A stretch of DNA of 64,000 bases. Origin: a phage. Both the position numbers and the translations under genes were made by a program. Shown here piece after piece: positions 1 to 64,000 of the stretch. Numbering within the stretch: the first letter of the stretch is position 1; every line of letters starts with the position of its first letter. The notes under the pieces were generated by a model. The model was not told where the DNA came from. It saw only the letters and a program-made list of their open reading frames with translations, and did no database searches. Location of the stretch: sequence record PZ445134.1; one strand, given 5' to 3'.

Positions 1-654
1 ATGAGTATAATCACCAACTTCTACACCACATTCGTTAGCTATATAATGAAGTAATTTTCCTTGGAGATAAAAATCCAACTGCATAACAACAGCACAGTTC
101 TGAGAACGCATATGACAGTGGGTATAAAGCTTACCATCACGAATATAATAAGTCACTGAGTCAGTACATGGATATTCAAGTGTTTCGTCTGAATCAAGCA
201 AAGCCTGATCAGAACTTTCTAGAATTTGGAACACAACTCTTCGAGAGTTAGGTTTTTCTTTAAGTTCTTTTAGAAGAGTTGGTAACTGGGCCGCAATTCG
301 TGGACCGTAGAAAGTGTTGAAGTTTGCAGGCAAAGCATCTGATTTAGGTTTAGAAATAAATTTAGCGACGTTAGGATATGCCTTAAATGCTTCTTCTGCA
401 TCAGTACCACCAGAAATCATAAATTTCCAGAAATCTTCAGCATATTCATAAGAGATGCGATTAATACGTGGGTCGGTCATTTTGAATGATGAAGGGGTAT
501 CAACAACTACTGTCATAGACCCAATTTCATTACAACGTCCAATACGAGAATCAGTAACGAATTCCGGGTTTTCTAAAATTTCACGATTGACAGCTTTAAA
601 TGCGGATTGAAAATCTGCGGCTTTAATATATTTCATTGTGTTATGTTTTCCCAT
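1..654 (-). CDS. 42: dCMP hydroxymethylase-like (thymidylate-synthase family), 3' end beyond window edge
   Basis: ATG at 654..652 with GAGGT Shine-Dalgarno 4 nt upstream; hand translation MGKHNTMKYIKAADFQ... contains TS-family motifs PNSRR and YPCTDS (catalytic Cys context); sits where gene 42 lies relative to gene 43 in T4. ORF runs off position 1. Confidence 0.6.
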   Translation of the reverse strand, partial: MGKHNTMKYIKAADFQSAFKAVNREILENPEFVTDSRIGRCNEIGSMTVVVDTPSSFKMTDPRINRISYEYAEDFWKFMISGGTDAEEAFKAYPNVAKFISKPKSDALPANFNTFYGPRIAAQLPTLLKELKEKPNSRRVVFQILESSDQALLDSDETLEYPCTDSVTYYIRDGKLYTHCHMRSQNCAVVMQLDFYLQGKLLHYIANECGVEVGDYTH

Positions 655-787
655 GTTTACCTCAATACAGTTATTATATACTCAATTCATAAAGCTTATT
701 TGAATTTCTTAGCGATGTTGATATAACGTAGAGCTTCGGCATCGATACTTCCAAGGACGCTATGAAGGAACGCGTCGACATAGTATT

Positions 788-937
788 CTAGTTGAACAGG
801 TTCTCTTTAATCACTTTAGCCGCTTTAGTTTCAAACAGGCCCATAAGGGCCTTTTTAAGAATTTGTTCGTTGTTGTTAATTTTAATAGTCAAAATCTCTT
901 CGTTAAGTTGGTGGTTAAAAGTTTTTCTAGAAATCAT
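788..937 (-). CDS. small hypothetical protein (~49 aa), coordinates approximate
   Basis: ATG overlaps stop of upstream 386-aa gene (ATGA coupling); below ORF-track size cut-off; contains GGCCC-ATAA-GGGCC hairpin internally. Confidence 0.3.
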   Translation of the reverse strand: MISRKTFNHQLNEEILTIKINNNEQILKKALMGLFETKAAKVIKENLFN

Positions 938-2094
938 TCTGGGTACCTCAAAGCGTCATCAGAGTTAGTTATATCAATAATAGATATAGAGTTTTCCGAT
1001 AACCCATTTTTAGATAACTGACGTTTATAATATCTTTCACAATATGTACACGTCGTCCCACAGATTTCATTAGCACAATCGAAATCTGGATGTTTGAACC
1101 ACCTTTTTTCTAAAAAGCCATCTAACAAAGAGGTTTCAATATTTACCGTATGTGAAAACTCAGTCTCATTTTCAAGAGTGAAAATGGTCTCTAAAGGCTT
1201 CCACAATTCCAACAAATTACCTTCAAATTTTTCAGAAGCATAAGCTTCAAGAACTTTCAAAATGTAGTCTGTGCTACCTGTACGTCCTGAAACTTTGAAT
1301 TGAGTGATACCAATATCATTATAAAGTTTCAAATCTTGAGGACGAACAAAACGAGTTCTCAACCAGTTAAATGGATCTGTATCACGAGCTTTAATACAGT
1401 GCTGCATTGGATATCCATTTAAGGATTTGGCATCATCTACTGTAACATCAGTGCTATGGAAAATATAGCAAGAGTCACGATAACTACAATGTGTTGTATA
1501 CCCTTTACCAGCATTAGAACAGAACTCATTTACAAGAACTTCAAATATTATATTGTTCTTATTACAAAACTCTGCTGCACGCTTCAGGAAAGAAACTGAA
1601 CGGTTCTTATGAATTCCACAGCAGACCTTTTTGATATTATATTGGTCATGCAAGTATTTGATTTGAGTTACAGCATCGACATGTAGAATTGTTGAAACTT
1701 CAATCTCAATGTCTTTATTGACTTCACGAACAATTTCCATAACAACAGGGTTAGCGATAGTAATACGCCAAACGCCTATTGACCAAAGATACTGAACATA
1801 ATCCTGAATAGCTTTCTTCTTCCACTCAACTAGTTCTCTTTTTGAACCAGGATTTATCGTGTTGAGTGTACAGTTAAAGCAAATACCTAATTCGTTACAA
1901 CGTTTAACGTAATCTTCTAACATCTTTTTGTCAACGTCAGGAAGCCTAAAATCAGGTCTGGCTGCTACAAAAGCCATTTCTCTTGTAGAGCCGTATACTT
2001 CGTTTATCAAGCTATTAGGATAAGTTTTATTGAGCTCTACGATTTTATCAAGAAGAGCTAAATCAAAATTCGTTCCGATTTTAAAGGTATTCAT
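934..2094 (-). CDS. Cys-rich 386-aa protein of unknown function; candidate hmC-sugar transferase or Fe-S enzyme
   Basis: ORF track; ATG at 2094; C-terminal cluster CANEICGTTCTYC (C-x4-C-x3-C-x-Y-C) plus internal Cys-rich stretch EFCSNAGKGYTTHCSYRDSC; weak resemblance to U32-family TIM-barrel proteins; last gene of the sugar cassette. Confidence 0.7.
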   Translation of the reverse strand: MNTFKIGTNFDLALLDKIVELNKTYPNSLINEVYGSTREMAFVAARPDFRLPDVDKKMLEDYVKRCNELGICFNCTLNTINPGSKRELVEWKKKAIQDYVQYLWSIGVWRITIANPVVMEIVREVNKDIEIEVSTILHVDAVTQIKYLHDQYNIKKVCCGIHKNRSVSFLKRAAEFCNKNNIIFEVLVNEFCSNAGKGYTTHCSYRDSCYIFHSTDVTVDDAKSLNGYPMQHCIKARDTDPFNWLRTRFVRPQDLKLYNDIGITQFKVSGRTGSTDYILKVLEAYASEKFEGNLLELWKPLETIFTLENETEFSHTVNIETSLLDGFLEKRWFKHPDFDCANEICGTTCTYCERYYKRQLSKNGLSENSISIIDITNSDDALRYPE

Positions 2095-2148
2095 TTTTGC
2101 ATCTCGCGTTAATTGTTGCGATGGTTTTTGCAGGTCTTACTTAAATTA

Positions 2149-2535
2149 TTATAGATTCGGTTTATATGATTTAAATGTTTCGAATTCGCCTTTATTCATA
2201 AGAGCTTTGAATTCGTCAGGACGCATAGCTTTGTCGTCGATAATCCAATCATATACTGGTTTATGTGTTAGCAAATTATGGTACTTCAATCCAATGTTTG
2301 CCAAGTTCTGAATCAGACTTGGGAGAATGTCAATTGCTATACGACCAGGACCGACTGACTTCATACCACGAGCAGTGTAAAGCGTTATGGTATGCCCTGC
2401 ATCATACAGGGCATTAATGGCAGACACCATTTCGACGTCTGGTTTGAAGTTCACGTAATCACGATTGTTATTCCACTCTGTTATACAATCATCGACATCA
2501 AAACAAAGATTAAGCATGTTTTCTACACGGTGCAT
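2149..2535 (-). CDS. HAD-superfamily phosphatase (putative sugar-phosphate phosphatase)
   Basis: HAD motif I FDVDDCIT near N-terminus, motif II TLYTAR, distal DD; start taken at ATG 2535 overlapping upstream stop (TAATG); ORF-track start 2550 is the alternative. Confidence 0.6.
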   Translation of the reverse strand: MHRVENMLNLCFDVDDCITEWNNNRDYVNFKPDVEMVSAINALYDAGHTITLYTARGMKSVGPGRIAIDILPSLIQNLANIGLKYHNLLTHKPVYDWIIDDKAMRPDEFKALMNKGEFETFKSYKPNL

Positions 2536-4220
2536 TAGATTCGTTCCCATTGATGAGTGATATCGCCACCGATTGGACGATAGGAAACACCAGTTTCTTT
2601 ATCAGTTAGTACCCATTTACCAGGATTTTTTGTAATCAGAGTAGCCGTTACAGGTTCTGCTACGTCATAACTAATAGAGCCGTCCTGAAGTACACGGCCC
2701 ATGTTACGTAATTGCTTAGTCAGAAGTTCCATACCTTTATAATATGCGGCTACCGCTTTAAGTGGATTATTCTTGAAATAACCACCTAATGCAATCCAGA
2801 TAATTGCCACTGCCAAATGATGATACTCGTTAAACGAACTCATCTTTCCATATTTGTAAACTAATGGATTGATGTTAATAGTCACATTACAAGTTGTTTC
2901 ATCAATAGTAAACTGTCCCCAGGTCGGATTAGCGTTGAATTCATCATACCCTGAAACAGCATAAAGCACTTTAGCTTCGTCATACAATTTTGGTCCGTAA
3001 ATCTTGGTTTCGCCAAAATATCCACGAGGGTCGATAAACTTGACTTCGCCGTTATCAGTAATCATAGTATTACTGAAGTTCGGGTCACCATGAATAACAG
3101 AGTACTGTCCCTGAGAACGGTTATGATAACGAATAAGGTGTTCTAAAGCTTGTTTCAACATTGGCTTCAGACGTCCGATCTTAGTGTAGTTCACATGTGT
3201 GATTTTACCAAATGAATCAATCAATGGTTGAATACTTTCACAACGATCAATAACTTTCGTATAGAATTCTTTAGTGAAATCACGACGAACAGTTTCAGGA
3301 CTTACAAAATAAGTGTCTGTGCTGAATTTCAGTGCGTCTAAAATTGCATCAACAATTTGTGGACGAGCAAGACTCGATTTGGATTTAATATATTCAAATG
3401 CCGGCTTACCTTTAATGCGTTCCATTTCAAAGTTATTTTCATTAACAGAAACTAACTGAGGAACTGAATCTGATTTCACTTTAAGATACCATGAAATCTC
3501 ATCTTTCTGAAGAGCTCGGCCCTGTTCGGTTAATGCGAATTTAGTTACAGTTTCTTCACCAATTTCAACGGCATTAAAACTACGATTAAGTTCACGAACT
3601 TCATGAGCTTTTTCAAGTTTAGGCATATCACCTAAATCAATTAGATTCATAAGCTCTGATTTATTGAATGCGCTGCCGTAAAGGAATTCTACGAAATCAC
3701 GTCCTTTGCAGTATTCATGAATTTCCTCATCAGTAGAACCCATATAGAATTCCCAGTCTTTGAACTGATAAATTCCTACAACATTACCACCTGTTGAACC
3801 TACGTTAGTGATATTTTCACCGTCGAAATTATATCGACATTCGTCGCCCTTAACATAGATTGCGTTAACATTCCAAGACCACGAACCAAAATCAGGAATA
3901 ATATCGCACCAGTTAACAATTACATTATGGCCGTCTAAATCTTTGTGTAATTTAGCAAGAGCATAAGCAGAACCGTACGCTTCATCAACTGTACGAATAG
4001 TCACATTGAACCCTTCTTGCTCACAATAAGCTCGAACAGTTTCAGCAAATTTTGAATGAACTACTACAATAATTTCATCTGCGCCAAGGTCAGAATAAAT
4101 TGTATACAAATTGCTCAGAATAGTGTCTTGTTTATAGTTAACAAGCACCTTAGGAATATGATGCGTTATTGGATACAAACGAGTTGCCAGTCCAGCACCA
4201 AGAATAACAGCTTTTTTCAT
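2535..4220 (-). CDS. bifunctional sugar-1-phosphate nucleotidyltransferase / protein-kinase-like sugar kinase
   Basis: N-terminus KAVILGAGLATRLYPIT matches RmlA/GlmU-type G-x-G-T-R-L-x-P-x-T motif; C-terminal HGDPNFSNTMI...FIDPRG matches APH/choline-kinase catalytic loop (HGDxxxxN) as in anomeric sugar kinases; ATG with GAGGA SD. Confidence 0.8.
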   Translation of the reverse strand: MKKAVILGAGLATRLYPITHHIPKVLVNYKQDTILSNLYTIYSDLGADEIIVVVHSKFAETVRAYCEQEGFNVTIRTVDEAYGSAYALAKLHKDLDGHNVIVNWCDIIPDFGSWSWNVNAIYVKGDECRYNFDGENITNVGSTGGNVVGIYQFKDWEFYMGSTDEEIHEYCKGRDFVEFLYGSAFNKSELMNLIDLGDMPKLEKAHEVRELNRSFNAVEIGEETVTKFALTEQGRALQKDEISWYLKVKSDSVPQLVSVNENNFEMERIKGKPAFEYIKSKSSLARPQIVDAILDALKFSTDTYFVSPETVRRDFTKEFYTKVIDRCESIQPLIDSFGKITHVNYTKIGRLKPMLKQALEHLIRYHNRSQGQYSVIHGDPNFSNTMITDNGEVKFIDPRGYFGETKIYGPKLYDEAKVLYAVSGYDEFNANPTWGQFTIDETTCNVTININPLVYKYGKMSSFNEYHHLAVAIIWIALGGYFKNNPLKAVAAYYKGMELLTKQLRNMGRVLQDGSISYDVAEPVTATLITKNPGKWVLTDKETGVSYRPIGGDITHQWERI

Positions 4221-4261
4221 GTTGTGGTCCTCATTGGTAAGTAGGAGTATTGTACACTATT

Positions 4262-4405
4262 CTAGTTAAAGCATTCATACTTTGCTTGTAGTCCAATCAT
4301 AATCCATCCGATTATAAGAGTCGGAATCATTACTGGAGCCGTTAAGCTCCAGTAGATAGTCATGACAAGCATCAATAGTAAAAGTCCTATTGTTATTGCT
4401 TTCAT
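4262..4405 (-). CDS. small hydrophobic membrane peptide (~47 aa), coordinates approximate
   Basis: Hand translation MKAITIGLLLLMLVMTIYWSLTAPVMIPTLIIGWIMIGLQAKYECFN; ATG overlaps stop of SIS gene (ATGA); occupies the position of imm in T4. Confidence 0.4.
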   Translation of the reverse strand: MKAITIGLLLLMLVMTIYWSLTAPVMIPTLIIGWIMIGLQAKYECFN

Positions 4406-5037
4406 TGTTCGCCTCGTAACATGGCACCTAGTGCACCGCCAGGGTGGAACTTAAGGAAGTCATTAGAGGTAAATCCACGTTCAGACGAAAGGTTGATAGC
4501 AAACGTATCGATAAGCGCTAACAACAATGTAGTGGACATAGTCGGAGCTAGAGAATTCTCATCAACCTCTACTGCGATGCCTGTACAGAACGTATAATCA
4601 AAAAGAGCTTCGTATTCTTGTGGAATGTCTGGGTTACAATGCAACAGAATCTGTTTGACGTTCGGACGAATCATTTTAAGATGCTTAGCCACGCCTATCA
4701 TTTCTTCAGTTTTACCGGAACGACTAATATGAATCAACACATCATTAGGCGCAATGAATCCTGCATCACCGTGAGAATAATGCCCAGTGTTCAAGTACAT
4801 ACTCGGGATACCGAGTGAAGCAAATGTCTCAGAAGCTTTAGTTGCAATATTAGCATTCTTACCAACACCTGTAATAATTACTCTGCTTTCATAATTACTA
4901 AGTCCCGGGCGTCGAAGAGTTTCTAGAATAGCATTATAACGAGCAGGGTTTTGACTAATTACTTTGGCCATAGCGGCCAAAGAAGAAGCTTGTTTTATGA
5001 TTGCGTCAATAGCGATAGTAATAGGAGTAGTTTTCAT
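4402..5037 (-). CDS. arabinose-5-phosphate isomerase, SIS domain only (KdsD/GutQ/KpsF family)
   Basis: VIITGVGKNANIATKASETFASLGIP and C-terminal SLAPTMSTT...FLKFHPGGALG align with my recall of E. coli KdsD SIS domain (VVVSGIGKSGHIG..., ...SHPAGALG); no CBS domains. Confidence 0.8.
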   Translation of the reverse strand: MKTTPITIAIDAIIKQASSLAAMAKVISQNPARYNAILETLRRPGLSNYESRVIITGVGKNANIATKASETFASLGIPSMYLNTGHYSHGDAGFIAPNDVLIHISRSGKTEEMIGVAKHLKMIRPNVKQILLHCNPDIPQEYEALFDYTFCTGIAVEVDENSLAPTMSTTLLLALIDTFAINLSSERGFTSNDFLKFHPGGALGAMLRGEQ

Positions 5038-5077
5038 ATTTCTCTCATTTAATTAGTTTGCCGTCCATGACATTATA

Positions 5078-7789
5078 TCAAAAATCGAACATATCGAAAA
5101 GAGATGCTTTCTTCTCGTAATCGAGTTTCGCTGCTGATGTGAATCCTTCAAGTGGTTTAATAAATGTCTTCTCAAGGAGAACAGTGTAGTCCATCCAATG
5201 AAGTACGTCGTCTTTAATTAAATCTGTGATTTCAGTACCGGAAGGCCATGCGATACATTTATCACCGAATGGGTTTCCTTCACGTAAAGGCAGAACATAT
5301 ACTTTTTCACCTTCTACAACTTGCGGTGCATCGATATTACCTTTGATAGCACGGTTATACGTCAGAATTCCACGAATATGGAATGGGCATTTGGGACCAG
5401 GGAATCCACCTACATCATATTTAGCAATGTTATTCGCAGAAGATACTGACGCGATGCTAATATAATTCAATTGACGGAATTCTTTTTCAAACTCTTTAAA
5501 ATATTCTTGTAATGATTCTTCACCTTCTTGAAGCATACGACGAATACATTCTTTAAGAGCTTTCTGTACTGCTTTAGGAGTCGAAGATTTCTGAGTCTCT
5601 AGACCCATGATTTTGAGTTTAGGCTCAGCGTAACGAGTACCTTCCATATCCCACACGTTTAATGCATAACGTTTCTTACCAGTCCAGAATCCACCAATAC
5701 CTTTAGAACCGAGTGGAGGCCCAGCGATAGCTTCTCGGTCCATGAACATTAAGTGTTGTTTATTGTTCATGTATTCACACATTTCACGGAAACCTCTATC
5801 AATAGCTGGTTCCATACGTTCACGTGCAAACTTATCTAAGAAGTCTACCCAATGGTTGGTATCACGGAATTTAGATTCACCAACCTTATCGATAATTTTA
5901 TCAGCAGATACGTAAATAGAGTCTGTATCACCATAAAGAACGAAAGCTTCACCTTCTGTGCCACAAACTTCATTCAGATATTCATTAACTTTACGTTCAA
6001 TCCACTGTAAAGCCATTTGCCCGAATGTTGTGATTGCAGTAGCATTACGCAAATCGTAATAACGGAACCAAACGTTGCCAAGTGCACCATAAAGTGAGTT
6101 GATAAGCAATTTACGGTTAATTTGGGCAGTCATACCTGCAACTTCAGTACGTTGAGCTCTAAACAACATTTCATTAAGAGATTTAGCAGACAACTTTTTA
6201 ATCTTTTCTTTAATCTCATCGCTGAAGTCGAAACGATAATCAACATCTAATGGTCCGTCAACAGAAAGATTAGGATTATGCAATGCCTCTTTAATTATTT
6301 CACCATTACGTTGAGCCGCAAGCATGTAACCTTTATGTTCTTTACGTTGATTAAAGACTTTAGTGATTTCAGTTGGAACAACACCGTCACGGTCTTTATA
6401 ATACATCATGCCGTTAGGAGAACAACTGTACACATCTGAAGGACGTTCAGCAACAGCGTTAATATAATCATGCAATGGAGCTACTTTAAACGTTCCTGCT
6501 ATTGTTTCTGGGCTAATATTCACTTGGCGAATAATACTTGGATACAGAGATGTAAGGTCGAAACTCATTACGTATTTGTATCGATTTGGAATAGGTTCCT
6601 TAACAAAAGCGCCGGGATAAGGTTGAACCGGGTGAGAACGACCTTGTGGAATCACCTTGTTCTGCTCTTTAAGGCTATTAAAAATAATAGCATCCCATGT
6701 TTTAATTGGGCTAAACACAGATTGAATCTGTATCTTAGCATAATAACCCATGTCCAAGCTCAAGTTAATGAACTGACGTTTAGCATCAATTTGCAATACA
6801 CGATACACGTCGATAATGTTATAAGAAATATATCGTTGGTGATTGCTTTCACGAAGCTTAGAAATAGGGCCGTCATATTTCAGTTTACCAACGTTCAATT
6901 CAAATTCTGAAATGTAATCCAGAGAATATGACGGTTGATTGGTAAAAGAGAATTTTTTGTAAAGGTCAATGTAATCAAGAACAGAGATACCGAACAATGT
7001 AATGATTTCACGAGAACCATACATGTTTTCGATAACTTTAACACGAGTTTTACGATGTGGTGATAAACGTTTCGCAGTAGATTCGCCAAAAATATTCTTG
7101 ATTCGGTTATACACATATGGAATATCAAATGACTCAACGTTCCATCCAGTCAAAATGACAGGAGTTTTCTGTTGCCAGAAGTTGAGATATTCCATCAACA
7201 ATTCTTTTTCGTTATCGAACGGCATATAAATGATTTTATCGATAATTTCGGATGGGACTTCATCACCGCCTTGTTCTTGAAGCTTAGCCGCAATTTCGAT
7301 AGACCATTCTTCCACATTCCCGTATGGAGAATTCAAAAGGTCAAATACGTAGAACCTGTCGTCAATTGAGTCATAATGAGTGATAGCATCAATCGGATGT
7401 TTTGCTTGTGACGGCTCAGGGAACCCGTCTGGAGATGTTACTTCGATGTCGAAGTTAGCCACACGAATTTTTGTATGGTCGTATTTGATTTCATAGTTAT
7501 AAGTGTCAGACAAATACGCCAATTTGAAATCGTCCATGCCAAGTGCTTCAAGTCCGATATCTTCCATGCGTTTAATCCATTGGGAGGCATCACGCATATT
7601 GGCGAACAACTTACGAGTACACGGCTTACCGTAGATATCGAAATATTTCGTAGCCTGACTTTCCGGACAATGAGCAAACAGTGATGGTTTATATTCTACT
7701 TCACGAGTACGTTCACGGCCGTTAGAATCGATGTAACGTTCAAAAATTGAATCACCAATCTGTTCAACCGTTAAGTAAAATTCTTTCAT
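5078..7789 (-). CDS. 43: DNA polymerase (family B), gp43
   Basis: 903 aa; MKEFYLTVEQIGDSIFERYIDSNGRERTREVEY..., exo motif FDIEV, pol motifs SLYPS, YGDTDS, KxxxNSLYG; matches my recall of RB69 gp43. Confidence 0.97.
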   Translation of the reverse strand: MKEFYLTVEQIGDSIFERYIDSNGRERTREVEYKPSLFAHCPESQATKYFDIYGKPCTRKLFANMRDASQWIKRMEDIGLEALGMDDFKLAYLSDTYNYEIKYDHTKIRVANFDIEVTSPDGFPEPSQAKHPIDAITHYDSIDDRFYVFDLLNSPYGNVEEWSIEIAAKLQEQGGDEVPSEIIDKIIYMPFDNEKELLMEYLNFWQQKTPVILTGWNVESFDIPYVYNRIKNIFGESTAKRLSPHRKTRVKVIENMYGSREIITLFGISVLDYIDLYKKFSFTNQPSYSLDYISEFELNVGKLKYDGPISKLRESNHQRYISYNIIDVYRVLQIDAKRQFINLSLDMGYYAKIQIQSVFSPIKTWDAIIFNSLKEQNKVIPQGRSHPVQPYPGAFVKEPIPNRYKYVMSFDLTSLYPSIIRQVNISPETIAGTFKVAPLHDYINAVAERPSDVYSCSPNGMMYYKDRDGVVPTEITKVFNQRKEHKGYMLAAQRNGEIIKEALHNPNLSVDGPLDVDYRFDFSDEIKEKIKKLSAKSLNEMLFRAQRTEVAGMTAQINRKLLINSLYGALGNVWFRYYDLRNATAITTFGQMALQWIERKVNEYLNEVCGTEGEAFVLYGDTDSIYVSADKIIDKVGESKFRDTNHWVDFLDKFARERMEPAIDRGFREMCEYMNNKQHLMFMDREAIAGPPLGSKGIGGFWTGKKRYALNVWDMEGTRYAEPKLKIMGLETQKSSTPKAVQKALKECIRRMLQEGEESLQEYFKEFEKEFRQLNYISIASVSSANNIAKYDVGGFPGPKCPFHIRGILTYNRAIKGNIDAPQVVEGEKVYVLPLREGNPFGDKCIAWPSGTEITDLIKDDVLHWMDYTVLLEKTFIKPLEGFTSAAKLDYEKKASLFDMFDF

Positions 7790-7848
7790 TTAATTTCCTT
7801 TAGACGAGTTATTGTCTTTTGTTTGTTGATGAACTTATTATACTCCAA

Positions 7849-7866
7849 ATGGGACCGAAGTCCCAT
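7849..7866 (-). promoter_or_regulatory. stem-loop with UUCG tetraloop in regA-43 intergenic region
   Basis: Minus-strand RNA AUGGGAC-UUCG-GUCCCAU (7-bp stem) just downstream of regA stop, ~60 nt upstream of gene 43 ATG, followed by TATAAT-like hexamer. Confidence 0.4.
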
Positions 7867-7870
7867 TGCT

Positions 7871-8239
7871 TTAATTACCAATTGTATATTTTGCTTTCAA
7901 AGTCCAGTCATCTTTCTGTTTAAAAGAGATAACACGGAAGTTATTAGTCAGGCCAAACAGATCTTCACGAGCAGAGTCTTCAATAACAATCAATCCCCAG
8001 TCTTCAAGCAACTGAGCAATCGAATCACGTCGTTGATAGTCTTCACCATCAATATCAACCTGACGTCCGTCCATACGCAGCATTTCTTTAAAGTGGACGA
8101 TGTAATATTTACCTTGCTTTTGGAGGATATGACAAGACTGGTAAAGGACTTTATCCTTGTTATTAGCGATGCCCATACGGGTCAAAGTCTCTTTGACTTT
8201 CAGAAAATCTTCAGGGTTCTTCAATTTAATTTCAATCAT
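7871..8239 (-). CDS. regA: translational repressor RegA
   Basis: MIEIKLKNPEDFLKVKETLTRMGIANNKDKVLYQSCHILQK... near-identical to my recall of T4 RegA; start at internal ATG overlapping gene 62 stop. Confidence 0.9.
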   Translation of the reverse strand: MIEIKLKNPEDFLKVKETLTRMGIANNKDKVLYQSCHILQKQGKYYIVHFKEMLRMDGRQVDIDGEDYQRRDSIAQLLEDWGLIVIEDSAREDLFGLTNNFRVISFKQKDDWTLKAKYTIGN

Positions 8240-8241
8240 TT

Positions 8242-8805
8242 TTACCATTCCAATGCTAATTTTTTAAATTGTTTTTGTTCTTTCACATTTTTTGTAACTT
8301 CTTTGAGAAACTCATCAGTGACCATGGCCTTCAGTTCTTTAAGGACTATTGGCAACTTGTTATTTTTTTCAAGGAGCCGCTTATACTCAGTAGCATCATT
8401 CATGTTGATTGTGTAATGTTTCATCAACAGTTTGATAACTAGTAACTCTGAAGTGTCTTCGACTAGTTTAGCCCATTTAGAGAATCGACGACCACGTGGA
8501 ATTGCCGCCATCATATAGTTGAAGTGCGCTTCATCACTTAATTCAGAACCGACTAAGTTCATCATGTAAACAGCTGGCATACATTCTGGGAACTGGGATA
8601 ATGAGTTCTCAACCATAAATTTTGAATAGTCGACCTGAGCAATTGACATAGATTTCTTTTCATTAATAGCATTAATGATTTTAAAGAATTCATTCTCAGG
8701 TTTTTCTTTAAACATATCAGCACATTTTTGAATCGCATCAGCGTCATTAGACTTCCATGCAATTTGGTGCTCGTTAAGCTGGACGTCATCATCGAATAAG
8801 TTCAT
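8242..8805 (-). CDS. 62: clamp loader small subunit gp62
   Basis: 187 aa, same length and position as T4 gp62 between regA and 44. Confidence 0.85.
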
Positions 8806-8806
8806 A

Positions 8807-9769
8807 TTATTTCCAAGTCAGTTCGCAGGTCAGTTGAAGAAGCATATACATAACATGTAATTCAATATTACTTGCTAATCCATGAAACTTATTGTTTTCG
8901 CCTGCAATTTCATAAAGCGAAATAATACTTTTACCAGGTGCAACTTGGTCATAACATTCTGAAACTAATTTATCGATGAACCATGAATAATCTGCGGCAT
9001 ATTTTGGAGCTAATGCACGAAGCTGTTTGATATCTTTGTTCTTCATTGCTTCGATAACATCAGAGACTGTGCCACGGTCATTAGTTACGATAGACAAAAT
9101 ACCAGCATCAAGAACACCTTTAGACGAGTACTGGTCTAATTGGCCAATTGTGCGACGAAAGTCCGGGAAGTTCTTTTTAACCAGAGCTGCAACAACTTTC
9201 ATATCAGCGATTTCGATATTTTCGTTCTTACAAATTTCAACCATACGATGAATCATTTTCTTCATCATCGATATTTTATCTTCTTCGGTTGGACGTCCGA
9301 ATTCGATAACTCGACAACGACTACGTAATGGTTCAATAATTCCATCGATGTTGTTAGCAGTAATAATAATAGAGCAGTTACTAGAGAATTCTTCCATAAA
9401 CGTACGAAGGTGACGTTGTGATTCGGCGAGGCCACTACGGTCAAATTCATCAATAACAATAACTTTCGGCTTGCCTTCCATTGAGACTGAACGAGCGAAT
9501 GCGGTTAACGGTCCCCGTACAAAATCAATCTTACAATCAGAACCGTTGACGAACATCATTTCGGCATTGATATCATTACATAATGCTTTTGCTACGGTTG
9601 TTTTACCTGTACCAGGAGAAGGAGAGTGCAAAATAATATGAGGAAGTTTTCCTTTAGATACTAAAGACTTGAATGTTTCATGGTCATACGCAGGCAGAAT
9701 ACATTCGTCAATGGAAGAAGGACGATATTTCTGTTCTAGAATGTGTTCTTTGGAATTGATAGTAATCAT
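8807..9769 (-). CDS. 44: clamp loader ATPase subunit gp44
   Basis: 320 aa; Walker [11 protein letters not shown], Walker [12 protein letters not shown] motif; T4 gp44-like. Confidence 0.95.
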
Positions 9770-9844
9770 GTAATTTTCCTCATTAACATTAAACTGGAGG
9801 ATTTCTCCTCCATAATCATATCACAATAAACGTAAAGCTTTGAC

Positions 9845-10531
9845 TTAGAAGTCGTGAGTAGAATCGGCTTCCATTGCAATAACATAACTTACTTGAGAGC
9901 TTTCAAACTTGGCTGCAACTTTATCACCAGCTCCCCACAACATTACTTTATAGTTACCCGGCTGAATTTTCATATTAGCCATATTGATTACGAAGTTAAA
10001 GTTATTAGAACCATCATAATCGGTAAGAGTCAAAGAATACTTAGGACGAGTTAGTCCGGAATCTTCAACTTTATTATAGCCATTGATAACAATTTTACCA
10101 TCTTTATTTGTAATAGCAATTGTATCAATCTGAAGACCACGTGAAACTCGAAGCAATTGTTGAAGGTCTTCAGCTTTAATTTCAGTAATCACAGAAGCCA
10201 CTGGGAATTGAATTGGCTTATTAGGAAAAACAATGGTGCTCTTGTCAGCGGCAGGCCAATAAACCGTGGAACGTGTATCTGCAATTTTAATATTGCCATC
10301 GGTGTGCATTGAAATTTCAGCATCATCAGACACTAGACTCAAAATGCTTAAGAAGCTATTCAAATCATAAAGTGCTACGTCAAAATCAATTTCATCAGAG
10401 ATATTTGCTTCCGCATAAGTGGTGCCATTAACTGCACGAGTCATAATAAATTTACCTTGACTCAGCAGAATGCCGGAGTTAATAGAGGCAAAGTTTTTCA
10501 GAATAGCGATAGTATCTTTAGTCAGTTTCAT
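9845..10531 (-). CDS. 45: sliding clamp gp45
   Basis: MKLTKDTIAILKNFASINSGILL...EADSTHDF matches T4 gp45; start at internal ATG (ORF-track start 10546 likely too long). Confidence 0.93.
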   Translation of the reverse strand: MKLTKDTIAILKNFASINSGILLSQGKFIMTRAVNGTTYAEANISDEIDFDVALYDLNSFLSILSLVSDDAEISMHTDGNIKIADTRSTVYWPAADKSTIVFPNKPIQFPVASVITEIKAEDLQQLLRVSRGLQIDTIAITNKDGKIVINGYNKVEDSGLTRPKYSLTLTDYDGSNNFNFVINMANMKIQPGNYKVMLWGAGDKVAAKFESSQVSYVIAMEADSTHDF

Positions 10532-10573
10532 TTTATTTCCTTTCAAGACAATTCAAAGTTTATAACAAATTTA

Positions 10574-10990
10574 TTATGCAGCAACCATTTGCTTTTTAAT
10601 AGCTTCAGGCAGTGATTCAATATATTCTGGAATTTTAGAAGCAACAATTTCGCCAGCTGCAATTAGTTGTTCGTCGGCATCAACACAGTAGAAATCTTCC
10701 AGACGCTCAGAACCATCTTTATCAAGAACGATTTTTCCGCCGGCTTCAATAGAATCTTTATAGTGCTTACGCATCAGATGAATCCACATATCAGATACAT
10801 CGTTATCAATAAAACCATAAATCATAAAACGAGTTTCTTGTGGCAAAGATTGGAGTTTTTTAGCACTTGCGTCATCACAATGCAGGACCCATGCTTTACG
10901 AACACGATTATGGTTATGTGGGTTAGCGTCAGTACGGATAGAAGTAACTTTCAGATCAGCAGCAGTGAAACCTTTAGCAGTAGTAAACAT
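10574..10990 (-). CDS. rpbA: RNA polymerase-binding protein RpbA-like
   Basis: 138 aa ORF at the T4 rpbA position between 45 and 46; assignment by synteny and size. Confidence 0.55.
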   Translation of the reverse strand: MFTTAKGFTAADLKVTSIRTDANPHNHNRVRKAWVLHCDDASAKKLQSLPQETRFMIYGFIDNDVSDMWIHLMRKHYKDSIEAGGKIVLDKDGSERLEDFYCVDADEQLIAAGEIVASKIPEYIESLPEAIKKQMVAA

Positions 10991-11002
10991 ATTATTTCTC
11001 TC

Positions 11003-11203
11003 TTATTCGTAGAAGTCGGTAACTGTCCATGCGGAATTGCGATTAGACATTATTTTATTATACTCATCTTTAAAAGCAGATTTGAGCATTTGTTCAGTAA
11101 CAATATGTTCTTCACCTGAAAACGTATTGGTCAAAACATATTTTTTAATTTCAGGGACAACGAGAAGATGTTGGCCAGTTGAATACTCCATGTTGTTCTC
11201 CAT
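11003..11203 (-). CDS. hypothetical protein (45.2-like)
   Basis: 66 aa ORF, synteny with T4 45.2. Confidence 0.5.
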   Translation of the reverse strand: MENNMEYSTGQHLLVVPEIKKYVLTNTFSGEEHIVTEQMLKSAFKDEYNKIMSNRNSAWTVTDFYE

Positions 11204-11245
11204 TTAATTTGATGTGGTCATTATAACCACATCGTGTTAAAGCAT

Positions 11246-12934
11246 TTATGAAACAGTCATTACCGTAAATCGTCCAACTTTGCTCATTTGAAGATGTTGT
11301 CCATACCGTTGAGGGTCATGGTCTCGATGAGAGATAATGAACACATTAGTATTTTGTAAACTTCCGAGAATGGTATCTATAGCCTTAACAGCCTCAGAAT
11401 CGACAGCACCATCAAAAACCTCATCAAGAATCAGAGTGTTGATTTTAACACCGGAGACCTTTTCAGCAATATCTCGCCATGTAAACAACAATGCGATATC
11501 GATACGTGCCTTTTCACCTTGACTAAATGAAGCATAACTAAAATCTTCACGACCACGTGATTTTATAGATTCATTGAATTCTTCGTCAATAGAAAACACG
11601 TAATCAGCTTCCATGATTTTAAGATAATGGTTAATCTGCTTATTGAACAGAGGCACATATTTTTTAATGATAGCACCTTTAATACCAGAATCTTTTAACA
11701 TATCTGTGATAATACCACGATGGTATTTTTCAAGAACGATATCTGATTTTGTTTTAACGATTTTATCAAGTTCTTTTTGAAGCAAAGCTATCTCATCGGC
11801 ATGGTCGATAAATTCTGCCGAGGCTTGTTCTATTGCAGCTTTAACTTTCTTAGCTTTATCAATAGTGGCAATCATTGCTTGTTTCTTGGTACGAATATCA
11901 GATGCAAGGTCCTGTTTAGTCTTAACATTAGCTCTATATTCGTCCACTAGGACACTCAGATTATCTCTGTGACATGTAAGTTGCTCGAATGAGTTATTAC
12001 ATTCGTGAAGCTTATCGGTAATCTTAGAGACAATAGGATCACCCTGGTGCAACTGTGATGCACAAGTAGGACACGTACCACCATCATGATACATCTTAAT
12101 AACTTTGTTATACGAGTCAATTTTAGATTTAATCAAGAATGCTTCTTGTCCTATCTTGTTAAATGCCTCAGTAGGGTCTTCATCAAGAACGATATTAAGT
12201 AGTCGCTCATTAGCTTCTTCGATTTCTGCTTTTAATGAACGAGCTTCTTTGGCTAGGTCGTCATACATATTCTGTAGACGCGCTACATTATCACCAGATA
12301 ATTTCTTTTGACGTTCGATATTCTCGTTATAAATCTTAATTTGTTGGATAACACCATCTTTCTTGGCATCGAGAACTTGTCCCTGGGAATTAAGTTCTCG
12401 AACTTGAGACTTATTGATTTTATCCATTTCAGCGAGTGTGCCGACTTCTAAAAGGTCTTCGACAAGTTTTCTGCGAGCAGGGGTGCTAAGAGCCATGAAA
12501 GGGGTATACCCTGCCGTCCCAAGCACAACGATTTGTTTAAAAGACGCGTATGACATTCCGATGCTACGTTCAAATTCTTCTTGGAAGTCACGACTGCTGG
12601 CAGATTCATCAAGACGAACACCGTCAACGGAGATTTCGAAAATATTGGGCTTTTGGCCACGTTTAATGAAGTATTTTTTATCATCGAATTCCATCCAAAG
12701 CTCAACTAAGAGCCCTTTCTTGTTCGTGCTATTAATGATTTGCCCTTTCTTAACGTCACGAAATGGTTTACCGAAAAGTCCGAAAGTAACGGCTTCTAAC
12801 ATCGTAGATTTACCACCACCATTTTTACCAGTGATTAATGTCTTTTGGACTTTATCTAATTGGATATCAATAGGATTCCCGCCTACCGACATGATGTTTT
12901 GATAACGAACACGATTTAATTTAAATGATTTCAT
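11246..12934 (-). CDS. 46: recombination endonuclease subunit gp46 (SbcC/Rad50-like ATPase)
   Basis: 562 aa; Walker A GKNGGGKST at N-terminus, coiled-coil middle, CPTC zinc hook, C-terminal Walker B LILDEVFDG. Confidence 0.92.
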   Translation of the reverse strand: MKSFKLNRVRYQNIMSVGGNPIDIQLDKVQKTLITGKNGGGKSTMLEAVTFGLFGKPFRDVKKGQIINSTNKKGLLVELWMEFDDKKYFIKRGQKPNIFEISVDGVRLDESASSRDFQEEFERSIGMSYASFKQIVVLGTAGYTPFMALSTPARRKLVEDLLEVGTLAEMDKINKSQVRELNSQGQVLDAKKDGVIQQIKIYNENIERQKKLSGDNVARLQNMYDDLAKEARSLKAEIEEANERLLNIVLDEDPTEAFNKIGQEAFLIKSKIDSYNKVIKMYHDGGTCPTCASQLHQGDPIVSKITDKLHECNNSFEQLTCHRDNLSVLVDEYRANVKTKQDLASDIRTKKQAMIATIDKAKKVKAAIEQASAEFIDHADEIALLQKELDKIVKTKSDIVLEKYHRGIITDMLKDSGIKGAIIKKYVPLFNKQINHYLKIMEADYVFSIDEEFNESIKSRGREDFSYASFSQGEKARIDIALLFTWRDIAEKVSGVKINTLILDEVFDGAVDSEAVKAIDTILGSLQNTNVFIISHRDHDPQRYGQHLQMSKVGRFTVMTVS

Positions 12935-13185
12935 ATGTATTCTCTTCGAATGAAGTCCTCTACATATTTTAACATGTCATCTCTATCAGCAAAATATTCA
13001 TCTAGTTCTGCATACATAACAACACCTGGCGCGTACTCACAGGTAACATACATTGTTCCAAAGAAACGAGGAGTTGATTCCTCGTAATTCTCAGTCCATT
13101 CAACGACGCCAATATAACCGTCACCAATACTAAATTCATGACGATGGATTTCATAATCAGTCTTCGTCATTATACGCGTCCTCAA
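12931..13185 (-). CDS. hypothetical protein (46.1-like)
   Basis: 84 aa ORF overlapping gene 46 start; synteny. Confidence 0.5.
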   Translation of the reverse strand: MRTRIMTKTDYEIHRHEFSIGDGYIGVVEWTENYEESTPRFFGTMYVTCEYAPGVVMYAELDEYFADRDDMLKYVEDFIRREYI

Positions 13186-13414
13186 TACACGCTTCAGCCA
13201 TTTTAAGAATAGAGCCAGGAGTATCGTTGTCCATTATATTAAAGCTAAATTCAACAGCCCAGTCGGTGCAGACATGAACTGCTTTAACTTCATTACCTTC
13301 AACGCGTAATGGCTCAATCCAATACTTGATAGTGTTCTCGAATCCATCATCATCTTTAACGTCCATTTCAACTTCAAGCCTGAGTCCAGCATTGTTAAAT
13401 TCATCTAAAGTCAT
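13157..13414 (-). CDS. hypothetical protein (46.2-like)
   Basis: 85 aa acidic ORF; synteny. Confidence 0.5.
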   Translation of the reverse strand: MTLDEFNNAGLRLEVEMDVKDDDGFENTIKYWIEPLRVEGNEVKAVHVCTDWAVEFSFNIMDNDTPGSILKMAEACIEDAYNDED

Positions 13415-14430
13415 TGTGTTGCCTCAATATAAAGTTCGTTGGAATATTTGACCAGCGCTTCTCTGTCTTCGTCTGAGATATCTGGAATCGCGTCAATATA
13501 TTCTTTAATGATATCTTGAAGAGATTTAATCTCGATTTCCTGGTCGTCATCAGATTCAACACTGTTATCAACTTTAGAAACCATACGAAGAGAGTGAACT
13601 ACTTTTTCAAGTTCAGATTCAAACTTAGTCAACTCTGAATCAATTTCTGATACTATAACACGTACGGCTAGATTAGTATAATCAGAATAATTGATTTTGC
13701 CTTTAAACGGATAAGTGATTCGTCGATGCCATGTTGTTTCGTTAGGAATAAATTCCATACGTTCAACATCAGTGTCAAATACCCAAAATCCGCGCGGGTC
13801 GTTCTCATCACCTGCAGTAAGGGTCCATGGTGTCCCAATATATTTGACGTTAGCAGCTTCAGAGATTGTGTGGAAGTGGCCGGACCAGACTTGTTTATAG
13901 GTCTTTAAGAAATCAGGTTCAAGCCCATGAGACTTCATTCCTTTATAGAAATAAAAACCATTCAGTTCCCAGTGCCCAACACAATACGCTGCGGAAGAAG
14001 TCTTGATGTGCTCTAAGATTTCACCTGTATTTTCTTCGCACATCCATGGAACGATATCAATCAGACATCCGTCAAAATCTACAGTAGTTGGATGCTCGTA
14101 AATAGTAAAGTTTTCAAATTGAGTTAACAATTCAGAAACAGTGTTAGGTGTTATTGTATTCTTAAACGCCATGTCATGGTTTCCTATCGTGACATGAACG
14201 TGAATGCCTGCTTTAGAAATCATATCAACGATTTCACGATTGAATTCCATTGTACGATGTGTTATTGCTTTACGGACGTCAAACCAATCACCGTACTGAA
14301 TCCAAGTTTTAATCCCATGTTTCTTAGAGTATTCAATTGCTTGACGAATACCATCACGTTGAATATCTTGAACCCATGGGTCGTCTTGTTTGACTCCGAT
14401 ATGGAAGTCGCCTAAGTGCAAAATTTTCAT
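13411..14430 (-). CDS. 47: recombination endonuclease subunit gp47 (SbcD/Mre11-like phosphoesterase)
   Basis: 339 aa; MKILHLGDFHIG, GNHD, GHWELNGF calcineurin-like motifs. Confidence 0.92.
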   Translation of the reverse strand: MKILHLGDFHIGVKQDDPWVQDIQRDGIRQAIEYSKKHGIKTWIQYGDWFDVRKAITHRTMEFNREIVDMISKAGIHVHVTIGNHDMAFKNTITPNTVSELLTQFENFTIYEHPTTVDFDGCLIDIVPWMCEENTGEILEHIKTSSAAYCVGHWELNGFYFYKGMKSHGLEPDFLKTYKQVWSGHFHTISEAANVKYIGTPWTLTAGDENDPRGFWVFDTDVERMEFIPNETTWHRRITYPFKGKINYSDYTNLAVRVIVSEIDSELTKFESELEKVVHSLRMVSKVDNSVESDDDQEIEIKSLQDIIKEYIDAIPDISDEDREALVKYSNELYIEATQ

Positions 14431-14475
14431 ATTATTTCCTCATTAGTTAATTCATTCTATCATCCGCTTATAAAG

Positions 14476-14502
14476 CAAAAAAAAGGAACTCCGAAGAGTT
14501 CC
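14476..14502 (-). terminator. rho-independent terminator (minus strand)
   Basis: GGAACUC-UUCG-GAGUUCC hairpin followed by U8 on minus strand, between a small ORF and gene 47. Confidence 0.6.
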
Positions 14503-14504
14503 TA

Positions 14505-14675
14505 TCCACATAGTACACCATACAGAGGCTCATTTGAACTTTTAAATCGAATGGGCTTGTATGTAATAGTTCCTTCGGCTTTAGCTTTATCATAAGACTC
14601 TTTAAAACGCCTCATTCTTTCTGCTTTGCCTTTACGGATTTTATCGAAATTTTCAGAGGTCAGGTCGTTCGTCAT
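14505..14675 (-). CDS. small hypothetical protein (~56 aa), coordinates approximate
   Basis: Hand translation MTNDLTSENFDKIRKGKAERMRRFKESYDKAKAEGTITYKPIRFKSSNEPLYGVLCG; basic; immediately upstream of terminator. Confidence 0.3.
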
Positions 14676-14714
14676 GCATAATCACCTCTCAGAAAATACC
14701 TAAATCGATTTCTC

Positions 14715-14936
14715 TCATCGTTTCCACCATTTCTTAACTTGAAATGAGTCAACCCACACGAGTTGTTTTGGGTCGGCCCTTATAACAGGTGGACAAATTT
14801 CTGTAATAGAACTGTCGTGATATTCCTTTTCAGAGATTTTAACACAAAGAGGACCTCCCAATTTAAGGGTGAACCCTGCGTTCAGCTTAAGACGTTTAAA
14901 CTTTGTTTGAACTAGCGCCATTAATGATGTCCTCAA
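14715..14936 (-). CDS. hypothetical protein
   Basis: 73 aa ORF from track; overlaps upstream ORF by ~40 nt so start uncertain. Confidence 0.3.
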   Translation of the reverse strand: MRTSLMALVQTKFKRLKLNAGFTLKLGGPLCVKISEKEYHDSSITEICPPVIRADPKQLVWVDSFQVKKWWKR

Positions 14937-15219
14937 TAGCCTGACGAGTAGTAACCCACTGGATTTTAATTAACTTGTCATTATATGGTTGTCGTAGAAT
15001 ATCCCGAGATTTCTTAATAGCATATTCGTAAGCTTCGAAGTTGTTTTGAATTGCTGCTTCTTGAGCATGAGCATAAAGACGGTTTAGTTCAAAACGATTC
15101 TTTTTAAGAATCTTTTCGGATTTTTTACGTGCTTCAGCTTCATTTTTCTTTTGGATTTCTTGTAGCATTTTAGCTACTGCATCTTCTGCTTCTTTATTTT
15201 CAATAATCTCGGTAGTCAT
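14896..15219 (-). CDS. hypothetical protein
   Basis: 107 aa ORF, charged/coiled; occupies T4 alpha-gt/47.1 interval. Confidence 0.5.
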   Translation of the reverse strand: MTTEIIENKEAEDAVAKMLQEIQKKNEAEARKKSEKILKKNRFELNRLYAHAQEAAIQNNFEAYEYAIKKSRDILRQPYNDKLIKIQWVTTRQAIEDIINGASSNKV

Positions 15220-15220
15220 A

Positions 15221-15436
15221 TTATCTCATTAAATTAAAATAAAAACGTCCATCCTCTTCAATACAGAACTCATACTCAACCGGAGTCCCATTTATCGAAA
15301 ATGACACGTCATGTGGGTTCAAAGGGTCGATGTCAAAATTAATTTTAAATTCACGACCCAACAGTTTTACCAAATAAGGGATTGCTTCGTCAAAAGGTTC
15401 TTCTAAGTAGTTAGAGATGTCAATTGTCATCCTCAT
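15221..15436 (-). CDS. hypothetical protein
   Basis: ORF-track 97 aa ORF trimmed to internal ATG (MRMTIDIS...) to limit overlap with gp55. Confidence 0.4.
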
Positions 15437-15977
15437 ATAAAAAATCCAAACTAGGCGAATCGCTAACAACTTCCTTCTTTTCAGCCCCAGGAGCTTTATA
15501 AGCGGATTCTTCATAATGCGTCATTTTATCGTAGATGTCTTGAATAAACGTTTCATCTACCAACGCTACCATATCATCGTCATGACTGTCGTAGACGTTA
15601 TGAACGAAGTAACTATATTTCTTTGCAACTTCCTTACGTTCTTTTTTGATACGTTGGACAAAAGCATTAAAACAAGCTCGAGTTATGTATGCATGTGGGT
15701 TATTGTACTTAGTTTCGTCGAAATTATGAAGACCCTTAATAGAGGCTTCAATCCCATCTGCAATCATCTCCTGCTTCCAAGACTGGGTATATCCTGAAAA
15801 GTTGAAACGTTTGGACAGGCCTTCGGCGATAAGCATAATTGCTAAACCGATGGTATCATTCTGACGAATAATTTTGTTTGGGTCTTTATTATTTAAGAGC
15901 TCCTTTTTCCACTCGATTATAGCGGCGAGAAGCTCTTTATTATTCACATAGTTATTTTTAGGTTTTTGTTCAGTCAT
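15420..15977 (-). CDS. 55: late-transcription sigma factor gp55
   Basis: 185 aa; [35 protein letters not shown] matches my recall of T4 gp55. Confidence 0.9.
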
Positions 15978-16132
15978 AAGTACCTCTTAGCTCAATTCAT
16001 AGGTCTATTATATCATAATATTTAGAGACCTATCTTAAAGCACGAGATACTATCAAAGATACATAACTTTCATAAAGTTGTCGACTTAAAATTCACCAAA
16101 CTTTTATTCGGTTATAGTAATTCGAGATAGTT

Positions 16133-16360
16133 TCATTCTATTTCCTTTGCTGCAAATAAGGCAGCATCCAACGAATCAAATTGGTCAACGAAATCAATAT
16201 TCAATGCATCGTCATCCGTAGCATATAACCACCATTGTTTGAATTCGTATTCTAGAATAAATCCAGGACCTTCAATCTGAGGAAGACCTAGACTATTTGT
16301 ACTAACTTCATAACCAGCTAGACGCAGGTCATTAATCAAAGTTTCTGTTAATACGTTCAT
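16133..16360 (-). CDS. hypothetical protein
   Basis: 75 aa acidic ORF. Confidence 0.45.
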   Translation of the reverse strand: MNVLTETLINDLRLAGYEVSTNSLGLPQIEGPGFILEYEFKQWWLYATDDDALNIDFVDQFDSLDAALFAAKEIE

Positions 16361-16689
16361 TTTACCGCCTTAACAATTTTCAGGTCAACGAATTTTTTCT
16401 TACGTTGATTTTTCATACGACGGATAGTCTTTTCAGAGATTTCATGTTTCTGATAAGCTTTAGATTCAACACCAAATGCAGCAACGTCAAATTCAGAAAG
16501 AATATATTGTACTAGAATTTCACGAATAGAATTACGTCCAATTTTCTGGTCGTGTTTTTGCATGATTTCATAAAGACGGAATTCCCACGCGTCAAGAACT
16601 TGAGGAGTAACAATATTGCCGGATTCAAGAAGAGCAACAACTTTATCGAAAGCGAAAGAATTAACTACGTTTTTGATTTTAGTAGACAT
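16357..16689 (-). CDS. hypothetical protein
   Basis: Start moved to MSTKIKN because ORF-track start lies inside the early promoter at 16727..16755. Confidence 0.5.
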   Translation of the reverse strand: MSTKIKNVVNSFAFDKVVALLESGNIVTPQVLDAWEFRLYEIMQKHDQKIGRNSIREILVQYILSEFDVAAFGVESKAYQKHEISEKTIRRMKNQRKKKFVDLKIVKAVK

Positions 16690-16726
16690 ATTATTTTCCT
16701 CGGTTATTTTATTATCCAATGAGAGC

Positions 16727-16755
16727 ATTATACTCTGCTCTCAAGAGTTTGTAAA
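16727..16755 (-). promoter_or_regulatory. T4-type early promoter (minus strand)
   Basis: Minus strand TTTACA-17 nt-TATAAT; near-identical copy at 48038..48066. Confidence 0.55.
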
Positions 16756-16758
16756 TCG

Positions 16759-16971
16759 TTATCCGAACTTTTTAGCGCCTTTCCAGCCTTCGTACATAAC
16801 TGCACAAGTCAGTAATACAGCGTGCTGGCATTCTTTGTATTTGTAAATCCAGAACCAGCGTAAAAAGTCTTCATCCTCAACACCGTTGAGTTTCATGTTG
16901 GCAAAGAATTCGGCACGTTCTTCACGAAGTTGCCATGACACAATATTTTCAGGATTCATTTTGTGTTCCAC
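16759..16971 (-). CDS. hypothetical protein
   Basis: 70 aa ORF. Confidence 0.4.
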   Translation of the reverse strand: MEHKMNPENIVSWQLREERAEFFANMKLNGVEDEDFLRWFWIYKYKECQHAVLLTCAVMYEGWKGAKKFG

Positions 16972-17183
16972 GCCCCGTTTTCGTCGATGAACTTAATCCA
17001 GTCATTTACAGACCATTTAGTTGTGTCACCCTTTGGATTAACATTTAAAGTATATAATCCCTGCTTAAAAAGCATTCGTTTGATATTCATAATTTCCTCA
17101 ACTGTAACGATAACATTCGTTAGCTTTACGTTTGGCTTCAGTATGAGAAGTATTATAATCATAATCTTCTTTACTGTAAACAT
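16956..17183 (-). CDS. hypothetical protein
   Basis: 75 aa ORF. Confidence 0.4.
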   Translation of the reverse strand: MFTVKKIMIIILLILKPNVKLTNVIVTVEEIMNIKRMLFKQGLYTLNVNPKGDTTKWSVNDWIKFIDENGAWNTK

Positions 17184-17391
17184 CTTTTTTCAACTTACGA
17201 ACTTCTTTGCGGAGTTGTCGATTCATTTCGTTCTTGACTTCAGAATCAACGCCTTTCATACGTTTCCATTTATCCGAGCGGAAAATGTTTTCAACCATGT
17301 CTTTGTGGCTAACACCGTCAGGAGCTTTACGTTTACCAAAATAGTCGTAATCACGAACTTTCAAATCTTTACGACGATACGTTTTACCCAT
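17098..17391 (-). CDS. hypothetical basic protein
   Basis: Start at internal MGKTYRRK; Lys/Arg-rich. Confidence 0.4.
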   Translation of the reverse strand: MGKTYRRKDLKVRDYDYFGKRKAPDGVSHKDMVENIFRSDKWKRMKGVDSEVKNEMNRQLRKEVRKLKKDVYSKEDYDYNTSHTEAKRKANECYRYS

Positions 17392-17398
17392 AAGTACC

Positions 17399-17647
17399 TC
17401 AGAGGTTGATTGATACAATGCGTTTGATAAAATTCACTTCACTTACTGAAAGGTCTTTAAGACCGATTGATTCTAAACGCTGAGTAAGCGTCAACATCGG
17501 GATATAGTCCCAATGTGTTTTAGACGTTTGATAAGTACGGACGCCATTAGCAATTTCAACGTTCAAATCAGAAATGGTAATGAATACCAGACGTTCGTTG
17601 TTTACATTAAGAGTTAGAACAACTTTCTTCGAATTCAGACTAATCAT
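17399..17647 (-). CDS. hypothetical protein
   Basis: Start at internal ATG (MISLNSKK) with GAGGAA SD and upstream GTTTACA -35. Confidence 0.4.
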   Translation of the reverse strand: MISLNSKKVVLTLNVNNERLVFITISDLNVEIANGVRTYQTSKTHWDYIPMLTLTQRLESIGLKDLSVSEVNFIKRIVSINL

Positions 17648-17813
17648 TTTGTTTTCCTCTATAGTAGATGGTTTAATCTTAACACATCTATTGAGGATGT
17701 AAACTGTTTTATGAAAATATTTTCGATTTGAGAGGGGCACAAGGAGATAGTGAAGTGAAGATTCCAATTGGATTATATTAGAAATGAGATAAAGAAGACC
17801 AGGCGGCACCTGG

Positions 17814-18137
17814 TCAATCTTCTATGATATCAGAGTCATATCCTAATGAAATCAAGGACTTTTTAAACTCTGCAATATTCTTTTGTTTCTTATCATTTAA
17901 AAATATGACAGGATAACGAATATTAAGTGAAGTGAATCCTGCACGTTTAGCAAGAGATACGATTAAAGGACGGTCATATTCAATCTTACCATTATTAGTG
18001 AGGACTTTATAAAATGTATAAGGAGCATTGAGCTCCTTTAAAAGTTTTGTAACAGTATAACATCCTGGACAACGTCCTACTTCTTCAGGGATGCCATAGA
18101 TTTCAATCTTGTTCTTTAAGTTCGAGTTTTGTTCCAC
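17814..18137 (-). CDS. nrdH: glutaredoxin-like protein (NrdH-like), start uncertain
   Basis: IEIYGIPEEVGRCPGCYTV... CxxC redoxin motif; proposed GTG start at 18137 (AAGGA SD) because ORF-track N-terminal extension overlaps the upstream gene by 160 nt. Confidence 0.45.
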   Translation of the reverse strand: MEQNSNLKNKIEIYGIPEEVGRCPGCYTVTKLLKELNAPYTFYKVLTNNGKIEYDRPLIVSLAKRAGFTSLNIRYPVIFLNDKKQKNIAEFKKSLISLGYDSDIIED

Positions 18138-18420
18138 GAGAAATAATTCCTTGGTAAGCCCAATAAGGAGGATTAACAGAATCCTCGCCAGAGTTTTCTT
18201 CAGGAAAATAAACCTGGATAACAAATCCAGATTCATCAAAGGTAAAATAAACTGTAGGTAATTCACCTAACAATTCAGCACGATTATTAATTTCTTCGAG
18301 TTCTCGTTCACATCCAGCCCAAAAACTAGGATTTAAACTACATTCGTAAAAATAATAGTCATTACCGAACATATCAAAACCATTCCAACTCTCAACCACA
18401 TACCGCTCAAAACTAATCAT
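18103..18420 (-). CDS. hypothetical protein
   Basis: 105 aa acidic ORF. Confidence 0.5.
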   Translation of the reverse strand: MISFERYVVESWNGFDMFGNDYYFYECSLNPSFWAGCERELEEINNRAELLGELPTVYFTFDESGFVIQVYFPEENSGEDSVNPPYWAYQGIISRGTKLELKEQD

Positions 18421-18422
18421 AA

Positions 18423-18662
18423 TTAAGCCTTTTTATCAAGAACAGAATTCAGTTTATTAGTAATTTTGTCCAAACGTTCATTGAATTCGCTGGAGGATAA
18501 ACCCTTTTCAGGAGAAATTAAACTAATCACGAAAAATACAACAGTAAAAGGAATAAGAAAAATAGCTCCAACTGCCATAAACAAAAAGAACGTTACAGTT
18601 GTAAGAAAATCAGCTAAACCTTTACGAAATTTATACATATTTACCCTTAATTGATTAACCAA
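18423..18662 (-). CDS. small membrane protein
   Basis: 79 aa with a hydrophobic helix. Confidence 0.45.
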   Translation of the reverse strand: MVNQLRVNMYKFRKGLADFLTTVTFFLFMAVGAIFLIPFTVVFFVISLISPEKGLSSSEFNERLDKITNKLNSVLDKKA

Positions 18663-18752
18663 ACATTGATAAACACTAAACTATATTGCGAATAAAATTC
18701 TGGACCAAAACGAAAAATCATATCATTTATAGTATCCATAGTGTAATTCAAT

Positions 18753-19223
18753 TTAATCATGTTTCCACACCCCGTCGGTATTTGTCCAAAGTCGCTGATT
18801 ATCTGATCCTCGCCACAGTTTTTTGGTCGGAAGATTTTTCTCATACTTCCCATCAATAATAACATCAACATATTTAAGCATTTCTAGTTGTTTAATATCT
18901 TCAAACTTATATCCTGTCCACAACCAAATGCTTTTATTGGGATAAAGTTTTTTTACTGTTTGAACAATGCAATGAACAACATCTTGGTTATCAGGATAGA
19001 GAGGGTCTCCTCCAGTTATAGTTAATCCTTCTATATAATCGTTATTCAAACATTCAATTAATTGTTCCAGCGTTTCACCGGTGAATGGGATACCATTTCT
19101 AGCGTTCCATGTTGATTTATTATAACACCCCTCGCATTTATGCAAACAACCTGTAACGAAAAGAACGACCCTGCAACCGGGGCCATTCACAAAATCGCAA
19201 GGATAAAATCTATCATAATTCAT
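18753..19223 (-). CDS. nrdG: anaerobic ribonucleotide reductase activating protein NrdG (radical SAM)
   Basis: 156 aa; CLHKCEGC (Cx3Cx2C) near N-terminus; start overlaps nrdD stop. Confidence 0.9.
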   Translation of the reverse strand: MNYDRFYPCDFVNGPGCRVVLFVTGCLHKCEGCYNKSTWNARNGIPFTGETLEQLIECLNNDYIEGLTITGGDPLYPDNQDVVHCIVQTVKKLYPNKSIWLWTGYKFEDIKQLEMLKYVDVIIDGKYEKNLPTKKLWRGSDNQRLWTNTDGVWKHD

Positions 19224-20518
19224 TGGTGTTTAACCCTATGCATGATTTCTTTATTTTTGCCGAGATTAAATCCGCGTTCGTTCGGATTTCCAAGATAACC
19301 GCATGTTCTTCTTATTGTGTTCATCTTTTTAGGATCAGTTTCTCCGCAAACTGAACAAACAAATCCGTTTTCAGTAGGAGTCATTTCATGAGTACTTCCA
19401 CATGTAAAACATTTATCTACTGGCATATTAACACCAAAATAATCTAAATGTTGTGCAGCATAATCCCATACAGCCTCAAGACCTTTTAGGTTATTTTTCA
19501 TATCAGGAAGTTCAACATAAGAAATGTGACCACCAGTCGCAATGAAATGATATGGCGCTTCACGAGAAATCTTTTCAAACGGAGTAATATTTTCTTCTAC
19601 TGAAACGTGGAAACTATTAGTGTACCAGCCTTTATCAGTAACATCTTTTACACTTCCATATTTTTCGGTATCAAGTTTACAGAAGCGATAGCACAGGTTT
19701 TCAGCAGGAGTAGAATACAAGCTAAAAGCAAAACCGGTTCTTTCAGTCCACTGCTTAAGACGAGCATTCATTTTAGTCAAAATTTCCTGTCCAATATCAC
19801 GTCCGACAAGAATATTCAATTCGTGAATACCAATGTATCCTAAAGACACTGAACTTCTGCCGTTTTTAAATAACTCAATTATATCATCATCAGGTTTAAG
19901 ACGAACCCCAAATGCACCTTCTTGGTAAAGAATAGGAGCAACAGTAGCTTTAACTCCTTTTAAGGAACTAATTCTACACATCAAAGCTTCAAAACACAGA
20001 TCCATTCGTTCATTAAATAGCTCAACAAATTTCTGTTCATTGAATTGTGTTCCAATATAAGAATCTAACGCAATACGAGGAAGATTCAGTGTTACAACAC
20101 CAAGATTATTACGCCCATCAAGAATTTCATTACCAGTCGAATCTTTCCATACGCTCAAAAAACTACGGCAACCCATTGGAGAAACAGGAACAGATGAACC
20201 GGTGATAGCTTTATTATTCTTAACTGAAATAATATCAGGATACATTCTTTTGCTTGCACATTCTAACGCAAGCTGCTTAATATCATAGTTCGGGTCGTCT
20301 TTATAAAGATTAACACCCTCTTCAACGAACATAACAAGTTTAGGGAAAATAGGAGTTATCCCATCGCGACCAAGACCTTTAATACGATTTTTCAGAATTG
20401 CTTTCTGAATCATTCGTTCAGTCCAGTCAGTTCCCGTGCCAAATGTAATGGTTACAAAAGGCGTTTGTCCGTTTGAACTGAAAAGTGTATTTACTTCATC
20501 ATTATATTCAGCATGAGT
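19220..20518 (-). CDS. nrdD: anaerobic ribonucleoside-triphosphate reductase NrdD, exon 2
   Basis: C-terminal glycyl-radical motif RTCGYLG and Zn-ribbon CxxC pairs; 5' boundary is the inferred 3' splice site (approximate). Confidence 0.8.
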   Translation of the reverse strand, partial: THAEYNDEVNTLFSSNGQTPFVTITFGTGTDWTERMIQKAILKNRIKGLGRDGITPIFPKLVMFVEEGVNLYKDDPNYDIKQLALECASKRMYPDIISVKNNKAITGSSVPVSPMGCRSFLSVWKDSTGNEILDGRNNLGVVTLNLPRIALDSYIGTQFNEQKFVELFNERMDLCFEALMCRISSLKGVKATVAPILYQEGAFGVRLKPDDDIIELFKNGRSSVSLGYIGIHELNILVGRDIGQEILTKMNARLKQWTERTGFAFSLYSTPAENLCYRFCKLDTEKYGSVKDVTDKGWYTNSFHVSVEENITPFEKISREAPYHFIATGGHISYVELPDMKNNLKGLEAVWDYAAQHLDYFGVNMPVDKCFTCGSTHEMTPTENGFVCSVCGETDPKKMNTIRRTCGYLGNPNERGFNLGKNKEIMHRVKHQ

Positions 20519-21539
20519 CGCAAATTCATGCCCGTTTATATGAAACAACAAAATTTGGATAGTCCATAGATATGCAACGTTCTTTTATAGTGCTAGGATG
20601 AAAATTTAGCGCTTTAGCTGCTTCTATATAAGACGTATACTTAATACCGTCAACAACCACATATTCAGGAACTTTATGAATAGTAGTCTTAATACTCAAA
20701 ACAAGAGGATGAGTTTCGACTTCACTTTCAGTGCAATTTAAATATTCCGCTGCTTTTTTAAAACTTCTAAAAGTTTTATTTTTAAGCTTTATCGATACTT
20801 GTTTTTTACTTTTTCGACTATTGATATTATTTTGCACATGTTCCTTAGATCTTCTGTTTTTAGCATAATATTCAGCCACAGAAGATTTTATATTGTTTTT
20901 ATGAGATTCGGATAACACTTTACCCTTATGAGCATCTCTTAATTTTTGAATATGTTCTTCAGTATCCGGATGCTTATAAAACTTTTTACCGCCTATGGAT
21001 TTATTTAAACATTTTTTGCTATAAAAATATTTACGTATGACCTCTTCTTCATGTTTTAATGCATCTTTATAACTATCAAATGTTTTTAAAATTATCCATT
21101 TAGTAGGTGTATCAGTTTTTAAGCGTTCATTTATATACTTAGATGACGTTGTGTAAGTTTTCCAGTTTGTGGGCTTGTTTTTAATTGTTCTAAATTTTTT
21201 ATAACCGATATAAATGTCGCCATTAGAAAACTTAACTAAGTATGTAAATGCGTCTTTATCTTTTATTTTAGTACAACGTCTTTTTATCCATTTCATTGTT
21301 TCACCTCGTATTCATAAGATAATCTTATTTATACAAGATGACTGCTGCATGTCGCCATGCAGATTAGACTATATCTTCATCTTTCGATGCCGGCCGTTTC
21401 GAATAGCATTAGCTTCTATTCTACACCGCTACATTCATCACGGTTAGTCGTTAGGCATTTAGTTCAAAAGAACATTTAGCACGGGATTGTCTACTAGAGA
21501 GGTTCCCCGTTTAGACCGGTTTTACATGAGCCTGAATTA
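20519..21539 (-). mobile_element. group I self-splicing intron (T4 sunY/nrdD-type), boundaries approximate
   Basis: Minus-strand core elements in order: P-like UAAACGGGGAACC, Q-like AAUCCCGUGC, R-like AACGACUAA, S-like AAGAUAUAGUCU, and CUGCAUG-GCGA-CAUGCAG hairpin; in-frame UAA at intron start; ORF in 3' part. Confidence 0.7.
20526..21296 (-). CDS. intron-encoded GIY-YIG homing endonuclease (I-TevII-like)
   Basis: 256 aa; N-terminal FTYLVKFSNGDIYIGYKK GIY-YIG motif; NUMOD-like repeats and basic C-terminal DNA-binding region. Confidence 0.8.
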   Translation of the reverse strand: MKWIKRRCTKIKDKDAFTYLVKFSNGDIYIGYKKFRTIKNKPTNWKTYTTSSKYINERLKTDTPTKWIILKTFDSYKDALKHEEEVIRKYFYSKKCLNKSIGGKKFYKHPDTEEHIQKLRDAHKGKVLSESHKNNIKSSVAEYYAKNRRSKEHVQNNINSRKSKKQVSIKLKNKTFRSFKKAAEYLNCTESEVETHPLVLSIKTTIHKVPEYVVVDGIKYTSYIEAAKALNFHPSTIKERCISMDYPNFVVSYKRA

Positions 21540-22082
21540 AATTAACTCATACGCCTGGAATGCATCATATACGTCTTTTTCTGTTTTAGATTGGGCATAA
21601 TTCAACGCATCAGCGATTTGCCATTTTTCTGCATCCTCAATATGTTTTGCATAGGTGCGTTTAACATAAGGAGAAAGTACTTTGTCTACATTAGCAAAAG
21701 TCGTTCCGCCGTATTGATGGGAAGCAACCTGTGCGGTAATTTGTGCCATAATTGCAGTAGCAACACCAATCGATTTAGGCGTTTCAATTTGAGCATTGCC
21801 TAATTTAAATCCATTCTCAAGCATCCCCTTTAAATCGACTAAACAGCAATTAGTAAACGGAAGAGCAGGAGAATAATCAATATCATGCATGTGAATGATT
21901 CCGCTTTCATGCGCATGCATAATAAAAGACGGGACCATATTTTTGGCAATGTGCTTAGACACAATACCAGCCATAAGGTCCCGTTGAGTTGGAAAAACAC
22001 GAGAATCTTTATTAGCATTCTCGTTCAAAAGATCTTTATTAGTTTTATGAATTAATCCTTCAATTTCTTTTTCAATTTTCAT
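21540..22082 (-). CDS. nrdD: anaerobic ribonucleoside-triphosphate reductase NrdD, exon 1
   Basis: 181 aa N-terminal segment; ORF ends at a stop inside the intron; 3' boundary is the inferred 5' splice site. Confidence 0.8.
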
Positions 22083-22552
22083 TTTAAACTCTTTCTAAGC
22101 TGCTTTTTGAATGAAGCTATTAATTGTGTTTTGGTATCAGATTCATTATATTCAAATCCTCTTTGAAGCATCTCGGCCATCATTTCCTCTTTACCTAGTC
22201 TTGAGAACTCTTTAGTTTTGTCTGGAACAAAATTAGGATGGATATTATTATCAGAATAATCTTGTTTCAAATAAGCGAGAAGAGCTTCAAGCCATTCGAG
22301 GTAGTCGACATCACGTCCTTTAAGACCGGAACGGTTGAACTTATGCTTCATTTGACCTTCTGCTGCGTTGCACAGATTACAGAGTAATCCACGAACTCTA
22401 CCGGCTTTTGGCCCGTTTAATTCATGGTCGTGGTCAAGATGGTTACCTTGAACATCAGGGTCTAATTCACGGTGGCAAATAGGACACTTACCGTTCTGTG
22501 CATCATAAAATTTTTGTTTTTCTTCTTTATATTTTGCGCCTGATAATAACAT
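22079..22552 (-). CDS. 49: endonuclease VII (Holliday junction resolvase) gp49
   Basis: 157 aa; CPICHRELD...HLDHDHE zinc/His-Cys box as I recall for T4 endo VII. Confidence 0.9.
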   Translation of the reverse strand: MLLSGAKYKEEKQKFYDAQNGKCPICHRELDPDVQGNHLDHDHELNGPKAGRVRGLLCNLCNAAEGQMKHKFNRSGLKGRDVDYLEWLEALLAYLKQDYSDNNIHPNFVPDKTKEFSRLGKEEMMAEMLQRGFEYNESDTKTQLIASFKKQLRKSLK

Positions 22553-22587
22553 GATAAACCCTTACCTTAAATAGATAAGGGTATTTA

Positions 22588-23013
22588 TTAACTTAAACGT
22601 CTTTCTAAATATTCAATGTATTCTGCGGCTGCTTGCATCAGGTTACCTTCATAGCCGTCGTTATTTTCTTGTCCAGCTAATTTAGCTAATGCATAAGAAA
22701 TTCGTTCACCTTCGAATTCACCAAGTTTACTACCTAGCACATCCGCAATATCAGCCGAATCAATTTCTTCGAGTTCATCTATTGAATGGGATTCCCAGAA
22801 GCACCAAAGAGAAGTATCACGGTCATAGATGCAAAGTTTCTCACCTGTGTTCAACATCACTTCGATAATGCCATGGCCGCCATAACCATCTTCGGTAGTA
22901 GTACCAATTACCTTGATGATTGTTCCTTTCTTTAATTCAGGAAACTTGTCTTGTAGTTCTTCATCTTCTTTAACAATCTTGAACCATTTACCGCGAGTTT
23001 CAGAAATATTCAT
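22588..23013 (-). CDS. hypothetical protein
   Basis: 141 aa acidic ORF. Confidence 0.5.
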   Translation of the reverse strand: MNISETRGKWFKIVKEDEELQDKFPELKKGTIIKVIGTTTEDGYGGHGIIEVMLNTGEKLCIYDRDTSLWCFWESHSIDELEEIDSADIADVLGSKLGEFEGERISYALAKLAGQENNDGYEGNLMQAAAEYIEYLERRLS

Positions 23014-23014
23014 A

Positions 23015-23212
23015 TCAATATCCTCTATAAAAGTTGCGATGCGTGCGTTTCGCTTTGCGAAGCTGACGTTTAGTTGGTCGAACCGTAAATGGTCGTCCGG
23101 AGAAAAAATTTGGTTCGGTTTTAATCAACACATACCAATCGTGTTCGCCACTTTTTAATAAACGGTACAATAATTTAACTTGCATAATAATCTCTTCCCA
23201 TTTCCAAATCAA
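23015..23212 (-). CDS. hypothetical basic protein
   Basis: 65 aa ORF. Confidence 0.35.
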   Translation of the reverse strand: MIWKWEEIIMQVKLLYRLLKSGEHDWYVLIKTEPNFFSGRPFTVRPTKRQLRKAKRTHRNFYRGY

Positions 23213-23313
23213 TCATATCGTTTACTGTAGGTTCATCATAACACGTTTCTTCGTCGTTGTAAACTGTTTCGACGTCTGGCTCGACAGTTTCCCATCGAGC
23301 CGAATACCATGGT

Positions 23314-23649
23314 TTAACCCCGGAGTTTATTGAGCTCTTCATAATCAATCCAGGATTCTAGCCCTGACGGCAGGTCACATTCAATGTTCCACAGAAGCTC
23401 TTCGATGGCTTGTAGGCGATTATATTCTTCAACAGTAATAGTAACCATTGTTTCAGGCTTTTTAACCATCATGTCATTCATCAGAATGTACAGGTCTTCA
23501 CAAACAGCCGGGTCGTCCCATGTCCATATTTCAGCATCTCGAACCAATGAAGTCGGAATCGAATTTAAAACTTCAAGCTTAGTAGGAGCGTCAGGGCCGA
23601 GAAGAGTTGCTACAAATTTATACGCTCTGGCGAAATCAATATCATTCAT
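23314..23649 (-). CDS. hypothetical protein
   Basis: 111 aa acidic ORF. Confidence 0.5.
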   Translation of the reverse strand: MNDIDFARAYKFVATLLGPDAPTKLEVLNSIPTSLVRDAEIWTWDDPAVCEDLYILMNDMMVKKPETMVTITVEEYNRLQAIEELLWNIECDLPSGLESWIDYEELNKLRG

Positions 23650-23909
23650 TTAAAATATTCTCGCAGTTGGTCGAATCCACCAATGTGACTTCCGTCAGGA
23701 GCAAACACTTGAGGCATAGTCAATCCGACTTGTGATTCACGTCCAAGCTTAACCAGAAGCTCAGCAATTTTCTCATCATCAAAAACACCTTTTTCTGGCA
23801 TAACATTAATGAATTCAAATGGCTGTTTCTTAACAGTCAGCAATCGTTTCGCATTATCGCAATAAATGCATTTATGAATAGTAGAGTCATACCCGTACAC
23901 TTTAAACAT
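23646..23909 (-). CDS. nrdC: thioredoxin/glutaredoxin NrdC
   Basis: MFKVYGYDSTIHKCIYCDNAKRLLTVKKQPFEFINVMPEKG... matches my recall of T4 NrdC; start at internal ATG. Confidence 0.85.
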   Translation of the reverse strand: MFKVYGYDSTIHKCIYCDNAKRLLTVKKQPFEFINVMPEKGVFDDEKIAELLVKLGRESQVGLTMPQVFAPDGSHIGGFDQLREYFK

Positions 23910-24315
23910 TATTTTTCCTTTCATCAATTAAATATGCAATGCCAAATACAATACATGTAATAAAACCTGTGATACAGATAGAAACCAACAACACTGTACC
24001 AAAGAACCAAATCAAGTTATCTTTAGTAGTTTGTTTGATATCCATCTCACGAATTTCTATAGCTATCGTATCACCTTTATTAAGAAGCGTATAAAACGAT
24101 GGTGATACATGCCTGTCAAAAACTCGACCTTGTTCATCTTTATAAACTGCAATAAATTCCAGTTTAGAATATTTTCCTGTAGATTGACCTGAAATTAATT
24201 CCACTACCTCCACAGGAATTACTTTAGTTTCCATGTAAGTATTCTGGCTGTTCCAAATGAATGGAATGATGGCAAAAACTAAAGCTGTAATAAAACAACG
24301 AAGGCTATATCTCAT
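23902..24315 (-). CDS. membrane protein
   Basis: 137 aa with N- and C-terminal hydrophobic helices. Confidence 0.5.
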   Translation of the reverse strand: MRYSLRCFITALVFAIIPFIWNSQNTYMETKVIPVEVVELISGQSTGKYSKLEFIAVYKDEQGRVFDRHVSPSFYTLLNKGDTIAIEIREMDIKQTTKDNLIWFFGTVLLVSICITGFITCIVFGIAYLIDERKNNV

Positions 24316-24620
24316 TATAATGTTCTCTCAAATTTGTGGAAGCATTTACGGCATTTCAATTTCAAGTTATCAGTGGTCCAGTTAACCAGTTGGACTTGGA
24401 TAGTTCCACATTCCGGACATGGATGTTTTGCTGCCGATTTGGCAGCATTTTCACGTCGTTCAACCATTTTCATTATTTCGTTCCATGCCGGAGGAACGAA
24501 CTCTTCTTCACCGTGGATTTTATCTCGCTGAACAAATTCAATCTTTGAACTATCGTCGATAAACTTAACCAAGCTGTGATTAGTGCTCATGTCAATATCC
24601 TCTAAAAGACGTAGTTTCAT
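24315..24620 (-). CDS. hypothetical zinc-ribbon protein
   Basis: 101 aa; CPECG...CRKC. Confidence 0.45.
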   Translation of the reverse strand: MKLRLLEDIDMSTNHSLVKFIDDSSKIEFVQRDKIHGEEEFVPPAWNEIMKMVERRENAAKSAAKHPCPECGTIQVQLVNWTTDNLKLKCRKCFHKFERTL

Positions 24621-25570
24621 TATAAAACCTCAATGGCATTTCGTAAACCATCCGCTTTCGCATTCAGAGCTTTTAACGATTTAGTTTTTTCTGCAATCTG
24701 GGCTTCGACTTCTTTCAGTCGAGATTTGAGATATTCGCGTTCTTCTCTTAAATTATCAACTTTTTCTACTTTAGGTTCTTTAATAGGCTTAGGTTTATAC
24801 GTATTAGGGTTCTTCAGTTTAATTAGAATGTGTGAACTGTACAGCATTGAACCATTATCTTCGGTTTCGTCATACATTTCCACTACGTCCATCATCTCCA
24901 CCATCGTGCAGAGTTTATAAGACAACGAACGAATAGTTTTGTTGTGCTTATTAATTTCTTTAGAGTTCATGGTGCCTAGATTACGCGAGTAGTAATAAGG
25001 AACCTGGATATCAATTGTCAATGATGCGTTACCATTACCAGTTGGTTTGAATACTGCAGTAACCCAATCTTTAACATGAACTTTATTTGTACGACCATCG
25101 CCACCTGTGAATAATTTACGAGAATGTTTAAAAAGCATATTCACTTGGTTATTGAATTCACAAGCAAATTTATCAGCAAATTTAGTTTCAGGAATGGTAG
25201 ATAACCAATCAGCCAAGTAGGTCTTTTTAACATCGTTAACAATAGTAAATTCAACCAAATCGGTTATAGATGTCGCAGTTTTAATGAAGCTCGGCTTCAT
25301 AAAGTTTTTAATGTTATCGCGAGCTATAGTAGAAGATAATAAACGAGAACGTTTGAACCATTGAAGCAGTGTCCCTAATGAATGAGAATACGCATTCTGA
25401 GTATCTTTACAGATATGATTTTCTTGGCCTGTGTATGTACCAAAATCGCGAAGAATACCGCTTACTACAACTCGGTGTGGAACATCAAATCCTAATGAAC
25501 CAGAAGCACGTTGGGCATGAACGTTAGCGATAAGACCTGCAAAATAATCAACGTAATGTGAACGTGTCAT
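24620..25570 (-). CDS. hypothetical protein with C-terminal coiled coil
   Basis: 316 aa; own early promoter at 25599..25627. Confidence 0.6.
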   Translation of the reverse strand: MTRSHYVDYFAGLIANVHAQRASGSLGFDVPHRVVVSGILRDFGTYTGQENHICKDTQNAYSHSLGTLLQWFKRSRLLSSTIARDNIKNFMKPSFIKTATSITDLVEFTIVNDVKKTYLADWLSTIPETKFADKFACEFNNQVNMLFKHSRKLFTGGDGRTNKVHVKDWVTAVFKPTGNGNASLTIDIQVPYYYSRNLGTMNSKEINKHNKTIRSLSYKLCTMVEMMDVVEMYDETEDNGSMLYSSHILIKLKNPNTYKPKPIKEPKVEKVDNLREEREYLKSRLKEVEAQIAEKTKSLKALNAKADGLRNAIEVL

Positions 25571-25598
25571 AATATTTTCCTCTCGTTAAGATAGATTC

Positions 25599-25627
25599 AT
25601 TATACTCCAACCGTCCTTGGTTGTAAA
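25599..25627 (-). promoter_or_regulatory. T4-type early promoter (minus strand)
   Basis: GTTTACA-17 nt-TATAAT on minus strand. Confidence 0.5.
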
Positions 25628-25632
25628 CTGAT

Positions 25633-26565
25633 TTATGATTTTAATGCATTCATTGCGTTAAAAAGTTTAGAGTACTGCAACTGGAGCTTGGTAACTACTT
25701 GTTGAGCATCACGAAGCTTAGCTTGTGCTTTGTCAAGTTCAACAGACAGTTGGTCCACAGTGGCTTTGATTTGATTATAATAGTAATCTTCGGCAGGAAG
25801 AAGACCGTTAGAGATTTCCAGTTTAGTCGACGGTGTGCCGTTAAACATAACAGGTTGTGCTGAAGCTGCATTAATCTTACCGATAGTCGGGGCGACAATA
25901 ATTGACGCTTCGAACGTTGCATTTTCCTTTTTAAGATTTTTATAATATTCAGAGTCTTTGTGCCACCATGGCGCAGGAACCTTTTTACCAATAGATACAC
26001 GAGCCTGGATAGCGATATGGCCCTTATTCTTGATAACGTCGATAATATTAAGCTCACGAGAATAAATTGCTTTAATCTGGTGAATATTATCACCTAACAC
26101 TTCCAACGCTTGGTGGAATACACGAGCAACGTTATCATTCTTAGGTTTATACGTAAGAGTGAACTCATTCTCACTGATAACCATGATTTCTAACTTATCG
26201 TAAGTATATTTCAAATGTTTCATGTTAATTGCTTGAGGACGAATACGAGAAGCAATGGCCATCAAATTGTTAAGGTTATTCCGGAACTGCTTAGCGAAAT
26301 ATTGTCCTTCACCGCCAATACAAAAATTACGAAGTTTCTGTTTGGCTAATAAACGGCTGAACTCACCATTTTTAATGAACTCTTTAACAGGTGTGTTAGT
26401 AACGCATTCAAATTGAGTAAACTTACGAGAAGTAATCCCATAATATGAACAGATTTCCTCAATCTCTTCAGGGGTCTTTACAGGCATACGGATAGGATTA
26501 GGTCCTGGAGTATATGCGTTCGAGGTAAATTCTTTGATAAGTTCTCTACGTGTAATAAAAGCCAT
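25633..26565 (-). CDS. hypothetical protein with C-terminal coiled coil
   Basis: 310 aa; own promoter at ~26592..26620. Confidence 0.6.
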   Translation of the reverse strand: MAFITRRELIKEFTSNAYTPGPNPIRMPVKTPEEIEEICSYYGITSRKFTQFECVTNTPVKEFIKNGEFSRLLAKQKLRNFCIGGEGQYFAKQFRNNLNNLMAIASRIRPQAINMKHLKYTYDKLEIMVISENEFTLTYKPKNDNVARVFHQALEVLGDNIHQIKAIYSRELNIIDVIKNKGHIAIQARVSIGKKVPAPWWHKDSEYYKNLKKENATFEASIIVAPTIGKINAASAQPVMFNGTPSTKLEISNGLLPAEDYYYNQIKATVDQLSVELDKAQAKLRDAQQVVTKLQLQYSKLFNAMNALKS

Positions 26566-26620
26566 TTTATATTCCTCGTGTTGAAAAATTTATTATACTC
26601 CAACCATCCTTGGTTGTACA

Positions 26621-27616
26621 TCATTCCTTAAGAAGTTTTACTACTTGAATAAGATTAGCTCGTTCTGTTTTATTTTTACCATTTAAGCCTGCTAATCGTG
26701 AGATTTCATCGTCAGTCTGTTGAATAGTTACATTAAGTTCGTTAATCAAAGCTTCAAAGTATTTGATTTGCTCAGCATGTTTTGATTCAAATTTCTGAAC
26801 CGGAATAACGTCTTGGTTCAGTTCATCAATAAGGACTTTAAGAGCATCTTCTTGGTTGATATCGTATTCAATTTCTTTTATTTCTTCAACGAGCTCGTCT
26901 TTATATCTAACGTCTTTTAGTCCTGGTGCTGGTCCTGAAATCTCTTCTTTAAGAGTGCAAACATATCCAATACGGTATCCAATGCCGTCTCGCTTGATAT
27001 CAACTTCGTCAATAAATCCACAATGTTTAAGACCAGAGCCGATTATGTCAAAATATCCTTGACGTCGTCCTTCAAACGTTACACGAACTACTAAGACAGT
27101 TTTACCACCGACCTTTTGAAGCTCACATTTATAAAAGTTTGTTGAACCTGAATAACGTGGATGAGTTTTAAAGTTCATCTGACGATCTAGGCCCATTTGT
27201 AAGCGTGCTGATACGGCCATAAAACGTGTTTGGTTCTCGTTAAGATGAGCAACAATCCATTTCAAAGGCATTTTACACTGTTCACGACCGAACAAATCAG
27301 TACGTCCTAGATTACGCAGGATGTTGTTAGAGTTAATCATCGACAGAACGTTAAGTTTATTCAGCGCGCTGAAGATTCCATCGGCCATTGATTTTCCGTA
27401 ACCTTTACACGCTTTAATAAGCGCTCGCGGTAGATTAGTATAGATTTCAGACGGCATATGAAAATCAAATTTACTAGTCAGTAATTGATGAACTTGGATA
27501 GCAATTTGCTCATAATTAAGTGCTCTGCGATCATTATGATCTTTAAACCACACTTTAATCTGTGAAGCACATAAACCGTTAATTTCATGTTTTACCGCAT
27601 CAGATGTAATGCTCAT
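26621..27616 (-). CDS. hypothetical protein with C-terminal coiled coil
   Basis: 331 aa; promoter-like TTTACC/TATAAT upstream. Confidence 0.6.
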   Translation of the reverse strand: MSITSDAVKHEINGLCASQIKVWFKDHNDRRALNYEQIAIQVHQLLTSKFDFHMPSEIYTNLPRALIKACKGYGKSMADGIFSALNKLNVLSMINSNNILRNLGRTDLFGREQCKMPLKWIVAHLNENQTRFMAVSARLQMGLDRQMNFKTHPRYSGSTNFYKCELQKVGGKTVLVVRVTFEGRRQGYFDIIGSGLKHCGFIDEVDIKRDGIGYRIGYVCTLKEEISGPAPGLKDVRYKDELVEEIKEIEYDINQEDALKVLIDELNQDVIPVQKFESKHAEQIKYFEALINELNVTIQQTDDEISRLAGLNGKNKTERANLIQVVKLLKE

Positions 27617-27678
27617 ATCTATTTCCTCAGATTGAATTGGAACTCAAAACCATTATAACCCGTCCTTGGGTAAAGCGT

Positions 27679-28206
27679 TTATGCGTGAACCGTCTTTAAA
27701 CGTTCTTCAAATTTCCGAAGAGTACTAATACGTTCTGCTTTCTGTTTTGTATAGTTTGCAATACGTTCTGAAGTGAGAGCGTATCGTTCATTTACTGTTT
27801 CTTTCATGAAGTCAGGGATTTCACGAGAAGCTTTAATTTCATCAAACTTATCGAGTACTGCCTGGTCTTCAGCGATTAAATTTTCGTACATCTCGATATC
27901 TTTCTTGATAAACTCGATATCTTCCTGGGTTACTTTGGATAAACGAGATGCTTTATCCTTTTTGTACTGCTCGTTAGTTTCACGAGACCAGAATAATGTA
28001 CGTTTTTTGTTAGTGTTTTTGTAGACTTCCACAATTCCAACTGAATCGATGATAGCAATCCAATTCCAGCGAGATTTGAAAATCTGACCTCCATCCACGG
28101 TAATCTCGTTACCATAAGCAACGTCATTAAAGAACTTGCTTTGTGCTTCAGATTTAAATTTACCGTCGTTATAATTTACCAGGTTGAAAATATCTTTAGC
28201 GTTCAT
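27679..28206 (-). CDS. hypothetical protein
   Basis: 175 aa ORF. Confidence 0.55.
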   Translation of the reverse strand: MNAKDIFNLVNYNDGKFKSEAQSKFFNDVAYGNEITVDGGQIFKSRWNWIAIIDSVGIVEVYKNTNKKRTLFWSRETNEQYKKDKASRLSKVTQEDIEFIKKDIEMYENLIAEDQAVLDKFDEIKASREIPDFMKETVNERYALTSERIANYTKQKAERISTLRKFEERLKTVHA

Positions 28207-28264
28207 GTTTTACCTCCAGTAGTTGATAGGTCTATAATAACATAACCATAGACCTTGTAAACAA

Positions 28265-28552
28265 CTAAAAGAAACTTTTTTCGGTATTTTTTCCACTGAA
28301 CCAAACCGATTTCGGAATTTTCTGTAATTTTTCAGATTTAAGTTTCTCTTCCTGTTCTTTCTTATATGCATCCTTGTCGTACTGGAACAACTCTAAGGCA
28401 TTCTTTTGTAGACGGTCTAAGGTAATTAAGGCTTTAGTTTTTCCTTTCAAGGAAGAGTCCTGGCGAACCTCCTCGCTATATTGCATCGTAGAACTAACCA
28501 TACGATGAGCATACAGTTCGACTGCGGCTTTAATTTTTTGCATAAAATCCAT
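28265..28552 (-). CDS. hypothetical protein
   Basis: 95 aa Lys/Glu-rich ORF. Confidence 0.4.
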   Translation of the reverse strand: MDFMQKIKAAVELYAHRMVSSTMQYSEEVRQDSSLKGKTKALITLDRLQKNALELFQYDKDAYKKEQEEKLKSEKLQKIPKSVWFSGKNTEKSFF

Positions 28553-28690
28553 AACATAGCCTCTTTGATTTGTACAACATTATTTTTAAATATTTCTATG
28601 CCCTCAGTAGGTTCCTGGTGTCCTTCTTTGAGGTAAGCCATATGATTATTCATCTTTATGGCTTTTGTTACCTCAGAACTTCCTATAAGC

Positions 28691-29692
28691 TTATTTCAGT
28701 AAAGTAACTTCCGAGATTTCCTCCCAACCATCTTTATCAGTTGAAATAAAATCTGCTACGTAAAGAGCCGTACGTAATGATACATTGCGAAGACGAGATA
28801 CGTTAGCCTTCATCCAGGACAATGCTTTATACGTTTCTGCATCTGTCAGACCACGTTTCTGCATCATGTCAGTAGATAATATTACATCTTCAACTCGAAC
28901 CATAATCTCTTCATTAGAGTGTACTCCAAGGTCGAGATACACTGAACGAGATACTAAAGCTTGAAGGTGCGGGGCAAGCTTCGAACCGCGTTCTAACTCT
29001 TTATCGATATCAACGTTTGTAATGAAAACGATAGTACCTTCAAACTCAAATTCTTTATCAATACCCTTATCATCGAGATAAGATGACGCAGTGCTCCAGC
29101 AAACTTTGCGTTTATCTCCGGTATCTAATGCTGCTTTAAGAAGGTTCAAGATGTCCATATCTGAGAATACGTCAACGTCGTCGATTAAGAGAACGCTGTC
29201 TGCATCACGGTTGAGCCAAAGTTGTTCGTAAAGGCCAATACCGGAGATTTTACCATTAATGCTTTTGTATTTGATGAAACCATTATCATTAGCATTATTA
29301 AGTGCTTTATCCAGAGAATACGTCTTACCAATACCAGCTGCACCTGAAATAATGAGTGAACGAATTTTGCCATCGATAATGCCATTCGTCATCATGTTCA
29401 TTACTTTAAAGCGTTTGTTGATACGAGTTTTCATATCTTCAGTGCTTTCAACAACTGAAACTGGTGACGTCTCAGCTCCTTCCATTACGATGTCTGATTT
29501 GAAGACCCATACTCCACGTTCAGAACCATCAATCATAACGAAAATTTTACCATCACCTAAGTGGGAACATTCAGGATTAAGCTTTGCCGGAAACCATGTC
29601 TTTGTGGCAACATAAGAACCAGAGATTTCGTTATTACGATAGATACCTTTTTTGATTTGAACGTTGAACATTTTATTCTCCAATTTACTCAT
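28691..29692 (-). CDS. P-loop ATPase (AAA-like)
   Basis: 333 aa; Walker A GAAGIGKT, Walker B LLIDDVD. Confidence 0.65.
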   Translation of the reverse strand: MSKLENKMFNVQIKKGIYRNNEISGSYVATKTWFPAKLNPECSHLGDGKIFVMIDGSERGVWVFKSDIVMEGAETSPVSVVESTEDMKTRINKRFKVMNMMTNGIIDGKIRSLIISGAAGIGKTYSLDKALNNANDNGFIKYKSINGKISGIGLYEQLWLNRDADSVLLIDDVDVFSDMDILNLLKAALDTGDKRKVCWSTASSYLDDKGIDKEFEFEGTIVFITNVDIDKELERGSKLAPHLQALVSRSVYLDLGVHSNEEIMVRVEDVILSTDMMQKRGLTDAETYKALSWMKANVSRLRNVSLRTALYVADFISTDKDGWEEISEVTLLK

Positions 29693-29740
29693 TTCGTTTC
29701 GATAGGTTTATAATAACATGTTTAAAGCAAAAGTAAACAA

Positions 29741-29959
29741 TTATTTGCGACGAGATTTTTTGGTAAGAGGTTGAAAGAACACTGCTTTACCTGCAGGAGT
29801 CAAAGTAACTCGTAATGCATTACCGATTCCCAAGGATGCTTTAACAAGACCTTTAGATTTCAGTTCACCGAATGCTTGACGTTGGTCTGCATCACGAGTG
29901 TTAACCATAAGACCTTTATCACCAGCTTCACGAATCATTTCTAACATTTTGGTTTTCAT
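29741..29959 (-). CDS. hypothetical protein
   Basis: Start at internal ATG (MKTKMLEM) with GAGGAG SD. Confidence 0.45.
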   Translation of the reverse strand: MKTKMLEMIREAGDKGLMVNTRDADQRQAFGELKSKGLVKASLGIGNALRVTLTPAGKAVFFQPLTKKSRRK

Positions 29960-30063
29960 TTTGTTCTCCTCTTGTTTTGATAGGTCTATAATAACATATC
30001 CTAAAAGTATGTACACTACTTTTTAAAAATATTTTGACCCCCTAAAGGGCCCTAAGGCCCTTA

Positions 30064-31053
30064 TCATTTATAGTATGAATTGTGGTTTTCTAAGTAGACT
30101 TGCTCAAGGAAGTCATCCCAGAAACTCATATCTACTTTTTGCTGCATACCATTCTTGGAAGCTTGTTCTGACGCATGTTCAACTTGGTCAACGATATCTT
30201 CTAGGAATTCTTGTACAGTTTTAAACGTATGTTTACCAAGCTTAACATCGAGAATAAATGGAGCATCCTGAAGTGGGTAAACCAGGTCGCCGGTTTTGTA
30301 AATTTCCAATAGTTGAAGTCCACCGCGACATGCATGACTCAGTGCTTTCCAGTCAATACCTTCGTTAGCTTCTGCCTTACGAGCACGTTCACCATAGTTC
30401 TCTTCCAGTTTAACCAGGATGGCATTGAACTCTTTATTGGTTAATGTGTCTTGGAATTTACGGTCCAACAGATTATAGAATGTTTGCTTACCTGTTTTCT
30501 CGTTTTCGGTTTCAACCCATGAAGCAAATTCACCTACAGGCAGAACATTCTTCATATGTGATAAACGAATTACTGCACCATTATCAAAGTATTGTCCCCA
30601 TTCATTAGAACGTTTAAGGGCTTGTCGAAGAACAGCCAGTCGAGAACCCTTGACACCATATTTAGAAGCTTGCTTACGGACATACCCTAAATAAGATTTC
30701 ATGTTAGTAGTATAGAAACGAGACCTGTTATCTTGAATATACTTCCACACGTCAGGCAAATCAGATTTAACTACTAAACTTGGTGGAGTGTGAAGCATAT
30801 CTAATGCGACAGTTTCACCATCCGCAGCTAGTTTAAAGAAATATTTGAGACTATACAACTCATGGTCCACGTCGTCTTTTGTGTTCTTAGAAGATGTGTT
30901 ATTCGTGTTCTTGCTCATATGTTCTTTAACGTTACCGGTCAAGATGTCACGAGCATGAGGGACATAAATTTCTTTAAAATCGACGTCAGATTCAGGAGTA
31001 GACGTTCCATAAAGGTGGCTACCAAAGTAGCCTTTCATAATTGTTTTCATCAT
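30064..31053 (-). CDS. nucleotidyltransferase-fold protein (Pol-beta superfamily)
   Basis: 329 aa; N-terminal GSHLYGTSTPESDVDF (GS-x9-[DE]-x-D-x-D NTase signature). Confidence 0.55.
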   Translation of the reverse strand: MMKTIMKGYFGSHLYGTSTPESDVDFKEIYVPHARDILTGNVKEHMSKNTNNTSSKNTKDDVDHELYSLKYFFKLAADGETVALDMLHTPPSLVVKSDLPDVWKYIQDNRSRFYTTNMKSYLGYVRKQASKYGVKGSRLAVLRQALKRSNEWGQYFDNGAVIRLSHMKNVLPVGEFASWVETENEKTGKQTFYNLLDRKFQDTLTNKEFNAILVKLEENYGERARKAEANEGIDWKALSHACRGGLQLLEIYKTGDLVYPLQDAPFILDVKLGKHTFKTVQEFLEDIVDQVEHASEQASKNGMQQKVDMSFWDDFLEQVYLENHNSYYK

Positions 31054-31523
31054 TTAGCCTTATATTCAAGAGTAGGACAGACTTTTTCTTTACGAGCTTT
31101 AAGGTATTCACCTATTAATGATTTCTTACGTTCAATAGGTTCAAGTCCATTTTTAATTCGTTCTTGGTTTTGTGCAATGAACTCAATTTCTTTATAATAT
31201 TTTCTGTCGTTATATTTGTCTAACAACCAAGACGGACCAATTACCAACACGGTAGCAATAAAAGCCATGACTGCTACAATTAAAATGCCTACACCAATTG
31301 AGGCTGGAACTAATGTCCATAGACTGCTAAAAACAAAGAATTTAGTTAAAATTTCCTGGCCAATGATTGTTACTGCTGCTAAAATCGCAAATCCAATAAT
31401 TGAAACAGCCAATACTGGGATTAACGTTTTCCAAAAATAAGCACACAACGTTTTCGGGCGATTCCATGTACTATTGAACGCGGCATAAATTTTAAAGTGC
31501 CAAGAGTTTTCATTGATAATCAT
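31050..31523 (-). CDS. membrane protein
   Basis: 157 aa with multiple hydrophobic helices. Confidence 0.55.
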   Translation of the reverse strand: MIINENSWHFKIYAAFNSTWNRPKTLCAYFWKTLIPVLAVSIIGFAILAAVTIIGQEILTKFFVFSSLWTLVPASIGVGILIVAVMAFIATVLVIGPSWLLDKYNDRKYYKEIEFIAQNQERIKNGLEPIERKKSLIGEYLKARKEKVCPTLEYKAK

Positions 31524-31532
31524 AATAATTCC

Positions 31533-32063
31533 TTATTTCAAAGTCGGGATAATAGAATCAAGATAAGCTTTAAGAGCAACTGCTTCATCTTTGTCTAATG
31601 TAACGATATGTTGACGAAGGTCATCAATTTGACGAATAACTACGACATCACCATCTTCATAAGAAGGATTAACGCCTAAGACCGTTGTAGAGTCAGGGTT
31701 GGCTGGATTTGTAATAAAAGCATTACGGCATTTAGCCCATTGAAGTTTGGCCTTTTTGGCTGTTTCAGATTCCACGAATTCTTTCACCTTAGTGACGAAT
31801 GTTTTCCAATTATTAATAGAAAAACATTCGTCTTCAGTTTCGATATTAACACCACTATAAAGTCCATGATAAAAACGAACTTGAAGGTCTTCGTCAATGT
31901 TAATTACAGATGCATGGCCTGGTGGATTGAGTTTCAAAATCTTGTCAAGTTCCATAGGAAGAATAGTAGCAGCATCATCTTCTTGTGTCAGAACATACAC
32001 ATAACCACGTTTTTCGATACATAAATCACCAAACAACTCGGTTGTTTCAATTACAGTTTTCAT
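31533..32063 (-). CDS. hypothetical protein
   Basis: Start at ATG 32063 (MKTVIETT); ORF-track start 32075 is TTG. Confidence 0.55.
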   Translation of the reverse strand: MKTVIETTELFGDLCIEKRGYVYVLTQEDDAATILPMELDKILKLNPPGHASVINIDEDLQVRFYHGLYSGVNIETEDECFSINNWKTFVTKVKEFVESETAKKAKLQWAKCRNAFITNPANPDSTTVLGVNPSYEDGDVVVIRQIDDLRQHIVTLDKDEAVALKAYLDSIIPTLK

Positions 32064-32064
32064 A

Positions 32065-32244
32065 TTATTCACCAATTAAAGTTTCAACAAAATTCACCAA
32101 AGCATTCTGACAAGCATCAACCTGATTTTCATAAAAGTCTACATTATCATTTACCGCATGATAAGCTACATCATTCAAATCTGAATCAGCTTCGCGCAAG
32201 TCACGAATAAGGTCCATCAATTTATTAGCTTGTTCACGGGTCAT
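32065..32244 (-). CDS. small hypothetical protein (~59 aa), coordinates approximate
   Basis: Hand translation MTREQANKLMDLIRDLREADSDLNDVAYHAVNDNVDFYENQ...; stop abuts downstream start (TAATATG). Confidence 0.3.
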   Translation of the reverse strand: MTREQANKLMDLIRDLREADSDLNDVAYHAVNDNVDFYENQVDACQNALVNFVETLIGE

Positions 32245-32408
32245 TTTACCATACTCGTTTCAATAAGATTCACTATGCCGTTTACCATGTTATAAGTAAA
32301 CATCGGATAATTATATTGTACTACAACATAAGCGATAAGCAAAAGTTTCATTTTGTTCTCCATTTGTTTTGGTAGGACTATGTTATAGTAGTCCTACCAA
32401 GACGTAAA

Positions 32409-32666
32409 CTACCGATTATGTTTTAAATGTTGATAAAGTTCTTCAACTTGTTTAGGGTCCAAAACAATTAAGTCATTTTCTTGGCGAAGGTAAATCCATC
32501 CCTTATCCCCAGGACCATTTTTACAAAACATCACCACCGTATCATCATCTTCAGCGCTTTCAGGTAAAAGTTCAAGTACACCGTCTTCAGATTTTCCAGT
32601 ATAATCGTAAAGCATAATGTCCTCACATAATCTCGTTAACATACATTTGCAATTCGGTGTGGGCAT
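32409..32666 (-). CDS. hypothetical protein
   Basis: 85 aa ORF. Confidence 0.45.
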   Translation of the reverse strand: MPTPNCKCMLTRLCEDIMLYDYTGKSEDGVLELLPESAEDDDTVVMFCKNGPGDKGWIYLRQENDLIVLDPKQVEELYQHLKHNR

Positions 32667-32841
32667 CTGCCATCTTTTTCATAGCTCTGTTAATGTCGAT
32701 GTCTCCATCTTCGCAACCATGAGCATTTTCCCAATCGGATACAGCGTTAGCGTACTCTTCAATCAAAAACATTAACTTAGAAATTTTTTCTTTACGTGAC
32801 ATAACGTTCTCCTCTAGTAAGTAAGGTCTACTATAACACAA
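32623..32841 (-). CDS. hypothetical protein
   Basis: 72 aa ORF. Confidence 0.4.
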   Translation of the reverse strand: MCYSRPYLLEENVMSRKEKISKLMFLIEEYANAVSDWENAHGCEDGDIDINRAMKKMADAHTELQMYVNEIM

Positions 32842-32868
32842 CCTGAGGAGAAGTAAACTGCTAAATGC

Positions 32869-32896
32869 AAAAAAGCCCCAACCTTTCGGAAGGGGC
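32869..32896 (-). terminator. rho-independent terminator, copy 1 of 3
   Basis: Minus strand GCCCCUUCC-GAAA-GGUUGGGGC hairpin followed by U5-6. Confidence 0.6.
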
Positions 32897-32901
32897 TTTG
32901 A

Positions 32902-33459
32902 TTAGTTTTTGTAATATCGTAAAGGGTTGATATGGAATGAAAGCATTGCGCGTGGAATAGGACGACTCAAAAGACTCTTAAGTTTCCAACCACAGTAAAC
33001 ACGCAGATAAAATGTAATACCACCAACCTTAAGATAAGGTATAGCAGCGAATAATCCCCATGCCGACTCGTTCCAAACTAAAAGATATCCATGATGTGCC
33101 GGATCAGGAGATCCAGATTTAGTTTCGGCGTTGCCTTTATAGTGCCATTCTGATGAAGCTTCGCGACCTAAAACATGATACGAAAAATTATATGCTTTGT
33201 TGCGCCATAGCCAAGCTACGCGTTGAGCATATTTACCTATAACAGGAATTTTACGTATTTTAGACCAACGTTCAACATGGCCGCGGTCACCATCGATAGG
33301 ATTATCGTAAGTCATCATCCAGTCAAAGCCATAAGGTAGTTTACCGGTTTTTTCACTATGGAATGGAACTACAAATGGTGCTAGAATAATTGCTAAAATC
33401 GCTGCGATCCAATCTATAGGAACAAGAACAACCCAACTTATGTATTTTAAAAATTTCAT
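32902..33459 (-). CDS. membrane protein
   Basis: 185 aa; N-terminal TM segments. Confidence 0.5.
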   Translation of the reverse strand: MKFLKYISWVVLVPIDWIAAILAIILAPFVVPFHSEKTGKLPYGFDWMMTYDNPIDGDRGHVERWSKIRKIPVIGKYAQRVAWLWRNKAYNFSYHVLGREASSEWHYKGNAETKSGSPDPAHHGYLLVWNESAWGLFAAIPYLKVGGITFYLRVYCGWKLKSLLSRPIPRAMLSFHINPLRYYKN

Positions 33460-33492
33460 ATATCCTCTCTTAGTTTACAAGGATATTTATAC

Positions 33493-33519
33493 AAAAAGCC
33501 CCAACCTTTCGGAAGGGGC
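33493..33519 (-). terminator. rho-independent terminator, copy 2 of 3
   Basis: Same 22-nt hairpin as 32875..32896 followed by U-run. Confidence 0.6.
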
Positions 33520-33526
33520 AGGTAAA

Positions 33527-33829
33527 TTAGATAGATTTAGGCTCTAATTTTATTTTCATGAACTCTGCAAATTGTCTGGCAGTTTTTATGCCTTGTTCAT
33601 GACATTCAAATGCATCATCACAGGGGCTATTTTTGTAATGCTTTGCCATATACTTATAAAATTTTTCAGAATTCTCAACATTTTGAATTTCGAACAAAGT
33701 ATATACGTTTTTAATCCCTGATTCCATAAAGTTGTCAAAGTACGGGTCGACATATGCAGTGCCAACTATAGGAGTTGTTGCTGCAAAAAACCCCAGCATC
33801 GCCACGATGGCTATCGCTCTTAAGGCCAT
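33527..33829 (-). CDS. secreted/periplasmic protein
   Basis: 100 aa; signal-peptide-like N-terminus MALRAIAIVAMLGFFAATTPIVGTA. Confidence 0.5.
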   Translation of the reverse strand: MALRAIAIVAMLGFFAATTPIVGTAYVDPYFDNFMESGIKNVYTLFEIQNVENSEKFYKYMAKHYKNSPCDDAFECHEQGIKTARQFAEFMKIKLEPKSI

Positions 33830-33841
33830 ATAGGCCTCCTG

Positions 33842-34054
33842 TTAATTTTGGCCAGTATTTATTTTTCGCCTTTGGACGGCCTTAACATCTGCGAGGTATT
33901 TTTCCAGCTTGCGCTTGCGTGTATAATCTGCTTTAGAACCAGTTTGACGGATATCCTCGTTTAAATGAGAAATAGAATGTCCTAATTCTCTTCGGATTTC
34001 ATCCAATTGGGTTACAGTAAGATTACGAAGTTGTCTTTCGTTTAATTGCTGCAT
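33842..34054 (-). CDS. hypothetical protein
   Basis: 70 aa basic ORF. Confidence 0.4.
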
Positions 34055-34081
34055 ATATACCTCTTGGTTAGATATTAGTAT

Positions 34082-34663
34082 TTATAACAACCCTGTCAAA
34101 TCATTCCAATGCTTCCGGCATAATGACACATATCTATCAGTATCACCAATTTCAATTTGACTGCCATCTGTAATTGGAAGTCCGTCTTCCGTGACTCTAG
34201 CTACCATTGTGGCCTTTTTACCACAATGACAGACACCTTTAAGTTCAACAAGCTTATCGGCAATAGCCATTAATGCTTGAGAACCTTCAAATAGATTACC
34301 TTTAAAATCTGTTCGTAGTCCATATGCCATTACCGGCACATTGTATACGTCAACAATACGACTAAGTTGATACACCTTTTCAGTAGTTAAGAACTGAGCT
34401 TCGTCAACAAATACACAATGAATATCCTTTTGTGCTGCGGCCCATTTATAGAATTCAAAGATATCCATGTCTTTTGTAATTATATTGGCGTCCTGACGAA
34501 TACCAATGCGAGAAACGACTTCACAGACAGAATCGCGAGTATCAATAGCAGGCTTAAGAACTAATACACCCATTCCGCGTTCTTTATAATTATGCGCAGC
34601 AGTCAAAAGAGAAGCAGATTTTCCAGCATTCATTGCTGCATAAGTAAAAATTAAACTCGCCAT
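34082..34663 (-). CDS. tk: thymidine kinase
   Basis: 193 aa; P-loop MNAGKSASLL, VDEAQF, zinc ligands CHCG...C; same length as T4 Tk. Confidence 0.9.
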   Translation of the reverse strand: MASLIFTYAAMNAGKSASLLTAAHNYKERGMGVLVLKPAIDTRDSVCEVVSRIGIRQDANIITKDMDIFEFYKWAAAQKDIHCVFVDEAQFLTTEKVYQLSRIVDVYNVPVMAYGLRTDFKGNLFEGSQALMAIADKLVELKGVCHCGKKATMVARVTEDGLPITDGSQIEIGDTDRYVSLCRKHWNDLTGLL

Positions 34664-34672
34664 ATCACCTTC

Positions 34673-34858
34673 TTAAAGCGTATTCACATAAGCTATTAAT
34701 TCGTTTTCTTTCTTATCAAACCGGTCAGCAAATTCTTCTTGTTGTTCGGGAGATAGCGGGCCGTATTCATCATAAAAGGTGTTTGCTTCTGCATGCTCAT
34801 CTAGAAGTTCATGGATAAGCTCAAACAATTTATCTTTTTGTTCTTTACTCAGACTCAT
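34673..34858 (-). CDS. hypothetical protein
   Basis: 61 aa acidic ORF. Confidence 0.4.
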   Translation of the reverse strand: MSLSKEQKDKLFELIHELLDEHAEANTFYDEYGPLSPEQQEEFADRFDKKENELIAYVNTL

Positions 34859-35024
34859 ATATTAATTTCCAGGAGTTTTAAAATAATTCGCTTTTGCTTA
34901 AATATTTCCGTAGTTAAATGGTCAGTATCTTTTTGACCGATTCCAATGGCAAAACCTTTATTAACAGCGAGTTCAATTAAATTATCAAGCTCACGTAACA
35001 CTTCATATTGTAACTCAAAACTAT

Positions 35025-35252
35025 TCATTTTGGTTTACCTTCTTTAACGAAATCGGGATAAGGATAAAATCCTGAATAAAATCCTTCACCTTTATGATTG
35101 ATGCATCCTTTATTAGAACAATAGCACCAATAGTCGAAATCACAAGCCATTTCATCATTACATAAAGCAAAAACTACAGGCCATTCGCATTTTTCGCATT
35201 TAGCACCTGTAAGAATTTTTGTTTGACTCATAGCCATGTCACCTTTAAGCAA
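35025..35252 (-). CDS. hypothetical Cys-rich protein
   Basis: 75 aa; CEKCEW...CNDEMAC...CYC. Confidence 0.4.
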   Translation of the reverse strand: MLKGDMAMSQTKILTGAKCEKCEWPVVFALCNDEMACDFDYWCYCSNKGCINHKGEGFYSGFYPYPDFVKEGKPK

Positions 35253-35455
35253 TATTCTTCTACATGTTGTTTACGGCCTTTCTTATCAATAAAGGTATAT
35301 TCAACGAATGTTCCGATGTAGTCTTTATCTACATCATGTGGACTATTAATTGGACATTTGGTACGACAAATGCGTTCCCATTGACGAATAATTACTGCCT
35401 TATTCTTTGGGTCATATGGATGTGGATAATGTATATTCATAATAATGGTTCCCAA
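35228..35455 (-). CDS. hypothetical protein
   Basis: 75 aa ORF. Confidence 0.4.
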   Translation of the reverse strand: MGTIIMNIHYPHPYDPKNKAVIIRQWERICRTKCPINSPHDVDKDYIGTFVEYTFIDKKGRKQHVEEYCLKVTWL

Positions 35456-35934
35456 TCAACAATCACAATTTCTAGTTTAGTGGAATATGTATCTAAAATC
35501 TCTTCGATTATATCCCAGTTTCCACCACCAATACCTGCACCAATTCTTGGCATATAAATTACAGGCTTTGTTATCTTATTCTTTCCGAATTCATTTAATT
35601 CTATTATACAATTCATTAAAGCAGAGTACTCAAAATTAGGTCCCGGCTCAAACTGTGTATAAAGATTAAAGCAATAAGCTTTATGGGTCTTAAAATATTT
35701 TTCATAAACCGAATAAGTCCCGAGTTTAGACTCGTCTCCGAATTCGGTTTGAAGTTTATCGGCTTCTAAAATTTTTGGATAAGCCTTTGCTAATTGTCCT
35801 GCCACACCGGCGCCCATTGTATGAAAACAATTACACCCATGAGCGATATTATTACCTTTAGAAAACAGGGCGACGATATCGCCCTTGATATAGTTTTTAA
35901 TCACTTGCTGCAAGTCCTCTAGTATAAGAGTCAA
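35437..35934 (-). CDS. macro-domain protein (ADP-ribose binding/hydrolase-like)
   Basis: 165 aa; GDIVALFSKGNNIAHGCNCFHTMGAGVAGQLAKAYP aligns with macro motif (N-x-A-N...G-G-G-V-x-G-A-I); distal PRIGAGIGGG. Confidence 0.65.
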   Translation of the reverse strand: MTLILEDLQQVIKNYIKGDIVALFSKGNNIAHGCNCFHTMGAGVAGQLAKAYPKILEADKLQTEFGDESKLGTYSVYEKYFKTHKAYCFNLYTQFEPGPNFEYSALMNCIIELNEFGKNKITKPVIYMPRIGAGIGGGNWDIIEEILDTYSTKLEIVIVDWEPLL

Positions 35935-36244
35935 CTAGGCGGTCTACCATAGAATTGCATGCTGCCTTATCTTTAGGTTCCGCCACCGAGCATTCTAATA
36001 TTTGCCATTTTTTATGATATCGTTTAATTAAGGTAGACGCCTTGAACCTACTAGACGCCCCATCTTTTTCTCCGTCTTTATACGCATATAACAATTTTTG
36101 TGAAAAATCTACTTTACACTCTTGACTTTTACCGCAATAATCAGACGCTGTTCTGTTTGTATACTCCGTTACATCAGTATATGTAGTATTAGCAAGAGCG
36201 TTAAATGAAACCAAGCCAACTATTAAAGCCAACATTTTGGTCAT
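35897..36244 (-). CDS. secreted protein
   Basis: 115 aa; signal peptide MTKMLALIVGLVSFNALA; ATGA coupling with upstream gene. Confidence 0.5.
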   Translation of the reverse strand: MTKMLALIVGLVSFNALANTTYTDVTEYTNRTASDYCGKSQECKVDFSQKLLYAYKDGEKDGASSRFKASTLIKRYHKKWQILECSVAEPKDKAACNSMVDRLVDSYTRGLAASD

Positions 36245-36783
36245 TCTTTTATTTCCAGTAGTTTATTTGATTTAAGGTAATTAGCCTTTTCTAGGACTTC
36301 AGAAGCATATTTACTTCCAGCACTTGTCTTCCATCCCGCATTATATGAGGATATAGCCTTTCTTATATCCCCATTATGTATATTTAACCAATAAGAAAAT
36401 TCGATATAAGCCCATCTGGCTGAATTAGACCGCTTAGATAGCATTTTCTTAATTTGGGCATCAGTCATATTATAACCAAGCTGGTTAATTCTTGCCCTCA
36501 TTGTTGGTAGATAATTTTGGAACATTCCATACGCATGGTGACCTTTCTTATCTTTAAGATTAATACCGGCAGATGATTCCTGCCATAGTATTGCGGCCAT
36601 TATGTATCCAAGTCCTTTCTTATGCATATTTTCATGCGTTTTAAATTTTCCATCCTTAGAAAACTGTTCCCCAAACTGATAAGCATAATTCAAGTTATCG
36701 AGTTGGACATTACTAAAAGTATGCTCGGAGCTATGTGCTGATAATGAAAGAGCAAATAGACCAGCGAGTAGTGCTTTTCTCAT
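36241..36783 (-). CDS. periplasmic lytic transglycosylase-like (SLT-domain) protein
   Basis: 180 aa; signal peptide; AILWQESSAG...GHHAYGMFQ...YNAGW resembles SLT catalytic Glu-Ser and YNxG motifs. Confidence 0.55.
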   Translation of the reverse strand: MRKALLAGLFALSLSAHSSEHTFSNVQLDNLNYAYQFGEQFSKDGKFKTHENMHKKGLGYIMAAILWQESSAGINLKDKKGHHAYGMFQNYLPTMRARINQLGYNMTDAQIKKMLSKRSNSARWAYIEFSYWLNIHNGDIRKAISSYNAGWKTSAGSKYASEVLEKANYLKSNKLLEIKE

Positions 36784-36791
36784 GTTTACCT

Positions 36792-37250
36792 CTAGATTTT
36801 AATCACTGCTTTAGAAGCTTTTCCTGGTAGTCGTTTACTGTTAATAATAGCCATTCTGCATTGAAGAGTCTTCATTTTGAACGCTGGATTTTCGCGACAA
36901 ACTGTAAGTCCTAACCAAAGATTTCCATCAGTTATTTCTAAACGGCCTGGGCGATATTCAACACCTTCGACAAAATCTTCATCAACATCTGGACGTGCCG
37001 GCATTGATAAAAATTCTGCAACTTCTTTAACATGATTTTTTACTTTACGAAATAATTCAAAAACGTAGTTCTCATCTATTTCTCTCTGGATGGCACGATC
37101 TAAGAGATGTTGAGAATACTTGATATGAAAGCCTGGTAGTCCAAGAGACTTTGCAGCATCTTTTATACCGGCATTTATTTTGCGGAACTCCGTTTCAAAG
37201 ATTCGACGGAGTTTATTACGGCGGATAAAAACGTCAGAATTGATAGTCAT
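36792..37250 (-). CDS. regB: endoribonuclease RegB
   Basis: 152 aa; MTINSDVFIRRNKLRR...LQCRMAIINSKRLPGKASKAVIK near-identical to my recall of T4 RegB. Confidence 0.9.
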   Translation of the reverse strand: MTINSDVFIRRNKLRRIFETEFRKINAGIKDAAKSLGLPGFHIKYSQHLLDRAIQREIDENYVFELFRKVKNHVKEVAEFLSMPARPDVDEDFVEGVEYRPGRLEITDGNLWLGLTVCRENPAFKMKTLQCRMAIINSKRLPGKASKAVIKI

Positions 37251-37278
37251 TTTGATTTCTCCTCTAGTTGACAGGTCT

Positions 37279-37307
37279 ATAGTAACACAACTAGAGGAGA
37301 AGTAAAC
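37279..37307 (-). promoter_or_regulatory. T4-type early promoter inside a 13-bp inverted repeat whose 3' arm contains the regB SD
   Basis: Minus strand GTTTAC-17 nt-TACTAT; flanked by UCUCCUCUAGUUG/CAACUAGAGGAGA inverted repeat. Confidence 0.5.
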
Positions 37308-37311
37308 TACT

Positions 37312-37527
37312 TTATTGATAAAATGGAGTTAAAGCCCAAGATTCTTTAGATACCATATCGGCGAAATGCCTCATCTCTTCGATTTGGCGACGACGCTGGT
37401 CAGCGTAGTCTTCTTCGCCTTCTTCCTTACAATCTTCAAGGTCTTCTTCAAGATACTTTAAGTATTCACTACAAATTTTGTTGACCTTTTCTTGAAAGTC
37501 TAATAACCCTGTAATAGTAGAAGCCAT
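37312..37527 (-). CDS. hypothetical protein
   Basis: 71 aa acidic ORF. Confidence 0.45.
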   Translation of the reverse strand: MASTITGLLDFQEKVNKICSEYLKYLEEDLEDCKEEGEEDYADQRRRQIEEMRHFADMVSKESWALTPFYQ

Positions 37528-37793
37528 TAGTATTTTTCCTCAGGTCGAAATACTGCACGACACGCCCACATGCTGGCTTCTTTTAGATGTTGCTTAGCAT
37601 ACTTAAGAGCCTGCACTGCATCCATATCTTCTTTGGTTTGTTGCTCTGATTCATTTTCTTTCAAGATATATGCTTCTTCAATCAGAGCATCAAACATCAA
37701 TCCAAGACGGACTTCTGCATCTTTAATAGCGTTCACTTTACTGATTTTATCGTCGGTATGCGGCTTGTAGCCTTTGATGTCTTCAATCGGCAT
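37527..37793 (-). CDS. hypothetical protein
   Basis: ORF-track 144 aa ORF trimmed to internal ATG to avoid 179-nt overlap with the next ORF. Confidence 0.4.
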   Translation of the reverse strand: MPIEDIKGYKPHTDDKISKVNAIKDAEVRLGLMFDALIEEAYILKENESEQQTKEDMDAVQALKYAKQHLKEASMWACRAVFRPEEKY

Positions 37794-38007
37794 AAGGAAT
37801 TTCCTCATCGGTGGCAAGGTCATATTCGACCAATTGGATAGGCTCATTAATACCATATCCGCGTACAGTGATATCGGTTGACGGATATTTTCCAGTAATA
37901 TCACCCGTTCTAAAGGCTTCAATGAATGATTGCTCGCCTGAGCAACTAAACCAGGCGGCAAAACATTTTAAAACATCTTCAGACCCTTCTATAATCAATT
38001 TAGCCAT
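37783..38007 (-). CDS. hypothetical protein
   Basis: 74 aa ORF; start adjacent to grcA stop. Confidence 0.4.
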   Translation of the reverse strand: MAKLIIEGSEDVLKCFAAWFSCSGEQSFIEAFRTGDITGKYPSTDITVRGYGINEPIQLVEYDLATDEEIPYAD

Positions 38008-38369
38008 TATAGACTCTCAGTAAAGGTACGAGCGATAACGTCGCTCTGTTGTTCTGGAGTCAGAGAGTTAAAGCGAACTGCATAACCGGATACACGAATG
38101 GTCAGCTGAGGATATTTTTCCGGATGCTTAACTGCATCTTCCAGAGTTTCACGACGCAGAACGTTAACGTTCAGGTGTTGACCACCTTCAATTTTAACTT
38201 TAGGTTGATGTTCAATTTCAATTTCACGGGCATTCAAACCGTAGAAAATTTCCGGGTCTACAATAGCGTCTTCTTTAAAAGTCTTAGAGACAATAATCCG
38301 GGCCTGGGTACCGTCTTCAAAATAAATAGTGCCTTTATGCGCACCTTCAAGAATTTGATATGCTTTCAT
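38007..38369 (-). CDS. grcA: autonomous glycyl radical cofactor GrcA/YfiD homolog
   Basis: 120 aa; C-terminal ...[48 protein letters not shown]...ARTFTESL matches my recall of E. coli GrcA glycyl-radical domain (RVSGYAV). Confidence 0.85.
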
Positions 38370-38375
38370 ATAACC

Positions 38376-38684
38376 TCAATTAGAAAATAAATTTATCCAA
38401 GTTTTTTCTTTAATCAAAAATGGGTCGGAATTAAACGCCATTAAACTTTGAGTGATTAATCCTTTAAATGACCCATCAATAAATTCCATTTTGAAATGCG
38501 GAATACTAGTCATCAACCGTGCATTAGGAGCAGTACAAAGAACCTGCCGACCTGCGAATGGACCTTTAGTCAAACGATATCGTTTAGGTTTAAAATGGTA
38601 GATCTCGTAATTTTCTACAAGAGCCCTTTTATTGCATACTGGGCTGTTATAACAATACTCAAAAACTTCAATAGTGGTCATCAT
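38376..38684 (-). CDS. hypothetical protein
   Basis: Start at ATGATGA overlap with upstream stop. Confidence 0.45.
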   Translation of the reverse strand: MMTTIEVFEYCYNSPVCNKRALVENYEIYHFKPKRYRLTKGPFAGRQVLCTAPNARLMTSIPHFKMEFIDGSFKGLITQSLMAFNSDPFLIKEKTWINLFSN

Positions 38685-39220
38685 TGCATTCCAATCACAA
38701 AAAATTGAGGACGAGCAATACCGCCGATGCAATATTTGCTTTTGCAACAGTGTTGGACTGTTTTAATATGTATGTTGTAAATCTTATCCATATCAGGAGC
38801 TTTAATAGGCTCGTCAATTATATACAGAATACGAGAAAGCGTTAATCCACGGAATTTAGAACCTTCATTGCCAATAAAACTACGGACAGAATCAGTAAAT
38901 AAACGGAATCGAATATCGTCGCTAGAATAACGAGAAAATTCTTTTTTAATGTTGCCAACAGAAATTTTAGCATAGGCTGAAGTATTAGAAAGAACAATAA
39001 CTGTTCCACCGTCATACAGCCAATTAACAGCAAAATTAGTTACTGCAGTCGATTTACCCGATTGTCTGCCGCCGTCTAAACGAAGTGTACAGTACTGCTT
39101 GAGTACGTCTTCAAATGGTGGGGCATAACCGTTCTTACAAATTTCTTCTACTCTAGCATCAGAATGGTGTGTAAAAGCATTCATCAGGGATAGATAAGGT
39201 CCAGTTAAAAATGTTCTCAT
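38681..39220 (-). CDS. P-loop NTPase-like hypothetical protein
   Basis: Start at ATG 39220 (MRTFLTGPYL) with SD; GGRQSGKST Walker-A-like; ORF-track start 39337 runs through the upstream promoter. Confidence 0.5.
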   Translation of the reverse strand: MRTFLTGPYLSLMNAFTHHSDARVEEICKNGYAPPFEDVLKQYCTLRLDGGRQSGKSTAVTNFAVNWLYDGGTVIVLSNTSAYAKISVGNIKKEFSRYSSDDIRFRLFTDSVRSFIGNEGSKFRGLTLSRILYIIDEPIKAPDMDKIYNIHIKTVQHCCKSKYCIGGIARPQFFVIGMQ

Positions 39221-39392
39221 TTTATTCTCTCTAGGTTTGGGCCGTTCCGTGGCACATGTTAGGTCCTTCGCCTCGCTATGTAAACCCATTACCGCACTTG
39301 GGCTCGACCTTATTACAGGTTGGAAAAGGTACATCACTCAGAGGACTCGACGTTCGTAAGGAGAGGTTGCGTTTCCCTTTATTAGGCAAGAA

Positions 39393-39722
39393 TTATACTC
39401 TAGGCTTTTGAGCTTGTTTGGTATTGGATTCCCATGCGGCTTTGGTAATTTTGTTAGCGGCATAACCAAAGGCACTAGATAGAACACCTTTAGAGTTGAA
39501 TACATCCAATCCAATAAGTACGCCGGCTGTGCTAAATTTAGGAGCAAAGTACGCATTAGTTTTAGAAAGAGCTTTTTTCAATTCAGGGTCTTGAACCAAG
39601 CCATCAAAAACGCCTTTACTATTTACTTTATATGTTACTTTGGGATTTTTAGCTTCTTCGATAGCAGCTTTCTGTTCTGCAGATAATGTAACTTCAGTGA
39701 TAAACTCTTGATATGTTTTCAT
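39393..39722 (-). CDS. internal-protein-like protein with capsid-targeting sequence
   Basis: Starts MKTYQEFITE (T4 IP N-terminal targeting/cleavage signal); ORF-track N-terminal extension discarded. Confidence 0.65.
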   Translation of the reverse strand: MKTYQEFITEVTLSAEQKAAIEEAKNPKVTYKVNSKGVFDGLVQDPELKKALSKTNAYFAPKFSTAGVLIGLDVFNSKGVLSSAFGYAANKITKAAWESNTKQAQKPRV

Positions 39723-39834
39723 TTTGTTCTCTCTAAATTTGGGCCATGGAATGGCCCATGAATTGTCCATTTCTGTATTTACCACTCCAAGTAATTATGA
39801 ATATACTATCACAATTTTAGGAGAAAGTAAACTG

Positions 39835-40137
39835 TTATTTACCTTTAATTACTTTAGCTGCTTCGATAGCCGCTTGCTGAAGGTCATCCATAGACATACC
39901 GAATTTAGAAGCAAAGTTATCAATTTTCTTTTCGACAGCATTCAAAGGCTTGGCCTGTTTACCTTCATTAGCGCCAGGAAGAGCGAGAATACGCTCTTTG
40001 TCAATATAAAGGCTTACAAGTTTCTTACGGTCTTTATCGGACAAATCATGAAATGAATGGGCCTTTTTATTTATAGCGGATTCTAATTTACCTGCACTCA
40101 CTCGCGCTTCTGCAATAAATTCTTTATACGTTTTCAT
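39835..40137 (-). CDS. internal-protein-like protein with capsid-targeting sequence
   Basis: Starts MKTYKEFIAEA; 100 aa. Confidence 0.65.
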   Translation of the reverse strand: MKTYKEFIAEARVSAGKLESAINKKAHSFHDLSDKDRKKLVSLYIDKERILALPGANEGKQAKPLNAVEKKIDNFASKFGMSMDDLQQAAIEAAKVIKGK

Positions 40138-40200
40138 TTTTGTTTCCTTGTTTGTTTTGATAGAGTAATTATACCATATTAATACTTAAGCGTAAACTGT

Positions 40201-40461
40201 TTAAGCTTTACCGCCAGAAATAATTCCGAAGTTGTTAAAATCGTATCCAATATCGTCAACATCTACTTTAGGGCTTGCTACAACATAAGCAATTTCACTA
40301 CGTTTTGCATAGGTGTTGATTTCTTTACCATCGCCACCTAAGAAAGAATACCCATTACGTTTTAATGAGCCAAAGTCTTCCGCATCACCAATGAAAGCTT
40401 TAACTTTAAATTTATGACCTTTGGCATCTGCTTCAGCGATAAATTCTTGATACATTTTCAT
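40201..40461 (-). CDS. internal-protein-like protein with capsid-targeting sequence
   Basis: Starts MKMYQEFIAEA; 86 aa. Confidence 0.65.
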   Translation of the reverse strand: MKMYQEFIAEADAKGHKFKVKAFIGDAEDFGSLKRNGYSFLGGDGKEINTYAKRSEIAYVVASPKVDVDDIGYDFNNFGIISGGKA

Positions 40462-40467
40462 TTTTCC

Positions 40468-40881
40468 TTAGTAAATTGATTTACCATAGTATTTGTACCA
40501 AGTAGGACGTTGGGCAATTTTTTCGTCTAAGCGTGCTTGACTTATCGCAATGGACGCTTCGGACGGGACATAATTATTACGAAATTCGGCAGGGATGTCG
40601 GAAATATCCTGGACAGTCGTGTCCTTGATTTTGAAACCACGTTTCAAGCATTCAGCGATTAGCTCGATTTGTCGTAAACGTAAAAATTCGAGTTTGTCGT
40701 AAAAGAATGTTACGTGACCTGTGCCTAAGATAAATGTTGGAGAGATTTTAAAATCCTTTACACGTTTACCGTTTTGAACATGTTTACGGACTGCACCAAA
40801 TACGCGTGGTAATTCACGATACTCAGCCATAAGATGTTGGTCGGTCAGTTCAGAAACAAGTGTTAAATTGATACGAGTCAT
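40468..40881 (-). CDS. denV: endonuclease V (pyrimidine-dimer DNA glycosylase) DenV
   Basis: [34 protein letters not shown]... near-identical to my recall of T4 DenV; start at internal ATG. Confidence 0.9.
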
Positions 40882-40908
40882 AATTTCCTCCAAGTAGTTG
40901 ATGAATGT

Positions 40909-40938
40909 ATAGTATCAAAGTCCTTGGAGGAAGTAAAC
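40909..40938 (-). promoter_or_regulatory. T4-type early promoter inside inverted repeat (denV)
   Basis: Minus strand GTTTAC-18 nt-TACTAT flanked by UUCCUCCAAG/CUUGGAGGAA inverted repeat; 3' arm is the SD. Confidence 0.5.
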
Positions 40939-40939
40939 A

Positions 40940-41221
40940 CTATTTTTCTGAAGCGCCTGAAATATATTTTTCAAGACGTTGTTTCATTAGCGAGCCGTTC
41001 TTAGCGATTTCTTCCGGTTTATCGCACATACGCAACAAGGCTTCAAGCTTAACGATATCACTGGTGCGCTCAAATTTGCGAGTATCTATCTTACTAGCAA
41101 GTTCAGAAATACGTGCTAATAGACTTTCGGCTTCAACCAAAGCTGCACCTAGCTTAGTTGCAAATGTGTCAGTAGCTTCGTTAAGAATAGATTCTGATAA
41201 AAATTCACTATATGTTTTCAT
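40940..41221 (-). CDS. internal-protein-like protein with capsid-targeting sequence
   Basis: Starts [10 protein letters not shown]; start overlaps lysozyme stop (ATGA). Confidence 0.6.
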
Positions 41222-41706
41222 ATATACGCTTTCCAAGTTCCTGTTTTAAATGTTGAGATTACGCGTTTCGCGCGATTAGGTGTCTGACGATACCATTTAG
41301 ACTTGGCTAGATTTACTGCCGCTTCATCCCAACGTTTCTGTTGAAGCATACGAAGAGAATTAGTAAAACCAGCAACGCCTGCTACACCCATTTGGAAGAC
41401 CATATTGACCAATGCACATCGACGAACTGCATCTAAAGAATCATATACCGGTTTAAGTTTAGCATTACCCAAGATTCCGCGAACGGCTTTATCAACGTCT
41501 TCATTAAATAGCTTTTCAGCCTCATCAAGGGTAATTGTACCGTTGCATTTACGTCCGATCATTCTGTCAAGTTCAGCTTTAGCTACGGCTAAAGACGGGT
41601 TCTTTGTTACTAAATGACCTATGCCAATAGTCCAAAAGCCTTCAGTGTCTTTGTATAAAGCCAGTCTAAGACCTTCGTCATTACGAAGCATTTCAAATAT
41701 ATTCAT
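41218..41706 (-). CDS. e: lysozyme (endolysin) e
   Basis: [32 protein letters not shown]... matches T4 lysozyme; start at internal ATG of track ORF. Confidence 0.95.
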
Positions 41707-41740
41707 AATACCTCCCACGTTTATAGGAGGTATTTATTAC

Positions 41741-42199
41741 TTATAGGATGGTAGTGAGCACCTTATATAATGATTTGCCCATTACGTATTCCCATTGAGA
41801 AGGTTTAATTAAAGCGAATGCATCAAATTCAGGAATCTGTCGTCCGTCTGGGAATGTATGATAGGAATTACAAACACTGTTTCTGAATTGCTCGTGCTCT
41901 ACAGGGATGGTATATAGGAACAGATGAATATTCTTATTGTCTGAGTAACGATGTTCACCTAGGTCTTTCAGGAAGGCAGGGTCATATTGTGTAAACCCAG
42001 TTTCTTCTTCGCATTCACGAATAGCGGCTTTGATAGGAGATTCACCGGGCTCGACACGACCTTTAGGAATATCCCACCGATGAGCTAAAGAACCTTTAGG
42101 ACGAGAACCAGTTACACGCCCCATGAATAATTCTTTATCTTCGGTAAGGAAAATAATACCGGCTGATAGTTCTTTCACTTTATTTTTCTTACTCATCAT
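41741..42199 (-). CDS. nudE: Nudix hydrolase NudE
   Basis: Nudix box GRVEPGESPIKAAIRECEEETG; start at MMSKKNK. Confidence 0.8.
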   Translation of the reverse strand: MMSKKNKVKELSAGIIFLTEDKELFMGRVTGSRPKGSLAHRWDIPKGRVEPGESPIKAAIRECEEETGFTQYDPAFLKDLGEHRYSDNKNIHLFLYTIPVEHEQFRNSVCNSYHTFPDGRQIPEFDAFALIKPSQWEYVMGKSLYKVLTTIL

Positions 42200-42440
42200 C
42201 TCGGTCCCATGATTGTTTAAAGATATCTCGTATAATAATTTCAACACATGTTTCTGTTGACGGACTTTCACTATCAGATATTTGGACCATATAATCAGAA
42301 ATAGGTCGGAACATATCCAAGTCGCTTTCTAAATCTTCTTTGATTTTCTCTTCTGACGTTCCGGTATCATAGGAATACAGATAAGAATCACATGATTCTG
42401 ATTTAATGTAAATTGCTATACTCATCTCAAATTCCTGCAT
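42189..42440 (-). CDS. hypothetical acidic protein
   Basis: 83 aa ORF. Confidence 0.45.
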   Translation of the reverse strand: MQEFEMSIAIYIKSESCDSYLYSYDTGTSEEKIKEDLESDLDMFRPISDYMVQISDSESPSTETCVEIIIRDIFKQSWDRDDE

Positions 42441-42913
42441 TCGGTAATAAAACGTTCAACTTCATTATTCTTGGCTTTTATCTTGTCTTTATGTTCTTGT
42501 AAACTACTTTTAATAAGATTAATAATGATGGCGGCGGTACCGCCGCCAATGATGCCACCAACAACACTTATGATACTAGATGCTAATAAGATAGCAATAA
42601 TATCAACAAAACCAAAAGAACTCACCTTAGTACTGAAAAACCATATAGACGGTACAAATATAATCCATCCTGTTATCCATTGGCACTTATTGAAAAACTT
42701 TTCAAGCTCAGCTTGAGTTGTTCGTATTACTTCATCGATAGGTTGATATCCATTAATGTATCTGTTCACGATAATACCTGCTGGCTGGTCGATTTTAAAT
42801 TCTTGACAAATATGTTTCACTAAGTAGGATGGACATCCTGTCCAATCTACTGAATAGTATGAAATACCTTCATTGCCATCGACTATATTAGACCAATATG
42901 TTTTGTTAATCAT
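42422..42913 (-). CDS. membrane protein
   Basis: 163 aa; two hydrophobic helices, Gly-rich segment. Confidence 0.5.
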   Translation of the reverse strand: MINKTYWSNIVDGNEGISYYSVDWTGCPSYLVKHICQEFKIDQPAGIIVNRYINGYQPIDEVIRTTQAELEKFFNKCQWITGWIIFVPSIWFFSTKVSSFGFVDIIAILLASSIISVVGGIIGGGTAAIIINLIKSSLQEHKDKIKAKNNEVERFITECRNLR

Positions 42914-43599
42914 TACCAGCCTTCCATAGGGAATTCCAGATAAACTTGAGCATTGACACGAATTTCATTGGTAATCTTTTTAACTCGGTCTGTATTACGA
43001 GATACACGTCCGAACCAACGCCATCCATTACTAATTGCACGAGAACCAGTGTGCCATGTTTGCCAATCAAACTGAAGAAGAGTACGATCTGGAGCTTCCC
43101 ATTTCTCTAGTTCACCTTTTTCGATTTTTTCGAGGACTTCTTTGTGCCACTGGCGATAGATAAGTTCGCCATCAGGAATCTGACTGAACTCTGCAGTTCC
43201 TGTTGCAAAATGAGTAGGACACACATCAGCGTTAACAAGACCAAGAATATGTTCAGAATGGTAACGAGGGTTGTCATAATCAGGTTGTCCTGCAGTAATA
43301 AAGTGTTGACCGGCCGGAATATCAGGGCGTGGAACATCATCATGGTGATACCCAGGAATAGCAGGATACCAACCGGGCATCAGCATGTGAACTCGTGAAT
43401 CAAATACTACATCCGAGTCTTTCCAATCGTCAGGAAGATTTTGGATAAAGCTACGAGTAATTGGGCCACCATTATCAAAAGCAAAATTCAAATCGCAGTT
43501 AAAGAACATAGGCTCGTTTTTAATCTGGTCATTTTTAATCGCATGAGCAAAACCACCTACTGCACGAGCTTGACTATTAAACACTTTAGAACTATTCAT
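42913..43599 (-). CDS. hypothetical protein
   Basis: 228 aa; His/Trp-rich. Confidence 0.55.
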   Translation of the reverse strand: MNSSKVFNSQARAVGGFAHAIKNDQIKNEPMFFNCDLNFAFDNGGPITRSFIQNLPDDWKDSDVVFDSRVHMLMPGWYPAIPGYHHDDVPRPDIPAGQHFITAGQPDYDNPRYHSEHILGLVNADVCPTHFATGTAEFSQIPDGELIYRQWHKEVLEKIEKGELEKWEAPDRTLLQFDWQTWHTGSRAISNGWRWFGRVSRNTDRVKKITNEIRVNAQVYLEFPMEGW

Positions 43600-43600
43600 A

Positions 43601-43906
43601 TTATTTTCCTCGACATTCTTTAATGAAATTTTCTAGATTGGTAGATTCAATAGCTTTTTTACGAGCTTCTGCGTGTTCTTCTTCAGACAATTTACGTTTA
43701 TAATTGACCCAGACATTATGGTCGAAACTAGTCGTGGCATATAATAACAATGCTCCGACGAATAATAAAAACGGTGATAAGAATACAAAACCAGGAACAC
43801 CATCCATATCGTAAGCCTTTTGTAATACTGCAACAGAAAGGGCTGCGTAAAAAAGCGATGCAAATATTGTTAAAAGACCAATTCGGTTGGTTTCGCCTAA
43901 TTTCAT
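43601..43906 (-). CDS. membrane protein
   Basis: 101 aa; two TM helices. Confidence 0.5.
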   Translation of the reverse strand: MKLGETNRIGLLTIFASLFYAALSVAVLQKAYDMDGVPGFVFLSPFLLFVGALLLYATTSFDHNVWVNYKRKLSEEEHAEARKKAIESTNLENFIKECRGK

Positions 43907-43934
43907 AATATTCTCCTCATGTTTTAATAGGACT

Positions 43935-43964
43935 ACTATAACATAGTCCTATCATGTTGTAAAC
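43935..43964 (-). promoter_or_regulatory. T4-type early promoter inside inverted repeat
   Basis: Minus strand GTTTACA-18 nt-TATAGT; -10 sits in hairpin AUAGGACUA...UAGUCCUAU. Confidence 0.45.
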
Positions 43965-43976
43965 AGTTTTGTGAAG

Positions 43977-44933
43977 TTATTTGAAAGGTTTTACCATATG
44001 GAAATTTTGTTTGAAACGTTTGACGTAATCATCATGTCCTAAGCTTTGGTACATACTTACTACTTTGCTGTAGTTTTCCCAGGCATACTCACGGAACCAA
44101 CCAGAAGTGATGCTTGTGCAGACTTTTTCTAATGCCATCATGAAACTGGCTTCAGGGTTAATTTTAAAGTCATTAGGAATCTGAGAACGTTCTAATGCTA
44201 GTACACATGATTCTTCATATACACCGGCCAATTTGACCATTTCTGGTAATGATTCGAACTTCTCACGTGAGGTCATGACTTCAGAACCGTCTTTCATATA
44301 AAATGTATACGCTGGACGGTCTGTTAGTGCAATGGCTTCATGAATAGTATCATGGTCATACGTATAGATGTCATCTTTAAAGAACGCACTTTTAGAAGTG
44401 TCAAGAACTGGGTGAGCATAGTTCAAGGTTTCTTTCTGGCGTTTCAGCATAATTTCAGTAAGTTCATCGTTCAGTGTAACACCTTTACCACGAAGATACT
44501 GAATATGGTTCATAGTCTTTAAAAAGAATGGATTATTTTTCTTGAAACGATGAGACATCTTAATTGCAAGACATATCTCAGGAGTTGCCCAGTAAAACCC
44601 GTTCAAACGGTCTTTAGACAAATTTTTCTTGGCGTATTTTAAAAGGTCATAAGAAGACGTGAAATCTTCAGGAGTGAGTTCACCGACTAATTCACGGACA
44701 TTAGTGATTGCCGGAACAATATATGCTTCAAAATGAGTTTCGCGTCCATTATGGAAGCATTTGAAAACTTGGACACCAGGGTTATCTTGATGAACATATA
44801 CGCCCATCATTTGATTTTTGAATGTATTCCAAGAACCTTGGTCTGCAATAAAGTCCCAGTCACTATTTTTGATAGCGTTAGAATCAATAAGACCATGATA
44901 GTGAAGTGCACGAGAACCAATAACTAACATCAT
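43977..44933 (-). CDS. hypothetical protein, possible nucleotidyltransferase fold
   Basis: 318 aa; N-terminal VIGSRALHYHGLIDSNAIKNSDWDF resembles GS-x9-14-D-x-D NTase signature. Confidence 0.45.
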   Translation of the reverse strand: MMLVIGSRALHYHGLIDSNAIKNSDWDFIADQGSWNTFKNQMMGVYVHQDNPGVQVFKCFHNGRETHFEAYIVPAITNVRELVGELTPEDFTSSYDLLKYAKKNLSKDRLNGFYWATPEICLAIKMSHRFKKNNPFFLKTMNHIQYLRGKGVTLNDELTEIMLKRQKETLNYAHPVLDTSKSAFFKDDIYTYDHDTIHEAIALTDRPAYTFYMKDGSEVMTSREKFESLPEMVKLAGVYEESCVLALERSQIPNDFKINPEASFMMALEKVCTSITSGWFREYAWENYSKVVSMYQSLGHDDYVKRFKQNFHMVKPFK

Positions 44934-44961
44934 AATATTTTCCTCGGATTAATTCATTAAC

Positions 44962-45213
44962 TTAAATTTCACGACATGCGATATCATATTCATCCCAGAG
45001 GTCATCGTGTGAAGCCTCTACCAATGGAACGATTGTACCATTTATGTCTTCATTATAAGGGCAAATTGTACAGTGTGCATCTTCGAATCGAATGCCTTTA
45101 TGTTCAGATTTTTTATAACGCATATCGAATATCTTTGCAAACTTTTCACGAGTAATGGTTTTAGCAACCACTTCGGTTCCAATACTTTCGTAATAAATCA
45201 TTGTGGGCTCCAT
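44962..45213 (-). CDS. hypothetical protein
   Basis: 83 aa ORF. Confidence 0.45.
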   Translation of the reverse strand: MEPTMIYYESIGTEVVAKTITREKFAKIFDMRYKKSEHKGIRFEDAHCTICPYNEDINGTIVPLVEASHDDLWDEYDIACREI

Positions 45214-45263
45214 TTAATTTGATAGGACTACTATAACATAGCCCTATCTTGTTGTAAACTGTT

Positions 45264-45461
45264 TTAGCAAGAATAACTAGATGATACCCAGCCTTGAACA
45301 GTAATACTATTATTTGATACCGAGATTGCATTCTGGAGATTCAGACCTGCGTTATCTTCAATCCATAATGTAACTTCTTCGCGTTCTTCTGTTGCAATTT
45401 GGAACAGGTTTTCTAGGGCAGCTACTGCCGTACGTACAGCACAATCTAATTCACGAGACAT
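45264..45461 (-). CDS. hypothetical protein
   Basis: 65 aa ORF. Confidence 0.4.
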   Translation of the reverse strand: MSRELDCAVRTAVAALENLFQIATEEREEVTLWIEDNAGLNLQNAISVSNNSITVQGWVSSSYSC

Positions 45462-45470
45462 ATGATTTCC

Positions 45471-45743
45471 TTAGCAAGTGTGAGAAGATGCAATCCAACC
45501 ACCGGTTTCGAGGCTCAGGTTGTAGTCGTATTGGTAAACGTCAGCCCATTCAGCATAGCCGTTTTTTGTACAACGTTCAAGATCGGCTTTAAGCTGTCCT
45601 GGTGAATGATAAGTTCCACCCATACCATAAGCTGGATACAAGTCGAATGATGTGTTTTGTTTATCAGCAATTTCTTTGGCAGCCTCAATAGCTGCATAGA
45701 TTTTTGCTACGGCTTCAGCCAGTTCGGTTTGTTCTTTAGACAT
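45471..45743 (-). CDS. hypothetical protein (tandem paralog A)
   Basis: 90 aa; shares MSK start, AEW...GGWIASSHTC-type C-terminus with neighbour. Confidence 0.5.
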   Translation of the reverse strand: MSKEQTELAEAVAKIYAAIEAAKEIADKQNTSFDLYPAYGMGGTYHSPGQLKADLERCTKNGYAEWADVYQYDYNLSLETGGWIASSHTC

Positions 45744-45752
45744 AATGATTCC

Positions 45753-46058
45753 TTAGCACAACGCAGAAGACGAAACCCAAGCACCTTCAGTAATAACGTA
45801 ACCATTACCTTCACGCTTAACATCGCCACCATTATTTTCAATTTCATCTTTCATCCACTGGGATACGATTTCACCCTTAGGATAATAAGTACGACCGCTA
45901 CCATAATCACCTACAGAAAATGATACGGCGTATTGGTCTGCGATCTTTGTTGCTTCTTCTTCGATACGTTCAGCTTGATTCAGAAGTTTATAAATTGCAT
46001 CTGAAGCGGATTTGGCATCATTAAACTCTGGTACTTTAATTTCAATAATCTTACTCAT
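45753..46058 (-). CDS. hypothetical protein (tandem paralog B)
   Basis: 101 aa; C-terminus EGAWVSSSALC parallels neighbour. Confidence 0.5.
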   Translation of the reverse strand: MSKIIEIKVPEFNDAKSASDAIYKLLNQAERIEEEATKIADQYAVSFSVGDYGSGRTYYPKGEIVSQWMKDEIENNGGDVKREGNGYVITEGAWVSSSALC

Positions 46059-46414
46059 TTTCTACATTCCTTAATAAAGTTTTCTATTGTTTCATTTTCA
46101 CGTCTAGCTAGGAGTTCATTATAACTAATCATTTGAGAAGCGTAAACCTTTTTATTTTTCTTGTTATGGCTTATAAAATCGTAGTAAAAATAGACTACAG
46201 TACAAAATGACGCGATGGATGCAAAGGCTTGGGTATACCGTAAGTCCTGCCATTGGTCTGTGAATCCACCAGTGTTCCCTATAAATCCTAATACAACGCC
46301 GTCAATAAGAAATCCAACTAATCCAAAGGCAAATCCCATGCTAATACTCATAATAAAAATTAGAATGTTCTCGCCAAGAGAAGGCCATACGGTTAAGAGT
46401 TGAGGCTTTTGCAT
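46055..46414 (-). CDS. membrane protein
   Basis: 119 aa hydrophobic. Confidence 0.45.
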   Translation of the reverse strand: MQKPQLLTVWPSLGENILIFIMSISMGFAFGLVGFLIDGVVLGFIGNTGGFTDQWQDLRYTQAFASIASFCTVVYFYYDFISHNKKNKKVYASQMISYNELLARRENETIENFIKECRK

Positions 46415-46788
46415 CTTATTTCCTTAACGAATTCCATAGCTTCTTCATATTCATACTTTTTAACAGCTTCATCATACTGAGCTTGGGCTTTTGCGCACTG
46501 ATCTTTCCATTCTCTTAATCGGGCTCTGTGATGACGGCCTTGGTACCAATATCCTACCCAATTAATAGGCATTAATAAAAACGGTACAATAAGTGGTGCG
46601 ACGAACATTAATGAAAATGCTGCATCAGACGATATAACTTCACTAGAATCTAAAACAGCTCCTATAATCATAAAGATTAAAAATGCTAAAGCTAAAATAG
46701 GGCCAAATAGTACTTCATTTGGGATTAATTTACGCTTGTATTCATACGCCCAGGGCTTAATTGGCATGTATAGGGTTGGCTTTGACAT
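46393..46788 (-). CDS. membrane protein
   Basis: Start trimmed to internal ATG; TM helices. Confidence 0.45.
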   Translation of the reverse strand: MSKPTLYMPIKPWAYEYKRKLIPNEVLFGPILALAFLIFMIIGAVLDSSEVISSDAAFSLMFVAPLIVPFLLMPINWVGYWYQGRHHRARLREWKDQCAKAQAQYDEAVKKYEYEEAMEFVKEIRCKSLNS

Positions 46789-47374
46789 ATTCTCTACATT
46801 CCATAATAAATTGCTCAAGGATTAAATTGTTAGTGAAATTAGGACTAACAACCATGGTTTCATAAAGCGCATCAATAGCACTTAAAGCATCAACTCTTTT
46901 AAGCAAAGGCTTACCTTCATACATAGTTTCAGAATCGACGATTAACGTAAAGTAATATTTTTTATTATTGACCAGAACTTCTGTATCAATATAAAACATG
47001 TTAGATCTTAAAAGCTTGTCTCTAAAACCATAATAATCTTCAGAGCGTTCGCTGATATATTCCCATTCAGTGTTTAAACAACAAACAGACCATGTAGGAG
47101 CAACGAAATCAGTGAATCTAATATCATGGTCTGCAACTAGTTTAGCAATAGCTCCGATATCATGAATCATAATACCTGGGGCCAATAAAGATTTTCGGTT
47201 ATTTGCATATTCAGTTGTCTCATAAGAAGACGACCAGTACCATTTACGTCCAGTTGCAACATATCGTAATGAATCAACTAAAGACGTAGGTGGATTTACC
47301 TTATTTCGGAACTCTTCGAACATTGAGTCAATATCATTATTTTGGTTTCGCATGTTAACTCCTTTATTATCCAA
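46757..47374 (-). CDS. hypothetical protein
   Basis: 205 aa ORF. Confidence 0.5.
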   Translation of the reverse strand: MDNKGVNMRNQNNDIDSMFEEFRNKVNPPTSLVDSLRYVATGRKWYWSSSYETTEYANNRKSLLAPGIMIHDIGAIAKLVADHDIRFTDFVAPTWSVCCLNTEWEYISERSEDYYGFRDKLLRSNMFYIDTEVLVNNKKYYFTLIVDSETMYEGKPLLKRVDALSAIDALYETMVVSPNFTNNLILEQFIMECREYVKANPIHAN

Positions 47375-47402
47375 AAGGAGGACCGGAGTCCTCCGTATTA
47401 TT

Positions 47403-47996
47403 TTATTTCAAAGAGTTAATATATTCTTGTACATCAGCAGAAGTGGTTTCGACACCAGCTGGAGTGCCATTGAACGTTTCAACACGAGTCAGAGTGTCTT
47501 CGATATCAACCTTAGTCAGTGCAGCGATTTCAATTACATCATCAGCCGTAGAGATACCAAGGGCATTGGCTGCTCGAGTTTCACGAATGTATTCGAGTTT
47601 GATTGCCAGATTCTGACGAGCATCGTCAAGTTCAACCACCTTACGAGCAATTTCAATTCGCATAGCGGCATACCCGTCGGCTTTTGTATTAAGTTGTTCG
47701 GCAGTTCGACGATACAGAAGACCAAGCTTAGCATGCATGGTAACATCTTGTCCTTCAGCCAGGAGCTTACGAATTTCACGTTCCTTAGAAGCGGCTTGCT
47801 TGTTCTTTTCATTAACAAGTTCGCGAATACGTTTTTCTTCATTAATAGATTTAACCGAAGCCGTTTTTAGTTCTTTGATTTGGGTAATCAACTTATCTGC
47901 AGCTGCGTTATACTGTTCTTCGACAGTCAGATTTTTAGCCATAGCAGTACCCAGTTTAGTGCGGATGAATTCAACAAGTTTCTTCAGTGTGTTCAT
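47403..47996 (-). CDS. coiled-coil protein
   Basis: Start at ATG 47996 (MNTLKKLV) with AAAGG SD; ORF-track start is TTG; long heptad-like helical sequence. Confidence 0.55.
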
Positions 47997-48037
47997 ATTA
48001 TTACCTTTCAATTGGTGGTTTATTATCCAACGAGAGC

Positions 48038-48066
48038 ATTATACTCTGCTCTCAAGAGTTTGTAAA
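48038..48066 (-). promoter_or_regulatory. T4-type early promoter
   Basis: Near-identical to 16727..16755 (TTTACA-17-TATAAT on minus strand). Confidence 0.55.
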
Positions 48067-48294
48067 TTATTTTTTAATCAAATTGACATAAAACTCGGCA
48101 TCTTCCGGGTGCATGCCTTCACAGTATTCTTCAACCATGAACTTCTTAACGGCTTCATAAGGACCACTCAGATTAAGCTCAGTTGTCCAGAACTTGGAAT
48201 CTTGGACTGAATCGATACGAACTTCAGGGTGACGGTTGCGAATAACTTCTTCGGTGTATTCATAATCAACGACATCAATACTAACTGTAGCCAT
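48067..48294 (-). CDS. hypothetical protein
   Basis: 75 aa acidic ORF. Confidence 0.45.
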   Translation of the reverse strand: MATVSIDVVDYEYTEEVIRNRHPEVRIDSVQDSKFWTTELNLSGPYEAVKKFMVEEYCEGMHPEDAEFYVNLIKK

Positions 48295-48340
48295 TTTGTT
48301 TTCCTCTTGATTTGATGTGATTACTATAACATAAACTTAC

Positions 48341-48505
48341 TTAGATGTAAATTATTTCAACGTCACCTTTAGCTGCTTTATAACCTTCAGCCCAAGATAC
48401 AACAGAGTTTTTATCTGAGGATTCAAATTCAGGCATTGGACTTTCACCAATATTCACACAGTATGTTTCTTCATTTTCATCGAACCAAATAATTAAAGTA
48501 GTCAT
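48341..48505 (-). CDS. small hypothetical protein (~54 aa), coordinates approximate
   Basis: Hand translation MTTLIIWFDENEETYCVNIGESPMPEFESSDKNSVVSWAEGYKAAKGDVEIIYI; promoter-like element upstream. Confidence 0.35.
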   Translation of the reverse strand: MTTLIIWFDENEETYCVNIGESPMPEFESSDKNSVVSWAEGYKAAKGDVEIIYI

Positions 48506-48574
48506 TTTGTTTACTCCTCTGTAGTTGATAAGTCTATAGTATCACCGTCCTTGGTGCTTGTACATCATTATTTT

Positions 48575-48907
48575 TTAATTTTTCCAACTTAACAACTTGT
48601 AGTGTCCTTCATTAATACGTGGTTTATCCCAAGAAATACTAATATATGATTCACTGTCAATAGAAGTCGCCGGGTTTTTCTCTACCGTAAGACCTTCACT
48701 TTCCAGCCATTCAATAGTATTTGCGCATAAATCAGAAGAACACCTCATCGGAAACCGGCAAGATTTTTCACCTTTAGCTGCAGTGTTATACATCTTTTCT
48801 AAAATACGCTTTTGCACGTTTTTAAAAATAGTTTCAGCAGATTCTTCAGATTTTTTATTCAGTTCAGTATAAAGACTCATAACATTCTTCTCATTAATAG
48901 GGCTCAT
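48575..48907 (-). CDS. hypothetical protein
   Basis: 110 aa ORF. Confidence 0.45.
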   Translation of the reverse strand: MSPINEKNVMSLYTELNKKSEESAETIFKNVQKRILEKMYNTAAKGEKSCRFPMRCSSDLCANTIEWLESEGLTVEKNPATSIDSESYISISWDKPRINEGHYKLLSWKN

Positions 48908-48937
48908 AATATCTCAATCATAAGCACATGTAAACAA

Positions 48938-49213
48938 TTATTTCATATTATTGAAATAATCTTCAGCGATTTCGTCATTATCATGGTAAACTTTGGTAGA
49001 CGATTTGGCGTAACCTTCAGCTGAGAACATATTAATCACAACCTTTATAGTATACCACTGTCCGTCTTCGTTACCCATTACTGCGTAAGTTTCAAACATC
49101 GGATGGTCAGGTCCAATAACTTTAATATCATTCACCGTACGTCCGAAATCTTCTGGAACGCATTTCATAAAGAAGTTGAACATTTCGCCGTAATTATCCA
49201 TTTCATTCTCCAA
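48938..49213 (-). CDS. hypothetical protein
   Basis: 91 aa acidic ORF. Confidence 0.45.
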   Translation of the reverse strand: MENEMDNYGEMFNFFMKCVPEDFGRTVNDIKVIGPDHPMFETYAVMGNEDGQWYTIKVVINMFSAEGYAKSSTKVYHDNDEIAEDYFNNMK

Positions 49214-49407
49214 GTTTTTTCTGTATCGGTAGTTGATAGTTGTATAGTACCACGGAAGAACAGGGATGTAAACAGTTTTGTGAAAAAATTTTTAAAAGTT
49301 TTTTTGGGAATTCTAGGGCAAGGAGAGGCAATTAAAGGATAGGATATTGTATTATAAAGGGAAGAAACTAAATGATGCCTAGAGAGGTCCAGAAAGGCCT
49401 AGATACT

Positions 49408-49434
49408 AAAAAGCCCCAACCTTTCGGAAGGGGC
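49408..49434 (-). terminator. rho-independent terminator, copy 3 of 3
   Basis: Same GCCCCUUCC-GAAA-GGUUGGGGC hairpin plus U-run, downstream of tRNA/small-RNA region. Confidence 0.6.
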
Positions 49435-49440
49435 TAAGCC

Positions 49441-49810
49441 TTGCGGCAACCTTGTCGGGGTTCCACCTACTAGGTAAGTGTTTGTACGAAACGCCGGGAT
49501 TCGAACCCGGTTATTAAGCAGTTGACGCTACTCAATATTTTTAAAAGGCCGTATCTCGGCCATATCCGAACGTTCCGTCAAAAACGCTACTCGGCTTACG
49601 GCAAAGATATTTCCTCGAATCGATAATTCTGTGCGCCGTTTCTGCTGTGATGTAAGGGGATATTAACAAATCGTAAAGATTTATTAAGACCAGTCCTTAC
49701 GCAGGGAACATCAGTCCGACGACTTACCGGTAGCGACCCGGTTTCTTGTTTGGTGCGCCGGTGAATGCTGGTAATCAGTCTTCATACGACGGCTTGACTA
49801 TATAATAGTC
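49441..49810 (-). ncRNA. tRNA-like / small stable RNA region (possible T4 rnaC/rnaD analogue)
   Basis: No ORF; contains perfect T-arm-like CCGGGUUCGAAUCCCGG and an 8-bp acceptor-like pairing ~90 nt apart but no canonical cloverleaf; also a GGCGCACCA 3'-end-like motif. Confidence 0.3.
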
Positions 49811-49816
49811 TTCATT

Positions 49817-49891
49817 TGGTATCCCGCCCTGGGATCGAACCAGGACCGCAAACTTAGAAGGATCGTATGCTATCCATTACACCAGCGGGAT
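49817..49891 (-). tRNA. tRNA-Arg (anticodon UCU)
   Basis: Hand-folded: acceptor AUCCCGC/GCGGGAU, T-arm CCUGG-UUCGAUC-CCAGG, anticodon loop CUUCUAA, D-loop with GG, encoded CCA. Confidence 0.75.
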
Positions 49892-49896
49892 GTAGT

Positions 49897-49973
49897 TGGT
49901 GACCCCGACCAGATTTGAACTGGTAACCTTTCCCTTATGAGGGGACTGCTGCTAACCATTGAGCTACAGGGCC
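49897..49973 (-). tRNA. tRNA with CAU anticodon (Met or Ile2)
   Basis: Hand-folded: acceptor GGCCCUG/CGGGGUC (two G-U), T-arm ACCAG-UUCAAAU-CUGGU, anticodon loop CUCAUAA, encoded CCA. Confidence 0.65.
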
Positions 49974-50069
49974 TAAATAACTTTCTATTATGAAAGGCAC
50001 TTTAGAGCACCTTTGGTAATAGAGGGTATGAATTAATAATAACACATAATTCTTAAAGCAAATTACGTT

Positions 50070-50360
50070 TTACCGTACCATATTAATGTAATTATATTCA
50101 ATGCAACGTAATTTCAAAGGATTCTTGAAAATATCATATTCAAGAGGGCCTTTTTCTGTTTCAATAAAGAAATCAAAGTTAACTGTGTTAAATTTATCAT
50201 CTTCATAGAGTAATTTAACCTGTGAAGACGAACGGTCGATGTAAACCTTTTCAACTTCAAAATTAGTCAAAATACCATAGTCATCGACTAGTGCTTTAGC
50301 TGCACGTTGATCACTTTCGTATCCATTCTCGACAGATTTTACTTTAGCATAAAGAATCAT
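50070..50360 (-). CDS. hypothetical protein
   Basis: 96 aa ORF. Confidence 0.45.
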   Translation of the reverse strand: MILYAKVKSVENGYESDQRAAKALVDDYGILTNFEVEKVYIDRSSSQVKLLYEDDKFNTVNFDFFIETEKGPLEYDIFKNPLKLRCIEYNYINMVR

Positions 50361-50716
50361 GAGTGTTCCACCACTTCAAAAGTATGTGCACTGACAATCT
50401 GGTACCAGTCAAAATTTTCTTCAGCATTTTTGTAGATTTCACGAAGAGCTTCAACAGTTTTTCCTGTAGCAACAAGATCGTCAATACCGCCAAGAGGATA
50501 ACAGTCACCAGCAAACAGAAGGAAATTAATAGTTTCTGTAGGTTCTGGATGCAGAACACCGTTATCGTCTACCACTTCAAAGAAAGTGTAAGAAGGAGTA
50601 CAAGTTTTAATCCAAGCCCACGCTTGAGCCGCTGAATCAAATGGTCTGCGTATCAAACGACAATCAGGGTCTTTAGAAGGATTTGCTTCAAAATCCGCAT
50701 ATACATGATATTTCAT
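50357..50716 (-). CDS. hypothetical protein
   Basis: 119 aa ORF. Confidence 0.5.
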   Translation of the reverse strand: MKYHVYADFEANPSKDPDCRLIRRPFDSAAQAWAWIKTCTPSYTFFEVVDDNGVLHPEPTETINFLLFAGDCYPLGGIDDLVATGKTVEALREIYKNAEENFDWYQIVSAHTFEVVEHS

Positions 50717-50902
50717 TTACTCACCTTTTGCAATTTTATCCATAACGATAGCGATTAAGCCTATTAGAAATGCTACTACCAACGAGATAGAATTTTCTGT
50801 TGTTGTCAGTAGTCCACAAATGAATCCTACAAACATCGAAAAACTAAAAGCCATTGAAGCAATTACTACAGCAACATTACGAATCAGTTCAGCGCGTTTC
50901 AT
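50717..50902 (-). CDS. small membrane protein
   Basis: 61 aa, two hydrophobic helices. Confidence 0.4.
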   Translation of the reverse strand: MKRAELIRNVAVVIASMAFSFSMFVGFICGLLTTTENSISLVVAFLIGLIAIVMDKIAKGE

Positions 50903-50971
50903 TTTATTCTCCTCAGTAGTTGATAGGGTAATAGTATCACTACCCTATATAAAAGTAAACGGTTTTATAAA

Positions 50972-51280
50972 CTATTTTATTCCGCGTGATGCAATCGTAT
51001 TCTGCCGTTTAACGCCAGTTTGTTTAAAGTTATGATTGTCGAGTTGATCGGTGCGAGCAACTCCGAATGATGATTTAATCTTAGCTTTAGATCCTTTAGT
51101 TATAGAAATAAACATCTCGGGAGCCCCTTTCTTAAAGTCCGAAGCAATTACTTCAACACCGTTCTTAGCAAGTGACTTCATAATTGCTTCCGCATACTCA
51201 TCATCAAGACCCGCTTGAGTATGAATAACGAATGTCTTTGGTGCAGCCGCTTCATTGATAAATTCTTTAAATGTTTTCAT
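50972..51280 (-). CDS. internal-protein-like protein with capsid-targeting sequence
   Basis: Starts MKTFKEFINEA; 102 aa. Confidence 0.6.
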   Translation of the reverse strand: MKTFKEFINEAAAPKTFVIHTQAGLDDEYAEAIMKSLAKNGVEVIASDFKKGAPEMFISITKGSKAKIKSSFGVARTDQLDNHNFKQTGVKRQNTIASRGIK

Positions 51281-51340
51281 TTTATTTTCCTAATTAATTT
51301 TGATGAGATAATAGTACCACTACCCTATCTAAAAGTAAAC

Positions 51341-51613
51341 TCATTTTAAATAAATTGCGTATTTTTTATAGCCACCAGGCTCGTGTCGAAGACCCCTATC
51401 ATTAGCAAAACGCTCAATGTTGTTAATTTGATTCTGGTCAAGTTCAGAGATGTCAAACACGAAATAGTTACGTTTGTTACCAACTGTTACATAGTCAGTT
51501 AAATCAATACCATATAGGTAATTGATGTCAGCAATCATAGTCTTGACAGCTTTGCTAATTTTTACTTTTTCGTTAAAAGTAGCTTCATTGATAAATTCTT
51601 TAAATGTTTTCAT
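51341..51613 (-). CDS. internal-protein-like protein with capsid-targeting sequence
   Basis: Starts MKTFKEFINEA; 90 aa. Confidence 0.6.
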   Translation of the reverse strand: MKTFKEFINEATFNEKVKISKAVKTMIADINYLYGIDLTDYVTVGNKRNYFVFDISELDQNQINNIERFANDRGLRHEPGGYKKYAIYLK

Positions 51614-51644
51614 TTTATTTTCTTAATTAATTTTGATAGGACCT

Positions 51645-51674
51645 ACTATAACATAGTCCTATCAACATGTAAAC
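51645..51674 (-). promoter_or_regulatory. T4-type early promoter inside inverted repeat
   Basis: Minus strand GTTTAC-18 nt-TATAGT; flanking inverted repeat AUAGGAC/GUCCUAU. Confidence 0.45.
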
Positions 51675-51676
51675 TA

Positions 51677-51940
51677 TTAAATACCTGCTTCGCGCTTAAC
51701 ATAAGCAACATAAGCTTCGATAGCTTTCTTGCTGGTAATTTTTACCTGACCGCGTCCGTTGCCTTCTTTAGAGTTTTTCTTAACAACTACATTACCATCT
51801 TTAACACCCCATACATGGACATAAGTACCGATGTTTCGGTCGTAGAACATTGCATGGTCGTTGTTGTAAGAGAATGATTCGTAGTTCTCTGTCAGAGTAG
51901 AAGATTGAGATTCAGCGATAAATTCTTTATACGTTTTCAT
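51677..51940 (-). CDS. internal-protein-like protein with capsid-targeting sequence
   Basis: Starts MKTYKEFIAES; 87 aa. Confidence 0.6.
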   Translation of the reverse strand: MKTYKEFIAESQSSTLTENYESFSYNNDHAMFYDRNIGTYVHVWGVKDGNVVVKKNSKEGNGRGQVKITSKKAIEAYVAYVKREAGI

Positions 51941-52017
51941 TTTATTTCCTTGAGGTCGTTTATTTGATAGGATGATAGTAACACACCATCATCCTTATGT
52001 AAACTGTTTTGTGAAAA

Positions 52018-52703
<686 letters not shown>

Positions 52704-52707
52704 TTTA

Positions 52708-53442
52708 TTACCTTAAGATTTTTTCAATTTTAGAATAAAGCTCTTCTAAAGAGCCGTCGTTTGTAATAACTAAGTCGCCTTCTTCAATAGGCAACCCAGC
52801 TTCTGTAATATGTTTATCAGTGGATTCCGTACCAGAGCGAACCACATGAATAACTGTAGCACCCATCGCTCTAGCGGTTTCCATTTCATGGACTTGACGT
52901 GTATCGGTCACAACGTAGTAATCGAAATCACTTCCAATATAATCCATATAGTTTAATGCAAAAAGCTTAACCCAATACATACGGTCAAATAAATTAACGA
53001 CAACATCCGTACCGAGGGCTTGCATAAGACGGCGGATCGACCACGTGTCGTTGATATTATTTATAGCTTCACGCAGGGCTTCATACGGTTTAATATCTAG
53101 ATATGAGTATCCACCTTCTAGTGATGATAATACGTTAACACCATTAATTGGCAGGTATTGTCGTTGTAAATAAATTAGCGTTTCTTCCATTAATTCAATA
53201 ACATCCAACTTATTGATATTTAATGGTGTTTCACGGTCGTATCCAATGCCTTCAAAGTATTCATATTTCAACTCAGTGAATACATCTGGGTTTTCGGCGT
53301 GTTTACGCTCCCAAGCTATTGCTAGAGCGTCTTTAATTGGATATGCTAATTGATATTTTACGGATTTAAAGTTTGAATTGATGTAATCAGCAGTAGTGTC
53401 TTTACCACTACGTTTGATGCCGCTTAAAAAGATTAGCTCCAT
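52708..53442 (-). CDS. 1: deoxynucleoside monophosphate kinase gp1
   Basis: 244 aa; MELIFLSGIKRSGKDTTADY... P-loop; matches my recall of T4 gp1. Confidence 0.9.
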   Translation of the reverse strand: MELIFLSGIKRSGKDTTADYINSNFKSVKYQLAYPIKDALAIAWERKHAENPDVFTELKYEYFEGIGYDRETPLNINKLDVIELMEETLIYLQRQYLPINGVNVLSSLEGGYSYLDIKPYEALREAINNINDTWSIRRLMQALGTDVVVNLFDRMYWVKLFALNYMDYIGSDFDYYVVTDTRQVHEMETARAMGATVIHVVRSGTESTDKHITEAGLPIEEGDLVITNDGSLEELYSKIEKILR

Positions 53443-53496
53443 AGGTTTTTCCTCATATAATTTATGAACGATTATAACATATGGAGCTAGAAGCGA

Positions 53497-54081
53497 TTAG
53501 CGCAAGGAAGGGTGTCTAGAAATGGATTTAGATTCAGCAGCCTGACGTGGTTGTTGAGATACAATGACTTCACCGTCTTTTTCTATCGTCATATACGCGT
53601 AATGAATAGTTGCTACGCAAGTAACGGCAGGGTCAGAGTCTTCAGTGTAACTAAATTCAATTTCGCTCAAATCGGAAATCCATGGTTTATAGAAATTTGC
53701 CGTCAAAACTACTTCGGTCTTATTGTTGTTTAAAATGTGCAAAGTAACAAACTCAGGACCATCGGTATGGGCTGTATTATGACCAGTTATATAGTTATTA
53801 GTGCTGAGCATCCATTTATACATGTTCATCCAGGACGTCATGTCTTCATCAACTATAAATCGTACAACAAAAGGGTCATATTCAAATGTGGTGCCTGCAC
53901 GCATTGCACGTCCTAACCCCATTGTGCCTGTCACAGTTTCAACAACAGGAATTCTCACACCTGGTAATGGAGCCGTTTGGGCATTGAGCACAAAACCTGA
54001 AGTTCGTGTACTATCTGGGATATCCACAACAAAGTTTGTTATATTTGTTTGGTTAAAAATCTGTCTCGCTGGACGAGTCAT
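53497..54081 (-). CDS. 3: tail completion/sheath stabiliser gp3
   Basis: Synteny and size; start taken at ATG 54081 (ORF-track start 54087 is GTG). Confidence 0.75.
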   Translation of the reverse strand: MTRPARQIFNQTNITNFVVDIPDSTRTSGFVLNAQTAPLPGVRIPVVETVTGTMGLGRAMRAGTTFEYDPFVVRFIVDEDMTSWMNMYKWMLSTNNYITGHNTAHTDGPEFVTLHILNNNKTEVVLTANFYKPWISDLSEIEFSYTEDSDPAVTCVATIHYAYMTIEKDGEVIVSQQPRQAAESKSISRHPSLR

Positions 54082-54183
54082 AAGCACCTCAAAAACGCTT
54101 TAATAAAAATGCAGTATAATGGTTTTAGGTCTCTTCCATTAATCCGGTTCAACAGAATATCAGAAGAACGGAAGAGAATAGAA

Positions 54184-55005
54184 TTAAGATTTCCAAACAG
54201 TATTCGCAGAGAAACGTTTTCCTTTTGACATAAACTGCTGAGTAGGTAACATGATTATGTTAGCCCAGTCTTTAGGAGCGATTTCTGTTATTGTTCCTCT
54301 AATGTGGCCTGGCAGGTATGCTTTAACCATTTTGTCAGCACCTTGAAATCCTTTCACCTTGCTCCAGTCTATCTTCAACTTTGTGTTATTAGTAATAGTA
54401 GTTGTGCTAGCATATTGCTTCAGCAATTCTTCAAGAAACTGTTGACGTGCTTTAGGCGGGATATAGTGCAAGTTTAGCCCATACATCAAATTATGTTTAC
54501 CTAATCCTAAATAAATAATCAAAGGATATCGGTCCCAATATGGCAGAGTATCTTTATGTTTAGCATCATACACGTAAGTATAAATTTTGCCTGGCGTAGG
54601 CTTGACTACTTTATGACCTTTTACACTTTTCTTAATTGTTTCAACGAACCACTTGGATGATTTGTTGTTTACTGCTGCACCTTCATTTCTAATCTTTTCT
54701 CGTATTGAACTGCGAAACGAGTTTATCATCAGAAGTTGACGTTCTTGCTTATTGAGTTTATTTTTAGGTTTAGATTCAAGCGTTTCAATTTTCTGTGCAG
54801 TCTTAATAGATGATGCGTATCTAGACATTGCAGATGTAAACGACGAGTATTTTATTCCTTTTGATTCTGCAAATGCTTTTGCAGTGATTCCTTTCTCTTT
54901 AGCTTTCTTGTATTCTAATCCTATCTCAATCCATTTTCTTTCATTTATAGACTGAGCAATCTTAGGGGCTTGTACGCCTTCAGATATAATTTGGAATATG
55001 CTCAT
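54184..55005 (-). CDS. 2: DNA end protector gp2
   Basis: 273 aa basic protein; synteny between 3 and 4. Confidence 0.8.
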
Positions 55006-55007
55006 AA

Positions 55008-55457
55008 TTACCCCTTGTATCCGAGTTTTCTAAGACCGTCTTCGGTTAGAACTCGAAATTTTATATTTCTCTTTTCTGCGACAGCAGAAGCAGCTTTCCA
55101 TTTGTCACAGTTCACAGACCAGGTATATATTTCATTCATATAACGTTTCTTTGCTGCAGTCGTAAGATTTACAGGCTTAATAGGTGGTTGAGTTTCTTTC
55201 TTTGGTTTTATTTCTACAAAGAACTCTTGACCTGATGCATCTTTCATCCATATGTCCATATAGTATCGACGTTTCTTACCTTCGGCATTACAAAAATATG
55301 GAATTACTGCTGTTTCACTACCCCATGCAATAATTTCTGGATTTTTATCCAACCATTCGAAAAAGAATTTTTCCCAGTTTGAACGATACGTTATTTTGGT
55401 ATGGTCTCCACGGTATTTTTTTAAATTTTTCGGGACCCATTTACCAGAGTAGGCCAT
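55008..55457 (-). CDS. 4: head completion protein gp4
   Basis: Start at internal ATG (MAYSGKW...) with AGGAGG SD, giving 150 aa; ORF-track extension runs through the late promoter. Confidence 0.8.
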
Positions 55458-55468
55458 GTTGTCCTCCT

Positions 55469-55476
55469 TATAAATA
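55469..55476 (+). promoter_or_regulatory. late promoter (TATAAATA) for gene 53
   Basis: Exact TATAAATA on plus strand ~43 nt upstream of gene 53 start. Confidence 0.6.
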
Positions 55477-55483
55477 GTATTAT

Positions 55484-55491
55484 TATTTATA
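55484..55491 (-). promoter_or_regulatory. late promoter (TATAAATA) for gene 4
   Basis: Plus-strand TATTTATA = minus-strand TATAAATA ~27 nt upstream of gene 4 ATG. Confidence 0.6.
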
Positions 55492-55518
55492 CCAATTTCA
55501 TATTGGAAGGAGACTATC

Positions 55519-56094
55519 TTGTTATTTACATTCTTCGACCCAATAGGATATAGTGCTAAAACAGTTAATAAGAACGCACCTACTATTCCTATGACAGACA
55601 TATTTCGTAACTATAAAGAGTACTTTAAGCGTGTTGCTGCCAATTATAGATTACGTTCTTATTATATTAAAGGCTCTCCACGTCCTGAAGAACTAGCAAA
55701 CATAATTTATGGCAACCCTCAATTATACTGGGTCCTTTTGATGTGTAATGATAACTATGATCCGTATTATGGTTGGATTACATCTCAGGAAGCAGCGTAT
55801 CAAGCTTCTATTCAGAAATATGCTAATGCTGGCGGCGACCAAGTTCTTTATCATATTAATGAAAATCGTGAGAAATTTTACAATTTGGTTTCATATCCGG
55901 ATGAGCCTTTAGTGTGGTATGATAAAGGCGATAAAGCTCGTAAGTATCCACAATATAAAGGACCTTTAGCTGCAGTAGATACTTATGAAGCGGCTGTACT
56001 AGATAACGAAAAACTTCGTAAAATAAAAATTGTTGCAAAAGAAGATATAAACTCGTTTATCACAGATTTGATTCGTGAGATGGAGATTGCATAA
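55519..56094 (+). CDS. 53: baseplate wedge protein gp53
   Basis: MLFTFFDPIGYSAKTVNKNAP... matches my recall of T4 gp53; apparent TTG start 6 nt after AGGAG. Confidence 0.85.
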   Translation: MLFTFFDPIGYSAKTVNKNAPTIPMTDIFRNYKEYFKRVAANYRLRSYYIKGSPRPEELANIIYGNPQLYWVLLMCNDNYDPYYGWITSQEAAYQASIQKYANAGGDQVLYHINENREKFYNLVSYPDEPLVWYDKGDKARKYPQYKGPLAAVDTYEAAVLDNEKLRKIKIVAKEDINSFITDLIREMEIA

Positions 56095-57827
56095 TGGAAA
56101 TGATTAGCAGTAGCCTTAATTGGTTCGTGGGTGTTGTCGAGGACAGAATGGACCCATTAAAACAAGGGCGAGTTCGAGTTCGAGTCGTTGGTCTTCATCC
56201 GGCGCAGAGAACACAAGGTGATGTACAAGGTATTCCTACAGAAAAACTTCCATGGATGACTGTTATTCAACCTATTACGTCTGCATCAATGTCAGGTATT
56301 GGTGGTTCTGTTACAGGTCCTGTTGAAGGAACTCGAGTATATGGTCATTTCTTAGACAAATGGAAAACAAACGGTATTGTACTCGGTACGTATGGCGGAA
56401 TTGTACGTGAAAAGCCTAATAGACTTGAAGGTTTTTCAGACCCGACAGGCCAGTATCCGCGACGTTTAGGTAATGATACGAACGTATTAAACCAGGGTGG
56501 TGAAGCTGGTTATTATTCGAACTCTAACGTAATTCAAGATAACAACTTAGATTATGGTATAAACCCAGACGATACAGATTTAGCAAATATTCCAGAAGAT
56601 GATGACCCTAATTTTACAATAACAGAAATGTTACGTCGTGATGAAGGTCTTCGTGATAAAGTGTATTGGGACCATCTAGGGTATCCTACAGTAGGTATTG
56701 GACACCTTATCGTAATGGAAAAGACCCGAGACATGACTCGAATTAATAAATTGTTATCTGATCAAGTAGGGCGTGAAGTAACAGGAAATCCCGGGACTAT
56801 TACATTAGAAGAAGCAACAGCTCTATTTGAGAAGGACCTTGCTAAGATGCAGAAAGACATTCGTTCTAATTCTAAAGTAGGTCCTGTTTATGCTAAAATG
56901 AACAGATCTCGCCAAATGGCATTAGAAAACATGTGCTTCCAGATGGGCGTTGGTGGTGTAGCAAAATTCAATACTATGCTTAAAGCAATGGCCGCAGGTG
57001 ATTGGAAAACCGCATACAAATCTGGACGCGATTCGTTATGGTTCCAACAGACTAAAGGGCGTGCTTCACGTGTAACAACAATTATTTTAACTGGTAACAT
57101 GGAATCATATGGCGTTCCTGTTAAAACACCACCTTCACCAGGAGTTGGTGCTGATTTAGTTACTAGAAATACCGATCCAGAAGACCCGGCTGGTCCTCCT
57201 GTTCCGTTAGATTCACGTATCCTTTTTAAAGAACCAGAATCAAGTTATCGTGGTGAGTATCCATACGTTCATGCTATGGAAACAGAAAGCGGTCATATCC
57301 AAGAATTTGATGATACTCCAGGTAACGAACGTTATCGCTTAGTTCATCCAACAGGGTCATATGAGGAAGTTTCTCCGTCTGGTCGTCGCACTCGTAAAAC
57401 TGTAGAAGACCTTTTTGACATCACTAATGGCGATGGGAACTTCTTGATTTCCGGTGATAAACTTGTTAACGTTGGTGCTAACGAAATATATTATAACATG
57501 GCAGACCGCCTCCATCAAATAGACGGCAATGACACAATCTTTATTCGTGGTAACCAATCTAAAACTGTTGAAGGCGATGGAACTCTTTACGTTAAGGGTA
57601 ATATCAAAATAGTTGTTGACGGAAATGCAGATATTCTTGTTAAAGGCGATGCTAAAACTCAAGTTGAAGGGAATCATGATTACACCGTCAACGGAAACGT
57701 TAAATGGACTGTTAATGGTAATGTTGATATGACTGTTGCCGGGGATTGGACAGAGACAATGTCTACAATGAGCTCAATAGCTTCAGGACAATATACTGTT
57801 GACGGATCTCGTATTGATATTGGGTAA
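56094..57827 (+). CDS. 5: baseplate hub / tail lysozyme gp5
   Basis: 577 aa; central lysozyme domain (EGLRDKVYWDHLGYPTVGIGHL) and C-terminal beta-helix repeats. Confidence 0.95.
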   Translation: MEMISSSLNWFVGVVEDRMDPLKQGRVRVRVVGLHPAQRTQGDVQGIPTEKLPWMTVIQPITSASMSGIGGSVTGPVEGTRVYGHFLDKWKTNGIVLGTYGGIVREKPNRLEGFSDPTGQYPRRLGNDTNVLNQGGEAGYYSNSNVIQDNNLDYGINPDDTDLANIPEDDDPNFTITEMLRRDEGLRDKVYWDHLGYPTVGIGHLIVMEKTRDMTRINKLLSDQVGREVTGNPGTITLEEATALFEKDLAKMQKDIRSNSKVGPVYAKMNRSRQMALENMCFQMGVGGVAKFNTMLKAMAAGDWKTAYKSGRDSLWFQQTKGRASRVTTIILTGNMESYGVPVKTPPSPGVGADLVTRNTDPEDPAGPPVPLDSRILFKEPESSYRGEYPYVHAMETESGHIQEFDDTPGNERYRLVHPTGSYEEVSPSGRRTRKTVEDLFDITNGDGNFLISGDKLVNVGANEIYYNMADRLHQIDGNDTIFIRGNQSKTVEGDGTLYVKGNIKIVVDGNADILVKGDAKTQVEGNHDYTVNGNVKWTVNGNVDMTVAGDWTETMSTMSSIASGQYTVDGSRIDIG

Positions 57828-57830
57828 CAT

Positions 57831-58346
57831 ATGGCACAAATACTTCCTTTAAATACCGACTTAGGAGAAGACATGGAAGGGGCGTCTATTGACGTCCTTT
57901 TTACTCCACAGTTAGAAACAACCGAAACTTTAGTGTCAATAAATATAACAGATTATGAACCGACACAAGGCATTACGGTAGATGGTAATCGTTTATACGG
58001 AACATATGAAAGTGTGTTTAGCTTTTCTTCGGATGCATTGAAATACCGATTAAATGACGATTTTGAAACCGCATCTTCATGGGACGATTTACCAAAAGAT
58101 GAATCCACACAGTTATATTTGTGGAGAGCTCCTCAGAATCTTCGTAAAGTGTTTAGTTATACGGTTGAAATGATTTATAACCACCAAGAAGAAAGTTCAT
58201 CAGGCGGCTCAAGAAGTGACTCTAGTACAGAACCTCCGCCAGCTCCAGTACAAAAAACTCTTACTAAGGTTTATACAAAAACTATAGTAGGAAATTGGAG
58301 CAAATGGGCTCAACAATTACGAAACTATGTTTATGCGAGGCCATAA
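57831..58346 (+). CDS. 5.1: gp5.1-like protein
   Basis: 171 aa; synteny after gene 5. Confidence 0.6.
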
Positions 58347-58348
58347 AA

Positions 58349-58642
58349 ATGTCTGGATTAAGTTACGACCAGTGCGTTACAACAGGTCATGAAGCATGGC
58401 CTCCTACAGTAATTAATGCTTCTCAATCTAAAGTATTCACCGGCGGTATTCCTGTTCTTGTAGCAGGAGACCAAATAACACCTCATACAGAAATTAAAAA
58501 ACCGTACGAGACTCATGGTGGTGTTACTGAACCTCGTACATCTAAAGTATATGTCACCGGTAAAAAGGCCGTTCAAATGGCTGACCCAATTTCATGCGGG
58601 GATACTGTTTCTCAGGCCTCGTCAAAAGTCTTTATAAAATAG
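58349..58642 (+). CDS. 5.4: PAAR-repeat spike tip protein gp5.4
   Basis: [46 protein letters not shown]... matches my recall of T4 gp5.4; start at internal ATG. Confidence 0.85.
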
Positions 58643-58650
58643 GAATTAAA

Positions 58651-60621
58651 ATGGCAAACACTCCTGTAAATTATCAGTTAGTCAGAACGGCGAATGCTAT
58701 TCCCGAAATTTTTATCGGGGGCACATTTGCCGAAATCAAACAGAACATTATCGAATGGCTCAATGGGCAGAATGAATTTCTTGATTATGATTTTGAAGGT
58801 TCGCGTTTAAACGTATTGTGTGACCTTTTAGCATATAACACTCTTTACATCCAACAGTTCAGTAATAGTGCAGTGTATGAAAGTTTTATGCGTACTGCAA
58901 ACTTGCGTAGTTCTGTTGTACAAGCGGCTCAGGATAATGGATATTTGCCTGCATCTAAATCAGCAGCACAAACAGAAATTATGCTTACATGTACGGATGC
59001 ATTAAATAGAAACTATATCACTATTCCACGTGGCACTCGTTTCCTGGCGTATGCTAAAGGTACTTCTGTAAATCCATATAACTTTGTCTCTACCGAAGAC
59101 GTCATTGTAGTTAAAGATAAAAATAATCAATATTTCCCACGTCTTCGATTAGCTCAAGGACGTATTGTTCGCACTGAATTAACATTTGATAAATTAAAAC
59201 CTATCATTATTCGCGATAAGAACATCGATCGTAATTTGGTTAAATTGTATGTTGACGGAGCAGAATGGATTAACTGGACTCGCAAATCGATGGTTCATGC
59301 TGGTTCTACTTCAACCATTTATTATATGAGAGAAACTGTTGACGGGAACACTGAATTTTATTTTGGTGAAGGTGAAATCTCTATTAACACATCAGAAGGT
59401 GCTTTAACATCCAACTACATTGGTGGCCTTAAACCTGTCCAGGGTTCTAAAATCGTAATTGAATATATTTCTACTAATGGTGCTGAAGCAAATGGTGCAG
59501 TAGGATTCTCTTATGCTGATACATTAGCTAATATCACAGTTATTGGAATTAATGAAAACCCAAGTAATAACCCTGACTTCGTTGGTGCGGATGGCGGTGG
59601 CGACCCTGAAGATATTGAACGTATCCGTGAATTAGGTACAATTAAACGCGAAACTCAACAACGATGTGTGACTGCGACTGATTACGACACATTCGTCTCT
59701 GAACGATTTGGTTCTATTATTCAAGCGGTTCAGACATTTACGGATTCATCTAAGCCTGGGTACGCATTTATTGCTGCTAAACCTAAGTCTGGGTTATATT
59801 TGACTTCAGTCCAACGAGACGATATTAAAAATTATCTTAATGAGTATAACTTAGGGACGATAACTCCTGTTGTTATTTCTCCTGATTATTTGTTTATTAA
59901 AATGAATATTCGCGTTACGTATGCATTGAACAAATTACAGGAATCTGAACAATGGTTAGAAGGCCAAATTATTAATAAAATCGACCGTTATTATATTGAA
60001 GACGTGGAAATTTTTAACTCGTCATTCGCAAAATCTAAAATGTTAACGTATGTCGATGACGCAGATATTTCTATCATTGGTTCGTCTGCGACTATTCAAA
60101 TGGTTCGCGAGGTACAGAACTTCTACAAAACACCTGAAACAGGTATTAAATACAATAATCAGATTAAAGATAGAACATTAGAATCTAACGTGTTTTCATT
60201 TGATAGTTTACGCGTTGACCCTGAAACGGAAGCTACTATTAAATATGACGTTCGCATTGTAGGTTCAGATAGAAATGACCGTGGCATTGGACAAGTTATT
60301 ATTGGCCCGTTTGCAGATGGCGACGTTATAGAAAATGCTTATATTCAACCATATACTGGTGACGATTTTAATAAACTTCATGTTACGGACGGAAGAAACA
60401 AATATTACTCTATAGGTGAAGTAAATTATCCGGCTGATTCAATTTATTGGAATATAGCTAAAATTGATTTAACTTCTGATAGGTTTGAAGTTCAAACTAT
60501 TGAACTCTATTCAGACCCAGCCGATGATGTTATCTTTACTAAAGACGGGTCATTAATTGTATTTGAAAATGACTTACGTCCACAATATTTAACCATAGAT
60601 TTGGAGCCTATTTCACAATGA
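58651..60621 (+). CDS. 6: baseplate wedge protein gp6
   Basis: Start at MANTPVNYQLVRTANAIPEIF... (ATG 58651 with AGGAA SD); ORF-track start is upstream non-ATG. Confidence 0.9.
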   Translation: MANTPVNYQLVRTANAIPEIFIGGTFAEIKQNIIEWLNGQNEFLDYDFEGSRLNVLCDLLAYNTLYIQQFSNSAVYESFMRTANLRSSVVQAAQDNGYLPASKSAAQTEIMLTCTDALNRNYITIPRGTRFLAYAKGTSVNPYNFVSTEDVIVVKDKNNQYFPRLRLAQGRIVRTELTFDKLKPIIIRDKNIDRNLVKLYVDGAEWINWTRKSMVHAGSTSTIYYMRETVDGNTEFYFGEGEISINTSEGALTSNYIGGLKPVQGSKIVIEYISTNGAEANGAVGFSYADTLANITVIGINENPSNNPDFVGADGGGDPEDIERIRELGTIKRETQQRCVTATDYDTFVSERFGSIIQAVQTFTDSSKPGYAFIAAKPKSGLYLTSVQRDDIKNYLNEYNLGTITPVVISPDYLFIKMNIRVTYALNKLQESEQWLEGQIINKIDRYYIEDVEIFNSSFAKSKMLTYVDDADISIIGSSATIQMVREVQNFYKTPETGIKYNNQIKDRTLESNVFSFDSLRVDPETEATIKYDVRIVGSDRNDRGIGQVIIGPFADGDVIENAYIQPYTGDDFNKLHVTDGRNKYYSIGEVNYPADSIYWNIAKIDLTSDRFEVQTIELYSDPADDVIFTKDGSLIVFENDLRPQYLTIDLEPISQ

Positions 60622-63600
60622 CAGTAAAAGCGCCAGCAGTCACGAGTCTCAGATTATCTAAATTGTCCGCAAACCAAGTTCAAATTCGCTGGGATGAGGT
60701 TGGCGCTAATTTCTACTATTTTGTGGAAATAGCTGAGACCAAAACAGCTAACGGGGAAGCAATTCCCCGTAATAGTTATAGATGGACTAATTTAGGATAT
60801 ACCGCTGATAACAATTTCTTTGAGTCTGGTTTAAATTCATTGACAACATATATGATGCGTGTGGCTACAGCAGCGGAGGGATTTGAGCAGTCTGATTGGA
60901 GATACACCGAAGAGTTTGAAACATTTGAAATAAACGCTTATACATTCCAACATATGATTGAAATGCAATTAGCTAACGAGTTTATTTCTGAAAAATTTAC
61001 AAAAAATAATACCAACTACGTTGATTTTAATAATGACACGATCATGGCAGCACTGATGAGCGAGTCGTTCCAATTTAGTCCTGCATACACCGATGTGTCA
61101 TCGATTAGAAATTTTATAATTGGCGAAAATCAGTATCATGAAATCCAGGGGCATATCCAAGATGTATGTAAAGATATAAATCGAGTATATCTAATGGAAT
61201 CTGAAGGAATTCTTTACCTTTTTGAAAGATTCCAACCTATTGTAAAAGTGTCTAATGATAAAGGCCAAACATGGAAAGCGGTTAAATTGCTTAATGACCG
61301 TGTAGGATATCCACTTTCACGAACCGTATATTACCAATCAGAATATACGACGTATTTGCTCGGCTATGATAAGATTTTTTACGGGCGTAAATCATCCGAT
61401 ATTCGTTGGTCTGCTGATGATGTTCGTTTCAGTTCACAAGATGTAACATTTGCTAAAATAGGGGACCGATTAAATTTAGGTTTTGATGTAGAGATTTTCG
61501 GTACATACGCGTCATTACCAGGAAACGTATCACGTATTGCAGAAGCTATTACTTGTAATGATGACTATGTTTATATTGCGGCCAGAGATAAAGTTCGCTT
61601 CGTTAAAACCAGTAACGCTCCTATTGATTCAGATCCATTATCTCCGACCTATTCCGAACGATTGTTTGAACCTGAGACGTTTACAATAACAGGCAACCCT
61701 AAAGCAGTTTGTTATAAAATGGATTCTGTTGGTGGAAGAATATTCGCTCTTATTATTGGTGAAGTCGAAAACGTTAATGATGACCCAAGAACAAAGCCTA
61801 TTTTGGATTCCGTTGATAAAGGTGTATACGTTTTAGACCATGACGCTGGAACATTTAAAAGGATATTTGGTAATACCGAAGAAGAACGCCGTCGTATAGA
61901 ACCGGCTTTCACCAATATGTCTACTGATGGTGTTGAGCTTTATATCTCTTCTAGTAATTTTAAATTTTTAGAATCTGATATTGTTGACGACCCAGAAACG
62001 CAATCTAAGTATGGACTTTTAGGAGCAGTTAAGTACGAATATCCTAGAGAATGGCTCGCAGATAAACATTACCATATGATGATTTTCGCATCAAACGAAG
62101 AAAGTAATTGGGAAACTTTTTCACCAACTCCTATGCAGTATTATGCAGAACCTTTCTTTAGTTATTCTAGAAAATCAGGCACACGTTCTTGGATTAATAA
62201 CTCTGATAGAGCGGTAGTGATTTATTCTGATTTGCTTTACACAAAGGTAGTGGAAAGCCACCCCAGCACTTCACCTGATCGTAAAGTTCATGAATACTGG
62301 AATGATGGTGATTGTAAGATTGTTATGCCGAATATAGAATTCACTGGATTTAAAAAATACGCATCTGGTATGTTGTTTTATAAATCATCAGGTGAAATAA
62401 TTTCATATTACGATTTTAGTTATCGTGTTAGAGATAATGTTTCTATAATTTGGAAGCCCACTAACGTATTTTTGACCTCCTCATTACAAAACCAAGAAAA
62501 AGAAACTTCTTGGGTTCCTGTTGAAGAGACAGGTCTAGCTGACCCGGATTTACGCCCATTACTCACTACAATGATGCCAGAGTCTTATCTGTTGGATAAT
62601 ACAAACTTTGAAGCATTTTGTGAAGCGTATATTCAATATCTTTCTGATGGATACGGGACTCATTATAATAACTTATTGAATTTGATTAAAAATAAATACC
62701 CACGAGAAGAACACGCATGGGAATATCTTTGGTCTGAAATTTATAAACGGAACATTTATTTGAATGCTGAGAAACGTGATTTAGTTTCTAGGTTCTTTGA
62801 GTCCAGAAGTTACGATTTTTATTCTACTAAAGGAACTGAAGCGTCGTATAAGTTTTTGTTTAAAGTTCTTTATAACGAAGACGTTGAAGTGGAAATTGAG
62901 TCATCTGCTGGAACAGAGTACGATATCATAATTCAATCTGATTCTATAAGTGAAGATTTGGTTGGACAAACTATATACACCGCTACAGGTAGATGTAATG
63001 TTACATATTTAGAAAGAAGCTATTCTAAAGGTAAATTACAATGGACTGTGACTATTCATAACCTTTTAGGTAGGCTTTTAGTCGGTCAAGAAGTAAAAGC
63101 CGAAAGACTAGCAGATTTTGAAGGTGAAATAGTTCGCGGTATTAAAGGTAAAGAACTTGCCCAAAACACTATTGATTATTTTAATCGTGGTAGAGCTTAT
63201 TACGTCATGAAAATAAAGTCAAATCTTCCATCCTCTCGTTGGAAATCTGACGTACTACGTTTTGTACATCCGGTAGGATTTGGATTTATTGCAATAACCT
63301 TATTAACAATGTTTATTAATACAGGATTAACGCTTAAACATGTTGAAACTATTATTAATAAATATAAAAATTATAAGTGGGATTCCGGACTGCCTACGGA
63401 ATATGCAGACCGCGTCGCTCGTTTAGACCCTCAAGGTAATGTAGAATTCAATCCTGTTACAGGTGAAGTAATTTATGATGCCGGTCCTTATGCCGGTATC
63501 GAATACCCTTTACCTGCAAATTATAACGAAGAAAATGATAACTCTATTTTCCAAGGACAATTACCGTCCGAACGACGCAAGCCAATGAGCCCATTATTTG

Positions 63601-63716
63601 ATGCATCAGGTACAACGTTCTCTAGATTTAGAGAGCTTGTTAATGAAAGATTGTTAGATAACGTGGGAAATCCTAGAGACCCGATTAATCCACCACAGGT
63701 TAAATTAGATGAATGA
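60618..63716 (+). CDS. 7: baseplate wedge initiator gp7
   Basis: 1032 aa; MTVKAPAVTSLRLSKLSANQVQIRWDEVGANFYYFVEIAET matches my recall of T4 gp7. Confidence 0.9.
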   Translation: MTVKAPAVTSLRLSKLSANQVQIRWDEVGANFYYFVEIAETKTANGEAIPRNSYRWTNLGYTADNNFFESGLNSLTTYMMRVATAAEGFEQSDWRYTEEFETFEINAYTFQHMIEMQLANEFISEKFTKNNTNYVDFNNDTIMAALMSESFQFSPAYTDVSSIRNFIIGENQYHEIQGHIQDVCKDINRVYLMESEGILYLFERFQPIVKVSNDKGQTWKAVKLLNDRVGYPLSRTVYYQSEYTTYLLGYDKIFYGRKSSDIRWSADDVRFSSQDVTFAKIGDRLNLGFDVEIFGTYASLPGNVSRIAEAITCNDDYVYIAARDKVRFVKTSNAPIDSDPLSPTYSERLFEPETFTITGNPKAVCYKMDSVGGRIFALIIGEVENVNDDPRTKPILDSVDKGVYVLDHDAGTFKRIFGNTEEERRRIEPAFTNMSTDGVELYISSSNFKFLESDIVDDPETQSKYGLLGAVKYEYPREWLADKHYHMMIFASNEESNWETFSPTPMQYYAEPFFSYSRKSGTRSWINNSDRAVVIYSDLLYTKVVESHPSTSPDRKVHEYWNDGDCKIVMPNIEFTGFKKYASGMLFYKSSGEIISYYDFSYRVRDNVSIIWKPTNVFLTSSLQNQEKETSWVPVEETGLADPDLRPLLTTMMPESYLLDNTNFEAFCEAYIQYLSDGYGTHYNNLLNLIKNKYPREEHAWEYLWSEIYKRNIYLNAEKRDLVSRFFESRSYDFYSTKGTEASYKFLFKVLYNEDVEVEIESSAGTEYDIIIQSDSISEDLVGQTIYTATGRCNVTYLERSYSKGKLQWTVTIHNLLGRLLVGQEVKAERLADFEGEIVRGIKGKELAQNTIDYFNRGRAYYVMKIKSNLPSSRWKSDVLRFVHPVGFGFIAITLLTMFINTGLTLKHVETIINKYKNYKWDSGLPTEYADRVARLDPQGNVEFNPVTGEVIYDAGPYAGIEYPLPANYNEENDNSIFQGQLPSERRKPMSPLFDASGTTFSRFRELVNERLLDNVGNPRDPINPPQVKLDE

Positions 63717-64000
63717 TTCAAGTGTTGTCTATCGTGCGATAGTTACTTCAAAATTTAGAACTGAAAAAATGTTGAATTTCTACAATTCAATAGGTGATGG
63801 TGATAATAAAAACACCATCTTTATAACGTTTGGTCGGTCTGAACCATGGGCTGCTAATGAAAATGAGGTGGGCTTCGCCCCACCGTATCCAACAGACTCG
63901 GTTTTAGGTGTAACAGATATGTGGACTAACATGATGGGTTTAGTTAAAGTTATCCCATCTATGTTAGACTCGGTTATTCCTAGACGTGACTGGGGAGATA
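63709..64000 (+). CDS. 8: baseplate wedge protein gp8, 3' end beyond window edge
   Basis: MNDSSVVYRAIVTSKFRTEKMLNFYNSIGDGDNKNTIFITFGRSEPW... matches T4 gp8 N-terminus; ATG overlaps gp7 stop. Confidence 0.85.
   Translation, partial: MNDSSVVYRAIVTSKFRTEKMLNFYNSIGDGDNKNTIFITFGRSEPWAANENEVGFAPPYPTDSVLGVTDMWTNMMGLVKVIPSMLDSVIPRRDWGD

Follow-up and report, generated by a model that had tools for sequence, protein, structure and literature searches.

Organisation of the locus

The window, as we call the whole stretch of phage DNA analysed here (64 kb), carries a compact cassette on its minus strand between the DNA polymerase gene 43 (5078..7789, minus strand) and a thymidylate synthase (TS) homologue at its left edge. 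Gene 43 lies outside the pathway and serves as a flanking landmark, its product gp43 being 99.9% identical to RB69p056 and 61.7% identical to T4 gp43. All four main open reading frames (ORFs) of the cassette were found on the minus strand where a previous sequence-only reading had placed four co-oriented genes. They encode a predicted D-arabinose-5-phosphate isomerase that consists of a SIS domain only, a fused nucleotidyltransferase/kinase (NT/kinase), a small HAD-family phosphatase and a cysteine-rich protein of the U32 family. Two small ORFs at 4262-4405 (47 aa) and 788-937 (49 aa) had been overlooked. The tight coupling of the genes is evident from three overlaps of stop and start codons: the SIS stop codon overlaps the start codon of the 47-aa ORF, the NT/kinase stop codon overlaps the HAD start codon, and the U32 stop codon overlaps the start of the following small ORF. 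The remaining intergenic gaps in the cassette are 40-54 nt long. In T4, imm does lie at this place, together with imm.1.

According to sequence comparisons, the locus is DNA of an RB69-like Mosigvirus. Escherichia phage AV112 is 99.4% identical to the stretch (megablast), and the locus proteins share 99% of their residues with RB69 gp48-gp56 and 97-100% with their counterparts from phage HY126. Moreover, 152 phage records, all of Mosigvirus type, show at least 95% identity to the 5.1-kb stretch and thus, the arrangement of the cassette has not arisen by chance. The RB69 reference record contains two genes that are split by sequencing errors, and both errors are absent from the window. Since the proteins are near-identical to those of RB69 and HY126, and since the HY126 pathway has been rebuilt by reconstitution and two of its enzymes have been crystallised (PDB 9IQC, 9IQW), the cassette has to be regarded as already known.

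Synthesis of UDP-arabinose

The SIS protein (4402..5037, minus strand; 211 aa) is the orthologue of RB69 gp55, being 99% identical to RB69p055 and 100% identical to the HY126 protein. Profile searches assigned it to the SIS domain of Pfam (E=1.7e-10) and to the NCBIfam families KpsF/GutQ (2.2e-32) and KdsD (1.2e-30), in both cases over the SIS portion of the profile only, and the PDB matches include 3ETN (5.5e-25) and the 'arabinose 5-phosphate isomerase' 2XHZ (6.5e-19). The tandem CBS domains that follow the SIS domain in enzymes of the KdsD/GutQ type are missing in the 211-aa protein, which matches only positions 47-202 of the 328 positions of the KdsD profile. In this respect, it is similar to 3ETN and 5UQI, two SIS-only isomerases. 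Even though it is no full-length KdsD, the protein is predicted to function like API, and the isomerase function is also a prediction in the work by Lee et al. (PMC13326640). The hydrophobic 47-aa peptide encoded next (4262..4405, minus strand), whose start codon is the one overlapping the SIS stop, is 97% identical to RB69p054 over 36 aa and 100% identical to its HY126 counterpart. It had no match in a Pfam search; in Serratia phage LC53, an ORF of equal size with an annotated transmembrane segment occupies the same position.

The NT/kinase gene (2535..4220, minus strand; 561 aa) encodes the AfhE orthologue, which corresponds to RB69 gp52:53 and combines an N-terminal UDP-arabinose pyrophosphorylase with a C-terminal arabinose-5-P 1-kinase. 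Residues 3-99 match the Pfam family NTP_transferase (8.5e-10), the kinase-like C-terminal half contains HGDPNFSN and DPRG motifs, and weak matches to kinase families were obtained for residues 344-409. The protein is 99.5-99.7% identical to RB69p053 and p052, which represent a single gene divided by a sequencing error (PMC6024577), and 97.0% identical to the HY126 protein. The kinase and pyrophosphorylase activities of HY126 AfhE are attributed to He et al., as cited in PMC13326640. The HAD-family phosphatase (2149..2535, minus strand; 128 aa) is the orthologue of AfhF and RB69 gp51; the longest form of its ORF begins at 2550. It possesses a DVDDC motif and matches the capsule-biosynthesis HAD phosphatases of TIGR01689 (3.8e-13) as well as, over its full length, the structure of the HY126 phosphatase (PDB 9IQW, 1.8e-87), to which it is 100% identical. 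AfhF strips the 5-phosphate from arabinose-1,5-bisphosphate (as cited in PMC13326640). The three types of enzyme had been read correctly from the sequence.

Between gene 43 and the TS homologue, the SIS, AfhE and AfhF genes all point in the same direction, and their products are 100%, 97% and 100% identical to those of HY126. Based on the near-identical proteins, the following route can be proposed. The SIS protein would convert ribulose-5-P to arabinose-5-P (Ara5P), a predicted step. The bifunctional enzyme would then phosphorylate Ara5P at C1, the HAD phosphatase would take off the 5-phosphate and the nucleotidyltransferase domain would finally form UDP-arabinofuranose; these three reactions have been shown on the near-identical proteins. 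The published order, which relies on HY126 biochemistry as far as it is related by Lee et al., is Ara5P, Ara-1,5-P2 (kinase), Ara-1-P (phosphatase) and UDP-Araf, with UDP as the carrier nucleotide (PMC13326640). The sequence-only reading had instead assumed that an NDP-arabinose is made via free arabinose and moved onto hydroxymethylcytosine (hmC) supplied by a dCMP hydroxymethylase of the gene 42 type. The route through free arabinose does not agree with the kinase-first order and its bisphosphate intermediate. However, the source is internally split, as the text of PMC13326640 follows the kinase-first order whereas its Table 1 keeps the phosphatase-first order.

The modified base and its arabinosylation

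The gene next to the cassette (1..654, minus strand) encodes a 5-hydroxy-dCMP synthase of the TS family. It is the orthologue of RB69 gp48 and the positional equivalent of T4 gene 42; the left edge of the window cuts it, leaving the first 218 of 238 codons. The protein matches the Pfam family Thymidylat_synt (4e-10) and is 99.1% identical to RB69p048 but only 25.8% identical to T4 gp42. Moreover, it carries an MRSQN...D signature instead of the MRSND of T4, i.e. the exchanges D169N and N177D when numbered as in E. coli ThyA (MRSQNCAVVMQLD in the window versus MRSNDVVFGFRND in T4 gp42). This Asn/Asp signature has been described for 5-hydroxy-dCMP synthases (PMC13326640). Thus, the gene is not the gp42-type dCMP hydroxymethylase, with Asp169, that it had been taken for. 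Structures of the HY126 orthologue are available in the PDB (9IQC/9IR2/9IQU).

RB69 gp48 has flavin- and O2-dependent 5-hydroxy-dCMP synthase activity, and NMR/MS, 18O2 labelling and in vivo expression identified its product as 5-hydroxycytosine (PMC13326640). The modified base is therefore 5-hydroxycytosine, to which arabinose is ether-linked at C5 (Lee et al. NAR 2026, PMC13326640); the results of He et al. (Nat Chem Biol 2026) are considered here as reported in that article. In the virion DNA of RB69, and likewise of the Mosigvirus NP, dC is replaced by mono/di-arabinosyl-5-hydroxy-dC (PMC13326640; PMC13390438). It was the 2018 interpretation for RB69 that the base is hmC (PMC6024577), and both the membership of the neighbouring gene in the TS family and the phosphatase-first order in the table mentioned above would fit. 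However, the assignment has since been termed erroneous (PMC13390438) and is already refuted for RB69. Given the Asn in the Asp169 position and the identities to gp48 and gp42, a route via free arabinose to hmC is highly improbable for the present locus as well.

As had been noticed before, the window contains no homologue of the T4 genes alpha-gt and beta-gt; the same applies to the Mosigvirus arabinosyltransferase-1 (tblastn). The sole glucosyltransferase match in the window is a chance match of 16 residues (E=0.53). RB69 gp46:47 and gp3 have been proposed as the transferases (PMC13326640). In those close relatives that were inspected, as well as in 15 of 15 T4-like viral loci, the GT1 gene comes directly after the TS gene. 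A gp46:47 homologue just left of the window and a gp3 homologue near rIIA are predicted to place one or two arabinoses on 5-hydroxycytosine.

Taken together, the stretch very probably represents that half of the DNA hypermodification cluster of RB69/HY126-type Mosigviruses which activates the sugar for arabinosyl-5-hydroxycytosine; the three sugar enzymes are identified with the same confidence. Nothing substantive counts against this identification; the window edge cuts the TS gene, and the glycosyltransferases lie beyond view. The gene order between gene 43 and the TS homologue is identical to that in RB69 and HY126, the proteins are 97-100% identical, the D169N hydroxylase signature is shared and PDB structures exist for two orthologues. 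There are no functional differences, and only the small ORF after the U32 gene varies in frame. The pathway of RB69 and HY126 is said to have been dealt with by Thomas et al. in 2018 and Mahler et al. in 2025. The module making activated arabinose for DNA hypermodification, which the sequence-only reading recognised, thus matches a pathway that has been described since 2018.

The cluster shares the neighbourhood uvsX ... 42 ... 43 with the glucosyl-hmC system of T4, and also its logic: a TS-family enzyme yields a hydroxylated dCMP, a kinase channels it into DNA and glycosyltransferases decorate it. However, T4 makes 5-hydroxymethyl-C by a folate-using enzyme and takes its sugar from host UDP-glucose, whereas the cluster relies on 5-hydroxy-C formed with O2/flavin and on arabinofuranose from a phage-made UDP-sugar; alpha-gt and beta-gt belong to the T4 system only. 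In the DLP3/AM101-type cluster of Acinetobacter phages, the genes for the SIS protein, the NT/kinase, the HAD phosphatase, the TS-type hydroxylase, the glycosyltransferases and a Tmk-like kinase are likewise collinear. This cluster differs in lacking the U32 and chorismate mutase genes, so that the HAD gene directly abuts the TS gene, and in having additional glycosyltransferases for tri-arabinosylation.

The U32 protein and its neighbourhood

The remaining gene (934..2094, minus strand), the orthologue of RB69 gp50, encodes a U32-family protein of 386 aa with 14 cysteines, probably an Fe-S protein. It matches Pfam Peptidase_U32 (PF01136; 6.3e-11) with 42.4 bits, well over the gathering cutoff of 22.4, and the AlphaFold model (pLDDT 90.5) has the U32 fold, the top PDB match being the U32 protein 5D88 (TM 0.69 on target). 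Ten of the cysteines are invariant in 26 homologues. Two of these, C192 and C209, occupy the positions of C169 and C176, which are essential in the E. coli U32 protein RlhA, as far as an alignment can indicate, and the local match reads SCYIFHS versus QCYISHA. The similarity to RlhA is insignificant by BLAST (E=0.1), and the spacing C192-X10-C203-X5-C209-X23-C233 departs from the canonical CX6CX15CX3/4C of [4Fe-4S] U32 proteins, as is likewise the case for UbiU and UbiV (PMC6747719). A further invariant cluster is formed by C340-X4-C345-X3-C349-X2-C352. The family name and the annotation as a peptidase in many phage records would favour a true collagenase-like peptidase acting outside DNA modification. 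However, this is hardly credible in view of the ten invariant cysteines and the nucleotide-metabolism context of the gene in each lineage examined; moreover, those U32 members that have been characterised are now assigned to Fe-S hydroxylation factors (PMC5727448, PMC6747719, PMC10990095).

The small ORF 3' of the U32 gene (696..937, minus strand), a homologue of RB69p049, is frameshifted: 49 aa are encoded at 788-937, and the conserved C-terminal part is open in another frame until a TAA at about 696. A DNA alignment revealed a 2-nt insertion relative to RB69 at about 801-802, and the frame differs in each of RB69, HY126, 308Ecol101PP and the window. The ORF is homologous to small ORFs of PM2 and TG1 located between the U32 and chorismate mutase genes (E about 1e-13); a homology search rejected the idea that it encodes a chorismate mutase itself.

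In other phages, the U32 gene lies with chorismate mutase or DAHP synthase genes. In both LC53 and Entb_45, the stop codon of the U32 gene is overlapped by a genuine chorismate mutase gene (Pfam CM_2 1.7e-11 and 2.4e-10). Chorismate mutase occurs in 51 phage records, whose genera are all found among the U32-bearing records too, and it adjoins the TS homologue and the U32 gene wherever the flanking annotation is informative. In Shewanella phage Thanatos, the U32-chorismate mutase pair has been relocated together and placed after the kinase gene. In distant viral contigs, the neighbouring gene encodes DAHP synthase, either alone or fused to chorismate mutase. Thus, a chorismate mutase or DAHP synthase(-chorismate mutase) is adjacent or fused to U32 in three independent architectures, which serves as a genomic proxy for a prephenate requirement. 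Mosigviruses, the window included, lack the chorismate mutase.

The distant contigs were viewed about 10 kb to each side of the U32 homologue, and TS genes were scanned for by two peptide motifs. With this scope, the TS-type hydroxylase was found in 15 of 15 T4-like U32 contigs, in none of the 26 distant U32 contigs and in 31 contigs without U32; due to the flank length and the two-motif scan, a divergent hydroxylase elsewhere in the distant genomes is possible. Homologues of the RB69 arabinosyltransferase-1 are collinear with U32 in 16 of the 26 distant contigs and a Tmk-like (dNMP-kinase-like) gene in 14, SIS and NT/kinase genes stand beside U32 in ten, and six contain kinase and glycosyltransferase genes with no arabinose-pathway (SIS or NT/kinase) genes nearby. 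The TS and NT/kinase genes each occur in 57 records of Acinetobacter phages, whose host is an obligate aerobe, and no U32 match was detected in these phages below 80% identity. Furthermore, Dhakaviruses of the facultative anaerobe E. coli such as Bp7 have the TS pathway but no U32 gene.

The sequence-only reading had counted the cysteine-rich protein among the sugar enzymes. A role as an accessory enzyme of sugar metabolism, e.g. a 'sugar or heterocycle reductase', as it is labelled in Table 1 of PMC13326640, or in an arabinose-tailoring step, would fit the position of the gene, with the HAD phosphatase on one side and the base-modifying genes on the other, the annotation 'putative enzyme involved in UDP-arabinose biosynthesis' in phage AlbertHofmann and the ten distant contigs with collinear sugar genes. 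However, UDP-arabinose was reportedly prepared from Ara5P with no enzymes other than AfhE and AfhF (Lee et al., PMC13326640), and arabinosylation persists in phages without the U32 protein, the DNA of DLP3 even being tri-arabinosylated (PMC13326640). Acinetobacter phages and Dhakaviruses possess the arabinose genes without U32, the reverse holds for the six distant contigs, and a sugar role would not account for the chorismate mutase and DAHP synthase genes next to U32. We therefore infer that the U32 protein takes no part in activating the sugar; a sugar-related role is unlikely.

A possible second route to 5-hydroxypyrimidines

In E. coli, three prephenate-dependent and O2-independent hydroxylations depend on U32 proteins: RlhA generates 5-hydroxycytidine (PMC5727448), TrhP generates 5-hydroxyuridine (PMC6599085) and UbiU/V hydroxylate ubiquinone precursors (PMC10990095). 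The phage protein shares with them the Pfam U32 domain, the TIM-barrel-like fold, the conserved Cys pair in the U32 motif and, by inference, the prephenate dependence, and the RlhA product, 5-hydroxycytidine, corresponds to the phage base as its ribo-analogue. It differs by an identity of about 20% or less, the Cys spacing, the extra C-terminal CX4CX3CX2C and the lack of DUF3656 or other accessory domains. Its substrate would presumably be a deoxynucleotide (or DNA), unlike the RNA or quinone substrates of the E. coli factors.

T4-like phages encode tRNAs. A prephenate-dependent hydroxylase acting on phage or host RNA (tRNA ho5U34 or rRNA ho5C) to tune translation would be equally compatible with the chorismate mutase linkage, and both characterised U32 enzymes related to nucleic acids use RNA (PMC5727448, PMC6599085). 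However, in most T4-like loci (in Thanatos, it follows the kinase gene) the U32 gene is located directly upstream of the TS-type hydroxylase gene, the neighbours in distant phages are dNMP-kinase-like and DNA glycosyltransferase homologues, dCMP deaminase and dUTPase, and the distribution is complementary to that of the TS-type dCMP hydroxylase. An RNA target is thus rather improbable.

Judged from its family, gene context and distribution, the U32 protein is a candidate prephenate-dependent, O2-independent pyrimidine C5 hydroxylase, a role to which we give an even chance. In the absence of O2, the probable Fe-S protein would use prephenate to make a 5-hydroxypyrimidine nucleotide and would thus form an anaerobic pair with the TS-type enzyme, which depends on O2. 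TrhP/TrhO and UbiU/V with UbiI/H/F in E. coli are precedents of such paired anaerobic and aerobic routes. It is about equally likely to hold or to fail that the phage clade of U32 proteins comprises C5 hydroxylases of deoxynucleotides, i.e. of dCMP here and possibly of dUMP where the gene lies beside a dCMP deaminase gene, so that two non-homologous routes to 5-hydroxycytosine would exist. As parts of the same reading, and with the same balance of confidence, phages of facultative anaerobes may combine the TS-type route (O2, flavin) with the U32-type route (prephenate), many uncultivated low-GC phages may use only the U32 route for glycosylated 5-hydroxypyrimidine DNA, and some phages may raise the prephenate supply by their own chorismate mutase or DAHP synthase. 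Several observations count against a hydroxylase: the non-canonical Cys spacing, the insignificant similarity to RlhA, the missing chorismate mutase of Mosigviruses, the U32-free Dhakaviruses of the Bp7 type and the ten distant contigs with SIS and NT/kinase genes beside U32. So far, hydroxylation in vitro has been demonstrated for no U32 protein (PMC10990095). No statement of the two-route reading was found in the searchable literature, to which He et al. 2026 and Mahler et al. 2025 did not belong; both may treat the gene.

Implications

The hypermodification module could be recognised from the raw sequence alone, but no new system is added because the pathway had appeared in print from 2018 to 2026. 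What remains of value is the U32 gene, the one gene without a published role. The known 5-hydroxy-dCMP synthase needs O2, yet the phages infect gut Enterobacterales and carry an anaerobic ribonucleotide reductase, whose genes are located at 18753-20551 of the window. If the proposed role is true, the protein would provide the first deoxynucleotide or DNA-related substrate in the U32 hydroxylase family, prephenate would gain a new function as oxygen donor, and the phage-borne chorismate mutase and DAHP synthase genes would be accounted for. The U32 gene would then be a marker for glycosylated 5-hydroxypyrimidine DNA in phages infecting anaerobes, which would bear on the evasion of restriction and CRISPR, on phage therapy and on phage engineering.

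The arabinosylation cassette and its published pathway

Escherichia phage AV112 matches the 5.1-kb cassette stretch with 99.4% identity, and 152 phage records, which are of the Mosigvirus (RB69-like) type, contain it with an identity of at least 95%. Proteins encoded in the window are 99% identical to RB69 gp48, gp50, gp51, gp52:53, gp55 and gp56, and the cluster proteins share 97-100% identity with those of phage HY126, whose GenBank record annotates nearly all cluster genes as 'hypothetical protein'. Moreover, PDB entries exist for the HY126 thymidylate synthase (TS) homolog (9IQC, 9IR2 and 9IQU; match E=1.7e-163) and for its HAD phosphatase (9IQW; match E=1.8e-87).

The four genes named in the sequence-only reading are all present on the minus strand with the coordinates claimed. 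They encode a 211-aa SIS-domain protein (4402-5037; Pfam SIS 1.7e-10, NCBIfam KpsF/GutQ 2e-32 and KdsD 1e-30), which covers just the SIS section of the two NCBIfam profiles, a 561-aa nucleotidyltransferase/kinase fusion (2535-4220), a 128-aa HAD phosphatase (2149-2535; TIGR01689 4e-13, DVDDC motif) and a 386-aa protein with 14 cysteines (934-2094), which matches Pfam Peptidase_U32 (6e-11) above the gathering score. In the fusion, residues 3-99 form the sugar-nucleotidyltransferase domain and the C-terminal half is kinase-like, with the motifs HGDPNFSN and DPRG. Two minus-strand ORFs had not been listed before, a 49-aa ORF (788-937) and a hydrophobic 47-aa peptide ORF (4262-4405). The latter lies between the SIS and fusion genes, its start overlapping the SIS stop codon; it is kept in RB69 and HY126, and Serratia phage LC53 has a transmembrane ORF of equal size in the same position. 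Gene 43 (5078-7789) flanks the cassette, and the TS-family gene starts at 654 and is truncated by the left window edge. Three of the cassette junctions are overlaps and the remaining gaps measure 40-54 nt; a scan of 600-5300 for sigma-70 promoters and terminators revealed no enrichment over shuffled sequences. As had been stated, T4 has imm at this position, together with imm.1, and homologs of T4 alpha-gt and beta-gt are lacking in the 64-kb window, as are homologs of the Mosigvirus arabinosyltransferase-1.

Arabinose on RB69 DNA was found by Thomas et al. (2018; PMC6024577), who also proposed ORF055c and ORF53_52c, corresponding to the SIS and fusion proteins, as UDP-arabinose enzymes. By mass spectrometry, NMR and 18O2 labelling, the modified base of RB69 was identified as 5-hydroxycytosine carrying arabinose in ether linkage at C5 (Lee et al. 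2026; PMC13326640). The same study established RB69 gp48 as a flavin-binding, O2-dependent 5-hydroxy-dCMP synthase and described an exchange of Asp169 to Asn as the mark of such enzymes. According to the account of He et al. given therein, the HY126 fusion protein AfhE converts arabinose-5-phosphate to the 1,5-bisphosphate, the HAD phosphatase AfhF removes the 5-phosphate, and AfhE forms UDP-arabinofuranose in the last step (PMC13326640). RB69 gp46:47 and gp3 have been proposed as the transferases (PMC13326640); both genes lie beyond the window.

Since the window proteins resemble those of RB69 and HY126, for which the pathway has been published, the cassette is recognised as an already known system. 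Thus, the observation made from the sequence is confirmed and the system was correctly recognised, while its interpretation is only partly supported and has been superseded by published work, the chemical reading being outdated. The base is not hydroxymethylcytosine, an assignment that has also been called erroneous in a 2026 Mosigvirus NP paper (PMC13390438). The neighbouring gene does not encode a dCMP hydroxymethylase: its product has MRSQN in place of the MRSND of T4 gp42, is 26% identical to gp42 and belongs to the 5-hydroxy-dCMP synthase type. Judging from the HY126 biochemistry as summarised by Lee et al. (PMC13326640), the route runs via the 1,5-bisphosphate instead of free arabinose, and the carrier nucleotide is UDP.

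The U32 protein

Because the TS-type enzyme needs O2 and these phages, which have gut bacteria as hosts, encode NrdD and NrdG (18753-20551 in the window), the U32 protein was examined as an anaerobic route; it would provide an O2-independent way to the same base. NrdG is encoded at 18753-19223 (minus strand). The nrdD ORF (19220-20551, minus strand) aligns to the Pfam NRDD profile over positions 145-562 only. A GIY-YIG/NUMOD1 homing endonuclease ORF (20526-21296, minus strand) directly precedes it, an arrangement in which a mobile endonuclease gene appears to interrupt or split nrdD.

Three characterised systems of the U32 family are needed for hydroxylations, namely RlhA for 5-hydroxycytidine 2501 in 23S rRNA (PMC5727448), TrhP for 5-hydroxyuridine in tRNA (PMC6599085) and UbiU/UbiV for the anaerobic hydroxylations of ubiquinone synthesis (PMC6747719, PMC10990095). 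All of them are Fe-S dependent, O2-independent and prephenate-dependent (PMC5727448, PMC6747719, PMC6599085, PMC10990095). For UbiU/V, prephenate was demonstrated to donate the oxygen, and in vitro hydroxylation has been shown for no U32 protein (PMC10990095). In Lee et al., RB69 gp50 figures in Table 1 alone, as a 'sugar or heterocycle reductase', and is not discussed further; their Discussion cites U32-based RNA hydroxylation pathways without mentioning the phage's own U32 protein (PMC13326640). A literature search on U32, chorismate mutase and anaerobic routes in this system found nothing, He et al. 2026 and Mahler et al. 2025 lying outside its coverage.

Ten cysteines are invariant among 26 homologs of 46-85% identity (C158, C177, C192, C203, C209, C233, C340, C345, C349 and C352). 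When the protein is aligned with its four E. coli paralogs, C192 and C209 coincide with C169 and C176, the essential cysteines of RlhA, and the local match is close (SCYIFHS vs QCYISHA). A 10-residue insert containing C203 separates C192 from C209, and the canonical cysteine spacing is therefore lost. BLAST comparison with E. coli RlhA, TrhP, UbiU and UbiV gave insignificant similarity and a PDB sequence search no match. The AlphaFold model is confident (pLDDT 90.5, pTM 0.90), and among PDB folds it matches the U32 protein 5D88 best, its other matches being generic TIM barrels. Among GenBank phages, U32 diverges far less between genera than the adjacent genes do: in phages of Klebsiella, Proteus, Yersinia and Shewanella it shows 82-89% identity, compared with 42-73% for the fusion protein and 76-82% for the TS homolog, a pattern suggestive of an unusually strong constraint or of recent exchange.

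Prephenate-pathway genes beside U32

In Serratia phage LC53 (Pfam CM_2 1.7e-11) and Enterobacter phage Entb_45 (2.4e-10), U32 and the TS homolog are separated by a gene for a bona fide type II chorismate mutase, whose start overlaps the U32 stop codon. The mutase was found in 51 phage records, every genus of which is also represented among the U32-bearing records, and it adjoins the TS homolog and U32 genes wherever the annotation of the flanks is informative. The pair formed by U32 and the mutase has been relocated beyond the glycosyltransferase and kinase genes in Shewanella phage Thanatos-1 and is still together. Moreover, in distant metagenomic phages with 49-55% identical U32 proteins, a DAHP synthase gene adjoins U32; for contig L009 the assignment gave TIGR01361 5e-64 and 216 bits vs 63 bits for KDO8P synthase, and L040 is similar. 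The neighbouring DAHP synthase of four further distant contigs has a chorismate mutase domain at its C-terminus. A prephenate-pathway enzyme thus lies beside this U32 clade in three independent gene architectures. The Mosigviruses, this window included, have no chorismate mutase and would depend on the host PheA/TyrA for prephenate.

The ORF at 788-937 (RB69p049) was considered as a degenerate chorismate mutase and rejected: it has no Pfam CM_2 match, and no hit anywhere in the window was obtained with a profile built from six chorismate mutases of phages (best E=0.18). Rather, it corresponds to a distinct small ORF that PM2 and TG1 carry between U32 and the mutase; these homologs share the C-terminal part YY.DAF.HS..G.I..E..R.IN..K. 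The small ORF (696-937, minus strand) has an indel-variable tract, ATTAAAG[--/A-/AG]AACC, which is in frame in RB69 (79 aa), +1 in 308Ecol101PP and +2 in the window (around 801-802); HY126 is in the +1 frame, with an extra T upstream. Of these four near-identical phages, three have the conserved C-terminal part out of frame as a result; gene decay, a site prone to slippage or sequencing error could account for this.

Base chemistry and sugar chemistry in the gene context

Profiles from the cluster proteins were used to scan about 10 kb on each side of U32 in 41 viral contigs, 15 T4-like and 26 distant, whose counts are not phylogenetically independent. The TS-type hydroxylase was present in 15/15 T4-like and 0/26 distant contigs, one of the latter encoding a canonical ThyA (QRSGD...FN). 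Stand-alone chorismate mutase was found in 13/15 and 0/26, with four DAHP synthase fusions in the distant set. The corresponding numbers were 15/15 and 16/26 for GT1, the homolog of RB69 arabinosyltransferase-1, 15/15 and 14/26 for a Tmk-like kinase, 15/15 and 10/26 for the nucleotidyltransferase/kinase, and 11/15 and 9/26 for SIS. A role of U32 in sugar chemistry is possible, since SIS and nucleotidyltransferase/kinase genes lie beside it at ten distant loci. Six distant contigs have kinase, GT1 and U32 alone as overlapping genes, with no arabinose genes nearby, and in others U32 follows a dCMP deaminase gene or lies beside dUTPase, TAGT-like transferase and UDP-galactopyranose mutase genes.

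Searching the collection with two peptide motifs of the TS-type hydroxylase gave 46 contigs; when their names were intersected with those of the U32 contigs, they comprised 15/15 T4-like and 0/26 distant U32 contigs and 31 without U32. Acinetobacter phages in GenBank have the TS gene in 57 records and the nucleotidyltransferase/kinase gene in 57; in phage AM101, the HAD gene directly abuts the TS gene. No Acinetobacter phage was among the GenBank phage matches to U32, all of which are at least 80% identical. In a tally of NrdD records, meant as an anaerobic-enzyme calibration of the host spread, Acinetobacter was not among the ten organisms listed with most records, the tenth having 41. Thus, the arabinose genes are found where U32 is missing, and U32 is found alongside the kinase and transferase where the arabinose genes are missing; the transferase-bearing loci have one of the two candidate hydroxylases beside the transferase. 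The E. coli Dhakaviruses (e.g. Bp7) lack U32 despite their facultatively anaerobic host, which argues for U32 being accessory and not obligatory. In the Dhakaviruses (Bp7, 5062-10151), imm is retained beside gene 43, and nucleotidyltransferase/kinase, HAD, Tmk, TS (MRSQN type) and GT genes are present, with no recognisable SIS and no U32; arabinose-5-phosphate presumably comes from the host KdsD/GutQ.

Other U32 loci differ in their surroundings. In three megaphage-like contigs encoding PolIII-alpha, one of 466 kb, U32 directly follows a dCMP deaminase gene (L006:7447-9086, L019:8279-9858 and L062:9522-11107), a hint that dUMP, which would yield 5-hydroxy-dU, may replace dCMP as the substrate there. 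A 61-kb Logan contig of a metagenomic phage (L016:6777-15179) has the order Gly_transf_sug, Tmk-like kinase, GT1 homolog, U32, TAGT-like transferase, dUTPase/DCD and UDP-galactopyranose mutase, with no TS-type hydroxylase nearby, and is a candidate for another glycosylated 5-hydroxypyrimidine (galactofuranose?). The ENA and Logan contigs L007/L008 (U32 at L007:8001-9098) look bacterial, with dockerin and glycoside hydrolase genes. In these contigs, two U32 paralogs flank genes for an NT5C 5'-nucleotidase, an NMN transporter, a deoxynucleoside kinase, a radical SAM/SPASM protein and a nucleoside deoxyribosyltransferase, which may constitute a cellular or prophage nucleoside-modification island.

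The remaining interest of the cassette rests on the U32 gene alone. The proposal that its product would make the hydroxylated base under anaerobic conditions is specific and testable and, on its genomic basis, we consider the chances that it is right to be evenly balanced.

Follow-up and report, generated by a model that had tools for sequence, protein, structure and literature searches.

The characterised relatives of the protein analysed here are U32-family enzymes that act on RNA and quinones; 12 subfamilies of the family have been described. RlhA is needed for the formation of 5-hydroxycytidine and depends on prephenate (PMC5727448), whilst TrhP is needed for 5-hydroxyuridine in a reaction that is prephenate-dependent and O2-independent (PMC6599085). 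For UbiU/V, prephenate is the proven oxygen donor (PMC10990095). In vitro reconstitution has yet to be achieved for any U32 hydroxylase (PMC10990095), so the mechanism of the family is a proposal. On the phage side, the modified base of RB69-type DNA is arabosyl-5-hydroxycytosine, not ara-hmC (PMC13326640), and the complete replacement of cytosine runs via the nucleotide pool (PMC13326640). The oxygen source of the phage 5hodCMP synthase is O2 (PMC13326640, section 24), and RB69 gp48 together with a kinase suffices for 5hodC aerobically (PMC13326640). Neither the Thanatos paper nor the 2018 RB69 paper discusses the U32 gene that accompanies this synthase.

The window analysed here is a 64,000-nucleotide stretch of phage DNA (PZ445134.1). 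An ATG-started ORF on its minus strand (934..2094), of the extent given by the first-pass annotation, encodes a 386-aa candidate U32-family Fe-S protein that is the orthologue of RB69 gp50. The gene lies, as had been recognised, in a modification cassette. On the same strand are genes for a SIS-domain arabinose-5-phosphate isomerase of the RB69 gp55 type (4402..5037; Pfam SIS match and annotation), a bifunctional NDP-sugar pyrophosphorylase (nucleotidyltransferase)/kinase for NDP-arabinose (2535..4220; RB69 gp52:53 or AfhE-like, with Pfam NTP_transferase and kinase-like C-terminal matches; PMC13326640) and a HAD-like phosphatase (2149..2550; RB69 gp51 or AfhF-like, its role taken from PMC13326640, section 27). 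Translational coupling to these sugar-activation genes had also been claimed, and here the sequence disagrees: between the HAD stop (2149) and the U32 ATG (2094) there is a gap of 54 nt, and the sole overlap of the U32 gene is downstream, where an ATGA is common to its stop and to a 49-aa ORF (788..937, minus strand). Beyond this ORF, 280 nt from the U32 gene, is the 5′ part (218 codons) of a gene for a ThyA-like 5hodCMP synthase (1..654, minus strand) that runs past the window start. It is of the RB69 gp48 type and flavin/O2-dependent, its function being known from PMC13326640, and its product shows 100% identity to phage F2 gp070 by tblastn. The hydroxymethylcytosine base assumed earlier, and with it hmC-DNA as an assay substrate, was the wrong one, 5-hydroxycytosine taking its place (PMC13326640). 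Around the U32 gene, neither scans for promoters and terminators nor RNA folding rose above chance level, and a motif search found no NrdD glycyl-radical motif in the window.

The fold, previously described as unknown, can be assigned. Residues 94-286 (1237..1815, minus strand) form the core U32 domain, matching PF01136 Peptidase_U32 at 42.4 bits (gathering score 22.4), and this domain is present in 118 of 120 homologues among the matches listed. The predicted fold is a TIM barrel, a confident model whose closest structure in fold comparison is the solved U32 protein 5d88; weaker fold matches were to MTHFR-like reductases. PDB searches with the protein and with its profile gave nothing useful and 5d88 was reached through fold comparison alone; a BIM1 match in the PDB sequence search was noise. 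Comparison by hhalign with RlhA/TrhP/UbiU/UbiV gave 95.7%, and the similarity to RlhA is visible profile-to-profile only, direct HMM scores being about 6-13 bits. The protein is a divergent member of the U32 iron-sulfur enzyme family, and 'peptidase U32' is the existing annotation of its GenBank relatives. The first-pass annotation was right that there is no Rossmann glycosyltransferase signature, the model being a TIM barrel and not of GT-A/GT-B fold. By the same token its suggestion of the missing sugar transferase falls, as the putative arabinosyltransferases (gp46:47 and gp3 in RB69) are other genes (PMC13326640). Nor was there a Pfam match in the protein to PF00303, the thymidylate-synthase fold; the ThyA-like synthase is the adjoining gene at 1..654.

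The protein is compact and acidic (pI 5.99) and contains 14 cysteines (3.6% of residues), and both of the clusters for which it had been called Cys-rich were located. The internal one begins within CSNAGKGYTTHCSYRDSC (residues 192-209) and reads C192-x10-C203-x5-C209-x23-C233 (1396..1521, minus strand); the C-terminal one, CANEICGTTCTYC (residues 340-352), reads C340-x4-C345-x3-C349-x2-C352 (1039..1077, minus strand). In an alignment of 32 sequences with identities down to 46%, ten cysteines are invariant (C158, C177, C192, C203, C209, C233, C340, C345, C349 and C352), including 4/4 of each cluster, and the clusters are therefore conserved features and not chance. That number would suffice for two metal clusters, and we propose a [4Fe-4S] site for the internal motif and a second Fe-S (or Zn) site for the C-terminal one. 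HMM and profile-profile alignments line up C203/C209 with C169/C176 of RlhA, which are essential by mutagenesis (PMC5727448), and 'GYPMQHC233' resembles 'GYPTLC232' of UbiU. The canonical U32 spacing CX6CX15CX3-4C is not kept: the first Cys pair alone aligns, the CX3C pair of RlhA/TrhP is missing, and the third and fourth ligands of the internal cluster are guesses. The C-terminal cluster is proposed to be analogous to C580/C611 of RlhA, C-terminal residues that are also essential (PMC5727448). The earlier suggestion of a metal- or Fe-S-dependent enzyme in the same pathway survives in spirit, characterised U32 members being [4Fe-4S] proteins and C203/C209 aligning with the essential pair of RlhA; the other suggestions made alongside it do not.

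In the Straboviridae a stand-alone chorismate mutase (CM) gene directly follows the U32 gene. CM was found in 54 phage records, and in 14/14 records common to the U32 and CM match lists it lies within about 400 nt downstream of U32. The CM_2 proteins occupying this slot in LC53 and Entb_45 gave Pfam E-values of 1.7e-11 and 2.4e-10, respectively, and the CM catalytic residues R11, R28, K39, E52, S84 and Q88 are retained. In uncultured phages the neighbours of U32 include DAHP synthase genes: loci L041, L043 and L053 encode DAHP synthase-CM fusions, both domains scoring over the gathering score, whilst L005 and L030 encode a DAHP synthase without CM. A KDO8P-synthase identity for these DAHP synthase-like neighbours was rejected on NCBIfam scores (221-237 bits for DAHP synthase vs 61-67 for KDO8P synthase). 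An Erysipelotrichales MAG has a CM (68 bits) five genes from its U32 gene. Taken together, three independent gene architectures link U32 to prephenate supply. In the lineage of the window itself the CM domain has been lost. Its 49-aa ORF holds the CM slot of related phages and was rejected as a decayed chorismate mutase, having no Pfam or tblastn match, and DNA similarity in a short N-terminal stretch alone, so that it is no recognisable pseudogene; a weak CM-like match at 35468-35635, antisense to an ORF of macro-domain-like type, was put down to chance. U32 and CM behave as a single insertion/deletion module: the cassettes of Acinetobacter phage DLP1 and Dhakavirus MX01 lack it but are otherwise syntenic.

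Acinetobacter is a strict aerobe. The cassette is present in 57 Acinetobacter phage records, and no Acinetobacter phage is among the U32 matches listed. Dhakavirus MX01 and Kosakonia phage 305, both phages of facultative anaerobes, are also without the U32 module, which is therefore not obligatory for a facultative-anaerobe host range. Among 100,044 species genomes the U32 subfamily was found in 7, six of them from anaerobic lineages (Phocaeicola, Tannerella, two Romboutsia, Erysipelotrichales and a Bacillota MAG) and the seventh a BRC1 MAG. The survey also covered 27 divergent U32 clusters (44-58% identity). A gp46:47-type DNA glycosyltransferase is found beside or near U32 in 19 of these, eight additionally carry SIS and an AfhE-like gene, and two have TAGT with a UDP-galactopyranose mutase. 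A 5hodCMP-synthase-type ThyA was found in 0/27 within +/-10 kb of U32. The sole ThyA match in that range, a gene of L032, was rejected as a 5hodCMP synthase, since its score with the canonical model is 243 bits and D169 and N177 are both retained, which marks it as dUMP-type. The neighbours of U32 elsewhere are nucleotide-level enzymes, namely dCMP deaminase, Tmk, dNK, NT5C, dUTPase/DCD and guanylate-kinase fusions. Within the cassette itself, the U32 protein has the highest conservation across genera, with a mean identity of 84.8% vs 78.9% for the validated synthase.

We consider it probable, with moderate confidence, that the U32 protein is the O2-independent, prephenate-dependent cytosine C5 hydroxylase of the cassette. 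The chemistry of the family matches the need, the phage's own synthase requiring O2. The CM/DAHP synthase linkage points the same way, as do the divergent clusters that pair DNA glycosyltransferase genes with U32 and not with a 5hodCMP-synthase-type ThyA within +/-10 kb. The phyletic pattern of Acinetobacter phages and anaerobic lineages, the cross-genus conservation and the nucleotide-level neighbours are all consistent with it. The enzyme would provide a second route to 5-hydroxy-deoxycytosine, later arabinosylated, where the flavin/O2 ThyA-like synthase cannot work, such as in anoxic gut or sediment. Host PheA/TyrA, or the phage CM where one is encoded directly after U32, would turn chorismate into prephenate. 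Prephenate and a pyrimidine substrate would then bind in the TIM-barrel active site; given the recurrent nucleotide-level neighbours dCMP is the most likely substrate, with DNA cytosine as the alternative. As in the scheme put forward for UbiU/V, prephenate would be decarboxylated to phenylpyruvate and its C4 hydroxyl passed to cytosine C5, two electrons leaving via the cluster C203/C209/C233 (completed by C192 or a different Cys) and via the CX4CX3CX2C cluster at the C-terminus. The resulting 5hodCMP would enter the known route through dNMP kinase, DNA polymerase and the DNA arabinosyltransferases. Counted against a hydroxylase were the departure from canonical Cys spacing, the loss of CM in the window's lineage, the facultative-anaerobe phages that lack the module and the aerobic sufficiency of gp48 plus kinase.

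The same chemistry could instead act post-replication, on cytosine in DNA and not on dCMP. The characterised pyrimidine-directed U32 enzymes do use polynucleotides (PMC5727448, PMC6599085), five divergent clusters have the order GT46-U32-DnaE with no obvious nucleotide kinase nearby, and the U32 gene of L014 is coupled to one for a TAGT, a family acting on DNA bases. We nonetheless judge a DNA substrate unlikely: RlhA (653 aa) and TrhP (453 aa) have C-terminal extensions that the small acidic protein lacks, its recurrent neighbours work on nucleotides, and RB69-type phages exchange all of their cytosine at the level of the pool.

An accessory role in NDP-arabinose synthesis, as a sugar/heterocycle reductase or other enzyme, is quite improbable. 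It would fit the reductase-type label given to the U32 protein in Table 1 of PMC13326640, the BASEL annotation 'putative enzyme involved in UDP-arabinose biosynthesis', the position directly after three sugar-activation genes and, at the level of the predicted model, the weaker TIM-barrel resemblance to MTHFR-like reductases. However, Acinetobacter phages including DLP3, a maker of tri-arabosyl-5hoC, have the full sugar pathway without a U32 gene, and the published scheme from Ru5P to UDP-Araf requires no redox step. Such a role would also leave the CM/DAHP synthase linkage, and the presence of U32 in clusters for other sugars, unexplained.

Still less probable is that the gene is a phage copy of TrhP or RlhA that hydroxylates host or phage RNA (tRNA U34 or rRNA) and so tunes translation, unrelated to DNA modification. 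T4-like phages encode tRNAs, and RNA is what the known pyrimidine-directed U32 enzymes modify. Against this, the U32 gene is co-inherited with and embedded among DNA-modification genes in very different phages, its product lacks RNA-binding extensions, and enterobacterial hosts already possess TrhP, TrhO and RlhA. Finally, a radical-SAM-type enzyme or a true U32 'collagenase' peptidase is scarcely credible: the first-pass annotation was correct that the invariant C345-x3-C349-x2-C352 fits the radical-SAM spacing CX3CX(aromatic)C, here CX3CX(Y)C, but membership finds no support, since Pfam gave no match to Radical_SAM PF04055 even at E<=1, the motif comes C-terminally, after the whole of a U32 barrel, and C340, the fourth cysteine of the cluster and likewise invariant, suggests a fully ligated cluster with no SAM site. 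The peptidase label, for all that it stands in the family name and the GenBank annotations, is the function of none of the U32 members characterised genetically (PMC10990095), nor is it evident what a protease would do in the cassette.

Returning to the hydroxylase that we favour, a wider generalisation can be offered more tentatively. The subfamily may comprise phage-borne, O2-independent pyrimidine C5 hydroxylases for deoxynucleotides or DNA, the first DNA-directed U32 hydroxylase. Many uncultured phages of strict anaerobes would have it as the sole hydroxylase feeding 5-hydroxypyrimidine DNA that is glycosylated (arabinose, galactofuranose or other sugars) or methylated. The enterobacterial T4-like phages would use it as an anaerobic counterpart to their flavin/O2 5hodCMP synthase, the oxygen donor being supplied by the phage CM. 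If the hydroxylase reading is true, it would close a gap in a newly described pathway, whose known 5-hydroxycytosine route needs O2 in phages that live in the gut, and an O2-independent twin would explain how DNA is modified and protected there under anoxia, an arrangement like the pair of ribonucleotide reductases, one aerobic and one anaerobic, that T4-like phages encode. Phenotypes would then be expected to vary with oxygen and with the host's aro pathway, a point relevant to phage therapy and to studies of defence evasion. U32/prephenate hydroxylation would reach DNA precursors, beyond RNA and quinones, and an in vitro U32 assay could be built on an enzyme that is small, soluble and highly conserved and whose substrate may be simple. 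Were that substrate a small soluble nucleotide, the first in vitro reconstitution of U32/prephenate chemistry might be possible. On that reading, the survey of gene neighbourhoods suggests that uncultured phages of anaerobes commonly carry hydroxy-pyrimidine hypermodification of their DNA, involving various sugars or methylation, and the U32 gene could serve as its marker.

How far the protein resembles known systems depends on the system. Mk0906 (PDB 5d88), the U32 'peptidase' of Methanopyrus kandleri, shares its fold at 11-14% identity, has 247 residues and is without the C-terminal Cys-cluster region. RlhA (YdcP), the E. coli 23S rRNA 5-hydroxycytidine C2501 synthase, has in common with it the U32 fold family, the aligned essential Cys pair and an additional C-terminal Cys cluster. 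The C5-hydroxylated cytosine made by RlhA is like the product we propose, and its prephenate dependence parallels the CM/DAHP synthase linkage. The two differ in that RlhA has large C-terminal domains and a pre-50S RNA substrate, whereas the 386-aa phage protein is found in a DNA-modification context, and the third and fourth Cys of the RlhA motif CX6CX15CX3C are not conserved in it. The ThyA-like 5hodCMP synthases (RB69 gp48, DLP3 gp80 and that of HY126) would make the same product, 5hodCMP, from within the same cassette, but they have the unrelated fold of the thymidylate synthase superfamily, are flavin-dependent and take their oxygen from O2 (PMC13326640); in divergent phages the U32 subfamily is found without them within +/-10 kb. 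Functional parallels are TrhP/TrhO for tRNA ho5U34 and UbiU-UbiV versus UbiI/H/F for ubiquinone, where organisms exposed to oxic as well as anoxic conditions reach one product by O2-dependent and by U32/prephenate, O2-independent enzymes (PMC6599085, PMC10990095). Their substrates, a tRNA uridine and a polyprenyl phenol, differ from the one proposed here, and UbiU/V is a heterodimer working with UbiT, whereas the phage protein has no evident partner save chorismate mutase. The phage counterpart of these pairs would be the flavin/O2 ThyA-like synthase together with the U32 protein.

The ORF at 934..2094 on the minus strand, called here at 386 aa as in the first-pass annotation, belongs to the U32 family; the "unknown fold" assigned to it was wrong. 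The RefSeq annotation of the orthologue in phage F2 (locus L001, NC_054913.1) gives 389 aa, with a start 9 nt further upstream. At the corresponding place in the window (934-2103) the F2-type ATG is out of frame, and homologues begin MNTFK, therefore the length of 386 aa stands. Both cysteine strings quoted previously were found, at residues 192-209 and 340-352. Moreover, ten cysteines (C158, C177, C192, C203, C209, C233, C340, C345, C349 and C352) are invariant in an alignment of 32 homologues with a lowest identity of 46%, and so the clusters are real and not a chance observation. The protein did not qualify as a radical-SAM enzyme, a glycosyltransferase or a peptidase. Thus, of the earlier guess at an enzyme, a putative Fe-S-type enzyme of the pathway survives, and the transferase and radical-SAM parts do not. 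Translational coupling to the sugar-activation genes was also not borne out, since 54 nt lie between the U32 gene and the upstream HAD phosphatase gene.

The phage behind the window is RB69-like and belongs to the T4 family; a T4-family DNA polymerase is encoded two ORFs before the cassette, on its upstream side. The U32 gene shows 99.9% DNA identity to Escherichia phage AV112, matches 172 phage records and is the orthologue of RB69 gp50 (RB69ORF050c). RB69 DNA contains arabinosylated 5-hydroxycytosine and not arabosyl-hmC (Lee et al., NAR 2026, PMC13326640). 5hodCMP is made by the flavin-binding, ThyA-like gp48, with oxygen derived from 18O2 (PMC13326640). In that paper gp50 appears only in Table 1, as 'Sugar or heterocycle reductase' with structural match 5d88, and nowhere in the text; the Discussion names RNA pyrimidine-hydroxylation pathways without tying them to gp50. 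Each of the U32 proteins characterised to date is required for a hydroxylation that is O2-independent and depends on prephenate (PMC5727448, PMC6599085, PMC10990095). RlhA is required for ho5C2501 (PMC5727448) and TrhP for ho5U34, the partner route being the O2-dependent TrhO (PMC6599085). For UbiU/V prephenate is the proven oxygen donor, and no U32 hydroxylase has so far been reconstituted in vitro (PMC10990095). The chemistry of the family, O2-free pyrimidine C5 hydroxylation, is just what the cassette would require under anoxia. The best-supported function is that of a putative O2-independent, prephenate-dependent cytosine C5 hydroxylase. No paper in the literature library searched brings DNA modification together with U32, phage and either prephenate or chorismate mutase; the protein would be a U32 hydroxylase recruited to phage DNA hypermodification.

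Gene neighbourhoods link U32 to prephenate supply. The U32 stop is overlapped by the start of a chorismate mutase (CM) gene in Serratia phage LC53 and Enterobacter phage Entb_45 (Pfam CM_2, E 1.7e-11 and 2.4e-10, respectively), and on its other side the CM gene overlaps that of the ThyA-like synthase. Phage CM was found in 54 phage records from ~13 host genera, and lies within ~400 nt downstream of U32 in 14/14 records common to the U32 and CM listings. The EcCM catalytic residues R11, R28, K39, E52, S84 and Q88 are conserved, with R51 variable solely in Straboviridae copies. Three uncultured phages (L041, L043 and L053) encode a DAHP synthase-CM fusion, both domains exceeding the gathering score, and loci L005 and L030 encode DAHP synthase alone (221-237 bits vs 61-67 bits for KDO8P synthase). 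In an Erysipelotrichales MAG, U32 and a separately encoded CM (68 bits) lie five genes apart. Hence the link recurs in uncultured phages in other gene architectures.

In the window, the CM slot of related phages is occupied by a 49-aa ORF (788..937, minus strand) that overlaps the U32 stop, and no CM domain was found in it; prephenate would have to come from host PheA and TyrA. This ORF contains a short GC hairpin (AGGCCCUUAUGGGCCU). The L017 lineage likewise lacks CM. A CM-like tblastn match antisense to a 165-aa ORF (35437-35934, minus strand) was attributed to chance; the ORF itself has a macro-domain-like motif (GCNCFHTMGAGVAGQL).

U32 was present in 222 records of the phage collection, each at 80% identity or more, from phages of Escherichia, Klebsiella, Shigella, Serratia, Proteus, Yersinia, Enterobacter, Providencia, Edwardsiella, Pectobacterium, Erwinia and Shewanella. 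The arabinose-activation marker was found in 374 phage records, 57 of them Acinetobacter phages, and among the matches listed no phage of this strict aerobe carried the U32/CM module. The HAD and ThyA-like genes of Acinetobacter phage DLP1 directly abut one another, and this junction is contiguous in all Acinetobacter records listed, therefore U32 and CM form one insertion/deletion module. Some phages of facultative anaerobes do without the module: Dhakavirus MX01 (L012) and Kosakonia phage 305 (H207) have the ThyA-like synthase and sugar genes and lack both U32 and CM. The subfamily occurs in 7 of 100,044 species genomes; six of the carriers belong to lineages of anaerobes (Phocaeicola faecalis, Tannerella, two Romboutsia, Erysipelotrichales and a Bacillota MAG), and the remaining one is a BRC1 MAG. 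U32 has the highest mean identity of the cassette proteins across Straboviridae genera, at 84.8%; the validated synthase reaches 78.9% and the sugar enzymes 56-72%. Between genera, loci L009-L031 share 82-89% in U32 vs 42-73% in the flanking AfhE-like gene and 37-72% in Tmk. The pattern is compatible with very strong constraint or, alternatively, with a recent between-genus exchange of the U32(+CM) module.

U32 homologues of 50-58% identity are abundant in metagenomes. Loci were drawn from assemblies, IMG/VR (48 loci) and species genomes (7 loci), neighbourhood ORFs were called and screened with reference queries, and dereplication left 27 divergent clusters. A homologue of the gp46:47-type DNA glycosyltransferase lies beside or near U32 in 19/27, eight of which additionally contain the pentose-activation genes SIS and AfhE-like. 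In two of the 27, a TAGT DNA-base glycosyltransferase (33.9 bits; cut-off 27.5) is accompanied by dUTPase/DCD and UDP-galactopyranose mutase, and in two a dCMP deaminase is immediately upstream of U32. No 5hodCMP-synthase-type ThyA was found within +/-10 kb of U32 in any divergent cluster (0/27); the sole ThyA, in L032, was rejected as canonical dUMP-type. From gene content, U32 is predicted to fill the hydroxylase's place in divergent phages.

Loci L014 (8028-15179) and L038, both on contigs of uncultured phages, share the order gp46:47-type glycosyltransferase, U32, TAGT (PF20691), dUTPase/DCD, an unknown gene, a second TAGT and UDP-galactopyranose mutase. The arrangement suggests genes for making galactofuranosylated hydroxy-pyrimidine DNA, with U32 as the putative sole hydroxylase. 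The jumbo-phage replication modules of L002 (1448-9939 of a 466-kb contig) and L013 contain, in this order, Tmk, UDG, DnaE, dCMP deaminase, U32 and a conserved uncharacterised protein of ~250 aa that gives a weak epimerase-like match; the deaminase just upstream of U32 hints at 5-hydroxy-dUMP rather than 5hodCMP as product. Cellular copies in Phocaeicola faecalis (L070, 3044-7137), Tannerella (L069), BRC1 (L068) and Bacillota (L003/L066) share a cassette of GP88, a guanylate kinase-SAM methyltransferase fusion, a weakly HhH-GPD/AGOG-like protein and U32. L003 adds NT5C, an NMN transporter, dNK, a radical SAM/SPASM protein, a second U32-like protein and a nucleoside deoxyribosyltransferase. The cellular cassette may encode either a nucleotide pathway of the hydroxylate-then-methylate kind or a module for defence/anti-defence.

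As substrate we favour dCMP, because enzymes acting at the nucleotide level recur beside the gene and the protein has none of the RNA-binding extensions of RlhA and TrhP; cytosine already within DNA is a rival to be taken seriously. It is improbable that the protein works in the sugar pathway, since Acinetobacter phages form poly-arabinosylated 5hoC without the gene and the shikimate-pathway linkage would be left unexplained. The best-supported reading pairs the U32 protein, as a putative anaerobic counterpart, with the flavin/O2 5hodCMP synthase, whose gene lies 280 nt away; the proposed pair would mirror TrhP/TrhO and UbiUV/UbiIHF.

Follow-up and report, generated by a model that had tools for sequence, protein, structure and literature searches.

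The interval between genes 47 and 55 of an RB69-type phage contains a-gt.2 to a-gt.5 homologues and a predicted hairpin-promoter module and lacks an alpha-glucosyltransferase gene

Between gene 55 and gene 47 of the phage DNA analyzed here, a stretch of 64 kb that is referred to as the window, four small genes are found that are homologous to a-gt.2, a-gt.3, a-gt.4 and a-gt.5 of phage T4, and these are separated from gene 47 by a spacer of 71 bp containing a terminator-like hairpin and a predicted middle promoter (Table 1). In this region every gene is encoded on the minus strand, with gene 55 as upstream boundary of the interval and gene 47 as the first gene downstream of the junction. The limits 14431-15436 enclose the true interval together with an overlap of 17 nt between the last small open reading frame (ORF), i.e., a-gt.5, and the end of gene 55; the open frame of a-gt.5 extends to 97 aa inside gene 55. 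Searches for RNA families (positions 13000-17000, E <= 1) and for the late promoter sequence TATAAATA (positions 11000-17500, either strand) yielded no matches.

Table 1. Positions in the window of the genes and predicted elements around the 47-55 interval and of the modification cassette.
Feature	Position	Strand	Evidence
Arabinosyl-5-hydroxycytosine cassette, outside the interval	1..5037	-	between gene-42 position and gene 43; RB69p048-p055 homologues
Gene 47 (SbcD/Mre11-like recombination nuclease subunit)	13411..14430	-	339 aa, start at 14430; 76% identity to T4 gp47, 100% to RB69 gp47
Gene 47 leader, 23 nt	14431..14453	-	Shine-Dalgarno GAGGA 14441-14437; predicted transcript start near 14447
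MotA-dependent middle-promoter-like element	14454..14480	-	pattern scan: MotA box TTTTGCTTTA 14480-14471, 11-nt spacer, -10 hexamer TAGAAT 14459-14454
Intrinsic-terminator-like hairpin and U-run	14477..14503	-	AGGAACUC-UUCG-GAGUUCCU; stem-loop 14503-14484
a-gt.2 homologue (57 aa, Pfam DUF5486)	14502..14675	-	75% identity to T4 a-gt.2, 98% to RB69p067; Pfam E = 4.5e-28
a-gt.3 homologue (68 aa)	14715..14921	-	71% identity to T4 a-gt.3, 94% to RB69p068; phrog_1648 E = 2.8e-34
a-gt.4 homologue (107 aa, Pfam DUF2654)	14896..15219	-	58% identity to T4 a-gt.4, 100% to RB69p069; Pfam E = 1e-27
a-gt.5 homologue (71 aa, Pfam DUF5491)	15221..15436	-	47% identity to T4 a-gt.5, 100% to RB69p070; Pfam E = 5.8e-13
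Gene 55 (late sigma factor)	15420..15977	-	stop at 15420; 91% identity to T4 gp55, 99.5% to RB69 gp55

Sequence comparison places the source of the window among the RB69-type phages of the genus Mosigvirus, for which this 47-55 interval is standard. A region of 2.6 kb around the interval is 99.8% identical to the Escherichia phages AV112 and AV113 and 98.4-98.9% identical to PhAPEC2 (98.9%), SSE1, APCEc01 and many other Mosigvirus genomes, and the DNA polymerase encoded in the window shows 99.9% identity to that of RB69. The proteins of the interval and its flanks are 94-100% identical to RB69p066-p071 (NC_004928), and gene order, spacer, hairpin and promoter are identical in kind in both phages, while a few base substitutions distinguish them and the U-run following the hairpin comprises six residues in RB69 and eight in the window. 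These few base differences at the junction rule out that the window originates from RB69 itself. AV112, although 99% identical to the window over the first 20 kb, is ruled out as source as well, as it differs by additional DNA at the 46.1 position and by several further indels.

The initial annotation had listed four or five ORFs of 56-107 aa in the interval. Small ORFs are indeed present, and four of them, of 57-107 aa and all on the minus strand, are real genes, while plus-strand ORFs of 59, 50 and 31 aa found no support. The four genes show homology to the T4 proteins a-gt.2 to a-gt.5 and are arranged in the same order between 55 and 47. The matches to the Pfam families DUF5486, DUF2654 and DUF5491 are above the family cut-offs, no Pfam family was matched by the a-gt.3 homologue (68 aa from the ATG, 73 aa from an upstream TTG), and all four proteins match PHROG families annotated as of unknown function (E = 1e-24 to 7e-37). 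The most widely conserved of the four is a-gt.4, with homologues in Karamvirus, Jiaodavirus, Muldoonvirus and Lazarusvirus. No relatives of the four proteins were found among solved structures. Single-sequence structure prediction yielded an all-helical model of four helices for the a-gt.4 homologue (pLDDT 75), for which a comparison with the PDB returned no significant fold match (best E = 4), and a model too poor for use for the a-gt.5 homologue (pLDDT 59). In the GenBank record of RB69 these genes are already named a-gt.2 to a-gt.5, the PhAPEC2 record notes the similarity to T4 for three of the four, and no mention of a-gt.2 to a-gt.5 or of DUF2654 was found in the literature searched. T4 carries a-gt.2 to a-gt.5 in the same interval alongside the alpha-glucosyltransferase gene (alpha-gt). 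Judged by homology and gene order, the small ORFs are therefore conserved neighbours of alpha-gt and not its replacement.

At the 3' end of a-gt.2 a hairpin is found with an 8-bp stem, four G-C pairs and a UUCG loop that is directly followed by U8 (seven more U past 14484, to 14477). The hairpin lies on the coding strand, where its 5' arm shares bases with the stop codon of a-gt.2 and its U-run with the A/T-rich beginning of the MotA box. The initial annotation had described this UUCG terminator-like structure at 14476..14502; it is present, shifted by one position (14477-14503). The predicted folding energy is -11.3 kcal/mol (z = -3.0). Hairpins of this class occur once in the 64 kb with 0.34 expected from dinucleotide shuffles, a rarity that by itself is weak. 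The hairpin is invariant in four Mosigvirus genomes, and the U-run varies from 6 to 8 residues among Mosigvirus genomes. Other genera have a hairpin of different sequence at the same position, with 96.9% of cells paired and seven of eight pairs changed on both sides, counts that are partly circular as the cross-genus hairpins were picked by scanning. Because of its location on the a-gt.2 stop codon, its invariance in Mosigvirus and the hairpins at the equivalent position in other genera, the hairpin is taken as a real feature. It has the layout of an intrinsic (Rho-independent) terminator, i.e., a stem-loop with a direct U-run on the transcribed strand downstream of a gene, and in the GenBank record of PhAPEC2 a terminator is annotated at the same place, called by ARNold. 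By this layout, it probably stops transcription.

The hairpin is followed by a putative middle promoter. For T4, the consensus of middle promoters was given as a MotA box, (a/t)(a/t)(a/t)TGCTTtA, located 12 +/- 1 bp upstream of a sigma-70 -10 hexamer (PMC2988021). The element in the window has both the MotA box and the -10 hexamer of a T4-type middle promoter, its spacer of 11 nt being at the short end of this range. In T4, two middle promoters activated by MotA and AsiA were mapped at the corresponding place, P47 with its start at 36576 and PmobB (Palpha-gt.1) with its start at 38682 (PMC2988021, Table 1). These show the same architecture, with the MotA box TGCTTTA 11-12 nt upstream of a TAnnnT -10 hexamer, and the same position relative to a-gt.2 and gene 47; however, while T4 has two promoters whose activity was mapped there, the window has a single predicted promoter at their position. 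By analogy with T4 it is presumably active in this phage as well, and the transcript start is predicted from the T4 promoters P47 and PmobB, since these initiate 6-7 nt past the -10 hexamer. Annotations of a putative MotA and of an anti-sigma factor are found in the AV112 record, for genes located outside the window. The gene 47 leader is invariant in RB69, PhAPEC2 and AV112, and promoter and leader of the window are most similar to those of Dhakavirus JS98, which precede 47.1. From the sequence and the promoter mapping in T4, we infer a scheme in which a hairpin is followed by a promoter: gene 55 and a-gt.5, a-gt.4, a-gt.3 and a-gt.2 would form one gene run, its transcripts would end, or be stabilized, at the UUCG hairpin on the a-gt.2 stop codon, and the MotA-dependent promoter just past the hairpin would restart transcription into 47, 46.2, 46.1 and 46.

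In T4 the gene order is 47, 47.1, a-gt, mobB, a-gt.2, a-gt.3, a-gt.4, a-gt.5, 55. T4 and the window agree in the order and orientation of the flanking genes 47 and 55 and of a-gt.2 to a-gt.5, and in both the UUCG hairpin on the a-gt.2 stop codon is followed by a MotA-box promoter. The difference lies in the DNA between the start of gene 47 and the stop of a-gt.2, which comprises 2283 bp in T4 (36448-38730) compared to 71 bp in the window (14431-14501). The T4 DNA additionally contains mobB, alpha-gt, a second hairpin-promoter module and 47.1. In the window, the 71 bp read on the minus strand contain the hairpin and U-run, TTTTGCTTTA, the 11-nt spacer, TAGAAT and the 23-nt leader with GAGGA, and lead directly into the ATG of gene 47. 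This contiguous junction of gene 47, spacer and a-gt.2 is common to 143 phage records. The T4 module after a-gt.2 consists of GGAGC-UUCG-GCUCC, TTGCTTTA and TAAAAT and precedes mobB, the one after alpha-gt consists of AGGGC-UUCG-GCCCU, AGCTTTA and TATAAT and precedes 47.1 and 47, and the mapped middle promoters PmobB (38682) and P47 (36576) are located at these two modules. The same two modules surround alpha-gt in RB18, a T2-type phage without mobB. Thus, the alpha-gt cargo is bracketed by two module copies in T4, while the window has one copy and no cargo, from which it follows that alpha-gt is most likely cleanly absent rather than replaced.

Both T4 glucosyltransferases were searched for with tblastn. 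Neither alpha-gt (~400 aa; best E = 0.53, i.e., chance level) nor beta-gt (~351 aa; best E = 1.9) has a homologue in the window, and no match of either at E <= 1 was found in AV112, a close relative whose complete genome (167,943 bp) is the basis for the whole-genome absence and differs from the genome of the window by several indels. The T4 proteins mobB and 47.1 likewise have no tblastn match in the window or in the whole of AV112. Thereby, no alpha-gt homologue is found between a-gt.2 and gene 47 and no beta-gt homologue next to gene 42, and the initial statement that the T4 alpha-gt slot between 47 and 55 holds only small ORFs is confirmed by tblastn and by the 71-bp spacer; the whole-genome search it called for, run on AV112 (99% identity to the first 20 kb of the window), found no glucosyltransferase gene. 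The matches to alpha-gt in the phage collection comprise a group with >=90% identity (Tequatrovirus), a group with ~65% (Klebsiella phages, e.g., a Jiaodavirus member) and ten weak matches, and beta-gt homologues are found in T4, Karamvirus, Moonvirus and Salmonella and Serratia phages, among others. It was reported that alpha-gt is restricted to T-even-type phages and that glucosyltransferase genes are missing in RB69 and JS98 (Petrov et al., 2010, PMC2993671), and for RB69 no homologue of T4 alpha-gt, T4 beta-gt or T2 beta-alpha-gt was found (Thomas et al., 2018, PMC6024577).

Outside the interval, the window contains a gene cassette for another DNA modification. It encodes a partial 5-hydroxy-dCMP synthase, a U32-like protein, a phosphatase, a nucleotidyltransferase-kinase and an arabinose-5-phosphate isomerase, with functions as assigned in PMC13326640, and the Pfam domains found, Peptidase_U32, NTP_transferase (with kinase) and SIS, fit the expectation. 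The proteins are 97-99.7% identical to RB69p048 and RB69p050-p055, and the homologue of p049 shows 92-96% identity in two frames. The cassette thereby combines a ThyA-family 5-hydroxy-dCMP synthase with sugar-activation genes at the gene 42-43 position, the same position as the genes of the arabinosyl-5-hydroxycytosine system of RB69 and DLP3 (Lee et al., 2026, PMC13326640), to which those of the window are 92-99.7% identical. The first (RB69 gp46:47) and the second arabinosyltransferase (gp3) are not encoded within the window; their genes were found in AV112 only. The gene-42 homologue of the window has only 26% identity to T4 gp42, and the gene-42-type enzyme of RB69 was shown to make 5-hydroxy-dCMP (Lee et al., 2026, PMC13326640). 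RB69 DNA contains mono- and di-arabinosylated 5-hydroxycytosine in ether linkage (Lee et al., 2026, PMC13326640), the same modified bases were found in NP, a second Mosigvirus (PMC13390438), and the presence of arabinose rather than glucose on RB69 and NP DNA was reported (PMC6024577, PMC13326640, PMC13390438), for both phages by LC-MS and NMR. By analogy to RB69 and NP, the DNA of this phage is probably modified with arabinose as well. Alpha-gt would then be dispensable, as the DNA modification would be made by another gene set beside the gene-42 position and close to rIIA, and this set would yield mono- and di-arabinosylated 5-hydroxycytosine. The initial annotation had proposed a switch of modification chemistry with loss of the glucosyltransferases. 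The switch is supported by the 99% identity of the cassette to RB69p048-p055 and by the published chemistry, and it is deeper than supposed, as the base itself differs, being 5-hydroxycytosine and not hydroxymethylcytosine (PMC13326640); for the loss, parsimony points both ways.

It is very probable that the window contains the standard Mosigvirus 47-55 interval with one hairpin-promoter module, from which alpha-gt is cleanly absent, and that the phage uses arabinose chemistry instead. That a diverged or split glycosyltransferase is still encoded in the interval, in the small ORFs or in another frame, is extremely improbable. The two arabinosyltransferase candidates of this phage group escape Pfam, and sequence searches alone can therefore miss phage glycosyltransferases. 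However, the longest ORF of the interval has 107 aa compared to 400 aa of alpha-gt and 351 aa of beta-gt, each of the four ORFs corresponds one-to-one to a homologue in T4, where alpha-gt is present as well, none of the families DUF5486, DUF2654 and DUF5491 is a transferase family, prediction gives a small helical protein for the a-gt.4 homologue, and the tblastn matches of alpha-gt and beta-gt are at chance level only (E >= 0.5). A hidden glycosyltransferase was rejected as candidate, as tblastn, Pfam and PHROGs yield only the a-gt.2 to a-gt.5 families. Unlikely, with more weight than a hidden transferase, is that the hairpin, as a stable CUUCGG-type RNA structure, mainly serves to protect early transcripts at their 3' ends after processing or to modulate how much transcription reads on into gene 47. 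The homologous hairpin of T4 after a-gt.2 is followed by UAUAUUGCUUU, a poor U-run, and the varying length of the U-run in Mosigvirus is likewise compatible with a role other than termination. T4 early transcripts read through into middle genes, and CUUCGG hairpins recur in T4 intergenic regions. In contrast, the 8-bp stem with an uninterrupted U8 is the textbook layout of an intrinsic terminator, ARNold called it as a terminator in PhAPEC2, and a promoter is located directly downstream, as expected if transcription stops at the hairpin.

The 47-55 interval was compared in nine genera, as the initial annotation had suggested. Alpha-gt is present in the interval in only two of them, Tequatrovirus (T4, RB18) and Jiaodavirus (SmallBear). 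In the other seven, i.e., Mosigvirus, Dhakavirus (JS98), Karamvirus (UFV01), Gelderlandvirus, Muldoonvirus, Lazarusvirus (KARL-1) and Krischvirus, no alpha-gt is found there and the interval contains only two to five small ORFs. The empty slot says nothing about the modification chemistry, because Karamvirus (e.g., CC31, PG7), without alpha-gt in the interval, carries beta-gt. The empty 47-55 slot is the majority state and alone shows neither a loss nor a change of chemistry, and its use as support for the switch in the initial annotation does not hold. In a neighbour-joining tree of gp46, gp47 and gp55, Mosigvirus is the sister of Tequatrovirus (100/100 bootstraps), the only robust pairing of this three-gene tree, whose deeper nodes were not relied on; the proteins of the two genera are 82, 76 and 91% identical, respectively. 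As to the direction of change, parsimony permits either two gains or several losses.

A loss, in which the common ancestor of Mosigvirus and Tequatrovirus had alpha-gt and both alpha-gt and 47.1 were deleted in Mosigvirus along with the change of its modification, is a serious alternative that we rate somewhat below even; the deletion could have occurred by recombination between the two hairpin-promoter modules that flank the cassette in T4. The sister relationship of the two genera is in line with it, as is the position of alpha-gt, which directly follows the first hairpin-promoter module in both Tequatrovirus and Jiaodavirus. The alpha-gt proteins of these two genera are 65% identical, matching the flanking core genes (66-77%), and therefore show no sign of recent transfer, which fits an old vertical descent followed by losses. 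Furthermore, 47.1 is found in T4 and in Dhakavirus JS98 and is absent in the window, and therefore at least one deletion occurred at this junction in the Mosigvirus line, and alpha-gt would have no substrate once hydroxymethylcytosine was gone (PMC13326640). On the other hand, with seven of the nine sampled genera lacking alpha-gt in the interval, a single gain requires three or more losses compared to two gains, alpha-gt adjoins a homing endonuclease in both lineages (mobB in T4, an HNH gene in Jiaodavirus), which would favour lateral spread, the 71-bp spacer contains no alpha-gt remnant, and the deeper branching of the tree beyond the sister pairing is weak. A further reading, speculative and quite improbable, is that the module after a-gt.2 is a recombination or insertion hotspot, a middle-promoter PeSL for gain and loss of modification cargo, often with a homing endonuclease. 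In PeSL cassettes, composite terminator/promoter elements of T4-type phages (Arbiol, 2010, PMC2839356; Comeau, 2014, PMC4122927), a stem-loop and a promoter are located exactly at the indel boundary between related phages, as is the case for the window and T4. However, PeSLs contain early promoters and lie in hyperplastic regions, while the module of the window is of the middle (MotA) type in a core-gene neighbourhood, and PeSLs are a repeated motif, while only two strong UUCG hairpins are found in the 64-kb window, which rules out the UUCG hairpin-promoter module as an abundant repeat.

The standard Mosigvirus interval described here is an ordinary and already known feature, its genes being named in the RB69 GenBank record. 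The lack of glucosyltransferase genes in RB69 was published in 2010 at the latest, and the arabinosyl-5-hydroxycytosine chemistry was worked out between 2018 and 2026. Of minor interest is that the T4 cargo is bracketed by a module that is present once in the window, which gives a simple picture of a possible cargo exchange. If the module were indeed a hotspot, the distribution of alpha-gt among the genera would go back to cassettes that were exchanged repeatedly at a single portable regulatory junction. As an empty alpha-gt slot is common in T4-like genera, it is unusable as evidence of a modification switch, and the informative locus for the modification chemistry is the one next to gene 42.

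In addition to the stem-loop at 14503-14484 (minus strand), which overlaps the a-gt.2 stop codon, the window holds only one other strong UUCG hairpin, and it is followed by TGGAGTATAAT, which is similar to an extended -10 element. The T-run after the hairpin at 14503-14484 (window 14477-14484) comprises eight residues in the window, seven in the closely related complete genome AV112, and six in RB69 and PhAPEC2. Among the Mosigvirus genomes compared, its length shifts the distance between hairpin and MotA box, while the spacing of the promoter is unchanged. A MotA box with -10 hexamer is matched at two more sites, one immediately upstream of the 45.2 homologue and the other within gene 46; these sites parallel P45.2 and P46i(2), middle promoters that have been mapped in T4.

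Features of the window and their coordinates
Feature	Window position	Strand	Remark
Gene at the gene-42 position	1-654	minus	truncated by window start
RB69p049 homologue	699-937	minus	matches split over two reading frames
Second strong UUCG hairpin	7848-7867	minus	AAUGGGAC-UUCG-GUCCCAUU; between regA and DNA polymerase gene
Two further MotA box and -10 hexamer matches	11244, 11784	minus	
Short 46.1 gene (84 aa)	12934-13149		in place of a longer AV112 ORF
Segments noted for AV112 mosaicism	20497-22078, 32897-35226, 48072-51275		

Compared with AV112, the window is a mosaic, in which several stretches lack a megablast match; these unmatched segments correspond to the nrdD/homing-endonuclease and tRNA regions of AV112, and past window position 51275 the identity falls from 97-99% to about 91%. 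At the 46.1 position AV112 carries an ORF of 861 bp (14911-15771 of the AV112 stretch L003) that weakly resembles homing endonucleases of the HNH and GIY-YIG types.

The product encoded at the gene-42 position shows 99% identity to RB69 gp48 but only 26% to T4 dCMP hydroxymethylase, and RB69 gp48 is a 5-hydroxy-dCMP synthase (Lee et al., 2026, PMC13326640). As the neighboring RB69p049 match lies in two frames, this ORF is frameshifted relative to the RB69 record, which could be a genuine difference or a mistake in one of the records; at this position only a 49-aa ORF is annotated in AV112.

In AV112, the homologues of imm and imm.1 are located close to the spackle gene (37354-38032 of the stretch L005, 87.3-88.0 kb of the genome). 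While T4 encodes imm and imm.1 between genes 42 and 43, RB69-type phages carry them elsewhere, and in this phage group their T4 location is taken by the arabinose cassette.
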